From positions 1 through 47,576 of the forward strand of contig CAZTYX010000001.1 in the NCBI GenBank assembly GCA_964617385.1: a stretch of DNA of 47,576 nt, given 5' to 3'. Below are positions 1 to 47,576 of this stretch, one piece after another. The notes beneath the pieces were generated by a model, which was not told the DNA's origin, did not search any database, and saw only the letters and a program-made list of their open reading frames with translations. Made by a program: the position numbers and the translations under genes. The stretch comes from an uncultured Flavobacteriaceae bacterium. Its GTDB lineage: Bacteria; Bacteroidota; Bacteroidia; Flavobacteriales; Flavobacteriaceae. How positions within the stretch are numbered: the first letter of the stretch is position 1; each line of letters begins with the position of its first letter.

Positions 1-678
1 GCCCTCTTGAATTTGCTGGTGATATATATCAAACAAGATTTTACAAGAAGGGGAATTAACCGCTTTACATACTTCATAAGCTTGTGGACTTTCAGAGAGA
101 AACAACCCAGGATGATCGCGGAAATTCAACGGTTCCAAAACCATCACTAAATCATGAGGCTCCAAAATGGCAGCGGCCTGTTTAAGACTTTCCACTACAT
201 GAGCGGTTTGATAGGCCATATTTTGTCGCATATCCACAAAGCCGGGCACCACTGTCATCCATTTGGCGTTAACGCGTTTGGCCACCTCCACTGCTTTACG
301 GATATAGTCTAAAAATTCGGCGCGTAATGTAGCATCACCACTGGTTAAATTGGGTTTACGCCAATAAATTTGATGCGCCACAAACACGCCCATGGTAAGG
401 CCACGCTTAGCCATGGTTTGGGCCATTTTTTCTTGTAGCGCCACGGGACGTTCCCGCATGCCGTTGTCTTCGAAGGCTGTAAACCCTTGATCGGCCATAA
501 AATTGAGTTGATCAATGGGGTCATCTCCAGCGTGGTGCTTAAACATTCCCAAATGTGGGGCATAATGCAAATTGTATTTATAGCCCCCCTGCGCAGGCGT
601 TGTCGCTCCCCACAAAGGAGTAGCGGCAGCCCCCAAACCAGCAGCAGTCAACGTTTGGGCAAAAATTCTTCTTTTCAT
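1..678 (-). CDS. Sugar phosphate isomerase/epimerase (xylose-isomerase-like TIM barrel, hydroxypyruvate-isomerase-like) with a Tat-like signal; 3' end cut by the window edge
   Basis: Not in the ORF track because it is open-ended. My hand translation of the reverse strand from the ATG at 676-678 is open all the way to position 1 (226 codons): MKRRIFAQTLTAAGLGAAATPLWG...LEPLNFRDHPG...FDIYHQQIQEG. The EPLN and DxYHxQ motifs are typical of this TIM-barrel family. The start lies 1 nt after the stop of the upstream gene. Confidence 0.75.
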   Translation of the reverse strand, partial: MKRRIFAQTLTAAGLGAAATPLWGATTPAQGGYKYNLHYAPHLGMFKHHAGDDPIDQLNFMADQGFTAFEDNGMRERPVALQEKMAQTMAKRGLTMGVFVAHQIYWRKPNLTSGDATLRAEFLDYIRKAVEVAKRVNAKWMTVVPGFVDMRQNMAYQTAHVVESLKQAAAILEPHDLVMVLEPLNFRDHPGLFLSESPQAYEVCKAVNSPSCKILFDIYHQQIQEG

Positions 679-679
679 A

Positions 680-2005
680 TCAAATAAATTTTGTTTTACC
701 GGGCATCGGAATTTCATAGTTTCCGTTGGCGTCTGGCATAACGGGAGGTGTGCTGTTCCAATCCATGTGTTCGGGCATGAGTTGCAAGTCCGAATTTAAG
801 GCTTGTTCAAAAGTGATTACTTCACCCGAATAGGTTGCCATACGCCCTAAAATAGCTGTGAGCGTAGCTTTTGCTCCATTTTCTGCATCGGCAATAACCC
901 CACCATTTCGGATGGAGGCAAACAATTCATCGTGCTCTACTTGATAGGGGTTGGCCCCTCTTTGTTTGTATTGATACACCACATTGCCATCAAGGTCTTT
1001 GATTTTTCCTGCGCCAATTTCAATACTCCCTTTGGTGCCTTGGAAACTTTCATCAACACGACGCATACAATTTGGAATATGGCGGCATTGACTAGAAATT
1101 ACTGCTCCACTAGCATAGGTAAACTCCACAAAGTGATGGTCATAAATTTCGCCGTGATCTTTGCCATTGCGCACCTGACGTCCCCCCATTCCTTGGGCTG
1201 ATACGGGATAATCGCCCACAAACCAGTTGCCCACATCAATATTGTGAATGTGTTGTTCTAAAATATGATCGCCACACAACCAATTAAAATAATACCAATT
1301 GCGCATTTGATATTCCAATTCCGTTTGACTGGCTTGGCGCTCACGCACCCATACCCCATCGCTATTCCAATAGACCTGTCCCCCTGTAATTTTTCCAATG
1401 GCACCTTCACGCACTTTGGCTAGTAAGTCCAAATAACGTTTTTGATAGTGGCGCTGTAAACCCACCACCACATTGAGTTTTTTTTGTTTGGCCACACGCG
1501 CCATTTCTAACACTTTGCGCACTCCCACAGGGTCGGTGGCAACGGGTTTTTCCATAAACACGTGTTTGTCATTATTAATGGCATATTCGAAGTGATAGGG
1601 TCTAAATCCGGGGGGTGTAGTGAGAATGACAACATCAGCCATATCAATGGCTTTTTTATAGGCATCAAAGCCCACAAAACGGTGCTTTTCTTTTACATCA
1701 ATTTTCTTCTCCCCTTCAAAATGTTTTTGAATGCTGTTCAAACTGTTTTCTAGGCGATCAGCAAAGGCATCGGCCATGGCCACCAATTCTACATTTTCAT
1801 CGGCAGTGAGGGCTTGCACGGCAGCGCCAGAACCGCGGCCACCACAACCCACCAAAGCAAGTTTTAATGTCTTTTCATTTTGCAAATGGCCCATGCCAGA
1901 CACACCCATGGGGGCGGCCATCAACCCGCCTGTGATTAGGGCCGATGTTTTTACAAAAGAACGTCTCGATTGTCCTTCGTTTTGTTGATTGTTGTTGTTT
2001 TTCAT
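680..2005 (-). CDS. Gfo/Idh/MocA family oxidoreductase with twin-arginine (Tat) signal
   Basis: 441-aa ORF. N-terminus contains SRRSFVKTSALITGG (Tat motif). Rossmann motif LALVGCGGRGSGAA is followed by the family-typical EKP region (FMEKPVA). Confidence 0.85.
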   Translation of the reverse strand: MKNNNNQQNEGQSRRSFVKTSALITGGLMAAPMGVSGMGHLQNEKTLKLALVGCGGRGSGAAVQALTADENVELVAMADAFADRLENSLNSIQKHFEGEKKIDVKEKHRFVGFDAYKKAIDMADVVILTTPPGFRPYHFEYAINNDKHVFMEKPVATDPVGVRKVLEMARVAKQKKLNVVVGLQRHYQKRYLDLLAKVREGAIGKITGGQVYWNSDGVWVRERQASQTELEYQMRNWYYFNWLCGDHILEQHIHNIDVGNWFVGDYPVSAQGMGGRQVRNGKDHGEIYDHHFVEFTYASGAVISSQCRHIPNCMRRVDESFQGTKGSIEIGAGKIKDLDGNVVYQYKQRGANPYQVEHDELFASIRNGGVIADAENGAKATLTAILGRMATYSGEVITFEQALNSDLQLMPEHMDWNSTPPVMPDANGNYEIPMPGKTKFI

Positions 2006-2011
2006 GATTGT

Positions 2012-2983
2012 TTATTTAGATGATTCGTAACTCCAATATTGTTTTTGTTGTTCAGGAATAGGGGTGTTTTTAGGACGCACCACTCGGAAGCCGACAAAAT
2101 CGGCATCGGTGTGCCACCATAAACTTTTAGGGATTTGAGGGTCTTGTTGTTTCCATTGTCTTGAAGAAGGACGCCGCGCGGCGGCACGCAAACGACTGGG
2201 AGGATCAATCCAAGAACCCCCGCGCACAGTGCGTGGATAGGTTTTTGTGGGCACCACATAGGGATTGGCTGTGGTTTGTCCAGCACGGGTGCTATAGGTG
2301 GCAGGGCTGTATTGATCCAAGGTCCATTCGGCCACATTGCCGTGCATATCGTATAACCCCCAAGGATTCGGCTTTTTTTGCCCCACGGGTTGGTATTTCT
2401 CATTGCTGTTGCTTTCAAGCCAAGCATAATCCTCAAGGGCTGTGGGATCATCAGCAAAAGAATAAGCCGTTGTGGTGCCAGCTCTACAAGCATATTCCCA
2501 TTCGGCCTCAGTGGGCAATCGATAAAAATGCCCTGTCATGGCAGAGAGCCATTCACAAAATTTTACAGCGGCCAACTGGGTCATGCAAATGGCCGGATAG
2601 CCTGTGGTGCCCATGCCAAAACTCATGTCGGTGTAGGGCGGTGTGGCTCTTGATACGGCATCTACAGCAACTTGTACTTCATTGGAGGCATCCAAAGCGG
2701 GTTGGGCAGCATCAATAGAGCCTTGCATAAAGAGACTGTATAAATCCCATGTGATTTCAAATTGACCCATCCAAAAATCATCAATGGTCACTTCATGCTG
2801 GGGGCCTTCATCGCCAAAATGACCGGCTTCACTCTTAGGGCTACCCATCATAAAACGCCCCCCCTCAATATAGACCATAGGCAAGGTGGCTGTGGTTTCG
2901 GGGAGTTTTTCAATATAATTTGATTGGGCGTCTAGGGCACCAAAAGCAAAAAAGCAAAAAAGAAAAAGAGGGTGTGGTTTCAT
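2012..2983 (-). CDS. Formylglycine-generating-enzyme-fold (SUMF1/EgtB/PvdO family) protein, secreted; lacks the FGE catalytic cysteine pair
   Basis: 323-aa ORF with a signal peptide (FFAFGALDAQS). Contains YRLPTEAEWEYACRAG and RGGSWIDPPSRLRAAARR, which are FGE-sulfatase domain hallmarks. Confidence 0.8.
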   Translation of the reverse strand: MKPHPLFLFCFFAFGALDAQSNYIEKLPETTATLPMVYIEGGRFMMGSPKSEAGHFGDEGPQHEVTIDDFWMGQFEITWDLYSLFMQGSIDAAQPALDASNEVQVAVDAVSRATPPYTDMSFGMGTTGYPAICMTQLAAVKFCEWLSAMTGHFYRLPTEAEWEYACRAGTTTAYSFADDPTALEDYAWLESNSNEKYQPVGQKKPNPWGLYDMHGNVAEWTLDQYSPATYSTRAGQTTANPYVVPTKTYPRTVRGGSWIDPPSRLRAAARRPSSRQWKQQDPQIPKSLWWHTDADFVGFRVVRPKNTPIPEQQKQYWSYESSK

Positions 2984-3218
2984 TCCCCTAAAATTAGTTT
3001 TTTTTTGAATTTCTTTTAAGAATTGTTGTTTATACCGAAAAATTTAGGAATTTCTTATGATTCATAATGGATTTTAAGTTACCTAATATAAGAAGGAAAA
3101 AGTAAACAAACAACTCCTAATAATCATTTGAATTGCTTAGTTCATAATTAATTATTACTATTATTTTTTAGTTTCAAATATTTGCATAATTTTAACACTT
3201 CAATAAATCTAATTTTAA

Positions 3219-6200
3219 ATGAAACAAACAAATTTTAAACTTAAACATGCGTTCCGCTCCTTAATGATATTGGGAGCCATGCTCTTTTTGAGTGTAGGGG
3301 CTTATGCACAACAAACGGTTACGGGTAATGTGACCGATGGTGTGTCTCCCCTTCCTGGCGTGAACGTTATTATTAAAGGCACTACCCAAGGGGTGGTGAC
3401 TGACTTTGACGGAAATTTTTCCATTGAATTGCCCAACGGAGATGAGATTTTAGTCTTTTCTTACCTCGGCTTTACCACCCAAGAAGTGGCCGCTACAGAC
3501 AGCATGAATATTGTGCTAGACGCTGGCTCTGACGAATTGGAAGAAGTGGTGGTTACTGGTTATGGGGCACAAAGAAAAGCTACAGTTACAGGTGCCGTTA
3601 CCCAAATCAAAGGCGAGAGCGTTGTAAAATCGCCCGCTGTAGATTTAACCAATTCCTTGGCTGGTCGTTTGCCTGGTATTACCGTTCGACAAGGATCTGG
3701 TGAGCCTGGATATGATGGAGCTTCCATCAATATTCGTGGTTTAAACACCTTAGGAAATTCCAGTCCTTTAATTGTAATCGACGGTATTCCCGATCGTGAT
3801 GGTGGTATTGGCCGATTGAATCCACAAGACATCGAAAGCATTTCTGTGTTAAAGGATGCCTCCTCTGCCATTTATGGGGCACGTGCTGCTAATGGGGTAA
3901 TTTTGATTACCACGAAACGCGGTGCTACAGGAGAACCTTCTTTAGAATATAGCTTTAATGCTGGGTTTTCAACACCCACTGTATTTCCTGAAATGTCTAG
4001 CGCATTTGAATATGCAAGCATCATGAACGAGGTGCCAATTTACAAGAACATACCTTCTACCGAATGGGGTGCCGCTTGGAACAGTATTCAATCTACAGGA
4101 ACATATACTTCTGCCGGCAACGGAACTACTATAAATTCAAATTATAGCCCCGAAGCGGTGCAGGGATATCAAACGGGTAACGACCCATGGAAATACCCTA
4201 ACACCGATTGGTATAGAGACACCTTTAAAGAATGGGCGCCTCAACAACGCCACAATTTACAACTCTCTGGTGGTACTGAAAAAGTAAAATACTTTACTTC
4301 TTTAGGCTACATTTATCAAGATGCTATTTACGAAAATTCTGCCACCTACTACAAGCAATACAACTTGCGCATGAACTTGGATGCAGAAGTTAATGAATAT
4401 GTTAAAATGAATCTTGGGATAATGTCCCGTCGTGAAGACCGAAACTTCCCCACTGTGGGTGCCGGTGCCATCTTTAGAATGTTGCAACGTGGTCGCCCTG
4501 TGGAACCCGCCTTCTGGCCCACTGGAGAACCTGGACCAGATATTGAAAACGGACAAAACCCTGTGGTGGTTACAACCGGTGCTACTGGATATGTTAAAAA
4601 TCCTAAAGATTATATCCAAATTAACAGTGGTGTGACTATTTCCAACCCTTGGATTGAAGGCTTGGATTTGATAATCAACGGTTCTGTTGACGTAAATAGA
4701 GAAACCAACAAAAGATGGGAAACACCATGGAAATTATACGCATGGGATGGTGTGAATCGCGATTCTAGCGGATTGAGCGGAAACGTTCGTTCTCCCTTCA
4801 CCGATGCGCGTTTAACACAAAGCGCTAACTCTGTATTAAACTCAACCTTATCTGCGCAGCTAAAGTATGATTTTACCCTAGGTGAAAATCACGACTTTGG
4901 TTTGTTTGCTGGGGTAACAAGAGAACAATTTACAGGGTCTAATTTCTTTGCCTTTAGAAGAAATTATATTTCTCCTGCCATTGACCAACTTTTTGCTGGG
5001 GGTGCGCTAGACCAAAACACTGGTGGTTCTGCCTATGACAGAACGCGTTTAGGATATTATGGTAGAGTACAATACAACTACAACGATACCTATTTGGCCG
5101 AATTGCTTTTCCGTCGAGATGGTTCATACATCTTCCCAAAAGAAGGACGCTATGGTAACTTCCCTGGGATTTTGCTCGGTTGGAATATTTCAAACGAATC
5201 TTGGTTTGACGTAAGTGGAATCAACTATTTGAAATTTAGAGGTTCTTATGGTGAGATGGGTAACGATCAAGTATTCTACAATGGTAGTTTACAAGAATAT
5301 GCTTTCCTTTCTACCTTTGGATTCGGCGAATATCCTATCAACAGTCAGGTGGTTAAAACCTTATATGAAACTGTTTTACCCAACCCCAACTTTACTTGGG
5401 AGGTGGCGCGAAATACCAACATTGGTTTAGACGCCAAATTATTTGATCGTTTCAATTTAACCTTAGAATGGTTTAACAACCAACGAGACAATATTTTGAT
5501 CCAATTGCAAGGTAGCACACCTGCTTCCTCAGGAATTAGCAGCTTGCTTCCACCAACCAACTTTGGTAAGATGAACAACAGTGGTTACGAATTCTCTCTT
5601 GTATACAATGGAGGAGACACCAATTATGTTGATTCAAATGCTTTCCGATATAATATTGGAGTGAATGGAGGATACAATAAAAATGAAGTAGTCTTTATTG
5701 ATGAAGTGTCTGGAGCACCTGCCTATCAATTGCAAGAAGGAAAGCCCTTAGGTGCCTACTTGCTCTATGAAACAGATGGTGTGTTTAGAGATGCCAATGA
5801 TATTGCAGCCAACACCGTGGACTACAGCGGCGTTACACCACAGCTTTTGCCTGGTGACTTGCGCTTGGTAGACTACAATGGTGATGGCAAAATTGATGCT
5901 GATGACCAAGTACGTCAAGACAAGAGTTTTACACCACAATTCCAATATGGTATTACGTTAGATGTGAGCTATAAAAACTTTGATCTTTCTGTTTTATTCC
6001 AAGGATCTACTGGGGCATTGGCCTTGTTTAGTGGTGAATTTGGTGATATTGGAAACTACTATAAGTGGCAATATGACAACCGTTGGAGCATTGACAATCC
6101 AAGTAACGTTCACCCACGTTTAGCCCTACGTGGAGACACCTATTATTCGGGTGGTAATTTTGCAAACAACACTTATAATTATTTCAGCACTGATTATTTC

Positions 6201-6398
6201 CGTCTCAAAAACTTAGAGCTCGGATATAATGTGCCAGAGGCAAGTTTAAACAACAATTTTGTCTCAAACCTACGATTGTATGTGAGTGGATTGAATCTAC
6301 TTACTTTCTCAGCATTTGATATATGGGATCCTGAAGTAGCTGGTAGAGGGTATCCTATGTCAAAAGTGTTAAATGTTGGAGCCAGAGTAAACTTTTAA
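3219..6398 (+). CDS. susC: SusC/RagA-family TonB-dependent outer-membrane transporter
   Basis: 1059-aa ORF with a signal peptide ending AYAQQ. Has a carboxypeptidase-regulatory-like domain (VTGNVTDG..PLPGVNVIIKGTTQGVVTDFDGNFSI) and plug motifs (EEVVVTGYG, ISVLKDASSAIYGARAANGVILITTKRG). C-terminal residue is F. No N-terminal STN signalling domain is apparent. Confidence 0.95.
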   Translation: MKQTNFKLKHAFRSLMILGAMLFLSVGAYAQQTVTGNVTDGVSPLPGVNVIIKGTTQGVVTDFDGNFSIELPNGDEILVFSYLGFTTQEVAATDSMNIVLDAGSDELEEVVVTGYGAQRKATVTGAVTQIKGESVVKSPAVDLTNSLAGRLPGITVRQGSGEPGYDGASINIRGLNTLGNSSPLIVIDGIPDRDGGIGRLNPQDIESISVLKDASSAIYGARAANGVILITTKRGATGEPSLEYSFNAGFSTPTVFPEMSSAFEYASIMNEVPIYKNIPSTEWGAAWNSIQSTGTYTSAGNGTTINSNYSPEAVQGYQTGNDPWKYPNTDWYRDTFKEWAPQQRHNLQLSGGTEKVKYFTSLGYIYQDAIYENSATYYKQYNLRMNLDAEVNEYVKMNLGIMSRREDRNFPTVGAGAIFRMLQRGRPVEPAFWPTGEPGPDIENGQNPVVVTTGATGYVKNPKDYIQINSGVTISNPWIEGLDLIINGSVDVNRETNKRWETPWKLYAWDGVNRDSSGLSGNVRSPFTDARLTQSANSVLNSTLSAQLKYDFTLGENHDFGLFAGVTREQFTGSNFFAFRRNYISPAIDQLFAGGALDQNTGGSAYDRTRLGYYGRVQYNYNDTYLAELLFRRDGSYIFPKEGRYGNFPGILLGWNISNESWFDVSGINYLKFRGSYGEMGNDQVFYNGSLQEYAFLSTFGFGEYPINSQVVKTLYETVLPNPNFTWEVARNTNIGLDAKLFDRFNLTLEWFNNQRDNILIQLQGSTPASSGISSLLPPTNFGKMNNSGYEFSLVYNGGDTNYVDSNAFRYNIGVNGGYNKNEVVFIDEVSGAPAYQLQEGKPLGAYLLYETDGVFRDANDIAANTVDYSGVTPQLLPGDLRLVDYNGDGKIDADDQVRQDKSFTPQFQYGITLDVSYKNFDLSVLFQGSTGALALFSGEFGDIGNYYKWQYDNRWSIDNPSNVHPRLALRGDTYYSGGNFANNTYNYFSTDYFRLKNLELGYNVPEASLNNNFVSNLRLYVSGLNLLTFSAFDIWDPEVAGRGYPMSKVLNVGARVNF

Positions 6399-6417
6399 TT
6401 AGTAAAGAATTATAGTT

Positions 6418-8283
6418 ATGAATTATTTAAACAATGTAAAAACGAGATTAGCGGCAAGCATGTTAGCCCTTATGGTGATTTTCTATGCTTGTAATGATGA
6501 TTTTTTAGAAACGACCCCTTTGGATAAGATATCCAGTTCGGCCACATGGAGTGATGGAACGCTAGCTGAAGCATTTGTATTTAGTGTATATTCCTATTTG
6601 GGGTATGGCGGATTTGAAGAGCAAATGCAAGCAGTGTATACTGATGAAAGTATGTTTACTCACGCCGGTCGAAATATCAACACCTTCAACGAAGGGTCTG
6701 AAACACCTTCAAGCCTTGCTTGGACAAGTGGAACGTATAGCTGGAATTCAATGTATTCTGCTATTCGTCAGGCCAATGTAGCACTGGCAAATATTCCAGA
6801 AGCTACCTTTGATGACCAAGGGTTAAAAGATCAATTGATGGGTGAAGCCCATTTTTTGCGGGCCTATTATTATCACCAGTTACTTCGCTTCTATGGTGGG
6901 GTACCAATTATTGATAAGCCCTATACCCTAGAGGACGAGTTAACCATTGCTCGAAATAGCTTTGAAGAAACAGTAAACTTTATTGTTGCTGATTTAGACA
7001 AAGCGGCAAGTATGCTTAATGGAAAGTCATTAGCCGCCGGTAGAGCGTCGAAAGTGGCTGCTATGGCATTAAAATCAAGAGTATTGCTTTATGCTGCAAG
7101 TGATTTACACGAATCAAGCAAAGCTCCTTCAGGATTTAACTCACCACTGCACACCTATTCTGGTGGTCAACAAGGCCGTTGGCAAGCGGCACAAGCTGCT
7201 GCCAAAGCGGTTTTAGACATCACCACCGGTTACAAAACCGATTTGGCTGCACCCGTGAGTCATGCTGAAGGTATTGAAAACGCCATTGCAATTGCCATGG
7301 GAGGTAAAAGTGCCGTTGCCGATGCTGGAGCAGCTGCTGAATTGATTTTTCAGCGTACACTCACATCAGACTATAAGCCTGAAGACAACTGGCCCTTAGG
7401 TGGAACTCACTTTGGAGTGAATAACGGACCAAACGGTTATCACAACTGGAGTGGAAACCCACCCATCCAACAATTGGTAGACGACTATGAAATGATGGAT
7501 GGATCTAAATTTGATTGGTCTAATGCTACTCACAAAGCAGATCCTTATGCCAACAGAGACCCTCGTATGTATGCGACCGTTTTATATGATGGTGCTTCAT
7601 GGAAGCCAAGACCAGCTGATGTGGTAAGTTATGATCCGTATGATGAAATTCAAACAGGTTATTATGATGACGGAAATGGTGGTTTTGTTAATGGTGTAGA
7701 CACTCGTGAATCCCCCATCGAAAACTGGAACGGTAGTAGAACACACTATAACAATAGAAAGTTCATCGACCCTAACCCTGCGTTGGTGGATAACCTCACC
7801 AGCCATCAGGTACTCCCTTGGCCTTTTATTCGCTATGCAGAAGTTGTTCTAAATTATGTAGAAGCTTCCATAGAATTAGGACAAGAAGCAGAAGCGCAAA
7901 ATTGGTTGAATAAAACACGCTTTAGAGTGGGCATGCCAGCTATTACAGATAGTGGCGACGCACTCAAACAACGTTATCGCAACGAAAGACGTGTGGAATT
8001 GGCCTTTGAAGAGCACCGTTATCACGATGCCAGACGATGGCTCATTGCTAGTGAAACACTTGGCCGGGGTGTTAAAGTTATTAATGTAACTGCCACTCTA
8101 AAAGCGGGTAAATCACCAAACGTACCTTACAAACACGACAAGTCTGTATACGATTATACCTATGATGTTCAAAACGATACTTCTATCGAAAACAGAACAT
8201 GGAAGGATAAAATGTATTACCGACCCATTAGTCGTGATGAAATGAATAAAAACAACTTACTGGAACAAAATCCAGGCTACTAA
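6418..8283 (+). CDS. susD: SusD/RagB-family nutrient-binding outer-membrane lipoprotein
   Basis: 621-aa ORF starting 19 nt after susC. Lipobox is IFYAC followed by NDD. SusD-like motifs include RAYYYHQLLRFYGGVPII and ERRVELAFEEHRYHDARRW. Confidence 0.93.
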   Translation: MNYLNNVKTRLAASMLALMVIFYACNDDFLETTPLDKISSSATWSDGTLAEAFVFSVYSYLGYGGFEEQMQAVYTDESMFTHAGRNINTFNEGSETPSSLAWTSGTYSWNSMYSAIRQANVALANIPEATFDDQGLKDQLMGEAHFLRAYYYHQLLRFYGGVPIIDKPYTLEDELTIARNSFEETVNFIVADLDKAASMLNGKSLAAGRASKVAAMALKSRVLLYAASDLHESSKAPSGFNSPLHTYSGGQQGRWQAAQAAAKAVLDITTGYKTDLAAPVSHAEGIENAIAIAMGGKSAVADAGAAAELIFQRTLTSDYKPEDNWPLGGTHFGVNNGPNGYHNWSGNPPIQQLVDDYEMMDGSKFDWSNATHKADPYANRDPRMYATVLYDGASWKPRPADVVSYDPYDEIQTGYYDDGNGGFVNGVDTRESPIENWNGSRTHYNNRKFIDPNPALVDNLTSHQVLPWPFIRYAEVVLNYVEASIELGQEAEAQNWLNKTRFRVGMPAITDSGDALKQRYRNERRVELAFEEHRYHDARRWLIASETLGRGVKVINVTATLKAGKSPNVPYKHDKSVYDYTYDVQNDTSIENRTWKDKMYYRPISRDEMNKNNLLEQNPGY

Positions 8284-8310
8284 TTCATTTCCCTTTTTAA
8301 GGTTTAAGAC

Positions 8311-8348
8311 AATATATCCACTGTGTTTCGCAGTGGATATATTTTTTT
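8311..8348 (+). terminator. Rho-independent terminator after susD
   Basis: Perfect 12-bp stem ATATATCCACTG (8312-8323) pairs with CAGTGGATATAT (8331-8342). The loop is 7 nt (TGTTTCG), and the run of seven T at 8342-8348 begins with the last stem base. Confidence 0.85.
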
Positions 8349-8388
8349 AAATACCCAATCGCCAACCTATAAAAACAAAACTAATTTT

Positions 8389-11300
8389 ATGTTTTTACGT
8401 CGTTCTTGTTTTGTTGCATTGCTAATGATCTTTGTAAGCTGCAACACCCCATCTTCAGAAAATGAGCCCCTGTTTCGTGCCCTTACTCCCGAACAAAGTG
8501 GTATCACCTTTGAAAACACTTTACTAGAAGGCCCCAATACCAATGTGCTGGTTTACGAATATTTTTATAATGGTGGTGGAGTGGCCGTAGCCGATTTTGA
8601 TGGTGATGGATGGGAAGACCTCTATTTTACCGCCAATATGGGAGACAACAAAATGTATTTAAACCAAGGCGGACTTTCCTTTAAAGATGTTACAGAAGTG
8701 TCTCAAACAGCGGGCCGAAAAGGCCCATGGAAAACCGGTGTAACCACTGTAGATATAAATGGAGACAACCGCATGGATATTTATGTTTGCTACTCAGGAA
8801 TGCTGCCCGAAAACAAACGCAGAAACCAATTGTTCTTGAACATGGGGAACAATGAAAACGGTATTCCCACTTTTATTGATGCTGCCAAACTCTATGGCAT
8901 TGACGCGTCAGGATACAGCAACCAAGGGTTCTTTTTTGATTATGATCAAGACAATGATTTGGATTTGTTGCTGATGAATCACAATCCCAATTCCCTTCCC
9001 GTTTTGAATGAAGCACGATCAAAACAACTGCTGAAAATTGACGATTCTAACGCTGGACTTCGACTCTTTAAACAAGAAAATAATCGCTTTGTGGACGTAA
9101 CCCAAAGTGTAGGTTTGGTGGGATCGGGCTTGTCTTATGGATTGGGCATTGCCCTTGCCGATTATAACAAAGACGGCTGGATCGATTTTTATCTCTGTAA
9201 TGATTATACCGTACCCGATTATCTATACCTTAATAAACAAGGGCATTTTGAAAATGCACTTCAAAAAAGTATGGCGCACACCAGTCATTTTTCAATGGGC
9301 AATGATGCTGGAGACATCAATAACGACGGTTGGATTGATCTGATTACGCTTGACATGCTGCCAGAAGACAACAAAAGACAAAAATTACTTCGTGCGCCCG
9401 ATAATTACAATCAATATGATTTAAATTTAAAAAGCGGATTTCATCATCAAATTATGCGAAACATGGTGCAACTAAACAACGGCAATGGCACCTTTAGCGA
9501 AATTGGACAATTGATGGGCGTTTCCAACACGGACTGGAGTTGGGCACCCCTCTTGGCGGATTTTGATAATGATGGATGGAACGATTTGATGATCACCAAT
9601 GGCTATCGAAGAGATTATACCAACCGTGATTTTCTAAATTATATGGACACCTTTATTGCTGATAAAAAAAGTGCGCTGAGTCGAGAAGATGTAGTAGACA
9701 TCATCAAAGAGATGCCCGCTTCCAATGTGAGTAATTACATTTTTAAAAACGTTAAGGGATCTTATTTTGAAAATAAAACCAACGAATGGGGGCTACAAGA
9801 ACAGCGCAACAGCAATGGAGCTGCCTATGCTGATTTTGATAAAGATGGCGATTTAGACCTCGTCATCAACCACATTGACCAACCCGCAACGGTATATGAA
9901 AACCAAGGCATTTCCACAAATCATTATGTAACCATAGAACTCAATGGAGATGGAAAAAACAAACAAGCCCTAGGTGCAGAAATTAGTTTATTTGCTACTA
10001 AAACCCAACAAACAAAAACCCATTTGCCGGCCAGAGGCTATCTTTCTACCGTGAGCCAACGTACCCATTTTGGATTGGGTAGCGCCACTCAAATTGATTC
10101 TATTATAGTGCAGTGGCCCCATGGAAAAACAACGGTACACTACGATTTAAATTCTGATCGCTTGATTGCTCTAAGCCCCGAAAGTGCGGTTTCCCATCAA
10201 GAGCAAAAAAAGATTCAACCCTTGTTGGAAAAAGTTACCTCATCTTTATCACATACCATTATCCCTCCTAGCGTTTTAGACTTTGATAGGCAACCCCTCC
10301 TCCATTATCAACCCTCATTTGAAGGCCCCAAAATGATTGCTACTGATGTAAATAATGATGGATTAGAAGATATTTTGATTGGAGGAAGTCAAAATCTAGC
10401 CTCAACGCTATGGATACAAAATAAACAAGGTGATTTTATTCAAAAACCACAACCTGCATTCAAAAAAGATCAAGGAAAAGTAACCACCGATATAACCCTT
10501 TTTGATGCCGATGCAGATGGTGATTTAGATGTATTTGCCGCTCATGGAGGCTATCATTTACTTAAGGAAAATGATTCTCAACTACAAGACCAATTGTATT
10601 TAAACGATGGAAACGGTACTTTTTTACCCACCAATGGGCTTCCTGAAGATCAAATGGTGACGGCTGCAACCGCTACAGCCGATTTTAATGGAGATGGACT
10701 GCCAGATGTTTTCCTAGCCGGAGGCATCATCCCGGGAAAATACCCCAAACGGTATGCAAATAAAGTATTAATCAATCAAGGGAAAGCACTATTTAAAGCT
10801 CATAAATCATGGAACACCAAAGGCATAAACGATCACCCAGGCATTATTCGCGATGTGATTACAGATGATTTTAATGCCGATGGAAAACCCGATCTTTTAG
10901 TCGTTGGTGAGTGGATGGAACCACTTTTATGGATTAATAATGAAGAACATTTTGTGTTAGATACCACAGGAATTATTTCCAATACTACTCCGCTATTCGG
11001 GTGGTGGAATACCATTCAAAAAGCAGATCTAAATGGTGATGGAAAAACAGACTATGTACTAGGCAATGAAGGGCTAAATACACAATATCAAGCTTCTGCA
11101 AAAGAGCCCATCACCTTACAATTTGATGATTTTGATAAAAATGGAACACTAGACCCTATCTTATCATGCTATGTGCAAGGCGTTTCCTATCCCACAGCTA
11201 CACGAGATGAGTTGCTCGCCCAATGGGTGGAATTAAAATCGGTTTACACCTCCTATGAAGCTTTTTCTCAGGCAACATCCGATGACCTTTTGCCGCCTCA

Positions 11301-11697
11301 AAAAAATAAAACGGCTCAAAAATGGAAAGCGAATGAAATGCGATCTATGATTTTAATGCATGAAAAGGGTCGGTGGGTACCCAAACCACTGCCTCAAGAA
11401 AGTCAATTCAGCCCCGTTCGAACTATACTGGCCAAAGACATTGATGGTGATGGCCACCAAGATTTGGTTTTGGCCGGAAACAGAATGCATATGGCGCTAA
11501 AATTTGGCCGATCGGATGCGCTAATAGGTTCTGTTTTAAAGGGCGACGGTGCAGGAAATCTGTCACCTATTTCCCCTTTAGAACATGGATTAAACCTTCC
11601 TTTTGAAACTACTTCAGCAGTACAAATCCATAATCAAATCCATTTTTTGACAGCAGAAAATGGCATTATTACCTATCAAAAAACAACCCAAAAATGA
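8389..11697 (+). CDS. FG-GAP/VCBS repeat plus UnbV-ASPIC domain lipoprotein (CRTAC1-like), two propeller halves
   Basis: I start the gene at the ATG at 8389 (MFLRRSCFVALLMIFVSC, lipobox) rather than the track's GTG at 8323, which lies inside the terminator stem. There are seven DxDxDG-like loops (for example DFDGDGWEDLY, DYNKDGWIDFY, DFDKDGDLDLV), then an UnbV-ASPIC-like segment (HFGLGSATQIDSIIVQWPHGKT), then seven more loops. Confidence 0.85.
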   Translation: MFLRRSCFVALLMIFVSCNTPSSENEPLFRALTPEQSGITFENTLLEGPNTNVLVYEYFYNGGGVAVADFDGDGWEDLYFTANMGDNKMYLNQGGLSFKDVTEVSQTAGRKGPWKTGVTTVDINGDNRMDIYVCYSGMLPENKRRNQLFLNMGNNENGIPTFIDAAKLYGIDASGYSNQGFFFDYDQDNDLDLLLMNHNPNSLPVLNEARSKQLLKIDDSNAGLRLFKQENNRFVDVTQSVGLVGSGLSYGLGIALADYNKDGWIDFYLCNDYTVPDYLYLNKQGHFENALQKSMAHTSHFSMGNDAGDINNDGWIDLITLDMLPEDNKRQKLLRAPDNYNQYDLNLKSGFHHQIMRNMVQLNNGNGTFSEIGQLMGVSNTDWSWAPLLADFDNDGWNDLMITNGYRRDYTNRDFLNYMDTFIADKKSALSREDVVDIIKEMPASNVSNYIFKNVKGSYFENKTNEWGLQEQRNSNGAAYADFDKDGDLDLVINHIDQPATVYENQGISTNHYVTIELNGDGKNKQALGAEISLFATKTQQTKTHLPARGYLSTVSQRTHFGLGSATQIDSIIVQWPHGKTTVHYDLNSDRLIALSPESAVSHQEQKKIQPLLEKVTSSLSHTIIPPSVLDFDRQPLLHYQPSFEGPKMIATDVNNDGLEDILIGGSQNLASTLWIQNKQGDFIQKPQPAFKKDQGKVTTDITLFDADADGDLDVFAAHGGYHLLKENDSQLQDQLYLNDGNGTFLPTNGLPEDQMVTAATATADFNGDGLPDVFLAGGIIPGKYPKRYANKVLINQGKALFKAHKSWNTKGINDHPGIIRDVITDDFNADGKPDLLVVGEWMEPLLWINNEEHFVLDTTGIISNTTPLFGWWNTIQKADLNGDGKTDYVLGNEGLNTQYQASAKEPITLQFDDFDKNGTLDPILSCYVQGVSYPTATRDELLAQWVELKSVYTSYEAFSQATSDDLLPPQKNKTAQKWKANEMRSMILMHEKGRWVPKPLPQESQFSPVRTILAKDIDGDGHQDLVLAGNRMHMALKFGRSDALIGSVLKGDGAGNLSPISPLEHGLNLPFETTSAVQIHNQIHFLTAENGIITYQKTTQK

Positions 11698-13034
11698 AGA
11701 CTCAAATCTTATTTCTAGGACGCATCATACTGATTGCATTATTGTTCCAGCAATGCTCAACTAAATTACCCCAGCAAATTCCCGATTATGAGGTGGCGGC
11801 CAAATGGGCCGACATGACTTTATATATCACGCAACACACCCCAGCGAATTCGCCCACATTTGCTTCACGGTGTTTAGGTTATTTGGGACTTACACAATAT
11901 GAAGCCGTAGTGCATGGCTTTACCGATCACCAATCGTTGGTGGGTCAATTGAACGGTTTGGAGGATTTACCAAAACCCGATCCAACAAAAAACTATGCAT
12001 GGCCGTTGGTTTTAAATAAAGCGCAAGCGGTAATGCTGCGTTCTATTTACCTGCAAACATCAGATGAGAATAAGCACAAAATTGATTCATTAGAAAAGCA
12101 TCTAGAAGCCATTCTTTCGCAAAATATAACAAGAGCTCAGAAAAAGGCCTCAAACGCTTTTGGAGAAGCTTTGGCCTCAGCGCTTTTTGAATGGTCAAAA
12201 ACAGATGGTGGACACCGCGGATACCTCCAGAATTTTGATCCCCAATATACCCACAAAGAATTTCCAGGTTCATGGAAACCACCCCTATTTGCGCAATCCT
12301 TTAGCCATCATCCTTTGCATCCCTATTGGGGAAAAAACAGAACCTTTGCACCCAAAAATAAAAATTTACCACTACCCCAATTTATTCCCTATGACACATT
12401 GCCCGGAAGTCCCTATTACGAACAATTTAATGCTGTATATCAAAAAGGAAACACCCTCACCCCCGCCGAAAAGAAAACAGCCATTTGGTGGAGCGATGAT
12501 CCTGATGTTACCTTTAGTCCAGGGGGACACCTCTATTATATCGCTAACCAATTGGTGCGTTCCCAACAGCCTGATTTAATAAACGCCACAAAAACGTTTG
12601 CCGCATTAGGTATGTCTATTGCTGATGCTTTTATCAATTGTTGGAAATGGAAATACCATTTTTTTTCAGAACGTCCTAACACCTTCATCCCAAAGTTTAT
12701 CGATCAAAAATGGGAATCTTTTTGGCCGGACCCGCCTTTTCCATCTTTTCCCTCAGGACATGCAATACAAGCAGCAGCTGGCAGCAGAGCCCTACTTTCA
12801 ATATATGATAACAACACAGCCTTTGTTGATAGCGCTCATGTGGGACGGCCTAGAGATTATGTGCGCAACACACCCTTTGAAAGAAGACCTTTTAAAACCC
12901 TTTGGGAGGTGGCGTTAGAAACCGCCGATTCTCGTTTTTATGGGGGTATTCATACTGCCCAAGACAATGAAGTGGGACTCATGCAAGGAAAAATAATTGC
13001 TGAAAATATCATTGGGTTGCAATGGGAAAAATAA
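11694..13034 (+). CDS. PAP2-superfamily / vanadium-dependent haloperoxidase-like lipoprotein
   Basis: 446-aa ORF. Its ATG overlaps the upstream stop (ATGA at 11694-11697). Signal ends LLFQQC. All three shared PAP2/V-haloperoxidase motifs are present: KYHFFSERP (Kx6RP), FPSGHA (PSGH) and SRFYGGIHTAQD (SRx5Hx3D). Confidence 0.8.
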   Translation: MKTQILFLGRIILIALLFQQCSTKLPQQIPDYEVAAKWADMTLYITQHTPANSPTFASRCLGYLGLTQYEAVVHGFTDHQSLVGQLNGLEDLPKPDPTKNYAWPLVLNKAQAVMLRSIYLQTSDENKHKIDSLEKHLEAILSQNITRAQKKASNAFGEALASALFEWSKTDGGHRGYLQNFDPQYTHKEFPGSWKPPLFAQSFSHHPLHPYWGKNRTFAPKNKNLPLPQFIPYDTLPGSPYYEQFNAVYQKGNTLTPAEKKTAIWWSDDPDVTFSPGGHLYYIANQLVRSQQPDLINATKTFAALGMSIADAFINCWKWKYHFFSERPNTFIPKFIDQKWESFWPDPPFPSFPSGHAIQAAAGSRALLSIYDNNTAFVDSAHVGRPRDYVRNTPFERRPFKTLWEVALETADSRFYGGIHTAQDNEVGLMQGKIIAENIIGLQWEK

Positions 13035-14707
13035 ATCAAATTTATTTATTCCTGTTAGGTTCTACCCTTCTGTGGGGGCAACAATTTACAGACATCACCC
13101 AAACCGCTGGAGTGGATCACCACTTTGAAGTTTTTGAGGGTATGTTTGGCGGTGGGGTGGCTGTGCTAGACTTTAACAACGATGGATTTGAAGATCTATA
13201 CCTCACAGGCGGGCTTCAAAACGATCAATTATTGCAAAATAATGGCAACGGTACCTTTACCAATCGTTTTAATAACAGTGGCCTCGAATTGTTAAATAAT
13301 TATGCTACACAAGGAGTAGTGGCAGCTGATTTTAACCGAGACGGCTGGAAAGACCTCTTCATTACCACCATCACCCAAAACAACTTGGATCAAAAAATTC
13401 CAAGGGCCCAAAATTTTATTTTTCTCAACCAAGGCGATGGCACTTTTCAAGACAAAAGCAGTGCCTTTAAAATTGATAAAGCAGCCACTTTCAGCACTGG
13501 AGCAGCAGTTGGCGATATTAACCTAGATGGTTATCCCGATCTATATGTGGGAAATTATTTTACTGAATATGAGGGGGGCTTAAAGGAAATTAGCGACGCA
13601 ACCATTGTTAATGCCGGAAAAACAGCCAAGGGATTTCTTTATGAAAACAAGAACGGTAAAAAATTTAGCAATGTTTACAGTAAATATGGTCTCAAACACA
13701 GAGGATTTAGTTTTGGTGGCATTTTTACCGACTTTGATAATGACGCCGATATAGATCTCTTAATTAATAATGATTTTGGGTATAAGGCGAAACCAAATTA
13801 TTTACTAGAAAATAAATTTCCCGAAAAACAATTTGACTATGTAGCCAAAGAAAAACAACTGGATTTACGCATCAATGCCATGGGTGCTGCCACGGCAGAC
13901 ATTAACAATGACGGATGGTTAGATTATTTCATCACCAACATACGTTTTAATATGATGATGGTGAGCCAGTCGGATTCACTCACTTATCAAAACCAACTTG
14001 AAGCCTTGGGTATGCAACATTTTGCAATCAGTTGGGGGGCCAATTTTGCTGATTTTGATCAAGATGGTGATGTGGATCTTTTTGTCTCCAATGGCGATCT
14101 CAATCCAAATTGCCAAGCCATGTATAATTTCTATTTTGAAAATACGGGTACTGGATTTATAGAAAAAAGTGGCGCTGTTGGACTTAAAGATTACGGCATT
14201 GGAAGAGGATCTGCTGTATTTGATTTAGAAAATGATGGTGACTTAGACCTTGTTGTCATTAACCAAGCACCCACCATGCCCTATGGCCCGCCATCCATCA
14301 CAAGAATATACAGAAACGATGTAACAAAAGGCAACTACCTAAAAATTAAACTCATAGGAAAGGCTGCAACGCCATCTGGCTTTGGTGCGCGGGTTAGACT
14401 TTATGCTAATGATTTGCATTTGCAACAGGAAATAGATGGCGGCAACTCGAGTCACCTCTCTCACAATTCTACCCTGGCCCATTTTGGTTTAGGTGCGCGC
14501 ACCATCGTTGATTCGCTTGTGGTAACCTGGCCAGGGGGGTATCAACAAAAGAAATATAACCTCCCCGTAAATCAATTGGTTACCATCATAGACGATCGGC
14601 CGTTTAAAAAACCATTTTTTAATTCCCAGATAATATGGATTATGGGTTTGGGACTGCTGCTTATATGTCTTTTGTTAGTTTATAATAAATTTAAAAATCG
14701 TGTGTAA
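13022..14707 (+). CDS. FG-GAP repeat plus UnbV-ASPIC protein (CRTAC1 family) with C-terminal transmembrane anchor
   Basis: 561-aa ORF overlapping the upstream gene by 13 nt. Signal peptide is LLGSTLLWGQQ. It has seven DxDxDG-like loops, an UnbV-ASPIC-like motif (HFGLGARTIVDSLVVTWPGGYQQ) and a hydrophobic C-terminal helix (IIWIMGLGLLLICLLLVY). Confidence 0.85.
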   Translation: MGKINQIYLFLLGSTLLWGQQFTDITQTAGVDHHFEVFEGMFGGGVAVLDFNNDGFEDLYLTGGLQNDQLLQNNGNGTFTNRFNNSGLELLNNYATQGVVAADFNRDGWKDLFITTITQNNLDQKIPRAQNFIFLNQGDGTFQDKSSAFKIDKAATFSTGAAVGDINLDGYPDLYVGNYFTEYEGGLKEISDATIVNAGKTAKGFLYENKNGKKFSNVYSKYGLKHRGFSFGGIFTDFDNDADIDLLINNDFGYKAKPNYLLENKFPEKQFDYVAKEKQLDLRINAMGAATADINNDGWLDYFITNIRFNMMMVSQSDSLTYQNQLEALGMQHFAISWGANFADFDQDGDVDLFVSNGDLNPNCQAMYNFYFENTGTGFIEKSGAVGLKDYGIGRGSAVFDLENDGDLDLVVINQAPTMPYGPPSITRIYRNDVTKGNYLKIKLIGKAATPSGFGARVRLYANDLHLQQEIDGGNSSHLSHNSTLAHFGLGARTIVDSLVVTWPGGYQQKKYNLPVNQLVTIIDDRPFKKPFFNSQIIWIMGLGLLLICLLLVYNKFKNRV

Positions 14708-14767
14708 ATTTATTTCAAATTCTGTTTTTTACTATCTTGTTGATGGTTTAACTGATTTGATGATAGA

Positions 14768-15973
14768 ATGAAAGCAACACGATTTAACAAAACCATCCCC
14801 CTTTTATTTCTTTTCTTTTTCCTTCAGTGCTCAAAAAATGAAGAAATAAACACCCCACTTTCTACCTTTAACCTTCGTACTGAAGTATATCCTGAAAACA
14901 CTGGAAACATTACGCCCGCTCCTGGTGTATATAAAGAGGGAATTATCAAAACTGTGTATGCTAGACCCGAACCCGGTTATATGTTTGATCATTGGGAGGG
15001 GATCATCAATGGCCTAGACAACCCGTGTGTGATTGCTTTTTATGTAGATCATGATATACGAGCTGTTTTTAAAAAAGACACCCTTTCTAAAAGAGTGGTG
15101 GCAGGTGGCAATGGCAAAGGAATTAACGAAGACCAATTTGACTATCCCACGGGTATTGCGCTGAATCAAGCGGGTGATATTTTTATCAGCGATATGCATA
15201 ACCATCGAATTCAAAAATGGAAACGCGGTGCCAACAAAGGAACTACTGTGGCAGGGGGTTATGGATTTGGATCGCATCCGGCACAGCTCGACACCCCCGG
15301 CAATATTGTTTTGGATAAAGAGGGATCCATTTATATAACCGACTCAGGCAATCACAGAATTCAGAAATGGAAAATGGGGGATGAAATTGGAGAAACCGTC
15401 ATTGGGCATAAGGGGGGCGGAAGTGGTTTGGATCAATTGGACACTCCCTTTGGTATTGCATTGGATGTAAACGGTGATATATATGTGAGTGAAATTAATA
15501 ATCACCGCGTAACCAAATGGAAATTTGGAGCCGCATCTGGTGAAGTGGTAGCTGGTGGAAATGGAGAAGGCAATGGCCCCAATCAATTGGCCTATCCATT
15601 GGGGATTTGTATAGATAACGAACAAAACCTTTACATTGCTGACAGTTATAACCACAGGATTCAGCTTTGGAAACCGGGTGCCAAAAAAGGGATTACATTA
15701 ATTGAAGGAAAAAAATTAGAAGATGGCTATCACTTTTTTAGCGGGGTGACATTAGCCAATAAAAATACTCTTATCATTTCTGATTATGATAAGAAAAACA
15801 TTCTCCGTTATCACTTAAACGAAAATTCTTTAGATACTTTAAGTTTCAATTCTTCTGATGTGTCACTGGGATTAAATCATCCCTATCAAGTGGCTGTAGA
15901 TGCACTTGGTGATTTAATCATTACCGATGCTAAAAACAATCGCATTCAAAAATGGAAACCCAAATCTAACTAA
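14768..15973 (+). CDS. NHL-repeat six-bladed beta-propeller lipoprotein with an N-terminal InlB-B-repeat-like domain
   Basis: 401-aa ORF with lipobox FFFLQC followed by SKNEE. The N-terminal segment YARPEPGYMFDHWEG resembles the bacterial B-repeat domain. Repeats NHRIQKWK, NHRIQKWK, NHRVTKWK, NHRIQLWK and NNRIQKWK are present. Confidence 0.85.
   Translation: MKATRFNKTIPLLFLFFFLQCSKNEEINTPLSTFNLRTEVYPENTGNITPAPGVYKEGIIKTVYARPEPGYMFDHWEGIINGLDNPCVIAFYVDHDIRAVFKKDTLSKRVVAGGNGKGINEDQFDYPTGIALNQAGDIFISDMHNHRIQKWKRGANKGTTVAGGYGFGSHPAQLDTPGNIVLDKEGSIYITDSGNHRIQKWKMGDEIGETVIGHKGGGSGLDQLDTPFGIALDVNGDIYVSEINNHRVTKWKFGAASGEVVAGGNGEGNGPNQLAYPLGICIDNEQNLYIADSYNHRIQLWKPGAKKGITLIEGKKLEDGYHFFSGVTLANKNTLIISDYDKKNILRYHLNENSLDTLSFNSSDVSLGLNHPYQVAVDALGDLIITDAKNNRIQKWKPKSN
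15200..15958 (+). repeat. Intragenic NHL repeat array (N-H/N-R-x-x-x-W-K cores)
   Basis: Cores lie at 15200-15223, 15350-15373, 15500-15523 and 15650-15673, which is an exact 150-nt period. A fifth core is at 15935-15958, after one degenerate blade. Confidence 0.8.
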
Positions 15974-16014
15974 ACATCTGGAAGTATTATTATAGAAAAA
16001 CGCTTGCCGAATTG

Positions 16015-17199
16015 TTAAGCGATAACACCCGATCCGAGCAATTCATTTTTTTGGTACCAAGCCACAAATTGCCCTGGTGTTACTGCTGATTGAGGGGTGT
16101 CAAAACACACAAAAAAACCTTCTTCAAGTGCCACCAACCGTGCCTTTTGGAGGGCTTGCCGATAACGTATGCGGGCTTCTACATCAAGGGTTTCACCTAT
16201 ACCTAAGCGTAGATCTTCGCGCACCCAATGCACGTCTTGTGGTGCTACTCGCAGCACGCTGCTAAACAAACCAGGGTGGTTTTTACCCTCACCTACATAA
16301 AGTATATTTTGTTTTACATCAGTATCCAAAACAAATAGGGGTTCGGGAGTGCCTCCAACAGCCAAGCCCTTACGCTGACCTACCGTAAAAAAATGGGCCC
16401 CGTTGTGGGTTCCCACTTCTACCCCATCTGCTGGTTCATACATAAGCTTTTGTGCTTGTTGCAGCAAGGGAGCGGTAACGATTGGTCGTTTTTTATATTT
16501 TTCAAGTTGATCTGAAATGGCAATAATGCGTCCCGCTTTGGGTTTTAATTGCTGTTGTAGAAAATCGGGCAAACGTACTTTTCCAACAAAACACAGGCCC
16601 TGAGAATCGCGTTTTTCAGCAGTAATAAGCCCTTGTTCTTTAGCCTTTTGACGCACTTCGCTTTTTTGTAAATGACCAATTGGAAAAAGGGCTTTGGCCA
16701 ATTGCTCTTGGGTGAGTTGACACAAAAAATAAGATTGATCCTTATTGGTGTCGGCACCTGAAAGCAGTCTATAGGTGTCTTTGGAATGGGAAGAAGAAAC
16801 GGTTTCTTTTTGACAGTAATGCCCTGTTGCCACAAAATCGGCTCCTAGGGAAAGGGCTATTTTGAGGAATACATCAAATTTAATTTCACGATTACAAAGT
16901 ACATCAGGGTTTGGGGTTCTGCCTCGTTCATATTCAGCAAACATATAGTCCACAATGCGCGCTTTATATTCTTTGCTTAAATCAACCGTTTGAAAAGGAA
17001 TGCCTAATTTTTCGGCCACCAACATGGCATCGTTGCTGTCTTCCAGCCAGGGACATTCACTAGAAATAGTAACCGATTCGTCATGCCAGTTTTTCATAAA
17101 CAAGCCTATCACTTCATAGCCTTGTTCCACCAACAAATGTGCTGCAACACTAGAATCAACTCCGCCAGAAAGCCCGACAACAACACGTTGCTTTTTCAT
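16015..17199 (-). CDS. mnmA: tRNA 2-thiouridine(34) synthase
   Basis: 394-aa ORF. PP-loop [15 protein letters not shown] is present, and the layout and length match MnmA. Confidence 0.93.
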
Positions 17200-17203
17200 A
17201 TGG

Positions 17204-17211
17204 CAAAAATA
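17204..17211 (-). promoter_or_regulatory. Candidate Bacteroidota -7 box (TATTTTTG) 4 nt upstream of the mnmA ATG
   Basis: Minus strand reads GTATTTTTG-CCAT-ATG, which matches TAnnTTTG. mnmA could instead be read through from yidC, whose stop is 30 nt upstream. Confidence 0.35.
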
Positions 17212-17229
17212 CAGAACTCTTCGTAAATA

Positions 17230-19056
17230 CTAACGACGTCTTCCGCCCGCCTTTTTTTGCTTTTCGGCCTCTTCCATGGCTTTCTGTAAACGGGCAGAAA
17301 AACCGCCTGCTTTTTTGGGCTTCTTTTTGTTTTCTTCCAGTTTGGCATGAATTTTTTTGTCGTCAATAATATAATTTTTAATGACCAACATGAGGAAGAT
17401 GGTTAGCAAGTTGGATACGAAATAGTATAAACTCAATCCACTAGCATAATTATTAAAGAAGAAGAGCATCATCAGCGGCATTAAATACATGATGATTTTC
17501 ATATTAGGCATGCCGGGTTGTTGAGGCATGGGCTGTTGACCAGTGGTCATTTTTGTATAAAAGAAAATAGCTATGGAAGCCAAAATAGGAAATAAACTTA
17601 CATGATCTCCATAGAAGGGAATGGAGAAGGGCAAATCCAATACCGAATCGTAGGATGAGAGGTCATCGGCCCATAGGAAACTTTTTTCACGTAAGACAAA
17701 GGCCACAGGAAAAAATGTAAACAAGGCATAAAAAACTGGCAATTGGATTAAGGCTGGTATACATCCTGCCAATGGACTCGCTCCGGCACTGCTATACAAA
17801 CTCATGGTTTCTTGTTGACGTTTCACCGCGTCGTCTTTGTATTTGGCATTGATGGCGTCTACTTCGGGACGTAATAATTTCATTTTAATTTGAGAAACAT
17901 ACGATTTGTATGTGACGGGTGACATGGCTAAACGCACAATAATGGTTAGCACAATAATGGCAATTCCATATGGAAAAATGGTAGATAAAAATCCAAAGAG
18001 GGGTAAAAAGATCCAACGGTTTATCCAGCCAAAAATGCCCCAACCTAACGGAATAGAAGTTTCCAAATCTCCTGGCAACGCCGCCAGGGTTTTATAGTCG
18101 GTGGGGCCATAATAAAAATTGAATTGAGCGGCAATTTCACCATTGTCTTTTGGAAGAGGAAAACGGGAGCGAAAACGCTTTGTATATTGTTCTTCCAATT
18201 CGGCCTTACTGGCTAAATTTTCCGACTGCATCAATACATTTTCCAAAGGCGCTTGTGGCACTAAAATAGCACTGAAAAAGTGTTGTCTGTAAGAAATCCA
18301 GCGAATGTTGCTCAGCTGTTCTTCATCTTCTCCACTAAGCGATAAGTAATCTACACGATCCTCTTCATAACCGTACGTGTATTCGGTATAGCGATTTTCG
18401 TATTCGATACTCCTAGAATTTCGAAATACAGTTGTAGTCCAGTCAAATTGTGGTGCGGTGTTATTGTTTAGCACAGAAGCAAAGCCACTGGTAGTAATGG
18501 ATAATGCTACTTGATAGCCATCATTGGGGAGGGTATAGGTGAATTGAATGCTTTGATTAGCGGCACTTTGAGCCTCTAAAATCAATTGTTGAGCATTGTT
18601 GTTTGTAACCAATCGAGGGGTGAAATACATCTCAGAGGTATTGAGTTCCATCCCATTTAATGCTTTTAATAACACATTGAATTGGGTGTTGTTTTCATTA
18701 ATCAAAAACAACGGTAGATCTTTATAATTATTAAATTCTTTAAGTCTTAAACTTGCAATACCCGCTCCTTTGGGATTAATTTCAAAAGCTAACTTTTCAT
18801 TTTCAAGATTGATAACACCCCTTTCATTGTTTTGAAAAAGCGGACTAAAATCACCGAAAGTTTGCGTCAAATTTATTTGCTCTGCAGTATTGGAAATGGC
18901 TTCTTGCTGAAGGGGTTGTTCCGCAGGTTGTTGGGTGGCTGCCGGTGCTTCCACACTGTTCTCCTCGGGAGCATTTCGATACAGCATCCAGGTGAGAATA
19001 AGTGCTATAAGGATAAATCCTATAAATTGGTACGGATCAAATTTTCTTTCTTCCAT
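17230..19056 (-). CDS. yidC: Membrane protein insertase YidC with a long periplasmic domain and a polybasic C-terminal tail
   Basis: 608-aa ORF. It has an N-terminal TM helix, a large P1-like domain and a conserved core (IAIIVLTIIVRLAMSPVTYKSY). It starts 11 nt after the pyrG stop. Confidence 0.92.
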   Translation of the reverse strand: MEERKFDPYQFIGFILIALILTWMLYRNAPEENSVEAPAATQQPAEQPLQQEAISNTAEQINLTQTFGDFSPLFQNNERGVINLENEKLAFEINPKGAGIASLRLKEFNNYKDLPLFLINENNTQFNVLLKALNGMELNTSEMYFTPRLVTNNNAQQLILEAQSAANQSIQFTYTLPNDGYQVALSITTSGFASVLNNNTAPQFDWTTTVFRNSRSIEYENRYTEYTYGYEEDRVDYLSLSGEDEEQLSNIRWISYRQHFFSAILVPQAPLENVLMQSENLASKAELEEQYTKRFRSRFPLPKDNGEIAAQFNFYYGPTDYKTLAALPGDLETSIPLGWGIFGWINRWIFLPLFGFLSTIFPYGIAIIVLTIIVRLAMSPVTYKSYVSQIKMKLLRPEVDAINAKYKDDAVKRQQETMSLYSSAGASPLAGCIPALIQLPVFYALFTFFPVAFVLREKSFLWADDLSSYDSVLDLPFSIPFYGDHVSLFPILASIAIFFYTKMTTGQQPMPQQPGMPNMKIIMYLMPLMMLFFFNNYASGLSLYYFVSNLLTIFLMLVIKNYIIDDKKIHAKLEENKKKPKKAGGFSARLQKAMEEAEKQKKAGGRRR

Positions 19057-19067
19057 TTAAGGTGTTT

Positions 19068-20693
<1,626 letters not shown>

Positions 20694-20714
20694 TTAATTA
20701 TGAAACACCGGGTT

Positions 20715-20722
20715 CAAATTTA
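20715..20722 (-). promoter_or_regulatory. Candidate -7 box (TAAATTTG) for pyrG-yidC(-mnmA)
   Basis: The minus strand reads TAAATTTG, a perfect TAnnTTTG match, about 30 nt upstream of the pyrG ATG. Confidence 0.45.
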
Positions 20723-20751
20723 CAAAAATCATCACCATTTATAGGCATATA

Positions 20752-22515
20752 CTACCATTCTTTTAGTTCCGTAACCTGATAGCCTTGGTGTTGCAAAATG
20801 AGTACAGCCTCATTTACATAACTATTGTTTTGATCGGGGGCATAAGAAAACGAACTCTGAATGTAGAACGTTTCCCCAATAGAAAGGCTTTTTTCAAGCG
20901 ACCCGCTATAAGCCATTCGCAACAAAACATCAAGCGTTACATCATATGCTCGGATGGCCTCTTTAGAAGGAGGTTTACCGAACGCTTGGATATATTCTTG
21001 TTCAAAGTCAGAAAATTGATCGGTAGATTTATTGATGGTATTGGCGGGATAAGTAAATCCAATACCCCCTAAAACTTTTAGATCTATATCGGCTTTGTCG
21101 TATAAATTATCACGATAGGTTGTAAATACCTGTACGGATCGATCGGCTGTATTTTGAGCATTCATTTGAGTTAATACACTGGCAATGAGAGGGAAAGAAG
21201 AAGTTTCAAAAATAACTTTATTGGGCAGTGAATCCACCAATAGAGAATCCACCAATTCAGGTAAAAGGTAGCCTTCTTTTTCGGGGCGTAGTCGAATGGC
21301 AGTAGGAAATTTTTGCAGTAATTCACGCTCAACAGATCGGTTTAGGGAGTCGGCTACAACCACTATGTTTTGTGTGCTATCCAATTTTTTTTCTAAGAAA
21401 GAGAGCATTTTTTCTCTATAAACCCTTTTTTGCGTTTGGGTTTGGTATATAGCCCTTCGCTTTCGCACCGCATTGGTGGATAGCGGAGTTATTTTAGGAA
21501 TAGGTTCCACTTGACTAAATGATGATAAATAGTCAAAATTAGAAGGGATTATAGGCCCCATAATCACATCTGTGCCTCGCCAATCTTGCGAGTTAACCAC
21601 CTCTTTGATTTTGCTTTTACTATTTTCCGTATCATATACTTTTACATCAATAGGTATGCCTATGGCATTCACTTTTTTTGCTGCAAGGGTGGCTCCCATA
21701 TAAAAATCAAAAGCCACCGTGTAGAGGTTTCTGTTTTCTAGGAGTGGACGCACCAAATGGAGGGAGTCTAGATTGAGTTCCTGAGCACGAAAAGGCAACA
21801 TTAAAGCCATTTTCAAGGGCTTTGTTTGCATCACAGAATCAAACAAATTGACACGTTCCATCAACAAATCATCAGTCACTTTTAAATCCCCAGAAAAAGC
21901 CGCAGGCACTTTGAGTACCATGCCCTCTTGCAAACCTCTTTCTAAAAGCTCTGGGTTTAAGGAGTCTAAAACGGTTTTAGTCACACCCAATTTTTTTTCT
22001 ATACGATAGTAGCCCTCTTTGGGCAAAACCATATAATAATTAAAAAGGGAATCTTTTTCGGGTAACACTCTAGATTCTGATAAGAGGGGTACTTGAAGGG
22101 TTTGACCAATTTTAAGCCCTTGTTTTATTATTGGGTTTTTTTCCTCTAAGGCGGCAATGGTGGTACCATATTGATAGGCCAAACGCCATTTTGTTTCTTT
22201 GGGTTGCACCACATGGGTTTGCCATTGTATGCTGTCTTGCTCTTTAACAAACAGTGGTTCAGATTCGGCTACGGTTATCTCGGGCAGTTCAAAAATGGGA
22301 ATCCGCAGCCGCATGCGTTTGCGCAACCCTGTCTTAGATAAAATAGGGTTGTATTCTTCTAGGGCTTCTTGGGAAATGTTATATTGTTTGCTTATCCCAA
22401 ATAGGGTTTCTCCGGCACGTACTTTATGATATTCAAATCCCGTGGGCATTTGTTGAGCACTTAGACCAAGGGCCAAAAGAAATAACGGAATTATGTGAAA
22501 ATATTTAGAAATCAT
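20752..22515 (-). CDS. LysM-domain (three copies) protein with a C-terminal periplasmic-binding-protein-like domain
   Basis: 587-aa ORF with a signal peptide. Three LysM-like units are HKVRAGETLFGISKQYNIS..EYNP, HVVQPKETKWRLAYQYGTT..EKNP and YMVLPKEGYYRIEKKLGVT..SLNP. Confidence 0.8.
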   Translation of the reverse strand: MISKYFHIIPLFLLALGLSAQQMPTGFEYHKVRAGETLFGISKQYNISQEALEEYNPILSKTGLRKRMRLRIPIFELPEITVAESEPLFVKEQDSIQWQTHVVQPKETKWRLAYQYGTTIAALEEKNPIIKQGLKIGQTLQVPLLSESRVLPEKDSLFNYYMVLPKEGYYRIEKKLGVTKTVLDSLNPELLERGLQEGMVLKVPAAFSGDLKVTDDLLMERVNLFDSVMQTKPLKMALMLPFRAQELNLDSLHLVRPLLENRNLYTVAFDFYMGATLAAKKVNAIGIPIDVKVYDTENSKSKIKEVVNSQDWRGTDVIMGPIIPSNFDYLSSFSQVEPIPKITPLSTNAVRKRRAIYQTQTQKRVYREKMLSFLEKKLDSTQNIVVVADSLNRSVERELLQKFPTAIRLRPEKEGYLLPELVDSLLVDSLPNKVIFETSSFPLIASVLTQMNAQNTADRSVQVFTTYRDNLYDKADIDLKVLGGIGFTYPANTINKSTDQFSDFEQEYIQAFGKPPSKEAIRAYDVTLDVLLRMAYSGSLEKSLSIGETFYIQSSFSYAPDQNNSYVNEAVLILQHQGYQVTELKEW

Positions 22516-22534
22516 GGTGTCGTATTATCAATAA

Positions 22535-24064
22535 TCATTCCCATTCAATGGTGGCCGGTGGTTTTGAACTTATATCATACACCACTCGGTTGATTCCCTT
22601 GACATTATTTATAATTTGATTCGATATTTTTTGTAAAAATTCATAAGGCAAATTTACCCAATCGGCTGTCATGCCATCGGTGGATTGCACCGCTCGAAGA
22701 GCCACACATTTTTCATAGGTACGCTCATCCCCCATCACACCCACACTGTTTACAGGTAATAAAATGGCGCCGGCCTGCCACACTTGATCATATAAATTGT
22801 GTTCTTTTAATCCTTGAATAAAAATGGCATCTGCCTCTTGGAGCAGCGCTACATTATCTTTTGTGATGGGTCCCAATATACGAATGGCTAATCCGGGTCC
22901 TGGAAATGGGTGGCGTCCTATAAGCGCTTCGGACATGTTCATGCTCCTACCCACACGGCGAACCTCATCCTTAAATAACATCCGCAACGGCTCCACCACC
23001 TTAAGTTTCATGTAGTCTGGAAGTCCTCCCACGTTGTGGTGCGATTTAATTGTGGCTGAAGGGCCATTTACCGAGGTAGATTCTATTACATCGGGATATA
23101 TGGTACCTTGTGCCAACCAAGTAGCACCCACCACCTTTTGGGCTTCTTCGTCAAAAACATCTATGAAATGATTGCCAATTATTTTCCTTTTGGTTTCAGG
23201 ATCATCAACACCCTCTAGGGCATTCAAAAATAAGCCACTAGCATCAACACCTTTTACGTTGAGCCCCATACCTTCATATTGTTTTAATACTTCTTCAAAT
23301 TCATTTTTGCGTAACAAACCGTTGTTTACAAAAATGCAGTTGAGCTGATTGCCAATCGCCTTGTGCAACAAGATGGCCGCAACAGATGAATCTACACCCC
23401 CTGATAAACCAAGAATAACTTTTTCAGTGCCAATTTTTTCTCGCAAAGCCTTGACAGTGGTTTGCACAAAAGAATCGGGAGTCCAGTTTTGTGCCACGCC
23501 AGCTATTTTCACTAAAAAGTTTTCTAATATCAATTTTCCTTCTGTAGAATGATATACTTCAGGATGAAATTGAATACCATATGTTTTTTCGTCTTCTAAG
23601 GTGAAGGCTGCATTTTCAACATCTTCAGTGCTAGCTAAAAGTACGCCTCCTTCTGGCAAGGTCTTGATGGTATCACTATGACTCATCCACACCTGACTTT
23701 GGGTTTGCACTCCTTCAAAAAACAAATCACCTTGTGGCAATACATTTAAATGGGCTCTGCCATATTCTCTTTTGTTTGAAGCGCTCACCTTACCACCAAA
23801 AAAATGGGCAATATATTGCGCACCATAGCACACGCCTAGCAGCGGTTTTTTTCCTTTGATGTTTGTTAAATCGGGATGCGGAGCATCTTCATGCCGCACT
23901 GAATAGGGAGATCCAGACAAAATCACGGCCTTAAATTGATCTAAATCAGCAGGAATTTTATGATAGGGGTGTATTTCGCAGTATATAAAAAGCTCTCGCA
24001 CTCTTCTTGCAATAAGCTGAGTATACTGGGAACCAAAATCGAGAATGAGTATTTTTTCTTGCAT
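22535..24064 (-). CDS. guaA: Glutamine-hydrolysing GMP synthase
   Basis: Contains [20 protein letters not shown], the GATase motif GVCYGAQ and the PP-loop [13 protein letters not shown] prefer the ATG at 24064 (MQEKILILD) over the track's TTG at 24070. Confidence 0.96.
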
Positions 24065-24067
24065 GGC

Positions 24068-24075
24068 CAAAAATA
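24068..24075 (-). promoter_or_regulatory. Candidate -7 box (TATTTTTG) 3 nt upstream of the guaA ATG
   Basis: Minus strand reads CGTATTTTTG-GCC-ATG, a perfect TAnnTTTG match. Confidence 0.4.
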
Positions 24076-24130
24076 CGATTTAATTCACGGTATGGAAATC
24101 TCCCAGTCTTTAAAAAATACACAAGGATTG

Positions 24131-25738
24131 TTAATATTTAATCAGACTAAATTCTAGGGCAAAAGGATCGAGGGTTTCCATAAGATCAGCTATGAAATCA
24201 GGGCCATAGTCAACAAAAAAACTTGTAAAGTTAGCTTGTCTTTCTTGCAAACTATCGTTAGGAAAAAGGGATTCATGCAAGGTTGCCATGCGTTTCACAT
24301 GATCTGCCAATTTTCTTTTTTGAGCACTCAACAAACGTTTTTCAAGCGTTTCAATTCCTTTAAATTGTTTGGCTTTTTGTGCTTGCACTGCTCCTTTAAA
24401 AGAGGGGTCGGTTGTTGCCACTAATTCCTCTAAATGGTCAAATTGCGATTGCAGTTGCGTTTTAAGAAAACTGAGATCTAAATCAATGTTGCTGATTTGT
24501 CTAATTTTTTTATTGATTAATTCATTGCGCGATAAAAAGAGGTCTTCGGAAGAAAGTTGCAAACGCGCCACCTTTTGGTCGCTTTTTGATGTCATTAACA
24601 GCGCACTGTTTCGGAGCAATAAAATGGGAAAAGGGGTTTGCTCGGATTCAAAAAAACTTTTTAGTTGAAACCAATAGGCCAACTCACCACCACCACCCAC
24701 ATAGGCCACATTGGGCAATATTGTTTCTTGATAAAGTGGACGCAGCAACACATTGGGTGAAAATCGTTCAGGGTGCGTGTTCAATTCTGCAATTAACGTC
24801 TCGGCGGTTTTGGATGCGTCCAAACCTTCAAAAAGAAATTGATCTCCGTTTTTTTTAATTCGGTGCCGACCATTTTCTGTGAGGTAAAAAAGATTAATTT
24901 CTCGAGGATTGACTTGTGGCACAAAATTTTGATGATAGGCTTTTTGCAATCTTTGGGTCTGTGCTAAAACCGTTTCATAGCATTGTTGCTGTTCTAGTTC
25001 ACGTTGCATGGGCGGCACAAACACTTTTTTTAGTGCCGAATCATTGCCATCTAATATCACAAGAGGATAATCAGCAAATAGGAATTGTACAAAAGTACGT
25101 GTGGCCGTTGCTAAATCAGGTGCTTTACGATAACTTTCGGCAATCCATTCTTTGAGTAGTGCGGTGCCAGGCTTGTGTCCTAAATGCTGCTCAAAAAGAT
25201 CGAGTACGGGCTGTAAATCGTCTAGAGCAATAGTGCCCACTGCACGTCCCGCTTGTTTACTATTCCATTGAATTTTCTTTCCTTCAAACAAAAAAGATTG
25301 AATTTCTTCAAAATCATGATCTTCTGTGGCCATCCAATACACAGGAACAAAATTGTAATCGCTGTGTTTTTTATTCAATTCTTGCGCCGCCTTAATGACG
25401 GTGATGATCTTATATATAAAAAATAAAGGGCCGGTCATTAAACACAATTGGTGTCCCGTGGTAATGGTTACCGTATTGTCTTTTTTCAAAAGATCAATGC
25501 CTTTTTGGGCCGCTGGAAATAAGGTTAAATTGTTGTATTGTTTTTGAAGGGTTTCCACCAACACTGCTCGATTGTCAGATGTAAAGGATTGGCTTTTTTC
25601 TTTGGCTTGTTTTTCAAAATTGGCCAGCGTTGGAAAACGACCATAAAACGGTTGCAAACTGCTTTGCTGCGCTAAATAATCGCACATCAAGACAGAAAAG
25701 CGCCCAGTCTTTGCAAAGGGGATGGCCGTGTGTTGCAT
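24131..25738 (-). CDS. bshC: Bacillithiol biosynthesis cysteine-adding enzyme BshC
   Basis: 535-aa ORF. The N-terminus (..FAKTGRFSVLMCDYLAQQSSLQPFYGRFPTLANFEKQAKEK) and the length match my recollection of flavobacterial BshC/YllA-family proteins. This is a recognition-level call only. Confidence 0.7.
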   Translation of the reverse strand: MQHTAIPFAKTGRFSVLMCDYLAQQSSLQPFYGRFPTLANFEKQAKEKSQSFTSDNRAVLVETLQKQYNNLTLFPAAQKGIDLLKKDNTVTITTGHQLCLMTGPLFFIYKIITVIKAAQELNKKHSDYNFVPVYWMATEDHDFEEIQSFLFEGKKIQWNSKQAGRAVGTIALDDLQPVLDLFEQHLGHKPGTALLKEWIAESYRKAPDLATATRTFVQFLFADYPLVILDGNDSALKKVFVPPMQRELEQQQCYETVLAQTQRLQKAYHQNFVPQVNPREINLFYLTENGRHRIKKNGDQFLFEGLDASKTAETLIAELNTHPERFSPNVLLRPLYQETILPNVAYVGGGGELAYWFQLKSFFESEQTPFPILLLRNSALLMTSKSDQKVARLQLSSEDLFLSRNELINKKIRQISNIDLDLSFLKTQLQSQFDHLEELVATTDPSFKGAVQAQKAKQFKGIETLEKRLLSAQKRKLADHVKRMATLHESLFPNDSLQERQANFTSFFVDYGPDFIADLMETLDPFALEFSLIKY

Positions 25739-25856
25739 AGCTTATTTTGTGTAAAGATATCTGTTTTTTTAGAAGTAGATTTAAACTGAAATTACAAAGC
25801 CTTTTCAATCATTCAATATGGCATACTATTTGTTAAACAAGCGCTAAAAAAATCTA

Positions 25857-27197
25857 ATGAAACATTCGTTTTTTGCGACTTTTCCCCTCCTTCTACTTTT
25901 TTTATCTTGTAGCATCACCTTTGAAAACGATGACCAAGAAGAAATACTCCAAAAAAATGAAGAGGGCAGAAAAGTGGTTGATGTTGCTTATTATACACCC
26001 ATATATGCCAAGCCCAATGAAGCTGCTCTTAAGACAACTGTTATTGACCCCATTCCCTACAGCAAGGCCGGAAAAATTATAACCTATAAAAATTATATCT
26101 TAATTAACAAACCCCTAGAAGGCATCCACATTTTAGACAACAGTGATCCTACTGCCCCTGAAAACATTGCTTTTTTTGAACTTAAAGGAAACATTGATCT
26201 CGCCATTGTAGACGATCGACTTTATGCCGATATGTTTTCTGCCCTTGTGGTTATTGATGTGTCAGACATGGAAAACCCAAAATTGATTGATGATTTTACG
26301 GTAGAAGATGTTTTTTATTATGACCCTTGGTGGAATTTTGAACCCCTCGAAGAGGCACGTGATTATGACTATATCTCAAGCGATCCTATTGACTACTCCA
26401 AAGGCATAGTGGTGGGCTGGGAATTGGAAATTCGTCAAGAAGAAGAAAGTGTACTTCGTACCTTAAATGATCAAATTTATACCTTTGACGCTGTGAGCAG
26501 TGAAGTTTCTGTTGCTGACGATGCATCATTAGTAAGCACAGCAGGCTCTATGGCGCGCTTTTTACCGATCGAAAACTACCTTTATGCTATTAACAACAGT
26601 GATTTATTGCTGTTTGAAATCAATAAAGATGAAAAACCCAATCGATGGGGAAAATTAGGGACCAACACCTGGGCTGAAACACTCTATACCTTAAATGATT
26701 TACTTTTTGTTGGATCGGCCACAGGCATGCTAATGTATGATGTTTCCGAAGCTGGAAATCCTACATTTATCAACAAAATAGATCATTTTAGAAGTTGCGA
26801 CCCTGTGGTGGCCGATTTGGATTATGCTTACGTTACGTTACGGGGTGGCACCAATTGCTTTACTGAACGAAACGAATTGCAGATCATTAACATTCAAAAT
26901 CCTGAAACATTAGAAGTCACCGCCACCCATTTGATGTTCAACCCGCATGGATTGGCAGTATATGAAAACTTTGTTATCGTTTGTGATGGAACAGCTGGAA
27001 TTAAAGTGGTGAATGTGACTGACAAAAGTGCCCCTATGGTAGCGGAAATCTATCCCATCGAATTTGCTTACGATATTATCTTAGACTACCCCAACGCCTT
27101 GGTGGTGGGCGAAGAAAAATTATATCAATATGACCTCAGCGAATTGCCCAAATTGACCCTCACGAGTGAGTCGGCGTTAGAGGCTCAGCAGAAGTAA
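25857..27197 (+). CDS. LVIVD-repeat lipoprotein
   Basis: 446-aa ORF with lipobox LLFLSC. LVIVD-like strands include ALVVIDVSDMENPKLI and FVIVCDGTAGIKVVNVTDKSAP. Confidence 0.7.
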   Translation: MKHSFFATFPLLLLFLSCSITFENDDQEEILQKNEEGRKVVDVAYYTPIYAKPNEAALKTTVIDPIPYSKAGKIITYKNYILINKPLEGIHILDNSDPTAPENIAFFELKGNIDLAIVDDRLYADMFSALVVIDVSDMENPKLIDDFTVEDVFYYDPWWNFEPLEEARDYDYISSDPIDYSKGIVVGWELEIRQEEESVLRTLNDQIYTFDAVSSEVSVADDASLVSTAGSMARFLPIENYLYAINNSDLLLFEINKDEKPNRWGKLGTNTWAETLYTLNDLLFVGSATGMLMYDVSEAGNPTFINKIDHFRSCDPVVADLDYAYVTLRGGTNCFTERNELQIINIQNPETLEVTATHLMFNPHGLAVYENFVIVCDGTAGIKVVNVTDKSAPMVAEIYPIEFAYDIILDYPNALVVGEEKLYQYDLSELPKLTLTSESALEAQQK

Positions 27198-28494
27198 TCG
27201 GCGCTCCTTCCAGATCAAAATCTGTGGCGGCAGTAATGTTTACGTCCACAAACTGCCCCTGTTTTAGATAAAACCTTTGGGCATCAATCAACACTTCATT
27301 GTCTACATCGGGAGAGTCTTTGTATGTCCGACCTACATAAAAATTTCCTTCTTTACGATCAATAATACACCGGTATGTTTGTCCGATGCTTTTTTGATTT
27401 TCTTCCCATGAAATTTGCGATTGAATTTCCATAATTTCATTTAAACGCTCTTGTTTCACAGCCTCAGGAACAGAATCTTTTAACAGATAGGCATGTGTAT
27501 TTTCTTCATGGCTGTAGGTAAAACAACCCAAACGATCAAAACGTGTGGTTTTCACCCATTGTTTTAGGGTTTCAAAATCTTCATCGGTTTCTCCGGGATA
27601 ACCCACAATAAGCGTAGTGCGTAATGCAATATTGGGAACCACCGTTCGCATTTCTTCAAGCAAAGCGGTTGTTTTAGCTTTAGTAGTGCCTCGGCGCATG
27701 GATTTTAAAATGGGATCGGCAATGTGCTGAAGGGGTATGTCTAAGTAGTTGCAAATTTTGGGTTGTGCTTGCATCACTTTCAAAACATCTTTTGGAAATC
27801 CGGTAGGAAAGGCATAGTGCAACCGAATCCATTCAATACCCTCCACTTGGGCTAACGCTTCCAGTAGGGCCGCTAGCTTTCTTTCTTTATACAAATCTAA
27901 CCCATAAAAGGTAGTGTCTTGACCAATCAGAATCAATTCTTTAACCCCCTTGGCAGCAAGTGTATTGGCTTGCTCAACTAAATCTTCAATAGAACGAGAT
28001 TGGTGTTTGCCTCGCATCAAGGGGATCGAACAAAACGAACAAGGACGATCACAACCTTCTGAAATTTTCAAATAGGCATAATGCTTTGGGGTGGTCAACA
28101 TACGCTCGCCAATAAGTTCATGTTTGTAGTCAGCCCCCAAAACCTTCAGCAACGCAGGCAATTCGGTAGTTCCAAAATATTGATCTACATCCGGAATTTC
28201 TTTTTGCAAATCGGGTTTATAGCGTTCACTTAAACAACCCATCACATACACTTTGTCTATAGCGCCTGCTTTTTTACGTTCAATTTGCGTTAAAATGGTG
28301 TTGACCGATTCTTCTTTGGCATTATCAATAAATCCGCAGGTGTTAATCACCACAATATTTCCTTCTCCCTCATGGCTCACCGCTTTTTTATTGGCCTGCA
28401 ATTGCCCCATAAGCACTTCGGAATCAAAAATATTTTTTGAACACCCCAAGGTGATGACATTAATGTGGTTGGTTATTGAGCTTTTTGTACGCAT
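27160..28494 (-). CDS. rimO: Ribosomal protein S12 methylthiotransferase
   Basis: Radical-SAM motif CDRPCSFCSIP is present, with an N-terminal MTTase domain (INVITLGCSKNIFDSE) and a C-terminal TRAM domain. I place the start at the ATG at 28494, 1 nt after the amidase stop; the track's longer ORF overlaps the amidase gene. Confidence 0.92.
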   Translation of the reverse strand: MRTKSSITNHINVITLGCSKNIFDSEVLMGQLQANKKAVSHEGEGNIVVINTCGFIDNAKEESVNTILTQIERKKAGAIDKVYVMGCLSERYKPDLQKEIPDVDQYFGTTELPALLKVLGADYKHELIGERMLTTPKHYAYLKISEGCDRPCSFCSIPLMRGKHQSRSIEDLVEQANTLAAKGVKELILIGQDTTFYGLDLYKERKLAALLEALAQVEGIEWIRLHYAFPTGFPKDVLKVMQAQPKICNYLDIPLQHIADPILKSMRRGTTKAKTTALLEEMRTVVPNIALRTTLIVGYPGETDEDFETLKQWVKTTRFDRLGCFTYSHEENTHAYLLKDSVPEAVKQERLNEIMEIQSQISWEENQKSIGQTYRCIIDRKEGNFYVGRTYKDSPDVDNEVLIDAQRFYLKQGQFVDVNITAATDFDLEGAPITSAEPLTPTHS

Positions 28495-28495
28495 C

Positions 28496-30133
28496 TTATG
28501 GATAATATTCGGGTGGTTTACGGTGGCGAGCGATTTTTTCAAAGGCAGCAGCCAATTCAATAAGCAATTGTTCTTGTTTGCCCTGCGCAATAAGGCTCAT
28601 ATTTTGTGGTTTTCCATCGGCATAAAATCCAATGGGTAGGCCAATGGCGCTATAATGTACCGTGGCCAAATGGCTAGAGGTAAAGTAATCTAACGTTATC
28701 AAAGCATCCAATCGATTTTCTTCAAACAGCGCATCCATCGCTTTTGTTAGCGCTGCTCTAAAGCTTTCTTTTTTTAGCTGAAATGTTTCATAGTTGGTGG
28801 TGTCTTGGGCAATATTTTCAAAAATGGCTTGGCCATAGGGGGCATTTTTTTCAGCTGCTTGACGATTAAAAGCAATGATATCGGTAATGTTTTTTGCAGA
28901 AAGGGATGCATTTCCATAGGTTTCAATGTAGCGAGGAAGGTCCACCTTCATATCGGTGTCTAAAATTTTAATAAACAACGCTATGTCTATTTCGGGAAGG
29001 GTAACTTCCATCACTGTTCCACCAGCCTTTTTGATTTGTTGCACTGCTTGTTGTATTAGGGTATCTTGGGCGTCTGTATCCACCAAACCAAAGCGTTTCC
29101 CTTTTAGACTGGCGTTTTCTAAGAATGCTGGGTTTAAGGGGCTAGCGGCGTAGCTATATTTATCTTTGGGATCATAACCAATTAAGGCATTATAAATTAA
29201 AAGATTATCTATAACCCATTTTGTCATGGGACCGGCTGTGTCAAAAGTGGAAGAAATGGGAATGATTCCTGAACGACTCACAGCGCCAATGGTCGGTTTT
29301 AGCCCCACCAAGGCATTTTTGGCCGCAGGCGATAATATTGAACCCGAAGTTTCTGTGCCAATGGTTGCCACCGCATAATTGGCCGCAGCAGCCACCCCAC
29401 TTCCCGAACTAGAACCCCCCGATTCAAAAACTTTTCGCCCATAGGGATTTAATGTTTGCCCACCCAGTGCACTATAACCAAGGGGACAACCCTCGCAAAA
29501 ATAGTAGGCCCATTCACTTAAATTGAGTTTTCCTAAAATCAATGCTCCTTGCGCTTTTAATTGATTCACAATAAAAGCATCAGCTTTGGTTTGATTGGTT
29601 GCAAACACTGCCGCACCAGCAGTGGTGGGCATGGCAGCCGTATTAATGTTGTCTTTCAAAAGAATGGGCATGCCATAAAGTGGCTGTTGAGTGGCCTTTT
29701 CGGGATGGTTGTCTTTTTCACGTGCTTGCGCCAAAACGGTTGGATTTAAACTTATAACAGCATTGAGATATAAGTTAGGGTCGGTTTCATAACGATAAAT
29801 TCTATAGAGGTAAAACAAGGTCAACTCTTCATAGGTAAAAATCTTTTGGGCAATAGCTCTTTGAAGTTCGGGAATGGATTGCTCTAAAATATGAGGTTTC
29901 AATTCTTTATAGCGATTAGCAAACCCTAACAATTCCTTTTCAAAATGGGTGAACCACTGGTTCTTGTCAGTATGTTGCGATTGCAAACGTTTGTATTGTA
30001 GCCGCTGATTTTCATGGGTGGCGTTTTTAGCCAACTCCGCTGTTTCATCATAAGGCACCCATTTAGTTAATTGGGGCGGGGTGTTGCACTGCCAAAAAAT
30101 AAGACCCAAAAATAAAATTGCTCTAGTTTTCAT
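28496..30133 (-). CDS. Amidase-signature family lipoprotein
   Basis: 545-aa ORF with lipobox LIFWQC. Amidase signature is GGSSSGSGVAAAANYAVATIGTETSGSILSPA. Confidence 0.88.
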   Translation of the reverse strand: MKTRAILFLGLIFWQCNTPPQLTKWVPYDETAELAKNATHENQRLQYKRLQSQHTDKNQWFTHFEKELLGFANRYKELKPHILEQSIPELQRAIAQKIFTYEELTLFYLYRIYRYETDPNLYLNAVISLNPTVLAQAREKDNHPEKATQQPLYGMPILLKDNINTAAMPTTAGAAVFATNQTKADAFIVNQLKAQGALILGKLNLSEWAYYFCEGCPLGYSALGGQTLNPYGRKVFESGGSSSGSGVAAAANYAVATIGTETSGSILSPAAKNALVGLKPTIGAVSRSGIIPISSTFDTAGPMTKWVIDNLLIYNALIGYDPKDKYSYAASPLNPAFLENASLKGKRFGLVDTDAQDTLIQQAVQQIKKAGGTVMEVTLPEIDIALFIKILDTDMKVDLPRYIETYGNASLSAKNITDIIAFNRQAAEKNAPYGQAIFENIAQDTTNYETFQLKKESFRAALTKAMDALFEENRLDALITLDYFTSSHLATVHYSAIGLPIGFYADGKPQNMSLIAQGKQEQLLIELAAAFEKIARHRKPPEYYP

Positions 30134-31118
30134 TGTTTGGCAAAACGCGTTTTAAAAAATTGAGGGTAGCGGTGGTCACTTGGTCATAATTTTTGGTTGA
30201 CAAAAAAGAAGTCATCACATGTTCTCCCGCTTCTGGAAAGGTCATTTTTTGCTTTAAAGAATCGGGAGTACCCAATTGTTCATACATTTCTAAAAGGGCG
30301 GGTATTGAAACCACATCGTCTTTGTTTTGTTCGTCTTTAAAATAATATCCCATAAAAAGCGGCTTTGTGAATGCAACAAACGTTTCGGGTTGCATTTTTA
30401 ATTCTAAGAATTTTTGCAAATGAGCGCCAGATTCTAAACGGGTGATGTAGGTCCAATATTTCTTTTTTTCTTCGGTGAGCCGATCCATTTCATGATAATT
30501 TCCTCCCTTAACCAATCGAGCCAATTGAATGCCCCAAGGTTTGGATAAAACCACTGCCGCTGGATCGGCCAAACGAATGTTGGGGGAATAAACTGCTACA
30601 GCAGCCACTTGGGGATCCTGCCCCAGTGACAGGGCAAGTGTGGATCCATGAGAAGTTGCAAGGATAATCACTTTTTCACCCAAGTTTTTAGCAATGGCAA
30701 GCGCCTCTTTGGCACTTTCCCAATAGGGGTCGTTATGAAAATTGAGCATGGGCTCCTTTTCATCCAATCCATGACCATATAAACGAGGTACATATAAATT
30801 GGCTCCCAGGGCTTTGGCAATATCTATATGCACCGGATCTCCTTCAATGGGACTGGCCGTAAACCCATGATAATATAAAACAGCATATTCTGTTTTTTGA
30901 GGAATGGAATCATGAAAAAGCAGAACCGATTGGTTGCCTGGTTTGATGTTTGCTATGGCGGCCTCACTATTTTCAATATAATTGGCTAATGTGTTTAATT
31001 CTTGTGGCACTTCAGGCATTGTGGGGTCCAAAACGGGCGTTTCTACCCTAGGACCCAACAAATAGACCGCACCAATGAGCAAAACCACCGCAACAATACC
31101 TTTTGAAATTTTATTCAT
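30123..31118 (-). CDS. Alpha/beta-fold hydrolase (esterase/lipase-like), N-terminally anchored
   Basis: 331-aa ORF with an N-terminal hydrophobic helix. It contains the HG oxyanion-type motif YYHGFTASP and a nucleophile-elbow-like ATSHGS. It overlaps the amidase start by 11 nt. Confidence 0.7.
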   Translation of the reverse strand: MNKISKGIVAVVLLIGAVYLLGPRVETPVLDPTMPEVPQELNTLANYIENSEAAIANIKPGNQSVLLFHDSIPQKTEYAVLYYHGFTASPIEGDPVHIDIAKALGANLYVPRLYGHGLDEKEPMLNFHNDPYWESAKEALAIAKNLGEKVIILATSHGSTLALSLGQDPQVAAVAVYSPNIRLADPAAVVLSKPWGIQLARLVKGGNYHEMDRLTEEKKKYWTYITRLESGAHLQKFLELKMQPETFVAFTKPLFMGYYFKDEQNKDDVVSIPALLEMYEQLGTPDSLKQKMTFPEAGEHVMTSFLSTKNYDQVTTATLNFLKRVLPNNEN

Positions 31119-31121
31119 AAA

Positions 31122-32066
31122 CTATTCGCTAAAGAGGGTTTGCACAAAATGAGCTGCATCAAAGGGTTGCAAATCTTCAATGCCCTCACCCACTCCAATA
31201 TATTGTATGGGAATTTGAAATTGATCGGCAATGCCAAGAACTACACCCCCTTTGGCTGTACCATCCAACTTGGTTATGGCTAAAGCATTTACTGCCGTTG
31301 CCGCTGTGAACTGTTTGGCTTGTTCAAAGGCATTTTGTCCTGTAGACCCATCCAAAACCAACAACACTTCGTGGGGGGCGCTGGGCACTACTTTTTCCAT
31401 CACACGTTTCACTTTGGCCAATTCATTCATTAAATTGACCTTATTATGCAATCGCCCAGCAGTGTCAATAATGACTACTTCACTTTTTTGAGCCACGGCC
31501 GATTGTAAAGTATCGAAAGCCACCGCGGCCGGATCGCTGCCCATTTCTTGACGCACAAGAGGCACCTCCACCCGATCGGCCCAAATTTGCAGCTGGTCTA
31601 TGGCGCCAGCCCTAAATGTGTCTGCTGCACCAAGCAACACCTTTTTCCCAGATTGCTTAAACCGATGGGCCAATTTACCAATGGTGGTTGTTTTGCCCAC
31701 CCCGTTTACACCCACTACCATAATTACATGAGGCAAAGAAGGTGTTGGTTTGTCCTCTTTTTTTTGGGATCCCTCTAAAATCTTAATTAACTCTTCATTA
31801 AGCATTGATGCTAAGACCTTGGTGCCTAAATATTTCTCTTTGGCTACTCGTGCTTCAAGAGCTTCAATCACTTTAAGGGTGGTGGCCACCCCCACATCCG
31901 ACTGTATTAAAACGGCTTCCAACTCATCCAACACTTCGTCATCCACTTTTGACTTGCCCACTAAAGCTGTGCCCAATCGTGAAAAAAAAGCGCTTTTAGT
32001 TTGGGCCAAGCCAGCGTCTAACTTCTCTTGCTCCTTTTTGCCAAAAAATTTTTTTAATATGCCCAT
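31122..32066 (-). CDS. ftsY: Signal recognition particle receptor FtsY
   Basis: 314-aa ORF with the SRP GTPase motifs GVNGVGKTTTIGKLA, DTAGR and TKLDG. Confidence 0.96.
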   Translation of the reverse strand: MGILKKFFGKKEQEKLDAGLAQTKSAFFSRLGTALVGKSKVDDEVLDELEAVLIQSDVGVATTLKVIEALEARVAKEKYLGTKVLASMLNEELIKILEGSQKKEDKPTPSLPHVIMVVGVNGVGKTTTIGKLAHRFKQSGKKVLLGAADTFRAGAIDQLQIWADRVEVPLVRQEMGSDPAAVAFDTLQSAVAQKSEVVIIDTAGRLHNKVNLMNELAKVKRVMEKVVPSAPHEVLLVLDGSTGQNAFEQAKQFTAATAVNALAITKLDGTAKGGVVLGIADQFQIPIQYIGVGEGIEDLQPFDAAHFVQTLFSE

Positions 32067-32074
32067 GCTGCCCT

Positions 32075-32106
32075 AAAATAAAAAAAGCTACTCTAAAAGT
32101 AGCTTT
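32075..32106 (-). terminator. Rho-independent terminator after the rpmB-rpmG-DUF4295 unit
   Basis: On the minus strand there is a 9-bp stem: AAAGCTACT (rc of plus 32098-32106) pairs with AGTAGCTTT (rc of plus 32084-32092). The loop is 5 nt, and TTTTTATTTT follows the stem. The stem ends 17 nt before the ftsY ATG. Confidence 0.7.
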
Positions 32107-32125
32107 CTTTATTCAATTATCTTGA

Positions 32126-32278
32126 TTATTGTTTGTCTAACCATTCGTTGGCCATATCTGGCGGAATGATTGTTTCAACAAAGCTATAGGATTGGCTGTC
32201 GCCTTTTTTTACCATTTTAATTGCTTTGGTCAATCTTTTGGACCCTGTTTGTAGGGTTGCTACTGATTTCTTTGCCAT
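32126..32278 (-). CDS. DUF4295-family small protein (50 aa)
   Basis: Not in the ORF track because it is under 60 aa. Hand translation gives MAKKSVATLQTGSKRLTKAIKMVKKGDSQSYSFVETIIPPDMANEWLDKQ. It sits directly after rpmG, the position conserved in Bacteroidota. Confidence 0.75.
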   Translation of the reverse strand: MAKKSVATLQTGSKRLTKAIKMVKKGDSQSYSFVETIIPPDMANEWLDKQ

Positions 32279-32280
32279 GA

Positions 32281-32463
32281 TTATTTAATTTCTTTATGAA
32301 CCGTCATTTTTTTCAAAATGGGGTTGAATTTTTTAACCTCCAAACGCTCGGGAGTATTCTTTTTGTTTTTGGTAGTAATGTATCGTGAAGTTCCAGGCAT
32401 GCCCGAATCTTTGTGTTCTGTACATTCCAAAATTACTTGTACGCGGTTTCCTTTTTTTGCCAT
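32281..32463 (-). CDS. rpmG: 50S ribosomal protein L33
   Basis: 60 aa: [18 protein letters not shown]...[18 protein letters not shown]. Confidence 0.96.
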
Positions 32464-32466
32464 GAC

Positions 32467-32706
32467 TTAGCCTTTATAGGTGCCCTTTTGACGAGCTTCT
32501 TTTAAAACAGCTGTAATGCCTTTTTTGTTAATTGTCTTTAAGGTTGCAGCAGATATATTTAATGTGATCCAACGGTTTTCTTCTGGTAGGAAGAAACGTT
32601 TCTTAATAATATTAGCATCAAAACGACGGCGGGTGCGGTTTAGGGCATGCGACACGTTGTTGCCAAACATCACTTTCTTGCCACTAATTTCACATACTTT
32701 AGACAT
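32467..32706 (-). CDS. rpmB: 50S ribosomal protein L28
   Basis: 79 aa: [32 protein letters not shown]. Confidence 0.96.
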
Positions 32707-32728
32707 CTTCTTTATTTTTATGTGGCTG

Positions 32729-32758
32729 CAAATTTAATCTTTTTATGGGAGATACAAA
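32729..32758 (-). promoter_or_regulatory. Candidate rpmB promoter (-7 TAAATTTG plus -33 TTTG)
   Basis: The minus strand has TAAATTTG at 32729-32736, 22 nt upstream of the ATG. A TTTG lies at 32755-32758, giving an 18-nt spacer. Confidence 0.55.
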
Positions 32759-32822
32759 GAAAGTTTGGGCATAATTTAAATTCTCTTGGTTAAAAAAAAT
32801 TATTATGTACTGAAAAAAATTA

Positions 32823-32830
32823 TACCTTTG
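32823..32830 (+). promoter_or_regulatory. Candidate -7 box (TACCTTTG) for the YHS-to-NRDE operon
   Basis: A perfect TAnnTTTG match sits 22 nt upstream of the ATG at 32853. I found no clear -33 TTTG. Confidence 0.45.
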
Positions 32831-32852
32831 GAATCCAATCTCTTATCATCAA

Positions 32853-33326
32853 ATGACCTATCTATACTCCTCTCGATTTTTACTTGTTCCTTTATTTTTG
32901 TTTCACTGTTTGACTTTTAGCCAGAACACAGAAACACATCTTAATCTAGATAAGAATAACCTTGCTGTTTCCGGCTATGATTTGGTTGCCTACTTTGACA
33001 CAAAGGCCATTAAGGGCAGTTCAAAGTTTGAACTAACCTATGATGGAGGAATTTACCGATTTCACAATCAAAAAAACAAATTGCTTTTTGAGGAAAATCC
33101 AGTGAAATACTTGCCACAATATGGAGGCTGGTGTGCTTACGCCATGGGCTATAATGGAGAGAAAGTTTCTATTAATCCGGAATCCTTTAGCATTGAAAAC
33201 GGCAAACTGTATCTTTTTTATAAAACCTTTTTTAATGATACAAAAACAAAATGGTTAGAGAATACTAAAGTTTTGAAAGAAAAAGCTGATGAAAATTGGA
33301 ATAACTATATAACAAATGAAAATTAA
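32853..33326 (+). CDS. YHS-domain-containing secreted protein (Cys form of the YHS (seleno)protein family)
   Basis: 157-aa ORF with a signal peptide. Motifs are SGYDLVAYFD, YRFHNQKNKLLFEENPVKYLPQYGGWCAYAMG and NGKLYLF. Confidence 0.75.
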   Translation: MTYLYSSRFLLVPLFLFHCLTFSQNTETHLNLDKNNLAVSGYDLVAYFDTKAIKGSSKFELTYDGGIYRFHNQKNKLLFEENPVKYLPQYGGWCAYAMGYNGEKVSINPESFSIENGKLYLFYKTFFNDTKTKWLENTKVLKEKADENWNNYITNEN

Positions 33327-33727
33327 TGAAAATAAAAATTGACTTTCTTTTGCGTATAATCACAGCTGTAATTTTATTACAATCGTTGTATTTTAAATTT
33401 ACAGGACATTCCGAAGCAGTGCATATTTTTTCTACATTAAACGCTGAGCCATGGGGGAGAATTACTTTAGGCTGGATTGAACTTGTTGTTGGCGTATCAC
33501 TTCTATTTCCCAAAACAAAATTTTATGGCACACTTGGTGCAATTGCCTTAATGCTTGGAGCTATTTGTGTCCACTTGTTCACATCAATTGGCATTGTAGT
33601 TCAATGGGGAGAAAAATCTGATAATGGGCAACTTTTCACCATGTCTATTGTGGCATTCTTATGTAGTGTTTTGAGTTTTTATATTCAAAAGAAAGCAACT
33701 CTAAATAAACAACCGTCTAGAATTTAA
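33326..33727 (+). CDS. DoxX-like small integral membrane protein
   Basis: 133-aa ORF with about four predicted TM helices. Its ATG shares one base with the upstream stop (TAATG). The DoxX-like assignment is recognition-level only. Confidence 0.5.
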   Translation: MKIKIDFLLRIITAVILLQSLYFKFTGHSEAVHIFSTLNAEPWGRITLGWIELVVGVSLLFPKTKFYGTLGAIALMLGAICVHLFTSIGIVVQWGEKSDNGQLFTMSIVAFLCSVLSFYIQKKATLNKQPSRI

Positions 33728-33742
33728 AAGCACCTTGTTCTC

Positions 33743-34774
33743 ATGACGTTGAAGCGCATCTATCATTATGAGTTTTGGCCATTTTGGCTGTTTTACATTC
33801 CTGCATTTTTTTATTATTTTTTTCTTGCAATTAGAGCTAAAAGGTGGGTCTACTTTTCTACTCTGAACAATTCAATGAATTTTGGAGGTGCATTTTTGAG
33901 TTCGAAAAACAACTACCTAAAAGAAATACCAATAAAATGGGTTCCAACTACCATTTTTGTTCCACCTCAGGAAAATTTTAATAAAACTCAAAAAAAACTT
34001 AGGGAAAAAAAAATCACCTTCCCATTAATTGTAAAACCCGACATGGGTGAAAGGGGCAAAAATGTGGCATTACTCTCCACTCCAAAAGAATTAGAAGACT
34101 ACTTGAAAAAAGCCAACCAACCATCGCTCATTCAAGAATACATTTCCTATCCTATTGAGTTGGGAATACTTTTTTATTGGAACACCAAAAAAAGACCTGT
34201 TATCAGTTCAATCGGCGTGAAAACATTTTGCGAAATTGAAGGAAATGGTAATGACACATTAAAACAACTGGTGTCTAAAAACCACCGAATATCTAAGCGC
34301 AAGGAGTTCCTATCCCGTAAATTCAAAAAGGATTGGCATAGAAAAATTTCTTCAGGAGAAAAAATACTTATAGAACCTATTGGCAACCACAATCTAGGCA
34401 CCACCTTTTGTGATGGCAGAAAAAACTATTCCAAAGAAATGCTTTTATGGGTAGCAAATTGTGTGAAAAATATTCCAGGATTTGATTACCGACGACTAGA
34501 TATAAAAATCAAAGATTGGTCTGCCTTCAAAAATAATGACGGCATTAAAATTATTGAAATTAATGGTATTAATTCTGAACCCATACATATTTATGACCCT
34601 AATTACAACCTATGGAAAGCATACAGAGATATATTTCAACATATGAATATCATCTATAAACTCAGTAAAAACAAAAGAGAATTAAAAATAAAGCCCATTT
34701 CTCTCATTGAGTTTATAATGGGAGCTAAAAAAGCATTGAACCAAAAAAAAATAACACAACATCTTTACCTATGA
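33743..34774 (+). CDS. ATP-grasp-fold ligase with an N-terminal transmembrane helix; substrate unknown
   Basis: 343-aa ORF. The N-terminus FWPFWLFYIPAFFYYFFLAI is hydrophobic. ATP-grasp hallmarks are FPLIVKPDMGERGKNVALL, the hinge LIQEYI, and the ExN metal motif in KIIEINGINSEP. Confidence 0.65.
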   Translation: MTLKRIYHYEFWPFWLFYIPAFFYYFFLAIRAKRWVYFSTLNNSMNFGGAFLSSKNNYLKEIPIKWVPTTIFVPPQENFNKTQKKLREKKITFPLIVKPDMGERGKNVALLSTPKELEDYLKKANQPSLIQEYISYPIELGILFYWNTKKRPVISSIGVKTFCEIEGNGNDTLKQLVSKNHRISKRKEFLSRKFKKDWHRKISSGEKILIEPIGNHNLGTTFCDGRKNYSKEMLLWVANCVKNIPGFDYRRLDIKIKDWSAFKNNDGIKIIEINGINSEPIHIYDPNYNLWKAYRDIFQHMNIIYKLSKNKRELKIKPISLIEFIMGAKKALNQKKITQHLYL

Positions 34775-35280
34775 ATTTAAATGCCCAAATCCACGTACTT
34801 ACAGACTTAAAAAAATTACTAGAAAATTTAAATCCCACCTCTTTCACGCGTAAAAACAGTTCATTATTCGGGAGTACAATTGGGGAGCATTTCAGACATA
34901 TAATTGAATTTTATATCTGTTGCTTTGAGCAAAAAGATTCAGGAGTCATAAACTACGATTTGAGACAAAGAGACCCTTCCCTAGAAAACAACATTGCCTT
35001 AGGCATTCTTGAGATTAATAAAATTTCAGAACTAATAAAACAGGCTGAAAATAATAAAAATGTGAACCTTATCTTTGACAACTGTCTAAATGAGAGTGTT
35101 AACAAAAATGGCTCTCAAACATCTTTTTATAGAGAACTTTCCTATTGTATGGATCATTGCATACACCACCAGAGTTTAATCAAAATTGCTCTATTGGAGC
35201 AAGGACTCCATCATCTAATCGACAAAAACTTTGGCGTAGCCTTTTCTACTCAAAAACACAGACAAGAATGTGCATCGTAA
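34771..35280 (+). CDS. DinB-like (four-helix-bundle, His-triad) protein
   Basis: 169-aa ORF whose ATG overlaps the ATP-grasp stop (ATGA). Candidate metal ligands lie in GEHFRHIIEFY and MDHCIHHQSLI. Confidence 0.5.
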   Translation: MNLNAQIHVLTDLKKLLENLNPTSFTRKNSSLFGSTIGEHFRHIIEFYICCFEQKDSGVINYDLRQRDPSLENNIALGILEINKISELIKQAENNKNVNLIFDNCLNESVNKNGSQTSFYRELSYCMDHCIHHQSLIKIALLEQGLHHLIDKNFGVAFSTQKHRQECAS

Positions 35281-35963
35281 CCTATATTCCAACAAAAAAA
35301 GGTTTTTTTTTCACAAGCAACAGAGATGAAGTGAAAACGCGACAAACCGATTGTCTTAAGACGTATAAACATCAAGGTTTTGAGTTTTTATATCCAAAAG
35401 ATTTGGAAAAAGGAGGCAGTTGGTTTGTTGTAAATACCTCAAGTAAAAAAATTGCCTGTCTTTTGAATGCAACTGGCAAACAACCAAATCTTGACACAAA
35501 AATGAGTAGAGGGCTTATTCCAATAAACTTTCTGATTCATGAAAAGAACTTTTTGCTAGAAGAAATGATTGAAAAAGTTTCACCCTTTACCTTAATATGC
35601 ATTCAATATGGCAACAATATTATTATTGAAGAATTTGAATGGAATGGTGAGCGTTTGACACGAAAAAAAATTAATGAAAAAGAAACCCACTTATGGTGTT
35701 CAAACACCCTATATAATAGAGATTACAAAGAACACCTAACAAAAAAAATCTTATGTGAAACCCCAAAATTGAAAAGCACTAGAGAGGTTATAGATTTTCA
35801 TAAAAAAATGGCCCAGCCCGAAAACAGCAACGTATATTTAAAAAAAGACAAATGCTTACAAACGCTGAGCATAACCTGTTTTAATGAAACAGAAAATCAA
35901 GAAATTATTTCATATTTAGATATACAAAAAAACGCAACCAAGGTTTATATTAAAGAATTTTGA
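35268..35963 (+). CDS. NRDE-family (TANGO2-like) protein
   Basis: I start it at the ATG at 35268, giving MCIVTYIPTKKGFFFTSNRDE. This carries the literal NRDE motif and an N-terminal Met-Cys, and it overlaps the DinB-like gene by 13 nt. The track's longer ORF (from 35145) would run out of frame across the upstream gene. Confidence 0.7.
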   Translation: MCIVTYIPTKKGFFFTSNRDEVKTRQTDCLKTYKHQGFEFLYPKDLEKGGSWFVVNTSSKKIACLLNATGKQPNLDTKMSRGLIPINFLIHEKNFLLEEMIEKVSPFTLICIQYGNNIIIEEFEWNGERLTRKKINEKETHLWCSNTLYNRDYKEHLTKKILCETPKLKSTREVIDFHKKMAQPENSNVYLKKDKCLQTLSITCFNETENQEIISYLDIQKNATKVYIKEF

Positions 35964-36032
35964 GAAGCTATTGTTATTTGCATAAAATATTCATTACCTA
36001 AAAATATAAGCTTATTACTTAATTCGTTATGC

Positions 36033-37280
36033 TCATAAATCAATCACTTCCCTAAACAACAACTCCAGTGCTTTATTCACGGTTTTCTGAACCACCCGCT
36101 CTCGATGATTACCCATAGAAAAAGTAAAAGTTTTTGTCTCTTTTGGTGTAGCCAAGGCAATACAAATCGTACCCACTTCGGCGGGAGAATCACCTTTGGT
36201 GGGGCCGGCATTGCCTGTGGTGGCCAAGGCATAAGACGTTTTGAATTGGGCACGTGCCCCGTCTGCCATGGCCTTGGCAACAGGTTCACTAACCACCGAA
36301 TGTTGATTTATAAGCATTTCCGGCACCTGCAGAAGATCCATTTTAGCTTGGGTGTGATAGGCCACAATACCCCCTTTAAAATAGGCCGATGCACCAGGAA
36401 TGGCCGTAAGCTGTTGGGCAATTTGTCCTCCAGTGCAACTTTCGGCCACTGCCAAAGTGTGTCTGTTTGTTATAAAACATTCTTGCAACTGCTCCTCTAA
36501 GGAGGCCTCACCTTCAATACCCACAATGATGTCCCCAATAAGCGGATAGAGCTTGGCAATTTCTTTTTCCATAGCATCATGCAAGACGAATTCTTGCTCC
36601 CCTTTTCCAGAAAGACGCAAGCGCACTTTTCCTAAATTAGGTAAATAGGCCAACTTTAAAAACTTTGGAAGAGCGTCTTCCCAAGCAGCAATTTTTTGAG
36701 CAATCGCACTTTCGCCTAAACCATAGGTCATCACAGTTTTGTGAAGAATATAAGGTCTTTTAAAATGATCTTTTAAAGCTGGAATGACTTGATCATTTAT
36801 CAATGCCTTCATTTCAAAAGGCACGCCAGGAAGGGCAATCACTACCCGGTTTTGATCTTCAAACCACATACCAGAAGCGGTGCCGTGATGGTTTTTAAAT
36901 ACTTTTGCTTTGGAGGGCAACAGGGCTTGCTTTCGGTTTTCTTCTTGAATGGGAGTGGCAACATATTTTTTAAAAATAGTTTCTATATGGGCCAAAACAG
37001 CGGTATTTTCAACAAGCTTATCGTTAAAATAAGTACATAAAGTATGTTTTGTGACATCGTCTTTGGTAGGTCCCAAACCACCTGTAATTAACACCAACTG
37101 GGCTCTGCTTTTAGACGCTTCGAGGGTATCCACAATGGCTTCTGAGGTATCGGAAACGCTAGTTATTTGCACCACTTCGATTCCAATTTTGTTAAGTGCT
37201 TTCGCTAAAAATACAGCATTGGTGTTTACAATTTGACCAATTAAAATTTCATCTCCGATGGTAACTAATTCTGCCAGCAT
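36033..37280 (-). CDS. cinA: CinA-family competence/damage-inducible protein (MoCF-like domain plus NMN deamidase domain)
   Basis: 415-aa ORF. N-terminus is AELVTIGDEILIGQIVNTNA..ITGGLGPTKDD, and the C-terminal PncC-like region contains LAVAESCTGG. Confidence 0.9.
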   Translation of the reverse strand: MLAELVTIGDEILIGQIVNTNAVFLAKALNKIGIEVVQITSVSDTSEAIVDTLEASKSRAQLVLITGGLGPTKDDVTKHTLCTYFNDKLVENTAVLAHIETIFKKYVATPIQEENRKQALLPSKAKVFKNHHGTASGMWFEDQNRVVIALPGVPFEMKALINDQVIPALKDHFKRPYILHKTVMTYGLGESAIAQKIAAWEDALPKFLKLAYLPNLGKVRLRLSGKGEQEFVLHDAMEKEIAKLYPLIGDIIVGIEGEASLEEQLQECFITNRHTLAVAESCTGGQIAQQLTAIPGASAYFKGGIVAYHTQAKMDLLQVPEMLINQHSVVSEPVAKAMADGARAQFKTSYALATTGNAGPTKGDSPAEVGTICIALATPKETKTFTFSMGNHRERVVQKTVNKALELLFREVIDL

Positions 37281-37283
37281 AAT

Positions 37284-37895
37284 TTATTTGATCTTTACAC
37301 TAAAATTTTCTTGACCCTCTAGGGTGCCCACAAAAACATCTTCCCGAGCCACAGCACCAACCCCTTTGGGAGTTCCTGTAAAAAGAATATCGCCAATTTT
37401 TAAAGTGAAAAATGTGGAACAATAGGCAATGAGTTGATCGATATTCCACAACATTTGAGCAGTGGTGGCCGCTTGCACTTCGTTCCCATTTTTATGGAGT
37501 GAAAAGGAAAGGGAGTTTACGGGAGGCAGTTTCTTTTTGGAAACCCATTTTCCCACTAGTGCAGCGCCATCAAAGGCTTTTGCCTTTTCCCAGGGCAAGC
37601 CCTTGGCTTTTAATTCTTGTTGAAGTTGCCGGGCCGTAAAATCAATTCCCAAGGCAATTTCATCATAATATTTACCAGCAAATTGAGGCTGTATGTGTTT
37701 GCCAATTCTATTTATTTTCACAAGTACTTCAACTTCGTAGTGAATGTTATCGGCAAAAGCAGGAATAAAAAAGGGCTGTCCTTTTTGAATCAAACTAGTG
37801 TCGGGTTTAAGAAACAAGACTGGATCTTGGGGAATTTCGTTTTCCAATTCCGCCGCATGTTCAGCATAGTTTCGCCCCACACAAATAATCTTCAC
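37284..37895 (-). CDS. Fumarylacetoacetate hydrolase (FAH) family protein
   Basis: 203-aa ORF. Contains KIICVGRNYAEHAAE, the pattern in YEVEVLV and GDILFTGTPKGVG. Confidence 0.85.
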   Translation of the reverse strand: MKIICVGRNYAEHAAELENEIPQDPVLFLKPDTSLIQKGQPFFIPAFADNIHYEVEVLVKINRIGKHIQPQFAGKYYDEIALGIDFTARQLQQELKAKGLPWEKAKAFDGAALVGKWVSKKKLPPVNSLSFSLHKNGNEVQAATTAQMLWNIDQLIAYCSTFFTLKIGDILFTGTPKGVGAVAREDVFVGTLEGQENFSVKIK

Positions 37896-37898
37896 GAC

Positions 37899-38675
37899 TT
37901 ATTGGTCTTTAGAATTCAATCCACGCAATCGAATTTCAGTCAATACTTTTTTGGTGTATCGCGGAAAATCGGCATTCATGATCCATCCAAAATAACCGGG
38001 TTCTCTTTCTAGAATTTCGATTACTTTTTTTCCTTTGTATTTACCAAAACCAAAACATTCAACACCCTTTTTATCATAAACCACAAAGCCTGCAAAATCG
38101 GCGGTTTTTCTCCTTGAACTAAATTCACTCAAGGCCCCAACCTGGGGTTCTAGGGCATCATATCGTTCGAGCTGTGCCATTAGCACATCCAATGTGGCTT
38201 GTGTGTCGGCCATGGCCGAATGAGCATCTTCTAAATCTTTATTGCAATAAAATTGTACGGCTGCCGAAAGGGTGCGTTGTTCCATTTTATGAAAAATATT
38301 TTGTACGTCAACCGATTTCACATTTTTAAAATCAAAATCGATTTCAGCGCGCAGCAATTCTTCCACCAAAAGAGGAATATCAAAACGATCAGAATTAAAT
38401 CCAGCTAAATCACAATTTTTGATAAAAGCATAAACTTCCTGCGATCGTTCCTTGAAGGTGGGCTCATGCGCCACTTTTTCATCGGTAATACCATGCACAG
38501 CAGTAGCTTCTGGAGGAATGGGTTGTTCGGGATTAACCAACCACAGCCGTTCTTCTTTAGTACCGTCGGGGTGTAATTTAATGGCGGCCATTTCCACAAT
38601 GCGATCTTTAGAAATATCTATTCCGGTAGTTTCGAGGTCAAAAAAACATAAGGGTCGGGTAAGCTCTATGGACAT
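37899..38675 (-). CDS. DEDDh 3'-5' exonuclease (DnaQ-like) with a C-terminal extension
   Basis: 258-aa ORF. Exo I is FFDLETTG, Exo II is AGFNSDRFDIPLL and Exo III is HSAMADT. Confidence 0.85.
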   Translation of the reverse strand: MSIELTRPLCFFDLETTGIDISKDRIVEMAAIKLHPDGTKEERLWLVNPEQPIPPEATAVHGITDEKVAHEPTFKERSQEVYAFIKNCDLAGFNSDRFDIPLLVEELLRAEIDFDFKNVKSVDVQNIFHKMEQRTLSAAVQFYCNKDLEDAHSAMADTQATLDVLMAQLERYDALEPQVGALSEFSSRRKTADFAGFVVYDKKGVECFGFGKYKGKKVIEILEREPGYFGWIMNADFPRYTKKVLTEIRLRGLNSKDQ

Positions 38676-38684
38676 AATTTTAAA

Positions 38685-40019
38685 TTAATAGGGGAGTTTT
38701 TCTTTCCAATTTTCAAGATAGGTGGCCACCTGCTTCACAAAAAGCCCTCCAGTAGCACCATTAATAATGCGGTGATCGTAGCTATGAGAGAGCATTACTT
38801 TTCGACGGATGCCAACAAAATCGCCTTCTGGAGTTTCAATGACAGAGGGTGTTTTCAAAATAGTGCCAATGGCTAAAATACCTACTTGAGGTTGATTGAT
38901 GATGGGGGTTCCCATCAACGATCCAAAATTTCCAATGTTGGTAATTGTATAGGTGCCGCCCTGAACTTCATCAGGCTTTAGTTGGTTGTTACGAGCCCGA
39001 TCGGCCAAGTCATTAACTACTTTTGCCAACCCTACCAAATTAAGATGGTCGGCATTTTTAATAACAGGAACAATCAGGTTGCCGTCAGCCAGTGCAGTGG
39101 CCATACCCAAATTAATGTTCTTCTTAAATATTACTTGATCTCCAGACACACTACTATTCAATTGCGGATAGTCGCGTAAAGCTTTAATAACCGCCATCAT
39201 AAACAAGGGGGTAAAGGTGAGCTTGGCACCTTCTTGTTTGTAGAAAGTATCTTTTACACCTTCTCGCCAATCCCATAAATCAGTCACGTCGGCTTCAATA
39301 AAAGATTGAACGTGAGCAGAGGTTTTTAAACTCATTTGCATGTGCTCAGAAATGAGTTTTTCTGTGCGACTCAAGATATGAATATGGTCTTCTTTAGCTT
39401 GGTTCACTGGGGTTGTGGGAGGCGAAAAAGTTCTTTGTGGGGCTATTGGTGTTTGAGGCAATGTTCCGTTTTTGCGCTGATCAACATAAGCCAAAATGTC
39501 TTTTTTGGTCACTCTGCCATTTTTTCCTGTGCCTGTCATGGCATGGAGTGCTTCGGTTGAAATTCCTTCAGCTTTGGCTATGTTTCTAACCAAGGGAGAA
39601 AAGAATTGCTGCTTATCCGGCACTGGGTCTGCCGCTGGTGTGCTAAGTATTTTGATTTCTTCTGTTAGGGTTGCCACTGCTTCAACCGTTTCAACAGTTT
39701 CTTCTTCTATTTGTGGGGGTTCTTCTGCCTCCACACTTTTGGGTTCAGGATTTGCAGTTAAGTGTTCGGGTATTTCGCCTTCGGTTTCAATCACTGCCAA
39801 AACAGCGCCCACAGCCACCACTTCATTTTCTTTAAAACATTGTTCTTTTAAAATGCCAGCCACTTCTGCTGTAACATCAGAATCAACTTTATCGGTAGCA
39901 ATTTCTACAAGCTCATCGTCTAAAGCAACAGTTTCTCCAACGGCTTTAAGCCATTTGGTTACTGTGGCCTCTGCCACACTTTCACCCATCCGAGGTAATC
40001 TAACTTGAAAAAGTGCCAT
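38685..40019 (-). CDS. 2-oxoacid dehydrogenase E2 component (dihydrolipoamide acyltransferase)
   Basis: 444-aa ORF. It has a lipoyl domain (EIATDKVDSDV), a peripheral-subunit-binding domain (SPLVRNIAKAEGIS...GTGKNGRVTKKDI) and a catalytic domain containing SYDHRIINGA. Confidence 0.9.
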   Translation of the reverse strand: MALFQVRLPRMGESVAEATVTKWLKAVGETVALDDELVEIATDKVDSDVTAEVAGILKEQCFKENEVVAVGAVLAVIETEGEIPEHLTANPEPKSVEAEEPPQIEEETVETVEAVATLTEEIKILSTPAADPVPDKQQFFSPLVRNIAKAEGISTEALHAMTGTGKNGRVTKKDILAYVDQRKNGTLPQTPIAPQRTFSPPTTPVNQAKEDHIHILSRTEKLISEHMQMSLKTSAHVQSFIEADVTDLWDWREGVKDTFYKQEGAKLTFTPLFMMAVIKALRDYPQLNSSVSGDQVIFKKNINLGMATALADGNLIVPVIKNADHLNLVGLAKVVNDLADRARNNQLKPDEVQGGTYTITNIGNFGSLMGTPIINQPQVGILAIGTILKTPSVIETPEGDFVGIRRKVMLSHSYDHRIINGATGGLFVKQVATYLENWKEKLPY

Positions 40020-40035
40020 AGTTGCTATTGTTGTG

Positions 40036-40043
40036 CAAAAGTA
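40036..40043 (-). promoter_or_regulatory. Candidate -7 box (TACTTTTG) for the E2-exonuclease-FAH-cinA operon
   Basis: A perfect TAnnTTTG match on the minus strand, 16 nt upstream of the E2 ATG. Confidence 0.45.
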
Positions 40044-40091
40044 TCAAAAAAATAGGTGACAAGAAGGTAAAACTTTTGGGGTTTGGTGCAA

Positions 40092-40706
40092 TCAAGAAAC
40101 CCCATTGTCGAAGGGAATTCTGGCTAATATGCTTCGCCCTAGCGTAACTTCATCGGCATATTCCAATTCATCTCCCACGGCAATACCTCTTGCAATGGTC
40201 GAAGTGGTCACGCCATAAGATTCAATTTGTTTAAAAATATAAAAATTGGTAGTGTCAGCTTCCACGGTTGAACTGAGCGCAAAAATAACCTCTTCTATGC
40301 TGTTGGAAGCCACTTTCTCAATCAAGCTAGAAAGATTCAAATCTTGTGGCCCAATGCCATCCATGGGTGAAATTAGGCCCCCTAAAACATGATATAACCC
40401 ATGATATTGATTTGTATTTTCAATAGCCATCACGTCCCGAACGTCTTCCACCACACATAGCAATTTGCTATTGCGTTTAGGATTGCTGCAAATTTCGCAA
40501 AGAGGTTGATCTGAAATATTATGACAGCGTTCACAATACACAACCTCCGTTCTAAGATTTGCAAGGGCTGCCCCAAGATCTTGAGCATAGGTTTCAGGTT
40601 TTTTTAATATTTGAAGCGCCAATCGCAGGGCTGTTCGTTTTCCGATACCCGGCAATTGCGCAATTTGATAAACAGCGTTTTCAAGCAATTTTGAAGGAAA
40701 ATCCAT
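40092..40706 (-). CDS. recR: Recombination protein RecR
   Basis: 204-aa ORF. It has a helix-hairpin-helix (LPGIGKRTA), a Cys4 zinc finger ([16 protein letters not shown]) and a Toprim domain. Confidence 0.95.
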
Positions 40707-40710
40707 GGCC

Positions 40711-40718
40711 TAAAAATA
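40711..40718 (-). promoter_or_regulatory. Imperfect -7-like box (TATTTTTA) 4 nt upstream of the recR ATG
   Basis: Minus strand reads TGTATTTTTA-GGCC-ATG. It has the same GTATTTTT core as guaA and mnmA, but the final G is replaced by A. Confidence 0.25.
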
Positions 40719-40769
40719 CAAATATTTAGATTGGTTTTGTTTTGTACCTTTAAAGTCAAAATTGAATTG

Positions 40770-42230
40770 ATGATTGCACCCGAATTTATTTTGGCGCTAA
40801 TTTTAGGCTACTTTCTGCTCTTGGTGGGCATTGCAAAATTTACAGCTCAAGAAGGAAGCAATCAAACCTTTTTTATCGCCAACAGATCGTCCCCTTGGTA
40901 TTTGGTTGCCTTTGGCATGGTGGGCGCTTCTTTGTCAGGTGTAACTTTTATCTCGGTTCCGGGTTGGGTGGAAGCGTCTCAATTTAATTACCTCCAAGTG
41001 GTGCTCGGTTATTTTGTGGGCTATATAGTAGTGGCCTATGTGTTATTGCCGCTATATTACAAAGCAAACCTCACCTCTATTTATGAATATTTAGCACAAC
41101 GTTTTGGCAGTAATAGTCACACTGCTGGCGCCTTTTTCTTTTTTGTATCGAGGGTTATTGGCGCTTCATTTCGCTTGTTTTTAGTGGCTATTGTATTACA
41201 ACAATATATTTTTGAAGCCTGGGGTATTCCCTTTGAACTCACCGTGGTGCTATCCATTCTTTTTATTTGGATCTACACCCAAAAAGGGGGCATCAAAACC
41301 ATTGTATGGACCGATACGCTCCAAACCGCACTCATGCTGGCTGCGGTCTTTTTTTCAGTCTTTTATTTATTAAAAGGGCTCAACACTTCCCTATTTGATT
41401 TTTTGGCTTCCCCGCAATTTGAATCCTATAATCAGGTCTGGGTTACCGATAGTCTTTTAAGTCGAAACCATTTCCTAAAGTCTTTTATTGGAGGGGCTTT
41501 TATAACCATTTGTATGACTGGCTTGGATCAAGACATGATGCAAAAGAATCTCAGTTGCCGCACGCTAGCCGATGCTCAAAAAAACATGCTAGTGTTTAGC
41601 ATCGTTTTGGTGGTGGTTACTGCCTTTTTTATGGTATTGGGCACCTTGCTTTTTAGTTATGCTACTCAAGAAGGCATTGCAATGCCTCAAATGGACGGCA
41701 GTCCAAAATCGGATTTACTATTCCCCGAAATTGCATTGCAAGGCAATTTGGGATGGGCCGCCAGCATCACTTTTATTTTAGGACTCATAGCAGCCGCATA
41801 CAGTAGTGCCGATAGTGCTCTCACCGCGCTAACCACTTCTTTTTGCATCGATTTTTTAAAGATTGAAAACCGACCTAAAAATGCGCAAAAAAAACTTCGG
41901 AGGCAAGTACACATAGCCATGAGTATTTTATTGGTTGGAGTGGTCATTCTATTTAAGCATGTGCTCGATAGAAACGTGATTGATGGATTGCTCACCGTGG
42001 CTGGCTACACCTATGGCCCGCTGTTAGGACTCTTCGCCTTTGGCATTTTTACCCCTTATGCCATCAAAGACAAATATGTATGGGGCGTTGTTCTATTGTC
42101 CGTTGGACTAACGGCGCTTTTAGCTAATCTAAATCCAACTGCTTTGGTTGGCTATGTTTTAGGCTATGAGCTTTTACCGCTTAATGGTCTCATCACTTTC
42201 TTAGGGTTAATATTGATTCGTAGAAAGTAA
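40770..42230 (+). CDS. Sodium:solute symporter (SSF) family transporter
   Basis: A polytopic membrane ORF with an SSF-like N-terminus ([25 protein letters not shown]...FFIANRS). I prefer the ATG at 40770 over the track's TTG at 40731. Confidence 0.85.
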
Positions 42231-42575
42231 CACCAGGGTACAGGCATTTTCCCATGCAATGCCATTTTCCGTTAATTTTTTTGCCATTTCTGGATTTTCA
42301 GTACCGGGATTAAAAAGTACCCGCTGGGGGTGCAGTTGTATAATAAAATCCAAATAAGCCTCTTGACGTTGAGGGTTTAAGTAAAGTGTTACCGTAAGAA
42401 TGGGAGGAAGTTTTGCAAAGGGCAATAGAATGGGAACGGCTCCAATTTTACCTTCTCTAAGCCCCATAGCCACCACTTCAAATTGGTGCTTTTGAAGGGC
42501 TTCTACAGCACGAAAAGAATACCGCAGTGGGTTTGCAGAGGCGCCTAATACTAAAGTAGTTTTTGGTTTCACCAT
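42207..42575 (-). CDS. CoA-binding domain protein (YccU-like)
   Basis: 122-aa ORF with [21 protein letters not shown]. Its ATG is embedded in the fabH stop region (ATGGTGA). Confidence 0.75.
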
Positions 42576-43582
42576 TCAATAATCACACTTCCCCAAGTGA
42601 AACCACTTCCAAAGGCTGCTAAAACAATTTTACTTCCTGGTTGCACCAAGCCTTTTTCCCAAGCTTCCGTGAGCGCAATTGGAATGGACGCCGCTGTTGT
42701 GTTGCCATATTTTTGAATATTATTAAAAACTTGGTGGTCTTGTAAACGAAACTTTTTCTGGACAAACTGTGCAATCCGCAAATTGGCTTGATGGGGAATG
42801 AGTAAATCGATATCTTCTGGGCGCCAGCCGTTTTTTTGGAGCCCTTCTTGGATGACTTCTGCAAACCGAACCACCGCATTTTTAAATACAAATTGGCCAT
42901 TCATGTAGGGATAATAGGAAAGATCTTCAGGGTTGTTTGCTGCTATTATTTCAGGCACCCAACGATTGGTGCTGGGCCCAATCAGTGCCAATTCTTCGGC
43001 GTGCTGTCCCTGAGAATATATATGGGAAGACAAGATGCCTCCCTTTCCAGCATCAGAGCGACTAACTACAGCGGCTCCAGCGCCATCTCCAAAAATAACA
43101 GACACATTGCGCCCTCTCGTGGTCATGTCTAAACCACCCGAATGATTTTCTGAACCAATCACCAATACGTGTTTATACATACCTGTTTTTATAAATTGAT
43201 CGGCCGTGGTGAGGGCATACACAAATCCACTGCACTGATTGCGAATGTCCATAGCTGGACAGTTAGGTATGTCAAGCTGCTCTTGCACCAGAACGCCTGA
43301 GCCAGGAAAATAGTAATCGGGACTTAGGGTAGCAAAAAGAATCAATTCAATATCAGTGGGTTTTAGATTGGCTCTATCGAGGGCTTGTTGAGCTGCTTTA
43401 ACACCCATAACGGCTGTTGTGTTGCCATCCCCTTTTTTGATGTGGCGCCGCTCTTCAATACCGGTGCGTTCTATAATCCATTCATTGTTGGTGTCCATCA
43501 ATTTTTCTAAATCGGCATTGGTCACCACATTTTCGGGCACATACATTCCCAATCCACTAATTTTTGATTGATACATAAACAT
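42569..43582 (-). CDS. fabH: Beta-ketoacyl-ACP synthase III
   Basis: The catalytic triad context is present (NQCSGFVYAL, IPHQAN, GNTTAASIP). The start is ambiguous between the ATGs at 43582 and 43576. The track's start at 43627 falls inside the upstream terminator stem. Confidence 0.93.
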   Translation of the reverse strand: MFMYQSKISGLGMYVPENVVTNADLEKLMDTNNEWIIERTGIEERRHIKKGDGNTTAVMGVKAAQQALDRANLKPTDIELILFATLSPDYYFPGSGVLVQEQLDIPNCPAMDIRNQCSGFVYALTTADQFIKTGMYKHVLVIGSENHSGGLDMTTRGRNVSVIFGDGAGAAVVSRSDAGKGGILSSHIYSQGQHAEELALIGPSTNRWVPEIIAANNPEDLSYYPYMNGQFVFKNAVVRFAEVIQEGLQKNGWRPEDIDLLIPHQANLRIAQFVQKKFRLQDHQVFNNIQKYGNTTAASIPIALTEAWEKGLVQPGSKIVLAAFGSGFTWGSVIIEW

Positions 43583-43618
43583 TTTTTTGTGTTGGTTAAA
43601 AATAACTTTTAATACAAT

Positions 43619-43646
43619 AAAAAACACCCGAAAACGGGTGTTTTTC
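43619..43646 (-). terminator. Rho-independent terminator after the ABC1-kinase gene
   Basis: An 11-bp stem AAAAACACCCG (43620-43630) pairs with CGGGTGTTTTT (43635-43645), with an AAAA loop. The arrangement is symmetric (A tract on one side, T tract on the other), so it could act in both directions. Confidence 0.8.
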
Positions 43647-43669
43647 TAATTACATTCTAAACAAACAGA

Positions 43670-44980
43670 TCAATAAACAGTAATGTAATTATTCGTTTTC
43701 ACTTGAGCTTTTAGGTCATGAAGCAAATGATAAAGACCAAAAAAGGTTCGGTTTACATAAATAAAATGCGTGGCTCCTCTACTTCCATCTAGTTTTCTAA
43801 GCTGGGTGTTTTCAGAAAGGGTTTTCGAAAGCTTGGTTATGTCGTCCCAAAAGGCAGTGTCTCCAAAGTCAAATGTATCTTGATGAAAGGGTTTTGTAAA
43901 CAACAGCATCATTTCTTTGAATAATCCTGTAAAAAAAGTTTTTTCCTTTGGACTGTCTTCAGACTTCAAAATTTCTAGTGTGTAGAGAAGGGACTCGAAC
44001 TTTTTTTGGTTTTCAATATTTTCGGGTTTTGAAAGCTCGAAATAAGGCACATAAAAATCTTCGGGAATGGTTTTCACACAACCAAAATCGAGTGCAACCA
44101 ACTCTTGTTCATCAGTTATCAAAAAGTTGCCTGGATGAGGGTCGGCTTGCATTTTTTTAAGCATATGCATTTGCACCATATAAAAATCCCATAGGGTTTG
44201 ACCAATTTTATTGTTGTTCTGCTGATGGTTTTGGGCGGTTTGACAATATTCGGAAAGGTGCACACCGTCCATCCAATCCATAGTTAATATTTTGTCATTA
44301 GACCATTCGGCATAATAGTTGGCAAAACGCATATTAGAAATGTGGGAGCAATGGTCTGAAAAAAAACGACTGTTCCTAAGTTCAATGGTATAATCTGTTT
44401 CTTCTAACAATTTATTCTCCACTTCTTTAAAATATTTTTCAGTGGCCTTACCACGTATGTTAAACATACGTTCGGCAATAGGTTTCACTATGGCCAAATC
44501 AGATCCGATACTGTTTGCCACCCCGGGATATTGAATTTTCACAGCAAGTTTTTTCCCATTTTTGGTGGCTTGATGCACCTGGCCAATACTGGCCGCATTA
44601 ACAGATTGGGTGGCAAACGAATCGAATAAAGTTTCGGGGGGAGCCCCTAAATATTTTTTTATTAAACGAGATACTAAAGGTGCCGAAAGCGGTGGTACAG
44701 AAAATTGGGCCAATCCAAATTGCTCCACGTAGGCTTTTGGCAAAAGGTTTTTCTCCATACTAAGCATTTGCGCTACTTTGAGCGCACTGCCCTTTAAAGT
44801 TTTTAGACCATCATAAATGTCCTTTGCATTAGCCGCATCTAAAGCATTGCGGTCTTTTTCACCCTGAATGATATTTTTCCCATAATACTTCAGATAATTT
44901 CCACCCACTTTTATTCCGGTGCTAACCAATTGGCCCACCCGTTCCATCTTGTGTGTAGGAATACTATCTAGGGTTTTCAT
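43670..44980 (-). CDS. ABC1/UbiB-family atypical protein kinase
   Basis: 436-aa ORF with AASIGQVHQA, KIQYPGV and ADPHPGNFLI. Confidence 0.85.
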   Translation of the reverse strand: MKTLDSIPTHKMERVGQLVSTGIKVGGNYLKYYGKNIIQGEKDRNALDAANAKDIYDGLKTLKGSALKVAQMLSMEKNLLPKAYVEQFGLAQFSVPPLSAPLVSRLIKKYLGAPPETLFDSFATQSVNAASIGQVHQATKNGKKLAVKIQYPGVANSIGSDLAIVKPIAERMFNIRGKATEKYFKEVENKLLEETDYTIELRNSRFFSDHCSHISNMRFANYYAEWSNDKILTMDWMDGVHLSEYCQTAQNHQQNNNKIGQTLWDFYMVQMHMLKKMQADPHPGNFLITDEQELVALDFGCVKTIPEDFYVPYFELSKPENIENQKKFESLLYTLEILKSEDSPKEKTFFTGLFKEMMLLFTKPFHQDTFDFGDTAFWDDITKLSKTLSENTQLRKLDGSRGATHFIYVNRTFFGLYHLLHDLKAQVKTNNYITVY

Positions 44981-45633
44981 CTACTAAAAAGATTTTTTTC
45001 TCTCCAAAGAAATTTTCCAAAATCAAAAACTTGATCTAGCGCTTGGTTGTCAAAAAGGGAGAAAACGGTTTGTACGGATTTTTCAATAGCGATATCGGTT
45101 TTTTCAGAATCGCCACTGGTGTCATTTATCCAAAAACGCAATAAAAAAAGCATTTGTCCCCAAGCGGCCTCGGCAAAAATAGGAACAGAACGCTGCGACA
45201 AAGGGCCTGTTTTTTCGGCGTTTCCAGCTTCTATTAAAGTAGTGGCAAAGGATTTAAAACGACCTCGCAATCCCTTTAAATCGGTCCATTTTTTTGACCA
45301 TTGCCCTTCATTAAGAGCAAAAAGCACATAACTTCGGTTGTGTTGGAGCACCTCAAAAAAAGTAAAATAAAAACGGAGCAGTTGATCTTTGGGTGTCTCT
45401 TCTTCAGCACGATGGGCCTTATCAATTAGCCTGATTGCGTTATCAAAAAAAGATTCAAAAATAGCTGTGCGCAAAGCATCCAGAGAACCGAAGTAGGTAT
45501 AAAATTCGGCCTCATCCAATGCTGCCTTTTGGCAAAATAAATACACTGACTTAGGCATTTTTTCTTCTGTGAGGGTTTGCGTAGTGAAGGCCTCAAAAAA
45601 GGACATTTTATCTATTTTATTTTGTTTTGCCAT
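44977..45633 (-). CDS. TetR/AcrR-like transcriptional regulator
   Basis: About 218 aa counted from the ATG at 45633 (MAKQNKIDK). An HTH-like segment (SVYLFCQKAALDEAEFYTYFGSLDAL) is followed by a helical C-terminal domain. Its stop overlaps the ABC1 ATG (ATGA). The family call is moderate. Confidence 0.6.
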   Translation of the reverse strand: MAKQNKIDKMSFFEAFTTQTLTEEKMPKSVYLFCQKAALDEAEFYTYFGSLDALRTAIFESFFDNAIRLIDKAHRAEEETPKDQLLRFYFTFFEVLQHNRSYVLFALNEGQWSKKWTDLKGLRGRFKSFATTLIEAGNAEKTGPLSQRSVPIFAEAAWGQMLFLLRFWINDTSGDSEKTDIAIEKSVQTVFSLFDNQALDQVFDFGKFLWREKNLFSR

Positions 45634-45651
45634 GATTGATTGTTGTGGGTA

Positions 45652-45659
45652 CAAATATA
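45652..45659 (-). promoter_or_regulatory. Candidate -7 box (TATATTTG) for the TetR-ABC1 pair
   Basis: A perfect TAnnTTTG match on the minus strand, 18 nt upstream of the ATG at 45633. Confidence 0.45.
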
Positions 45660-45778
45660 TAATATGTTTAACTATTTTTATAATTAATTAAACACAAATT
45701 GCGTTAAAAAAATGTCAAAATGTCATTCTTTCGGTTTTGGTATTTTTTTTGACTGTAGAACACGAAAAAATACAAACC

Positions 45779-47576
45779 ATGTCAAACGGAAAAATTAATG
45801 TAGCGGTAGAAAACATCTTCCCGCTGATCAAAAAATTCTTATATAGCGACCACGAAATTTTCTTACGAGAACTCATTTCAAATGCAACAGATGCCACCAC
45901 CAAACTTAAACATTTAAGTAGCTTAGGTGAGATTAAAGGTGATTTAGGAGAATTAAAAATTGAAGTGAGAATTGATGCGAAAGGAAAAAAATTACACATT
46001 ATTGACCGAGGCATTGGAATGACAAGCGACGAAGTACAGAAATATATTAACGAAGTTGCTTTTTCGGGTGCCGAAGAATTTTTAGAACAATATAAAGACA
46101 CTGCCAAAGACAGTGGTATTATTGGACACTTTGGATTAGGCTTCTACTCTGCTTTTATGGTGGCCGATAAGGTTGAAATTATTACTAAATCCCATCAAAA
46201 AGGAAGTGAGGCCGTGCATTGGACGTGTGACGGATCGCCAGAATATACACTGGAAAAGGCCGACAAAAAAGAACGTGGTACGGAAATTATCTTACACATT
46301 GCTAAAGATTCAAAAGAATTTTTGGAAGAAAGCCGTATCAGTGAATTGTTGAGAAAATACAACAAGTTTATGCCTATTCCGATTCAATTTGGCACCCGTG
46401 AAGAAACCCTTCCATTGGCAGAAGATGCACCAAAAGATGCCCAACCGGAGACCCAAACAGTAGACAACATTATCAATAACCCCGATCCGGCGTGGACCAA
46501 AGCCCCCACAGACCTGAAAGAAGATGACTATAAGGCTTTTTACAGGGAGCTTTATCCCATGCAATTTGAGGAGCCCTTGTTTAATATTCATCTTAACGTG
46601 GATTATCCATTCCACCTCACGGGCATCCTTTATTTTCCAAAATTAAACAACGATTTAAACCTGCAAAAGGATCGTATTCAGTTGTATCAAAACCAAGTTT
46701 TTGTAACAGATAATGTGGAAGGCATAGTTCCTGAATTTTTAACCCTACTCCGTGGGGTAATCGATTCGCCAGATATTCCTTTGAACGTATCTAGAAGTTA
46801 TTTACAAGCGGATGGTGCAGTCAAAAAAATCAGCAATTATATAACCCGTAAGGTAGCCGACAAACTCAACAGCCTCTTTAAAAAAGACCGTAAAGCCTTT
46901 GAAGAAAAGTGGAACGATATTAAAGTGGTGATTGAATATGGAATGTTAAGCGAAGAAAAGTTTTTTGAGAAGGCTGATAAATTTGCGCTTTATCCCACCA
47001 CCAATGGAGAATTTTTTACTTATGACGAATTGGTCGAAAAAGTGAAAGCCGCGCAAACAGACAAAGATGATAAATTGGTGTTGCTCTATGCCTCAAACCA
47101 AGAAGAACAACACAGCTACATTGTCCAAGCAAAAGAAAAGGGCTATACCGTTTTATTACTCGATTCACCCATTGCCAGCCACTTGATTCAAAAATTGGAA
47201 ACCGAAAAAGAAAATGTGTCTTTCGCACGTGTGGATGGTGATACGTTAGAAAACCTTATTAAAAAGGAAGAAGCCGTTGTTTCGAAACTGAGCGAGGAAG
47301 AAAAAGAAAAATTAAAGCCAATGATTGAAGCTGTTGTTGAAGGTGGAAGCTACACCATTCAATTGGAAGCTCTAGACAGCAATGCCTTACCCTTTCAACT
47401 CACCCAACCGGAATTTATGCGTCGAATGAAAGAAATGCAGCAAACCGGTGGTGGTATGATGGGGTCCTTACCCGAAATGTTTAATTTGGTGGTGAATACC
47501 AACCACGAACTGGTGGGTCAAATTTTAAATACACGCACTCAAAAGAAAAGAGATCGCCTCATTCAACAAGCGTTAG
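45779..47576 (+). CDS. htpG: Molecular chaperone HtpG (Hsp90); 3' end beyond the window
   Basis: Not in the ORF track because it is open-ended. Hand translation from the ATG at 45779 gives MSNGKINVAVENIFPLIKKFLYSDHEIFLRELISNATDA...GHFGLGFYSAFMVADKV, and the frame stays open to the window end. Confidence 0.95.
   Translation, partial: MSNGKINVAVENIFPLIKKFLYSDHEIFLRELISNATDATTKLKHLSSLGEIKGDLGELKIEVRIDAKGKKLHIIDRGIGMTSDEVQKYINEVAFSGAEEFLEQYKDTAKDSGIIGHFGLGFYSAFMVADKVEIITKSHQKGSEAVHWTCDGSPEYTLEKADKKERGTEIILHIAKDSKEFLEESRISELLRKYNKFMPIPIQFGTREETLPLAEDAPKDAQPETQTVDNIINNPDPAWTKAPTDLKEDDYKAFYRELYPMQFEEPLFNIHLNVDYPFHLTGILYFPKLNNDLNLQKDRIQLYQNQVFVTDNVEGIVPEFLTLLRGVIDSPDIPLNVSRSYLQADGAVKKISNYITRKVADKLNSLFKKDRKAFEEKWNDIKVVIEYGMLSEEKFFEKADKFALYPTTNGEFFTYDELVEKVKAAQTDKDDKLVLLYASNQEEQHSYIVQAKEKGYTVLLLDSPIASHLIQKLETEKENVSFARVDGDTLENLIKKEEAVVSKLSEEEKEKLKPMIEAVVEGGSYTIQLEALDSNALPFQLTQPEFMRRMKEMQQTGGGMMGSLPEMFNLVVNTNHELVGQILNTRTQKKRDRLIQQAL

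Follow-up and report, generated by a model that had tools for sequence, protein, structure and literature searches.

What does a SusC/SusD transporter import when none of the genes behind it encodes a recognisable carbohydrate-active enzyme (CAZyme)? This question is raised by a locus at positions 3219-15973 of a 47,576-nucleotide stretch of DNA from an uncultured Flavobacteriaceae bacterium (the window), where a sequence-only reading had described six same-strand genes led by a canonical susC-susD pair and had proposed an undescribed system on the Sus scaffold. ORF coordinates and Pfam matches bear out this layout, with all six ORFs on the + strand.

Gene content and conservation of the locus

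The first gene, susC (3219..6398, + strand), encodes a SusC/RagA-type TonB-dependent transporter of 1059 residues with a signal peptide, N-terminal CarbopepD_reg_2 and Plug domains, and a TIGR04056 match of 847 bits (Pfam, NCBIfam); an STN domain was not found by these searches. Its median identity to the orthologues of other families is 59%. The susD product (6418..8283, + strand) is a 621-residue SusD/RagB lipoprotein (SusD_RagB and SusD-like_3 in Pfam), with a lipobox ending in FYAC followed by NDDF, and its nearest solved structure in a PDB sequence search is an uncharacterised lipoprotein (3QNK). SusD is the best conserved protein of the locus, with a median identity of 64% across families, and from this we argue for one defined ligand.

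Between susD and the third gene lies a hairpin with a 15-bp stem and a T-run (8311..8350, + strand; MFE -26.1 kcal/mol, z = -7.2). Of 63 related loci, 61 have a hairpin and T-rich tail at this position, the stem sequences differing between clades. It is probably a partial terminator, an attenuator or a 3' stabiliser, and together with its U-run would make susCD more strongly expressed than the three genes that follow.

The third gene, which we call FGbig (8386..11697, + strand), was predicted mechanically as an ORF of 1124 residues from GTG 8323, though a lipoprotein signal, MFLRRSCFVALLMIFVSC, begins at ATG 8386 and gives the 1103-residue lipoprotein of the earlier reading. Its stop codon overlaps the start of a VHPO/PAP2-fold gene (ATGA, 11694-11697), which in turn overlaps the gene for FGsmall by 13 nt (13022-13034); both overlaps are present as first reported. 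The last gene (14768..15973, + strand) encodes a 401-residue lipoprotein with a six-blade propeller and five NHL repeats (Pfam).

The order susC-susD-FGbig-VHPO-FGsmall is kept upstream in 47 of 51 testable loci and downstream in 69 of 73, and because it recurs to this extent, the locus is not a chance arrangement. This five-gene operon, with median gaps of -4 nt and -13 nt, extends through at least six families, including the Flavobacteriaceae, Saprospiraceae, Cyclobacteriaceae, Chitinophagaceae and relatives. The NHL gene, earlier counted as part of the system, drops out: it occurs only in L002-L007 and L009 (7/80 genome loci) plus L086 and L087, all from the window's own marine Flavobacteriaceae clade, and is a lineage-specific accessory outside the conserved core. 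Thus the conserved unit consists of susC, susD, FGbig, the VHPO/PAP2-fold lipoprotein and FGsmall.

Three divergent genes on the - strand lie upstream and may be associated with the locus: positions 1-660 encode a partial xylose-isomerase-like TIM barrel, 680-2005 a GFO/IDH/MocA oxidoreductase carrying a Tat-type signal, and 2012-2983 a secreted FGE-sulfatase-like protein. The last of these is conserved upstream in no clade but the window's own. No regulator was found within 1-16 kb of the window. The earlier statement that regulator and STN domain are both lacking holds for the window's lineage but not elsewhere: in 11 related loci, FecR is encoded upstream of a ~1170-residue SusC, and the one of these that was scanned (L016) gave an STN score of 27.4 bits, just under the Pfam cut-off of 28.4. 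Other related loci have LacI or GntR, which are sugar-type regulators. We counted these regulators, as well as the FecR and STN-SusC pairing, for the phosphoesterase explanation set out below, and counted against it that Pho-type regulation was not seen.

The VHPO-fold enzyme and its relatives

The crystallised iodoperoxidase Zg-VIPO1 from Zobellia galactanivorans (4CIT/4USZ) is related to the PAP2-like gene product, which like it has two bundles. In line with its earlier description as a PAP2/V-haloperoxidase-like lipoprotein, this 446-residue protein (11694..13034, + strand; Cys21) gave a PAP2 and a weak VCPO_N match in Pfam, to which the precomputed Pfam annotation adds VCPO_2nd. A PDB sequence search retrieved 4CIT with E = 2.9e-39, and a Foldseek search with the AF2 model (pLDDT 77.8) matched 4USZ with a TMt of 0.75, besides VCPO and NapH. 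Zg-VIPO1 is itself a lipoprotein of ~450 residues, and the seven residues of the oxyanion site, which is intact in the window's enzyme (K320, R327, S354, G355, H356, R414, H420), are identical in a 12-sequence alignment of both clades, as are a Trp and a Phe (W317, F349). Among 79 diverse homologues, K320, R327, H356 and R414 are invariant (79/79), H420 is present in 78, with an alignment gap in the remaining sequence, and W317 and F349 are kept in 74 and 73, respectively. In VHPOs, this Trp and Phe line the halide pocket, and their retention was counted against a phosphoesterase.

The two enzymes are only 28-30% identical, however, and in Zg-VIPO1 12 residues are inserted (VTRGHLMFATKK), the GGHRGYL and QSFSH segments of the window's clade are missing, and an Ala replaces the HxxxD aspartate, which is invariant in a 15-sequence alignment of that clade. 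This aspartate completes a likeness to class A acid phosphatases of the PAP2 superfamily (PhoN/PhoC), whose KxxxxxxRP, PSGH and SRxxxxxHxxxD motifs are all present. Yet those phosphatases are single helical bundles of about 220 residues that match the enzyme model weakly (E about 0.07-0.3, TMq about 0.27), whereas the window's enzyme has a further bundle at its N-terminus, as is typical of VHPOs. Also counted for a phosphoesterase was PDB entry 3BB0, by its title a trapped phosphate intermediate of apo-VCPO catalysing dephosphorylation; counted against it was that the sole biochemically characterised relative has been annotated and crystallised as a vanadium iodoperoxidase.

In a possible but somewhat unlikely alternative, the enzyme would be a genuine vanadium haloperoxidase of the Zg-VIPO1 kind, working with H2O2 and halide, or the system would handle iodine or peroxide at algal surfaces. 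In the former case, hypohalous species made in the envelope would modify or fragment a propeller-bound substrate, and SusCD would take up either this substrate or its products. The closeness in sequence and fold, the conserved ligands and pocket residues, and the propeller partners shared with Zg-VIPO1 all argue for this, as do a GMC oxidoreductase gene adjoining the enzyme gene in four distant loci and the thioredoxin- or peroxiredoxin-like genes behind the operon in some loci (L007, L016). Moreover, Arenibacter C-21, which has at least five Zg-VIPO homologues, accumulates iodine in a process requiring glucose, O2 and calcium (PMC5064120). The GMC proteins, however, have a Gluconate_2-dh3 small subunit and no signal peptide and are, in our judgement, dehydrogenases rather than H2O2-forming oxidases; another source of H2O2 was not found in or near the core, and lineages from freshwater and soil (such as Arcicella, Emticicia and Chitinophagaceae) commonly have the locus. 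Iodide oxidation in vitro leaves the physiological role unfixed, because vanadate-loaded acid phosphatases likewise oxidise halides in vitro.

Propeller proteins and the search for CAZymes

FGbig has a CRTAC1-like build of propeller, UnbV_ASPIC and second propeller, with eight FG-GAP_3 stretches and one UnbV_ASPIC match in Pfam and 12 calcium-type Dx[DN]x[DN]G motifs in the two propellers. Of the "double FG-GAP/UnbV-ASPIC" label given earlier, the two propellers stand, but only a single UnbV_ASPIC is detectable. The lipobox cysteines of SusD, FGbig and the VHPO-fold enzyme are conserved; analysis of lipoprotein export signals assigned the latter two to neither side of the outer membrane, which was counted against the phosphoesterase model. 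FGsmall (13022..14707, + strand; 561 residues) has a single FG-GAP propeller and an UnbV_ASPIC domain (Pfam). It is not a lipoprotein: with a signal peptide at its N-terminus and, at its C-terminus, a transmembrane helix that bears a basic tail, it is predicted to be a periplasmic, inner-membrane-anchored protein; by eye, the hydrophobic stretch and basic tail recur in the 70 listed orthologue C-termini.

Murine CRTAC1 (9ETN) matches FGsmall both in sequence (E = 1e-18, PDB search) and in fold (TM 0.72, E = 5.9e-31; model pLDDT 80.5), and homologues are named "CRTAC1 family protein" or "enediyne biosynthesis protein E4" in databases. Animal CRTAC1/ASPIC and enediyne UnbV (E4) share the arrangement of a calcium-binding FG-GAP propeller followed by an UnbV_ASPIC beta-sandwich. 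At about 21% identity, the bacterial proteins differ in being lipoproteins or anchored in a membrane and, for FGbig, in having a duplicated propeller; Pfam matched only FG-GAP and UnbV_ASPIC, so that an additional C-terminal module such as the animal proteins have was not detected. The comparison yields no mechanism, since to our knowledge no CRTAC1/UnbV family member has a known biochemical function. Ranked below CRTAC1 are the sugar-binding FG-GAP propeller lectins PVL and AAL2, a UmbA4 complex with "TUA", which we take from the PDB title to be teichuronic acid, and the sugar-converting aldos-2-ulose dehydratase.

That no CAZyme is recognisable in the core has held throughout: GH, PL, CE and sulfatase families were not found in the window's six ORFs by Pfam or NCBIfam, by PDB sequence search of the locus proteins, or by Foldseek of the FGsmall model. 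An ordinary polysaccharide utilisation locus (PUL) in disguise, its propellers being unrecognised glycan lyases, hydrolases or glycan-binding proteins and its VHPO-fold protein an accessory, for example for removing substituents, is accordingly improbable, the top 50 fold matches also being without a lyase; three sialidases among them (rank 33 and below, TM about 0.33-0.40) are read as generic propeller similarity. Nevertheless, PULs usually encode surface glycan-binding proteins after susD, the very slot of FGbig, and the sugar-related fold matches, sugar-type regulators and CAZyme neighbours of related loci fit such a PUL. As in the Sus paradigm of Bacteroides thetaiotaomicron, tandem susC/susD and lipoprotein genes directly downstream form a one-strand operon, with ECF/anti-sigma, LacI or GntR control in sister lineages. 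Canonical PULs differ in carrying CAZymes in place of two CRTAC1-like propellers and a VHPO-fold enzyme, and one component here is predicted to be anchored in the inner membrane. Moreover, conservation of SusD across orders is unusually high here and atypical of PULs for heterogeneous glycans.

We regard as very improbable that the locus is no nutrient system at all and that an adhesion, signalling or metal-handling (vanadium or calcium) module merely uses a TonB-dependent gate. Integrin-like and CRTAC1-like propellers rich in calcium motifs, FecR and STN-SusC variants that imply signalling across the envelope, and a core devoid of catabolic enzymes would suit it; against it are the translationally coupled enzyme, whose catalytic site is fully conserved, the LacI and GntR regulators, and the catabolic neighbours of sister clades.

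Gene neighbourhoods and the favoured function

The same pairing of propeller and VHPO-fold genes flanks Zg-VIPO1. Two or three FGbig-like genes for ~1100-residue FG-GAP/UnbV lipoproteins directly precede it and its orthologues on the same strand, and with those upstream of Zg-VIPO1, FGbig shares 34-36% identity along its entire length. An FGbig-like gene also lies within 4 kb in 13 of the 20 distant VHPO-like loci whose two flanks are both available, and the double-propeller lipoprotein is therefore a regular partner of the VHPO-fold lipoprotein. Operons of the Zg-VIPO1 type differ from ours in their tandem big propellers and in lacking FGsmall, and no SusCD is found within 10 kb in Maribacter or Pricia.

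In the sister clade, comprising enzymes about 50% identical to Zg-VIPO1, ten loci encode a GH65 with a signal peptide, seven GlpF, and three GlpK and GlpD; further genes found there are for GH37 trehalase, kinases of the ROK and PfkB types, and GH30 together with GH3. Because of these neighbours, the propeller-VHPO module looks linked to carbohydrate or polyol metabolism, which weakens the earlier suggestion of a non-classical substrate; halogenation would have no obvious role in such catabolic operons. Minimal FGbig-VHPO-GlpF units (L132, L149, L155) are most simply read as releasing glycerol in the periplasm for subsequent uptake. The enzymes of this glycerol/GH65 clade share only about 29% identity with the window's, which was counted against a phosphoesterase, and the window's own clade is without such neighbours, except for a GlpD-like gene in L041.

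Rather than haloperoxidase chemistry, our preferred reading, with a probability of roughly 0.38, is that the enzyme is a phosphoesterase of the periplasm whose substrate is an anionic phospho-glycan or polyol-phosphate. The whole locus would be an uptake-and-processing operon spanning the cell envelope, in which SusC and SusD capture a chemically invariant ligand at the outer membrane and, as we infer, import it. The substrate would carry phosphate esters, for example as a teichoic-acid-like or phosphoglycerol-substituted polymer. FGbig, as a calcium-binding double propeller, would partner the two-bundle enzyme with its vanadate-or-phosphate oxyanion site, and FGsmall would face the periplasm from its inner-membrane tether. 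The calcium sites of the propellers would serve to hold the polymer, or the propellers might themselves cleave its diester bonds, although we know of no precedent for a catalytic role of CRTAC1-like propellers; counted against this explanation, too, was that a recognisable phosphodiesterase was not found in the locus.

A likeness exists to the PusCD loci of Flavobacterium, where SusCD-like transporters co-localise with phosphoesterases rather than CAZymes and have been suggested to take up organic phosphorus (Lidbury et al. 2021, PMC8115612). PAP2, FG-GAP, VCBS, haloperoxidase and propeller components go unmentioned in that paper, however, and the regulators at the present locus type are sugar-type or ECF, not Pho-type. 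Our literature search found no paper that describes the five-gene locus, and the operon is apparently undescribed so far, as had been suggested. What emerges is a real outer-membrane uptake operon, widely conserved in environmental Bacteroidota, that joins a SusC/SusD importer to calcium-binding propellers and a VHPO/phosphatase-fold enzyme rather than to the usual sugar-cutting enzymes.

Genes and folds of the locus

All six ORFs of the sequence-only reading, which lie on the + strand, were found exactly where it had placed them, and both gene overlaps (one an ATGA, the other of 13 nt) are present. The SusC gene (3219-6398) matches TIGR04056 with 847 bits and encodes CarbopepD_reg_2 and Plug domains, with no STN domain by Pfam or NCBIfam. 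The SusD gene (6418-8283; SusD_RagB and SusD-like_3) starts 19 nt downstream of it, so that the locus has the adjacent susC-like and susD-like genes expected of a polysaccharide utilisation locus (PUL); the nearest solved structure to this SusD is that of an uncharacterised lipoprotein. The mechanical call for the large ORF that follows (FGbig) begins upstream at GTG 8323, and a lipoprotein signal, MFLRRSCFVALLMIFVSC, is found from ATG 8386 onward, yielding the lipoprotein of 1103 aa that had been claimed. FGbig contains eight FG-GAP_3 stretches and 12 calcium-type Dx[DN]x[DN]G motifs, arranged as two propellers with one UnbV_ASPIC domain in between. Its earlier description as a double FG-GAP/UnbV-ASPIC protein is therefore correct for the propellers, but not for UnbV_ASPIC, of which a single copy is detectable.

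The 446-aa ORF at 11694-13034 (hereafter the enzyme) shows a PAP2 domain and a weak VCPO_N match, or VCPO_2nd plus PAP2 in the precomputed Pfam annotation, and matches no NCBIfam model. Overlapping its end is FGsmall (13022-14707; 561 aa), with a single FG-GAP propeller, UnbV_ASPIC, and five Dx[DN]x[DN]G motifs. By Pfam, FGbig and FGsmall both display the calcium-type FG-GAP propeller followed by UnbV_ASPIC that is typical of CRTAC1/ASPIC-UnbV proteins, and against NCBIfam the propellers gave sub-threshold matches alone, to an XAC2610-related domain. The last of the six genes encodes a 401-aa propeller lipoprotein with an NHL domain (14768-15973), for which generic NHL propellers were the sole matches; its assignment as a ScyF-like enzyme was rejected, as the match scored 110 bits against a cut-off of 350.

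That the locus holds no recognisable carbohydrate-active enzyme (CAZyme) was borne out by the Pfam and NCBIfam searches, in which no GH, PL, CE or sulfatase family appeared, and the six genes gave no GH, PL or CE in the PDB sequence search or Foldseek either. Neither was a sensor or regulator (HTCS, ECF/anti-sigma, SusR, LacI/GntR) found in the first 16 kb of the window, nor seen in the rest of it as scanned, where the genes are housekeeping ones, including those on the opposite strand 3' of the locus (mnmA, yidC, pyrG). Compared with a PUL, this window thus offers the susC/susD pair, but not the CAZymes or the regulator. Rfam returned no match, and hence no riboswitch, in window 1-17 kb at E <= 1, which means that riboswitches provide no clue to the ligand, and promoter-like sites were no more numerous than in shuffled sequence.

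The model of FGsmall (pLDDT 80.5, pTM 0.84) had murine CRTAC1 (9ETN) as its top fold match, with E = 5.9e-31 and a TM of 0.72, and by sequence the E-value was 1e-18. Far weaker matches were aldos-2-ulose dehydratase, integrin heads, the fungal GlcNAc lectins PVL and AAL2, and the Streptomyces UmbA4 complex. Among the top 50 there was no polysaccharide lyase, and the sole CAZymes were three sialidases at rank 33 and below (TM ~0.33-0.40), which we read as probable generic propeller similarity rather than as a CAZyme assignment. With no GH or PL near the top, a known CAZyme fold for the propellers was rejected. It seems quite improbable to us that the propellers are unrecognised CAZymes or the glycan-binding proteins of an ordinary PUL. 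To our knowledge, bacterial CRTAC1/UnbV propellers have no known function, and we know of no precedent for catalysis by CRTAC1-like propellers. The family includes a conserved gene of enediyne clusters.

Two further regions of the window were observed. Divergent from susC, at 1-2983 (- strand), are genes for a secreted FGE-sulfatase-like protein, a GFO/IDH/MocA oxidoreductase with a twin-arginine (Tat)-type signal, and a xylose-isomerase-like TIM barrel, all candidates for association with the operon; the latter two are of a pair type used elsewhere in oxidative (3-keto) glycoside cleavage. At 32000-36000, the G+C content is 0.32-0.34, compared with ~0.41 elsewhere, and successive + strand ORFs (32853-35963), of which one gave a faint TTL-like match, occupy what may be an island unrelated to the operon.

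Conservation and anatomy of the five-gene core

A profile made from the enzyme alignment was scanned against one genome per species, giving 318 relatives, and the best 80 of these 318 loci were compared, with their ORFs labelled by similarity to the proteins of the window. Represented among these 80 are Flavobacteriaceae (marine MAGs, Flagellimonas, Maribacter), Saprospiraceae/Lewinellaceae, Cyclobacteriaceae, Chitinophagaceae, Emticicia, Arcicella, and Cytophaga. Of the 51 loci with sufficient flank, 47 have SusC-SusD-FGbig immediately upstream of the enzyme, and 69 of 73 have FGsmall immediately downstream of it, the loci that break this order being fragmented assemblies or local rearrangements. 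The median gap is -4 nt between FGbig and the enzyme and -13 nt between the enzyme and FGsmall, which indicates that the tight coupling is conserved as well. The conserved operon is thus a five-gene core that is spread across the phylum. Whereas a six-gene Sus locus had been described, the NHL gene falls outside this core, as it is found only in the window's own marine clade (seven of the 80 loci, plus the metagenome loci L086 and L087). No general flanking gene beyond the five was found among the compared loci, and in the close clade the downstream genes are mostly unrelated housekeeping ones or varied, which places the end of the core at five genes. In three sister loci of the window (L007, at 14290-16389, L001, and L009), the gene after NHL encodes a DUF255 thioredoxin-like protein of ~700 aa, one region of which is weakly GH127-like; the window lacks this gene and has mnmA directly after NHL.

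The most frequent flanking genes were FecR (11 loci), DUF1080, a DUF7133-HEAT-cytochrome c protein, LacI, and GntR, with the DUF1080 '3-keto-disaccharide hydrolase' following the core in 10 loci from three families. In the FecR-bearing loci, FecR lies upstream and SusC is longer than in the window (~1170 aa). The one FecR-linked SusC that was scanned (L016) gave an STN match of 27.4 bits, just below the Pfam cut-off of 28.4. A LacI regulator is present in three orthologous loci and GntR in four. Accordingly, the lack of a regulator and of STN noted by the sequence-only reading is true of the window, but it is a trait of the window's lineage and not of the system.

Among the core proteins, SusD is the best conserved, with a median identity to orthologues in other families of 64%; SusC and the enzyme both stand at 59%, FGsmall at 54%, and FGbig at 48%. 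SusD proteins from different PULs are usually strongly diverged, and so high an identity suggests, at the level of sequence, one chemically uniform SusD ligand across marine, freshwater, and soil lineages. The lipobox cysteines of SusD, FGbig, and the enzyme are conserved, and the counts of acidic residues behind them fit surface export for SusD, while giving no surface-versus-periplasm placement for FGbig and the enzyme. FGsmall instead has a cleavable-type signal peptide without a lipobox, and its C-terminus (window 14600-14704) is a hydrophobic helix with basic residues behind it (IIWIMGLGLLLICLLLVYNKFKNRV). This hydrophobic-then-basic ending is common to the 70 orthologue C-termini inspected, in which no conserved sorting motif precedes the helix, and the C-terminal end is helical in the AF2 model. 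FGsmall is thus predicted to be a propeller held in the periplasm by an inner-membrane anchor, by virtue of which the gene set would span the envelope.

The single feature that stood out in the promoter and terminator scan lies between susD and FGbig, a 15-bp hairpin with a T-run at 8311-8350 (+; 8311-8343 by the scan), 28 nt past the susD stop (MFE -26.1 kcal/mol, z = -7.2). A hairpin with a T-rich tail occupies the same position in 61 of 63 related loci (among L001-L116), where the stem sequence varies between clades while position and structure are kept. Stems of 8 bp or more without a mismatch were found in 35 of the 63 loci, compared with 11 of 315 shuffles. Probably, this hairpin serves as an attenuator or partial terminator, or as a 3' stabiliser, that uncouples the dosage of susCD from that of the cargo genes.

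The enzyme and its propeller partner

Over its whole length, the enzyme aligned with Zg-VIPO1, the crystallised vanadium iodoperoxidase of Zobellia galactanivorans (PDB 4CIT/4USZ), with E = 2.9e-39 and ~29% identity. The same protein was the best Foldseek match of the AF2 model (pLDDT 77.8; TMt 0.75), ahead of Curvularia VCPO (1VNC) and then Streptomyces NapH1/H3, and the model has the two four-helix bundles of the VHPO architecture. Single-bundle acid phosphatases (PhoN/PhoC) reached E-values of ~0.07-0.3 only. In fact, the enzyme, with its 446 aa and two predicted bundles, differs from PAP2 acid phosphatases in architecture (a single bundle of ~220 aa or an integral-membrane core), but shares their motifs, since KxxxxxxRP, PSGH, and SRxxxxxHxxxD are all intact in the 4CIT and family alignments. 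An alignment of 12 sequences from both clades shows no variation at K320, R327, S354, G355, H356, R414, H420, W317, or F349. Across 79 diverse homologues, K320, R327, H356, and R414 never vary, H420 is kept in 78 (the other having an alignment gap there), W317 in 74, and F349 in 73. Going by VCPO and Zg-VIPO1, we take these Lys, Arg, Ser-Gly-His, Arg, and His residues to coordinate vanadate and the Trp and Phe to belong to the pocket. Judged on predicted fold and aligned residues, the enzyme would qualify as a VHPO. The HxxxD aspartate (D424) is invariant in a 15-sequence alignment of the window's clade, whereas most of the Zg-VIPO1 clade has Ala or Ser in this position. A vanadate site and a phosphate site cannot be told apart by sequence alone, and the title of PDB entry 3BB0 describes apo-VCPO during catalysis of a dephosphorylation, with the phosphate intermediate trapped.

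True haloperoxidase chemistry, which we consider somewhat unlikely but the main rival to the phosphoesterase reading set out below, is favoured by Zg-VIPO1 being the only characterised relative and by the conserved pocket Trp and Phe; in addition, the iodine-accumulating Arenibacter C-21 carries several Zg-VIPO homologues, and its accumulation of iodine needs glucose, O2, and calcium (PMC5064120). Against it, there is no convincing encoded source of H2O2, nor is it evident what halogenation would do in the GH65/trehalase/GlpFKD operons of the sister clade described below. As regards the Bacteroidota VHPO-fold proteins, the oxidation of iodide in vitro by Zg-VIPO1 is the sole activity we know of. 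Acid phosphatases loaded with vanadate also oxidise halides in vitro, so this iodide oxidation leaves the in vivo role unsettled.

The genomic neighbourhood of Zg-VIPO1 proved to be similar in one respect. In Zobellia sp. OII3, a protein 100% identical to Zg-VIPO1 over 424 queried residues is encoded directly after three tandem genes for ~1100-aa FG-GAP/UnbV lipoproteins, which is as far as the upstream sequence could be read. Orthologues in Maribacter algarum and Pricia have two such genes directly upstream, and in Aurantibacter two are found ~6 kb away (tandem genes before Zg-VIPO1-type enzymes: L082, 3-11353; L083, 3377-11350; L085, 3177-11356). These propeller proteins share 34-36% identity with FGbig over ~1080 residues. 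Upstream of the Zg-VIPO1 orthologues in Maribacter and Pricia, no SusCD pair was seen within 10 kb, and xylA, xylB, and an SSF transporter are located there instead. Zobellia vIPO3 (ZGAL_2250; neighbours globin, catB, and ccdA) was rejected as the orthologue of the enzyme, the true one being P0096, which has 61% identity and lies inside the five-gene core. Going by its tag number, ZGAL_1259 presumably belongs to the propeller trio that precedes Zg-VIPO1. In the supplement of Brunet et al. 2022 (PMC9296495), this gene ('ASPIC/UnbV FG-GAP') is among those differentially expressed, whether up or down, on fresh algae. No mention of the propeller neighbourhood of Zg-VIPO1 was found in the papers searched.

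A metagenome scan with a mixed alignment added 63 more distant VHPO-fold genes. For the 20 loci flanked on either side by 3.5 kb or more, an FGbig-like gene lies within 4 kb in 13, and SusC or SusD homologues are present in five. From these counts and the Zg-VIPO1 neighbourhoods without SusCD, we conclude that the conserved functional couple is the double CRTAC1-like propeller and the two-bundle VHPO-fold lipoprotein. This pair is older than its association with Sus, and is common to the window locus and the only characterised bacterial iodoperoxidase; in the clade that the window represents, it is fixed to SusCD together with a third, membrane-anchored propeller. In Zg-VIPO1-type loci, the neighbours of the propeller genes repeatedly include one for a GyrI-like (small-molecule-binding) protein of ~300 aa (L082, 11360-12259; L084, 4206-5117; L122, 3335-4231), which is absent from the window's clade. 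Other distant VHPO-fold genes adjoin DUF4249 genes (L131, L140, L142, L144, L163), which in L140 and L163 stand among ORFs of ~800-920 aa tentatively taken as putative non-SusC TonB-dependent receptors; if so, these loci are another tie of the enzyme family to TonB-dependent import.

Catabolic neighbours, possible chemistry, and meaning

Distant enzymes ~50% identical to Zg-VIPO1, which form a sister clade, are located in plainly catabolic operons, and CAZymes adjoin their module, unlike the window's core. GH65 proteins with signal peptides are encoded in 10 loci, by genes placed between those of FGbig and the enzyme or next after the latter, and GH37 trehalase is encoded in L143 and L145. A MIP/GlpF channel comes directly after the enzyme in seven loci, followed in three by GlpK and GlpD, and minimal FGbig-enzyme-GlpF units exist (L132, L149, L155); in the window's clade, a GlpD-like gene is near the core in L041 only. 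ROK and PfkB sugar kinases are present too. Metagenome operons of this catabolic kind, with GH65, GH37, Glp, kinases, MFS, GMC, or GH30 and GH3, were seen in L122, L143, L145, L151, L160, L115, and L147. The order in L115 and L147 is SusC-SusD-FGbig-enzyme-GMC oxidoreductase-GH30-GH3, and L163 has GH30, GH3, and a xylose-isomerase-like TIM barrel in common with them, with SusC/SusD and an adjacent FGbig undetected. The GMC proteins lack signal peptides, and in L145 a Gluconate_2-dh3 subunit follows, which weakens the GMC oxidoreductase as a periplasmic source of H2O2. These operons call into question a purely halogenating role for the Zg-VIPO1-like clade. They also leave the non-classical substrate of the sequence-only reading less secure than it had seemed. 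That the module has no nutritional role at all strikes us as very improbable.

As to the chemistry, we infer, with a probability of about 0.38, a phosphoesterase that would act on an anionic phosphate-ester-bearing glycan or polyol-phosphate. The catalytic residues are the PAP2 phosphatase set, including HxxxD in the window's clade, which speaks for such an activity. Specifically, a periplasmic enzyme would free glycerol or sugar from the phosphate ester, a release favoured by the proximity of the enzyme to a glycerol channel and secreted alpha-glucosidases. The abundant calcium sites of the propellers might bind polyanions, and the conserved SusD would be in keeping with a uniform backbone. 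The weakness of the phosphoesterase reading is that its catabolic context comes from a clade ~29% identical to the window's enzyme; moreover, no diesterase is recognisable in the locus. Should it hold, the nearest concept is PusCD, a SusCD-like pair that is induced when phosphate is depleted and has phosphoesterases encoded alongside (PMC8115612). In our locus, SusCD has a possible phosphoesterase fold beside it, and PMC8115612 names none of the locus's components.

We further considered, as unlikely, that the double propeller and the VHPO-fold lipoprotein constitute an unrecognised two-component envelope enzyme machine, fed by TonB-dependent import, with a chemistry new to both families. Such a machine might carry out calcium-propeller-assisted cleavage of phosphodiester-linked glycopolymers and then dephosphorylation, or else a breakdown of glycosides driven by peroxide and halide.

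Overall, the analysis bears out what the sequence-only reading had observed and supports its interpretation in part; beyond that reading, it contributes the five-gene core, the intercistronic hairpin, the inner-membrane anchor, and the module common with the iodoperoxidase. No description of this locus type was found in the searchable literature, and we see in it a Sus-type uptake system whose conserved cargo is new, not something categorically new. The locus is widespread: at least 318 genomes at the species level carry it, and it is frequent in the Tara and JGI metagenomes. In marine and soil metagenomics, SusC/SusD pairs routinely serve to mark glycan use; a widespread SusCD without a CAZyme and with an unusually conserved SusD points to a substrate that is abundant, chemically uniform, and overlooked by current annotation. 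Its carriers include culturable ones (Flagellimonas, Maribacter, Zobellia, Arcicella aurantiaca DSM 22214, Flavilitoribacter nigricans DSM 23189, and Neolewinella litorea), which puts genetic and biochemical tests within reach. The locus unites three questions, namely the function of bacterial CRTAC1/UnbV proteins, the in vivo role of the Bacteroidota VHPO fold, and the handling of non-glycan or modified-glycan cargo by Sus systems. If the two-component machine were true, the physiological role of Zg-VIPO1 would be catabolic and not halogenating, and the bacterial CRTAC1/UnbV family would gain its first biochemical function.

Follow-up and report, generated by a model that had tools for sequence, protein, structure and literature searches.

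A conserved ATP-grasp, DinB-fold, and TANGO2-type gene module of Bacteroidota with a possible role in small amide metabolism

Layout of the five-gene locus

The window, by which we mean the whole 47,576-nt stretch of DNA analyzed here, comes from an uncultured Flavobacteriaceae bacterium (GCA_964617385.1, CAZTYX010000001.1:1-47576), and all positions are counted from its first letter. Read from the window sequence, positions 32853 to 35963 hold five tightly packed open reading frames on the plus strand: a YHS gene (32853-33326, 157 aa), a DoxX/MauE gene (33326-33727, 133 aa), an ATP-grasp gene (33743-34774, 343 aa), which serves as the module's anchor, a stand-alone DinB-fold gene (34771-35280, 169 aa), and a TANGO2/NRDE gene (35268-35963, 231 aa), whose product starts at the ATG at 35268 and begins MCIVTY. 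An earlier note on this DNA had described five same-strand genes at these coordinates together with their four junctions, and direct reading of the sequence bore out both descriptions. The YHS stop and the DoxX start overlap as TAATG (33324-33328), a 15-nt gap (33728-33742) separates the DoxX and ATP-grasp genes, the ligase stop and the DinB start codon overlap as ATGA (34771-34774), and the DinB and NRDE genes overlap by 13 nt (35268-35280). The genes are coupled at these junctions. In the window, the cassette stands out as an island of low GC and occupies an unusual place in the chromosome.

A Bacteroidota-type -7 promoter-like box, TACCTTTG (32823-32830, plus strand), lies 23 nt before the first ATG and may serve as the promoter of the locus; the five genes are probably cotranscribed. 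In related loci, too, TAnnTTTG-like boxes precede the YHS gene at a matching relative position. The earlier note had placed all five genes behind a single TAnnTTTG box. The box is indeed present, but the motif is not distinctive: it is not enriched in the window (61 occurrences versus 61.7 expected), and two more plus-strand copies lie inside the operon. Since TAnnTTTG occurs at chance frequency in the window, the box alone is weak evidence. Promoter and terminator scans gave results at chance level.

Properties of the encoded proteins

In profile searches, the YHS protein matched the NCBIfam family NF041384, "YHS domain-containing (seleno)protein," with 124.2 bits against a cutoff of 70, and the Pfam YHS family with an E value of 4e-6. 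Its N terminus resembles a signal peptide, so the protein is predicted to be secreted. Cys94, within a GGWCAYA segment, is invariant among 34 YHS homologues, and the residues around it (G91, G92, W93, A95, Y96, and A97) show at least 95% conservation. Selenoproteins are known in the YHS family (PMC2398784). Going by the name of NF041384 and by selenoprotein surveys, Cys94 would be expected to stand at the selenocysteine position. The residue at the GGW[C/U] position is Cys rather than Sec here and in the relatives checked, and no in-frame TGA was found in the YHS genes among the neighbours checked.

The DoxX/MauE protein reaches the Pfam cutoffs for MauE (32.6 versus 27), DoxX_2 (27.0 versus 26.3), and DoxX (23.6 versus 23.6). 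It has three clear hydrophobic segments, at residues 5-23, 73-91, and 102-120, and one weaker segment; both the family scores and the topology fit a small multi-pass membrane protein. Alignment of 28 homologues revealed conservation of H28, E41, R45, E52, H83, W94, and D99 and of no Cys residue.

The ligase scores above the Pfam cutoffs for TTL (25.9 versus 20.1) and RimK (23.2 versus 21). When its AlphaFold model (pLDDT 80) was searched with Foldseek, the top PDB matches were the G-domain of cyanophycin synthetase (CphA1), the ATP-grasp domain of GshF, and Ddl, with probability 1.00, and the GshF glutathione-synthetase domain was third among the structural matches. The modeled fold, a predicted ATP-binding Lys, and a predicted Mg2+-binding E-x-N motif together place the protein in the ATP-grasp superfamily. 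Residues K98, R251, D253, E272, and N274 are conserved across 80 homologues; there is also a conserved NPxM..GG..SK segment. The family comprises more than 1372 clusters at 90% identity, all of 340 to 370 aa. RimK/CphA/tubulin-tyrosine-ligase-like enzymes are the best matches in both sequence and structure, and the module ligase keeps their ATP- and Mg2+-binding residues, but it differs from them in lacking the pre-ATP-grasp N-domain and in carrying a hydrophobic N-terminal helix and the NPxM..GG..SK segment. Membership in the RimK or CphA family itself was rejected, as the scores lie far under the curated cutoffs: against TIGR00768 (RimK alpha-L-glutamate ligase) the ligase scored 28.5 bits versus 143.4, with only residues 68-137 aligned, and against TIGR02068 (cyanophycin synthetase) it scored 22.5 versus 850, with residues 71-274 aligned to an 862-position model. 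In place of the usual N-domain, at about residues 12-31, the ligase has an aromatic-rich hydrophobic helix, which suggests tethering to the membrane; this helix does not pass the Kyte-Doolittle threshold of 1.5 and is not a textbook transmembrane helix. Of the "membrane ATP-grasp" enzyme proposed earlier, the fold is thus supported by Foldseek, while the membrane part is less firm.

The DinB_2 profile (PF12867) gave the DinB-like protein 15.3 bits, below the gathering score of 24.8, and some of its relatives also show weak DinB_2 matches. Its AlphaFold model (pLDDT 93), however, upholds the original DinB-like call: PDB ranks 1 to 30 are essentially all DinB, YfiT, MST, or EgtB N-domain structures (TM up to 0.66/0.77, probability up to 1.00), and the modeled four-helix bundle places the protein in the DinB/YfiT superfamily. 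At least 95% conserved among 71 homologues are H40, R42, H43, E46, Y62, D63, R65, R121, E122, H129, H132, and H133. They include a putative three-His metal triad, H40/H129/H133, with the superfamily pattern of one early His and a late HxxxH; the protein also has an Arg-rich pocket. The family is large (4408 clusters at 50% identity), with all members about 160 to 180 aa long. Uncharacterised DinB proteins head the list of structural matches, with EgtB-IV at rank 23 and MST (8f5v) at rank 26 (E=0.74). The PDB structure ranking reveals no special closeness to thiol transferases, and the likeness to BstA/MST S-transferases appears to be at the level of the fold only.

The last gene product scored 69.2 bits versus 22.6 against the Pfam TANGO2 family (PF05742, formerly DUF833/NRDE). 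M1-C2, R19-D20-E21, and N67 are invariant in 58/58 homologues, the motif reading (N/S/T)RDE; score, Cys after the initial Met, and N-R-D-E motif all agree with the TANGO2/NRDE family. The N-terminal Cys and the NRDE motif are shared with TANGO2/HtpA proteins and correspond to the Ntn catalytic set of the human TANGO2 structure, Cys2, Asn25, Arg26, and Asp27 (PMC13044924). Eukaryotic TANGO2 and Shewanella HtpA have been studied as stand-alone genes, whereas the module homologue is coupled to a DinB-fold gene and linked to an ATP-grasp ligase; we found no published description of a TANGO2 homologue in a DinB and ATP-grasp context.

The intact catalytic residues of the ligase (Lys and E-x-N), the DinB-like protein (H40/H129/H133, Arg, and Glu), and the NRDE protein (Cys2 and RDE) support the competence of these proteins as enzymes. 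None of the five proteins matched a PADLOC anti-phage defence model at E<=0.01.

Conservation and genomic neighbours across Bacteroidota

Relatives of the ligase were found in 381 species genomes, and synteny was analyzed at 86 loci, six of which are duplicates or near-duplicates. A DinB-like gene lies near the ligase gene in 76/86 loci and an NRDE gene in 62/86, adjacent to the ligase in nearly all. The ATP-grasp/DinB/NRDE trio occurs together in 62 of the 86, in at least four arrangements and in members of different families and orders. The order seen in the window, YHS-DoxX-ATP-grasp-DinB-NRDE, recurs throughout Flavobacteriaceae. In Marinifilaceae and Bacteroidales metagenome-assembled genomes (MAGs), the ligase gene diverges from a DinB-NRDE pair (NRDE<-DinB<- ->ATP-grasp). 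The order DoxX-DinB-NRDE-ATP-grasp is found in loci L081 and L092, as well as in L091 with an extra 308-aa gene after DoxX, and DinB-NRDE-ATP-grasp is found in L093. Collinear and divergent architectures alike preserve an overlap of about 12-13 nt between the DinB and NRDE genes. The ligase often stands alone in Cytophagales and Flammeovirgaceae, and no NRDE gene is near it in Cyclobacterium or Arcticimaribacter.

YHS and DoxX genes were present within 10 kb of the ligase in 39/86 and 30/86 loci, respectively, and are missing from most loci outside Flavobacteriaceae. They are facultative add-ons to a core formed by the trio. The co-conservation of all five genes, which the earlier note had set in advance as its test, therefore holds for the trio and for the five-gene order within Flavobacteriaceae but not for YHS and DoxX across the sample. 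No other gene family is common to the module across lineages. The claim that the locus corresponds to no known system stands, in that profile searches place neither the ATP-grasp nor the DinB-like protein in a characterised family; we also found no paper describing the five-gene module. The five genes are a real, widely conserved, uncharacterised Bacteroidota module.

Several neighbours recur. A LysE exporter gene begins the L081 array; in Bacteroidales MAGs, in Roseivirga (L086), and in L091, such a gene overlaps the ligase stop or lies directly against it. A rhodanese-thioredoxin fusion is encoded between YHS and DoxX in Mariniphaga (L032), and a rhodanese gene adjoins the ligase in a Chlorobiota locus (L067) and lies 1 to 3 kb off in 16 Marinifilaceae loci. 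Because Bacteroidota genomes contain many rhodanese and thioredoxin-fold genes, chance may account for some of these adjacencies. In L067, a bona fide EgtB gene (TIGR03440, 525 bits), 0.7 kb downstream, and a class I/II PLP enzyme gene come directly after the ligase. In Bacteroidales MAG loci, EgtB and/or EgtD, two redoxins, and MsrB flank the trio; L037 has both EgtB and EgtD, and four related loci have EgtD (complete or cut at the contig end), at 4 to 7 kb from the trio. EgtB/EgtD adjacency is confined to L037 with its related loci and to L067, two of roughly a dozen lineages, and neither gene is present in the window, which is thus not an ergothioneine cluster. The window does encode BshC (24131-25738, minus strand; TIGR03998, 444 bits versus 266), as had been pointed out, but nothing specific to the operon follows from this.

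Proposed function and alternatives

Three thiol systems, GshB-GST-GGT, MshC-MST-Mca, and BshC-BstA-Bca/BshB2, unite the same three kinds of activity as the module: an ATP-dependent amide ligase, a thiol transferase, and an amide hydrolase. Folds recur as well: the ATP-grasp class includes GshB and the GshF C-domain, a DinB fold carrying a His triad is found in MST and BstA/YfiT, and the hydrolase GGT is of the Ntn type. The module proteins nevertheless fall outside those enzyme families by sequence; the hydrolase is of the TANGO2 type rather than GGT or Mca, the ligase lacks the N-domain and is putatively membrane-tethered, and the host already has BshC. The mycobacterial EgtA-EgtB-EgtC(-EgtD-EgtE) pathway likewise sets a ligase, a DinB-domain metalloenzyme, and an N-terminal-Cys amidohydrolase to work on one cysteine-derived intermediate, and two lineages have EgtB/EgtD genes as neighbours of the module. 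It differs in that EgtA is a glutamate-cysteine ligase and not an ATP-grasp enzyme, EgtC is an Ntn enzyme of the class-II glutamine-amidotransferase type and not of the TANGO2 type, the module DinB protein lacks the FGE-sulfatase domain, and most carriers have no Egt genes nearby. For the envelope partners, a parallel is the mycobacterial DoxX-SseA-SodA membrane oxidoreductase complex, in which DoxX has thiol/sulfur-transfer partners, much as several versions of the module include a rhodanese; the partner in the module is, however, a secreted YHS Cys protein and not SodA or SseA.

The LysE, rhodanese, thioredoxin-fold, EgtB/EgtD, and MsrB neighbours favour a small, probably sulfur-containing amide that the cell makes, processes, and exports for use in redox chemistry of the envelope. 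Our preferred reading, held tentatively and short of an even chance, is that the core trio acts on one small amide-linked metabolite, likeliest amino-acid-derived and sulfur-containing, with two envelope redox-type partners. The most likely substrates would be low-molecular-weight thiols of the cysteine type or, alternatively, their precursors or conjugates. In such a scheme, the ligase would form or re-form an amide via an acyl-phosphate at the inner face of the membrane; the DinB protein would use its predicted metal to make a thiol reactive in C-S or S-conjugate chemistry; and the NRDE N-terminal-Cys hydrolase would cleave, transfer, trim, or recycle the amide-linked group, with a logic like that of GshB/GST/GGT, MshC/MST/Mca, or EgtA/EgtB/EgtC. 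The product might then cross the membrane, by way of the LysE-type exporter in several lineages, and in the envelope meet the secreted YHS protein with its reactive Cys and a DoxX/MauE protein able to pass electrons to or from the membrane. Membrane anchoring, export, sulfur content, and the order of steps are conjectural elements of this scheme. The envelope thiol or small-peptide theme of the earlier note survives in the invariant YHS Cys, the rhodanese, thioredoxin-fold, MsrB, and EgtB/EgtD neighbours, and the ligase-coupled LysE gene; a sulfur-containing substrate, a thiol transferase role for the DinB protein, and detoxification as opposed to biosynthesis or recycling are its speculative parts.

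A bolder proposal, which we think unlikely but worth stating, is that the module makes, processes, and exports a new, Bacteroidota-specific low-molecular-weight thiol or peptide cofactor for the envelope, with the TANGO2-type hydrolase acting on the amide bond that the ligase forms. If true, the TANGO2 family would gain its first physiological class of substrates, and the enzyme that underlies the human TANGO2 deficiency disorder would have a bacterial model. The module matters chiefly because it makes the disputed role of TANGO2 open to test.

Lipid or acyl-amide metabolism is a doubtful alternative. Here the membrane-tethered ligase would couple a carboxylate, either acyl or lipid-linked, to an amino acid, the NRDE protein would be an acyl-amide hydrolase or an acyl-CoA-dependent N-acyltransferase, and an N-acyl amino-acid-type envelope lipid would be remodelled. 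Work on the human TANGO2 crystal structure proposed fatty-acid derivatives as substrates and pointed to acid ceramidase, NAAA, bile-salt hydrolase, and isopenicillin-N acyltransferase as its nearest relatives in the Cys-Ntn group (PMC13044924), and another study reports that TANGO2 binds acyl-CoA (PMC11867700). The hydrophobic N terminus of the ligase, the acyl-CoA dehydrogenase gene directly upstream of the trio in L093, and a weak match to a Phenol_MetA_deg-type outer-membrane protein inside the L091 array fit as well. However, LysE-family transporters carry small hydrophilic amino-acid-like molecules rather than lipids, the recurrent neighbours are of the redox/sulfur type, and the trio has no conserved partner gene for an acyltransferase or for lipid synthesis; the DinB metalloprotein and the secreted Cys protein are also left without a role.

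It is distinctly improbable that the module is an accessory branch of ergothioneine or thiohistidine synthesis, with the ligase as a nonorthologous EgtA (making a gamma-glutamyl-cysteine-like donor), the NRDE protein as a nonorthologous EgtC removing the glutamyl group, and the DinB protein aiding sulfoxide-synthase chemistry. The Egt genes near the trio in L037 and its relatives and after the ligase in L067 speak for it, as do the location of the EgtB iron site in the DinB domain and the N-terminal Cys of the amidohydrolase EgtC. Yet the adjacency is limited to the two lineages noted above, other loci, like the window, have no EgtB/EgtD nearby, and L067 has the ligase without DinB and NRDE genes. 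Moreover, EgtB requires O2, while we take the cultured Marinifilaceae carriers to be anaerobic or facultatively anaerobic, and TANGO2-type and EgtC-type Ntn enzymes are different families.

Heme trafficking is very unlikely as the function; the NRDE protein would be an HtpA-like heme chaperone and its neighbours would handle heme or metal, YHS/TRASH domains being metal binding. Shewanella HtpA (SO0126) binds heme and raises cytochrome c content, and a homologue from the flavobacterium Tenacibaculum crassostreae partially complements its loss (PMC10470608). Against this reading, an alanine scan of HtpA found only Y108 to be needed (PMC10470608). The invariance of Cys2 and RDE in the module homologues points to an enzyme. 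Heme binding by human TANGO2 was non-specific in the structural study (PMC13044924), and a role in heme handling is contested by a cross-species study (PMC12782551). Neither ccm nor hem genes occur among the annotated neighbours or the gene clusters common to at least 10 loci, and a chaperone model gives no place to the ligase or the DinB enzyme.

Finally, chance juxtaposition without a common function, which could appeal to the variable neighbourhoods, the frequent lack of YHS and DoxX, and the statistically undistinctive promoter-like box, is effectively refuted by synteny, with the trio kept through repeated rearrangement across families and orders and its start/stop codon overlaps preserved.

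The operon and its setting in the contig

The five open reading frames (ORFs) described in the earlier note were all found on the forward strand, both in the ORF listing and by direct reading of the sequence. They encode a YHS-domain protein (32853-33326), a DoxX/MauE protein (33326-33727), an ATP-grasp ligase (33743-34774), a DinB-like protein (34771-35280), and an NRDE/TANGO2 protein (35268-35963), which begins with an ATG at 35268 and starts MCIVTY.... The junctions likewise read as claimed: TAATG joins the YHS and DoxX/MauE genes, a 15-nt gap precedes the ligase gene, ATGA links the latter to the DinB-like gene, and the last two genes overlap by 13 nt. The TAnnTTTG box reported upstream is present (TACCTTTG at 32823-32830), but the motif occurs in the window at chance frequency (61 copies seen versus 61.7 expected), with two more copies on the + strand within the operon; the box is thus valuable by its position only. 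A box of this type recurs at a similar position 5' of the YHS gene in relatives.

Scans for sigma-70 promoters and terminators gave signals no better than chance, and an Rfam search of the window for structured RNA returned no match. A search of upstream and divergent intergenic regions for a shared operator yielded no more than -7-box-like elements and conservation confined to single lineages. Many Flavobacteriaceae loci share a C(C/T)AAATC-like element ~10 to 20 nt 5' of the YHS start; the window copy, at ~32833-32840, reads ATCCAATC, and equivalents are seen in L008, L009, L011, L013, L014, L017, and L027 (numbers with the prefix L denote loci fetched around ligase relatives). The element may serve as a signal for transcription start or within the 5' UTR, or may reflect no more than common ancestry.

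The cassette (32750-36000) forms an island of low G+C content, 32.7% versus 41% in the remainder of the window. The cassette sits between rpmB-rpmG-ftsY and cinA, flanks that were found in no fetched locus; in most related Flavobacteriaceae, it lies between rpsT and proS. The low G+C content and the differing site suggest that the five genes were relocated or horizontally acquired as one unit. The earlier note had also read a gene for BshC, the cysteine-adding enzyme of bacillithiol synthesis, in the window; this gene, ~7 kb upstream of the operon (24131-25738, reverse strand), encodes a bona fide member (444 bits with TIGR03998, for which the cut-off is 266), so the host probably already makes bacillithiol. 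Two genes upstream of the operon stand two overlapping reverse-strand genes, one for a 544-aa amidase of the amidase signature family (28496-30133) and one for a 331-aa protein with no NCBIfam match (30123-31118).

Conservation of the ligase, DinB-like, and NRDE genes

When one genome per GTDB species was scanned by pattern, 381 genomes were found to encode a ligase relative, and the best 80 loci were fetched. These span Flavobacteriaceae, Marinifilaceae, Prolixibacteraceae, Cyclobacteriaceae, and Bacteroidales metagenome-assembled genomes (MAGs), as well as a Sphingobacteriales MAG, Roseivirga, Flammeovirgaceae, and a Chlorobiota MAG. The five window proteins then served as queries in iterated HMM searches of all ORFs from 86 loci, six of them duplicates or near-duplicates; these searches placed a DinB-like gene within 10 kb of the ligase gene in 76/86 loci, an NRDE gene in 62/86, a YHS gene in 39/86, and a DoxX gene in 30/86.

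Gene order varies by lineage. Flavobacteriaceae carry YHS-DoxX-ligase-DinB-NRDE and Arcticimaribacter carries YHS-ligase-DinB, while in Marinifilaceae and Bacteroidales MAGs the ligase gene is divergent from a DinB-NRDE pair. L081 and L092 follow the order (LysE-)YHS-(DM13-)DoxX-DinB-NRDE-ligase, as does L091 with an extra 308-aa gene after DoxX; L093 has DinB-NRDE-ligase. The ~12- to 13-nt overlap of the DinB-like and NRDE genes is retained in both orientations. Given these counts and varied arrangements, the five-gene co-conservation considered in the earlier note holds for a core of ligase and DinB-like genes, usually with NRDE, but YHS and DoxX are facultative. Clustering of all neighboring ORFs yielded no sixth family that recurs from one lineage to another; the remaining neighbors represent lineage-specific synteny.

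Each domain family is already known, and the combination of ATP-grasp, DinB, and NRDE proteins is new to the literature as far as we could find: our literature search turned up no paper on it, and database source names go no further than "hypothetical," "ATP-grasp domain-containing," or "DinB family." PADLOC models for defense systems gave no match.

Features of the encoded proteins

Neither the ligase nor the DinB-like protein could be placed by profile or structure searches in any characterized enzyme family; the earlier view that the module matches no known system is in this respect upheld. The ligase scores above the Pfam TTL and RimK cut-offs and far under all NCBIfam family cut-offs. The structures closest to its AlphaFold model (pLDDT 80) are the cyanophycin synthetase G-domain, D-Ala-D-Ala ligases, and the ATP-grasp domain of the bifunctional glutathione synthetase GshF; at the sequence level, matches to solved structures reach an E value of 1e-4 at best. 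Residues K98, R251, D253, E272, and N274 are conserved among 80 homologues. In place of the usual N-domain, the protein has an aromatic-rich helix (YEFWPFWLFY...) and a conserved NPxM..GG..SK segment, and from this sequence we infer that it is tethered to the membrane. The family comprises >1372 clusters at 90% identity, mostly single-domain.

The DinB-like protein falls below the Pfam sequence threshold, and its profile found nothing meaningful among PDB sequences. Its structural model (pLDDT 93), however, has essentially only DinB/YfiT superfamily members among its top ~30 matches. The expected His triad (H40, H129, and H133) is conserved, as are R42, H43, E46, Y62, R65, R121, E122, and H132. 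This family (4408 clusters at 50% identity) is also mostly single-domain. A search for Rosetta-stone domain fusions found the ligase matches listed and the top DinB-like matches to be mostly single-domain and uniform in length; two DinB-like matches (215 and 233 aa) carry an N-terminal extension of ~55 residues.

The NRDE protein is a clear member of the TANGO2 family (69 bits, Pfam), and Met1-Cys2, the RDE motif, and N67 are kept in 58/58 homologues. A sequence search of the PDB with this protein found no TANGO2 structure, and a match to dephospho-CoA kinase (E = 0.02) was spurious. The residues kept in all NRDE homologues are those assigned to a Cys-Ntn hydrolase active site in the 2026 crystal-structure paper on human TANGO2 (PMC13044924). 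Lack of the human protein causes a severe metabolic disease. What the protein does is openly disputed, with heme trafficking, acyl-CoA binding, and a Cys-Ntn hydrolase activity each advanced (PMC13044924; PMC11867700; PMC12782551).

The YHS protein, whose N terminus resembles a signal peptide, matches NCBIfam NF041384, "YHS domain-containing (seleno)protein," with 124 bits (cut-off, 70). Its Cys94, within GGWCAYA, is invariant among homologues and is presumably the selenocysteine (Sec) position, an assignment taken from the family name and not from alignment to a Sec-containing member. At this position, the examined relatives have Cys rather than Sec. Translation of the upstream regions of four loci in which YHS looked short or missing (L010, L015, L016, and L062) showed that the Cys position holds no in-frame TGA; YHS is genuinely lacking in L010 and L016, and that of L062 is frameshifted. 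The L062 gene is broken over two frames, and the ATP-grasp gene of L018 is in two pieces; each reflects either a copy in decay or an error of MAG assembly. The DoxX/MauE protein scores above the cut-off for three related Pfam models and contains several hydrophobic segments; its conserved residues include His, Glu, and Arg but no Cys.

Neighboring genes and candidate functions

A gene for a LysE-type translocator lies directly 3' of the ligase gene, with stop and start overlapping or nearly abutting, in Roseivirga L086, L091, and six loci from Bacteroidales MAGs; a Crp/Fnr-type regulator comes next after LysE in L086 and L091, and in L081 LysE heads a seven-gene array. The window operon has neither a LysE gene nor a Crp/Fnr-family regulator. 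A LysE gene that is translationally coupled to the ATP-grasp gene, or that opens the array, is seen in several unrelated lineages (L039-L041, L044, L047, L048, L081, L086, and L091). In Mariniphaga L032, a rhodanese-thioredoxin fusion sits between YHS and DoxX, a position taken in L081 by an electron-transfer DM13 protein. The Marinifilaceae loci (L051-L084) share a conserved opposite-strand block +1 to +4 kb from the ligase gene, which, judged by sequence inspection, comprises genes for a rhodanese with a membrane anchor, for two halves of a YeeE/YedE-like sulfur transporter, and for a large beta-barrel protein of the outer membrane; this block may be functionally linked to the module or may reflect lineage synteny only. 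In Chlorobiota L067, the genes are DUF3179, ligase, and rhodanese, together with a bona fide EgtB gene (525 bits with TIGR03440) and one for a PLP enzyme of class I/II. Beside DinB-NRDE, Bacteroidales MAG loci carry the ergothioneine genes egtB and/or egtD, with SRAP, two thioredoxin-fold proteins, and MsrB.

An EgtD-type histidine-specific methyltransferase is encoded near the trio in L041 (~5221-6165) and L048 (5220-6170), called by homology in the former and matching Methyltransf_33 (E = 1e-96) in the latter. No EgtB was found within either 21-kb locus; L037, a related locus, has both. Genes of 419 to 469 aa near EgtD in L037, L041, and L048, considered as EanB, encode calcineurin-like phosphoesterases. 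A PALP gene abutting the ligase gene in L082, considered as CysK, was removed from the sulfur evidence because NCBIfam assigns it to the beta-hydroxyaspartate/Ser-Thr dehydratase type, not to cysteine synthase. None of the accessory genes of other loci (LysE, rhodanese, DM13, or Egt genes) occurs in the window. Together, the neighbors would be in keeping with export of a small, hydrophilic product resembling an amino acid and linked to sulfur/redox chemistry, but this evidence is only suggestive, as thioredoxin-fold and rhodanese genes may also lie near random Bacteroidota genes.

We tentatively favor a model in which the ligase would act at the membrane to form an amide in a small molecule of the cysteine type, the DinB metalloprotein would carry out metal-activated thiol chemistry on it, and the TANGO2-type Ntn hydrolase would trim or recycle the amide; the product would then reach the envelope and be used or reoxidized by the secreted YHS Cys protein and DoxX. 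The enzyme sets for glutathione, mycothiol, bacillithiol, and ergothioneine follow the same logic, with parts that are not orthologous to these; we place the module as a variant of such ligase/transferase/amidase small-molecule sets.

Remodeling of lipids or acyl-amides, in line with proposals made for human TANGO2 and with the hydrophobic N terminus of the ligase, appears rather unlikely. An accessory role specific to ergothioneine is improbable and has its basis in two lineages only. Heme trafficking of the kind ascribed to HtpA, the Shewanella TANGO2 homologue, draws on the partial complementation of Shewanella htpA by a Tenacibaculum homologue (PMC10470608), yet we consider it very improbable: the catalytic Cys is invariant in the NRDE homologues, no heme gene appears among annotated neighbors or shared gene clusters, and recent work disputes such a role (PMC13044924; PMC12782551). 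Chance juxtaposition is effectively excluded by synteny, since the trio is conserved across lineages and rearrangements.

The substrate of the NRDE hydrolase is probably the ligase product or a derivative of it. Because the bacterial NRDE gene is translationally coupled to that of a DinB-fold metalloprotein and genetically linked to a ligase that forms amides, the range of TANGO2 substrates to be considered becomes smaller, and the main value of the module lies in this route to the substrate of TANGO2-family hydrolases. Bacteroidota species that carry the module number in the hundreds, and many are marine; the module may mark an unrecognized small-molecule redox system in the envelope of major polysaccharide degraders of the ocean.
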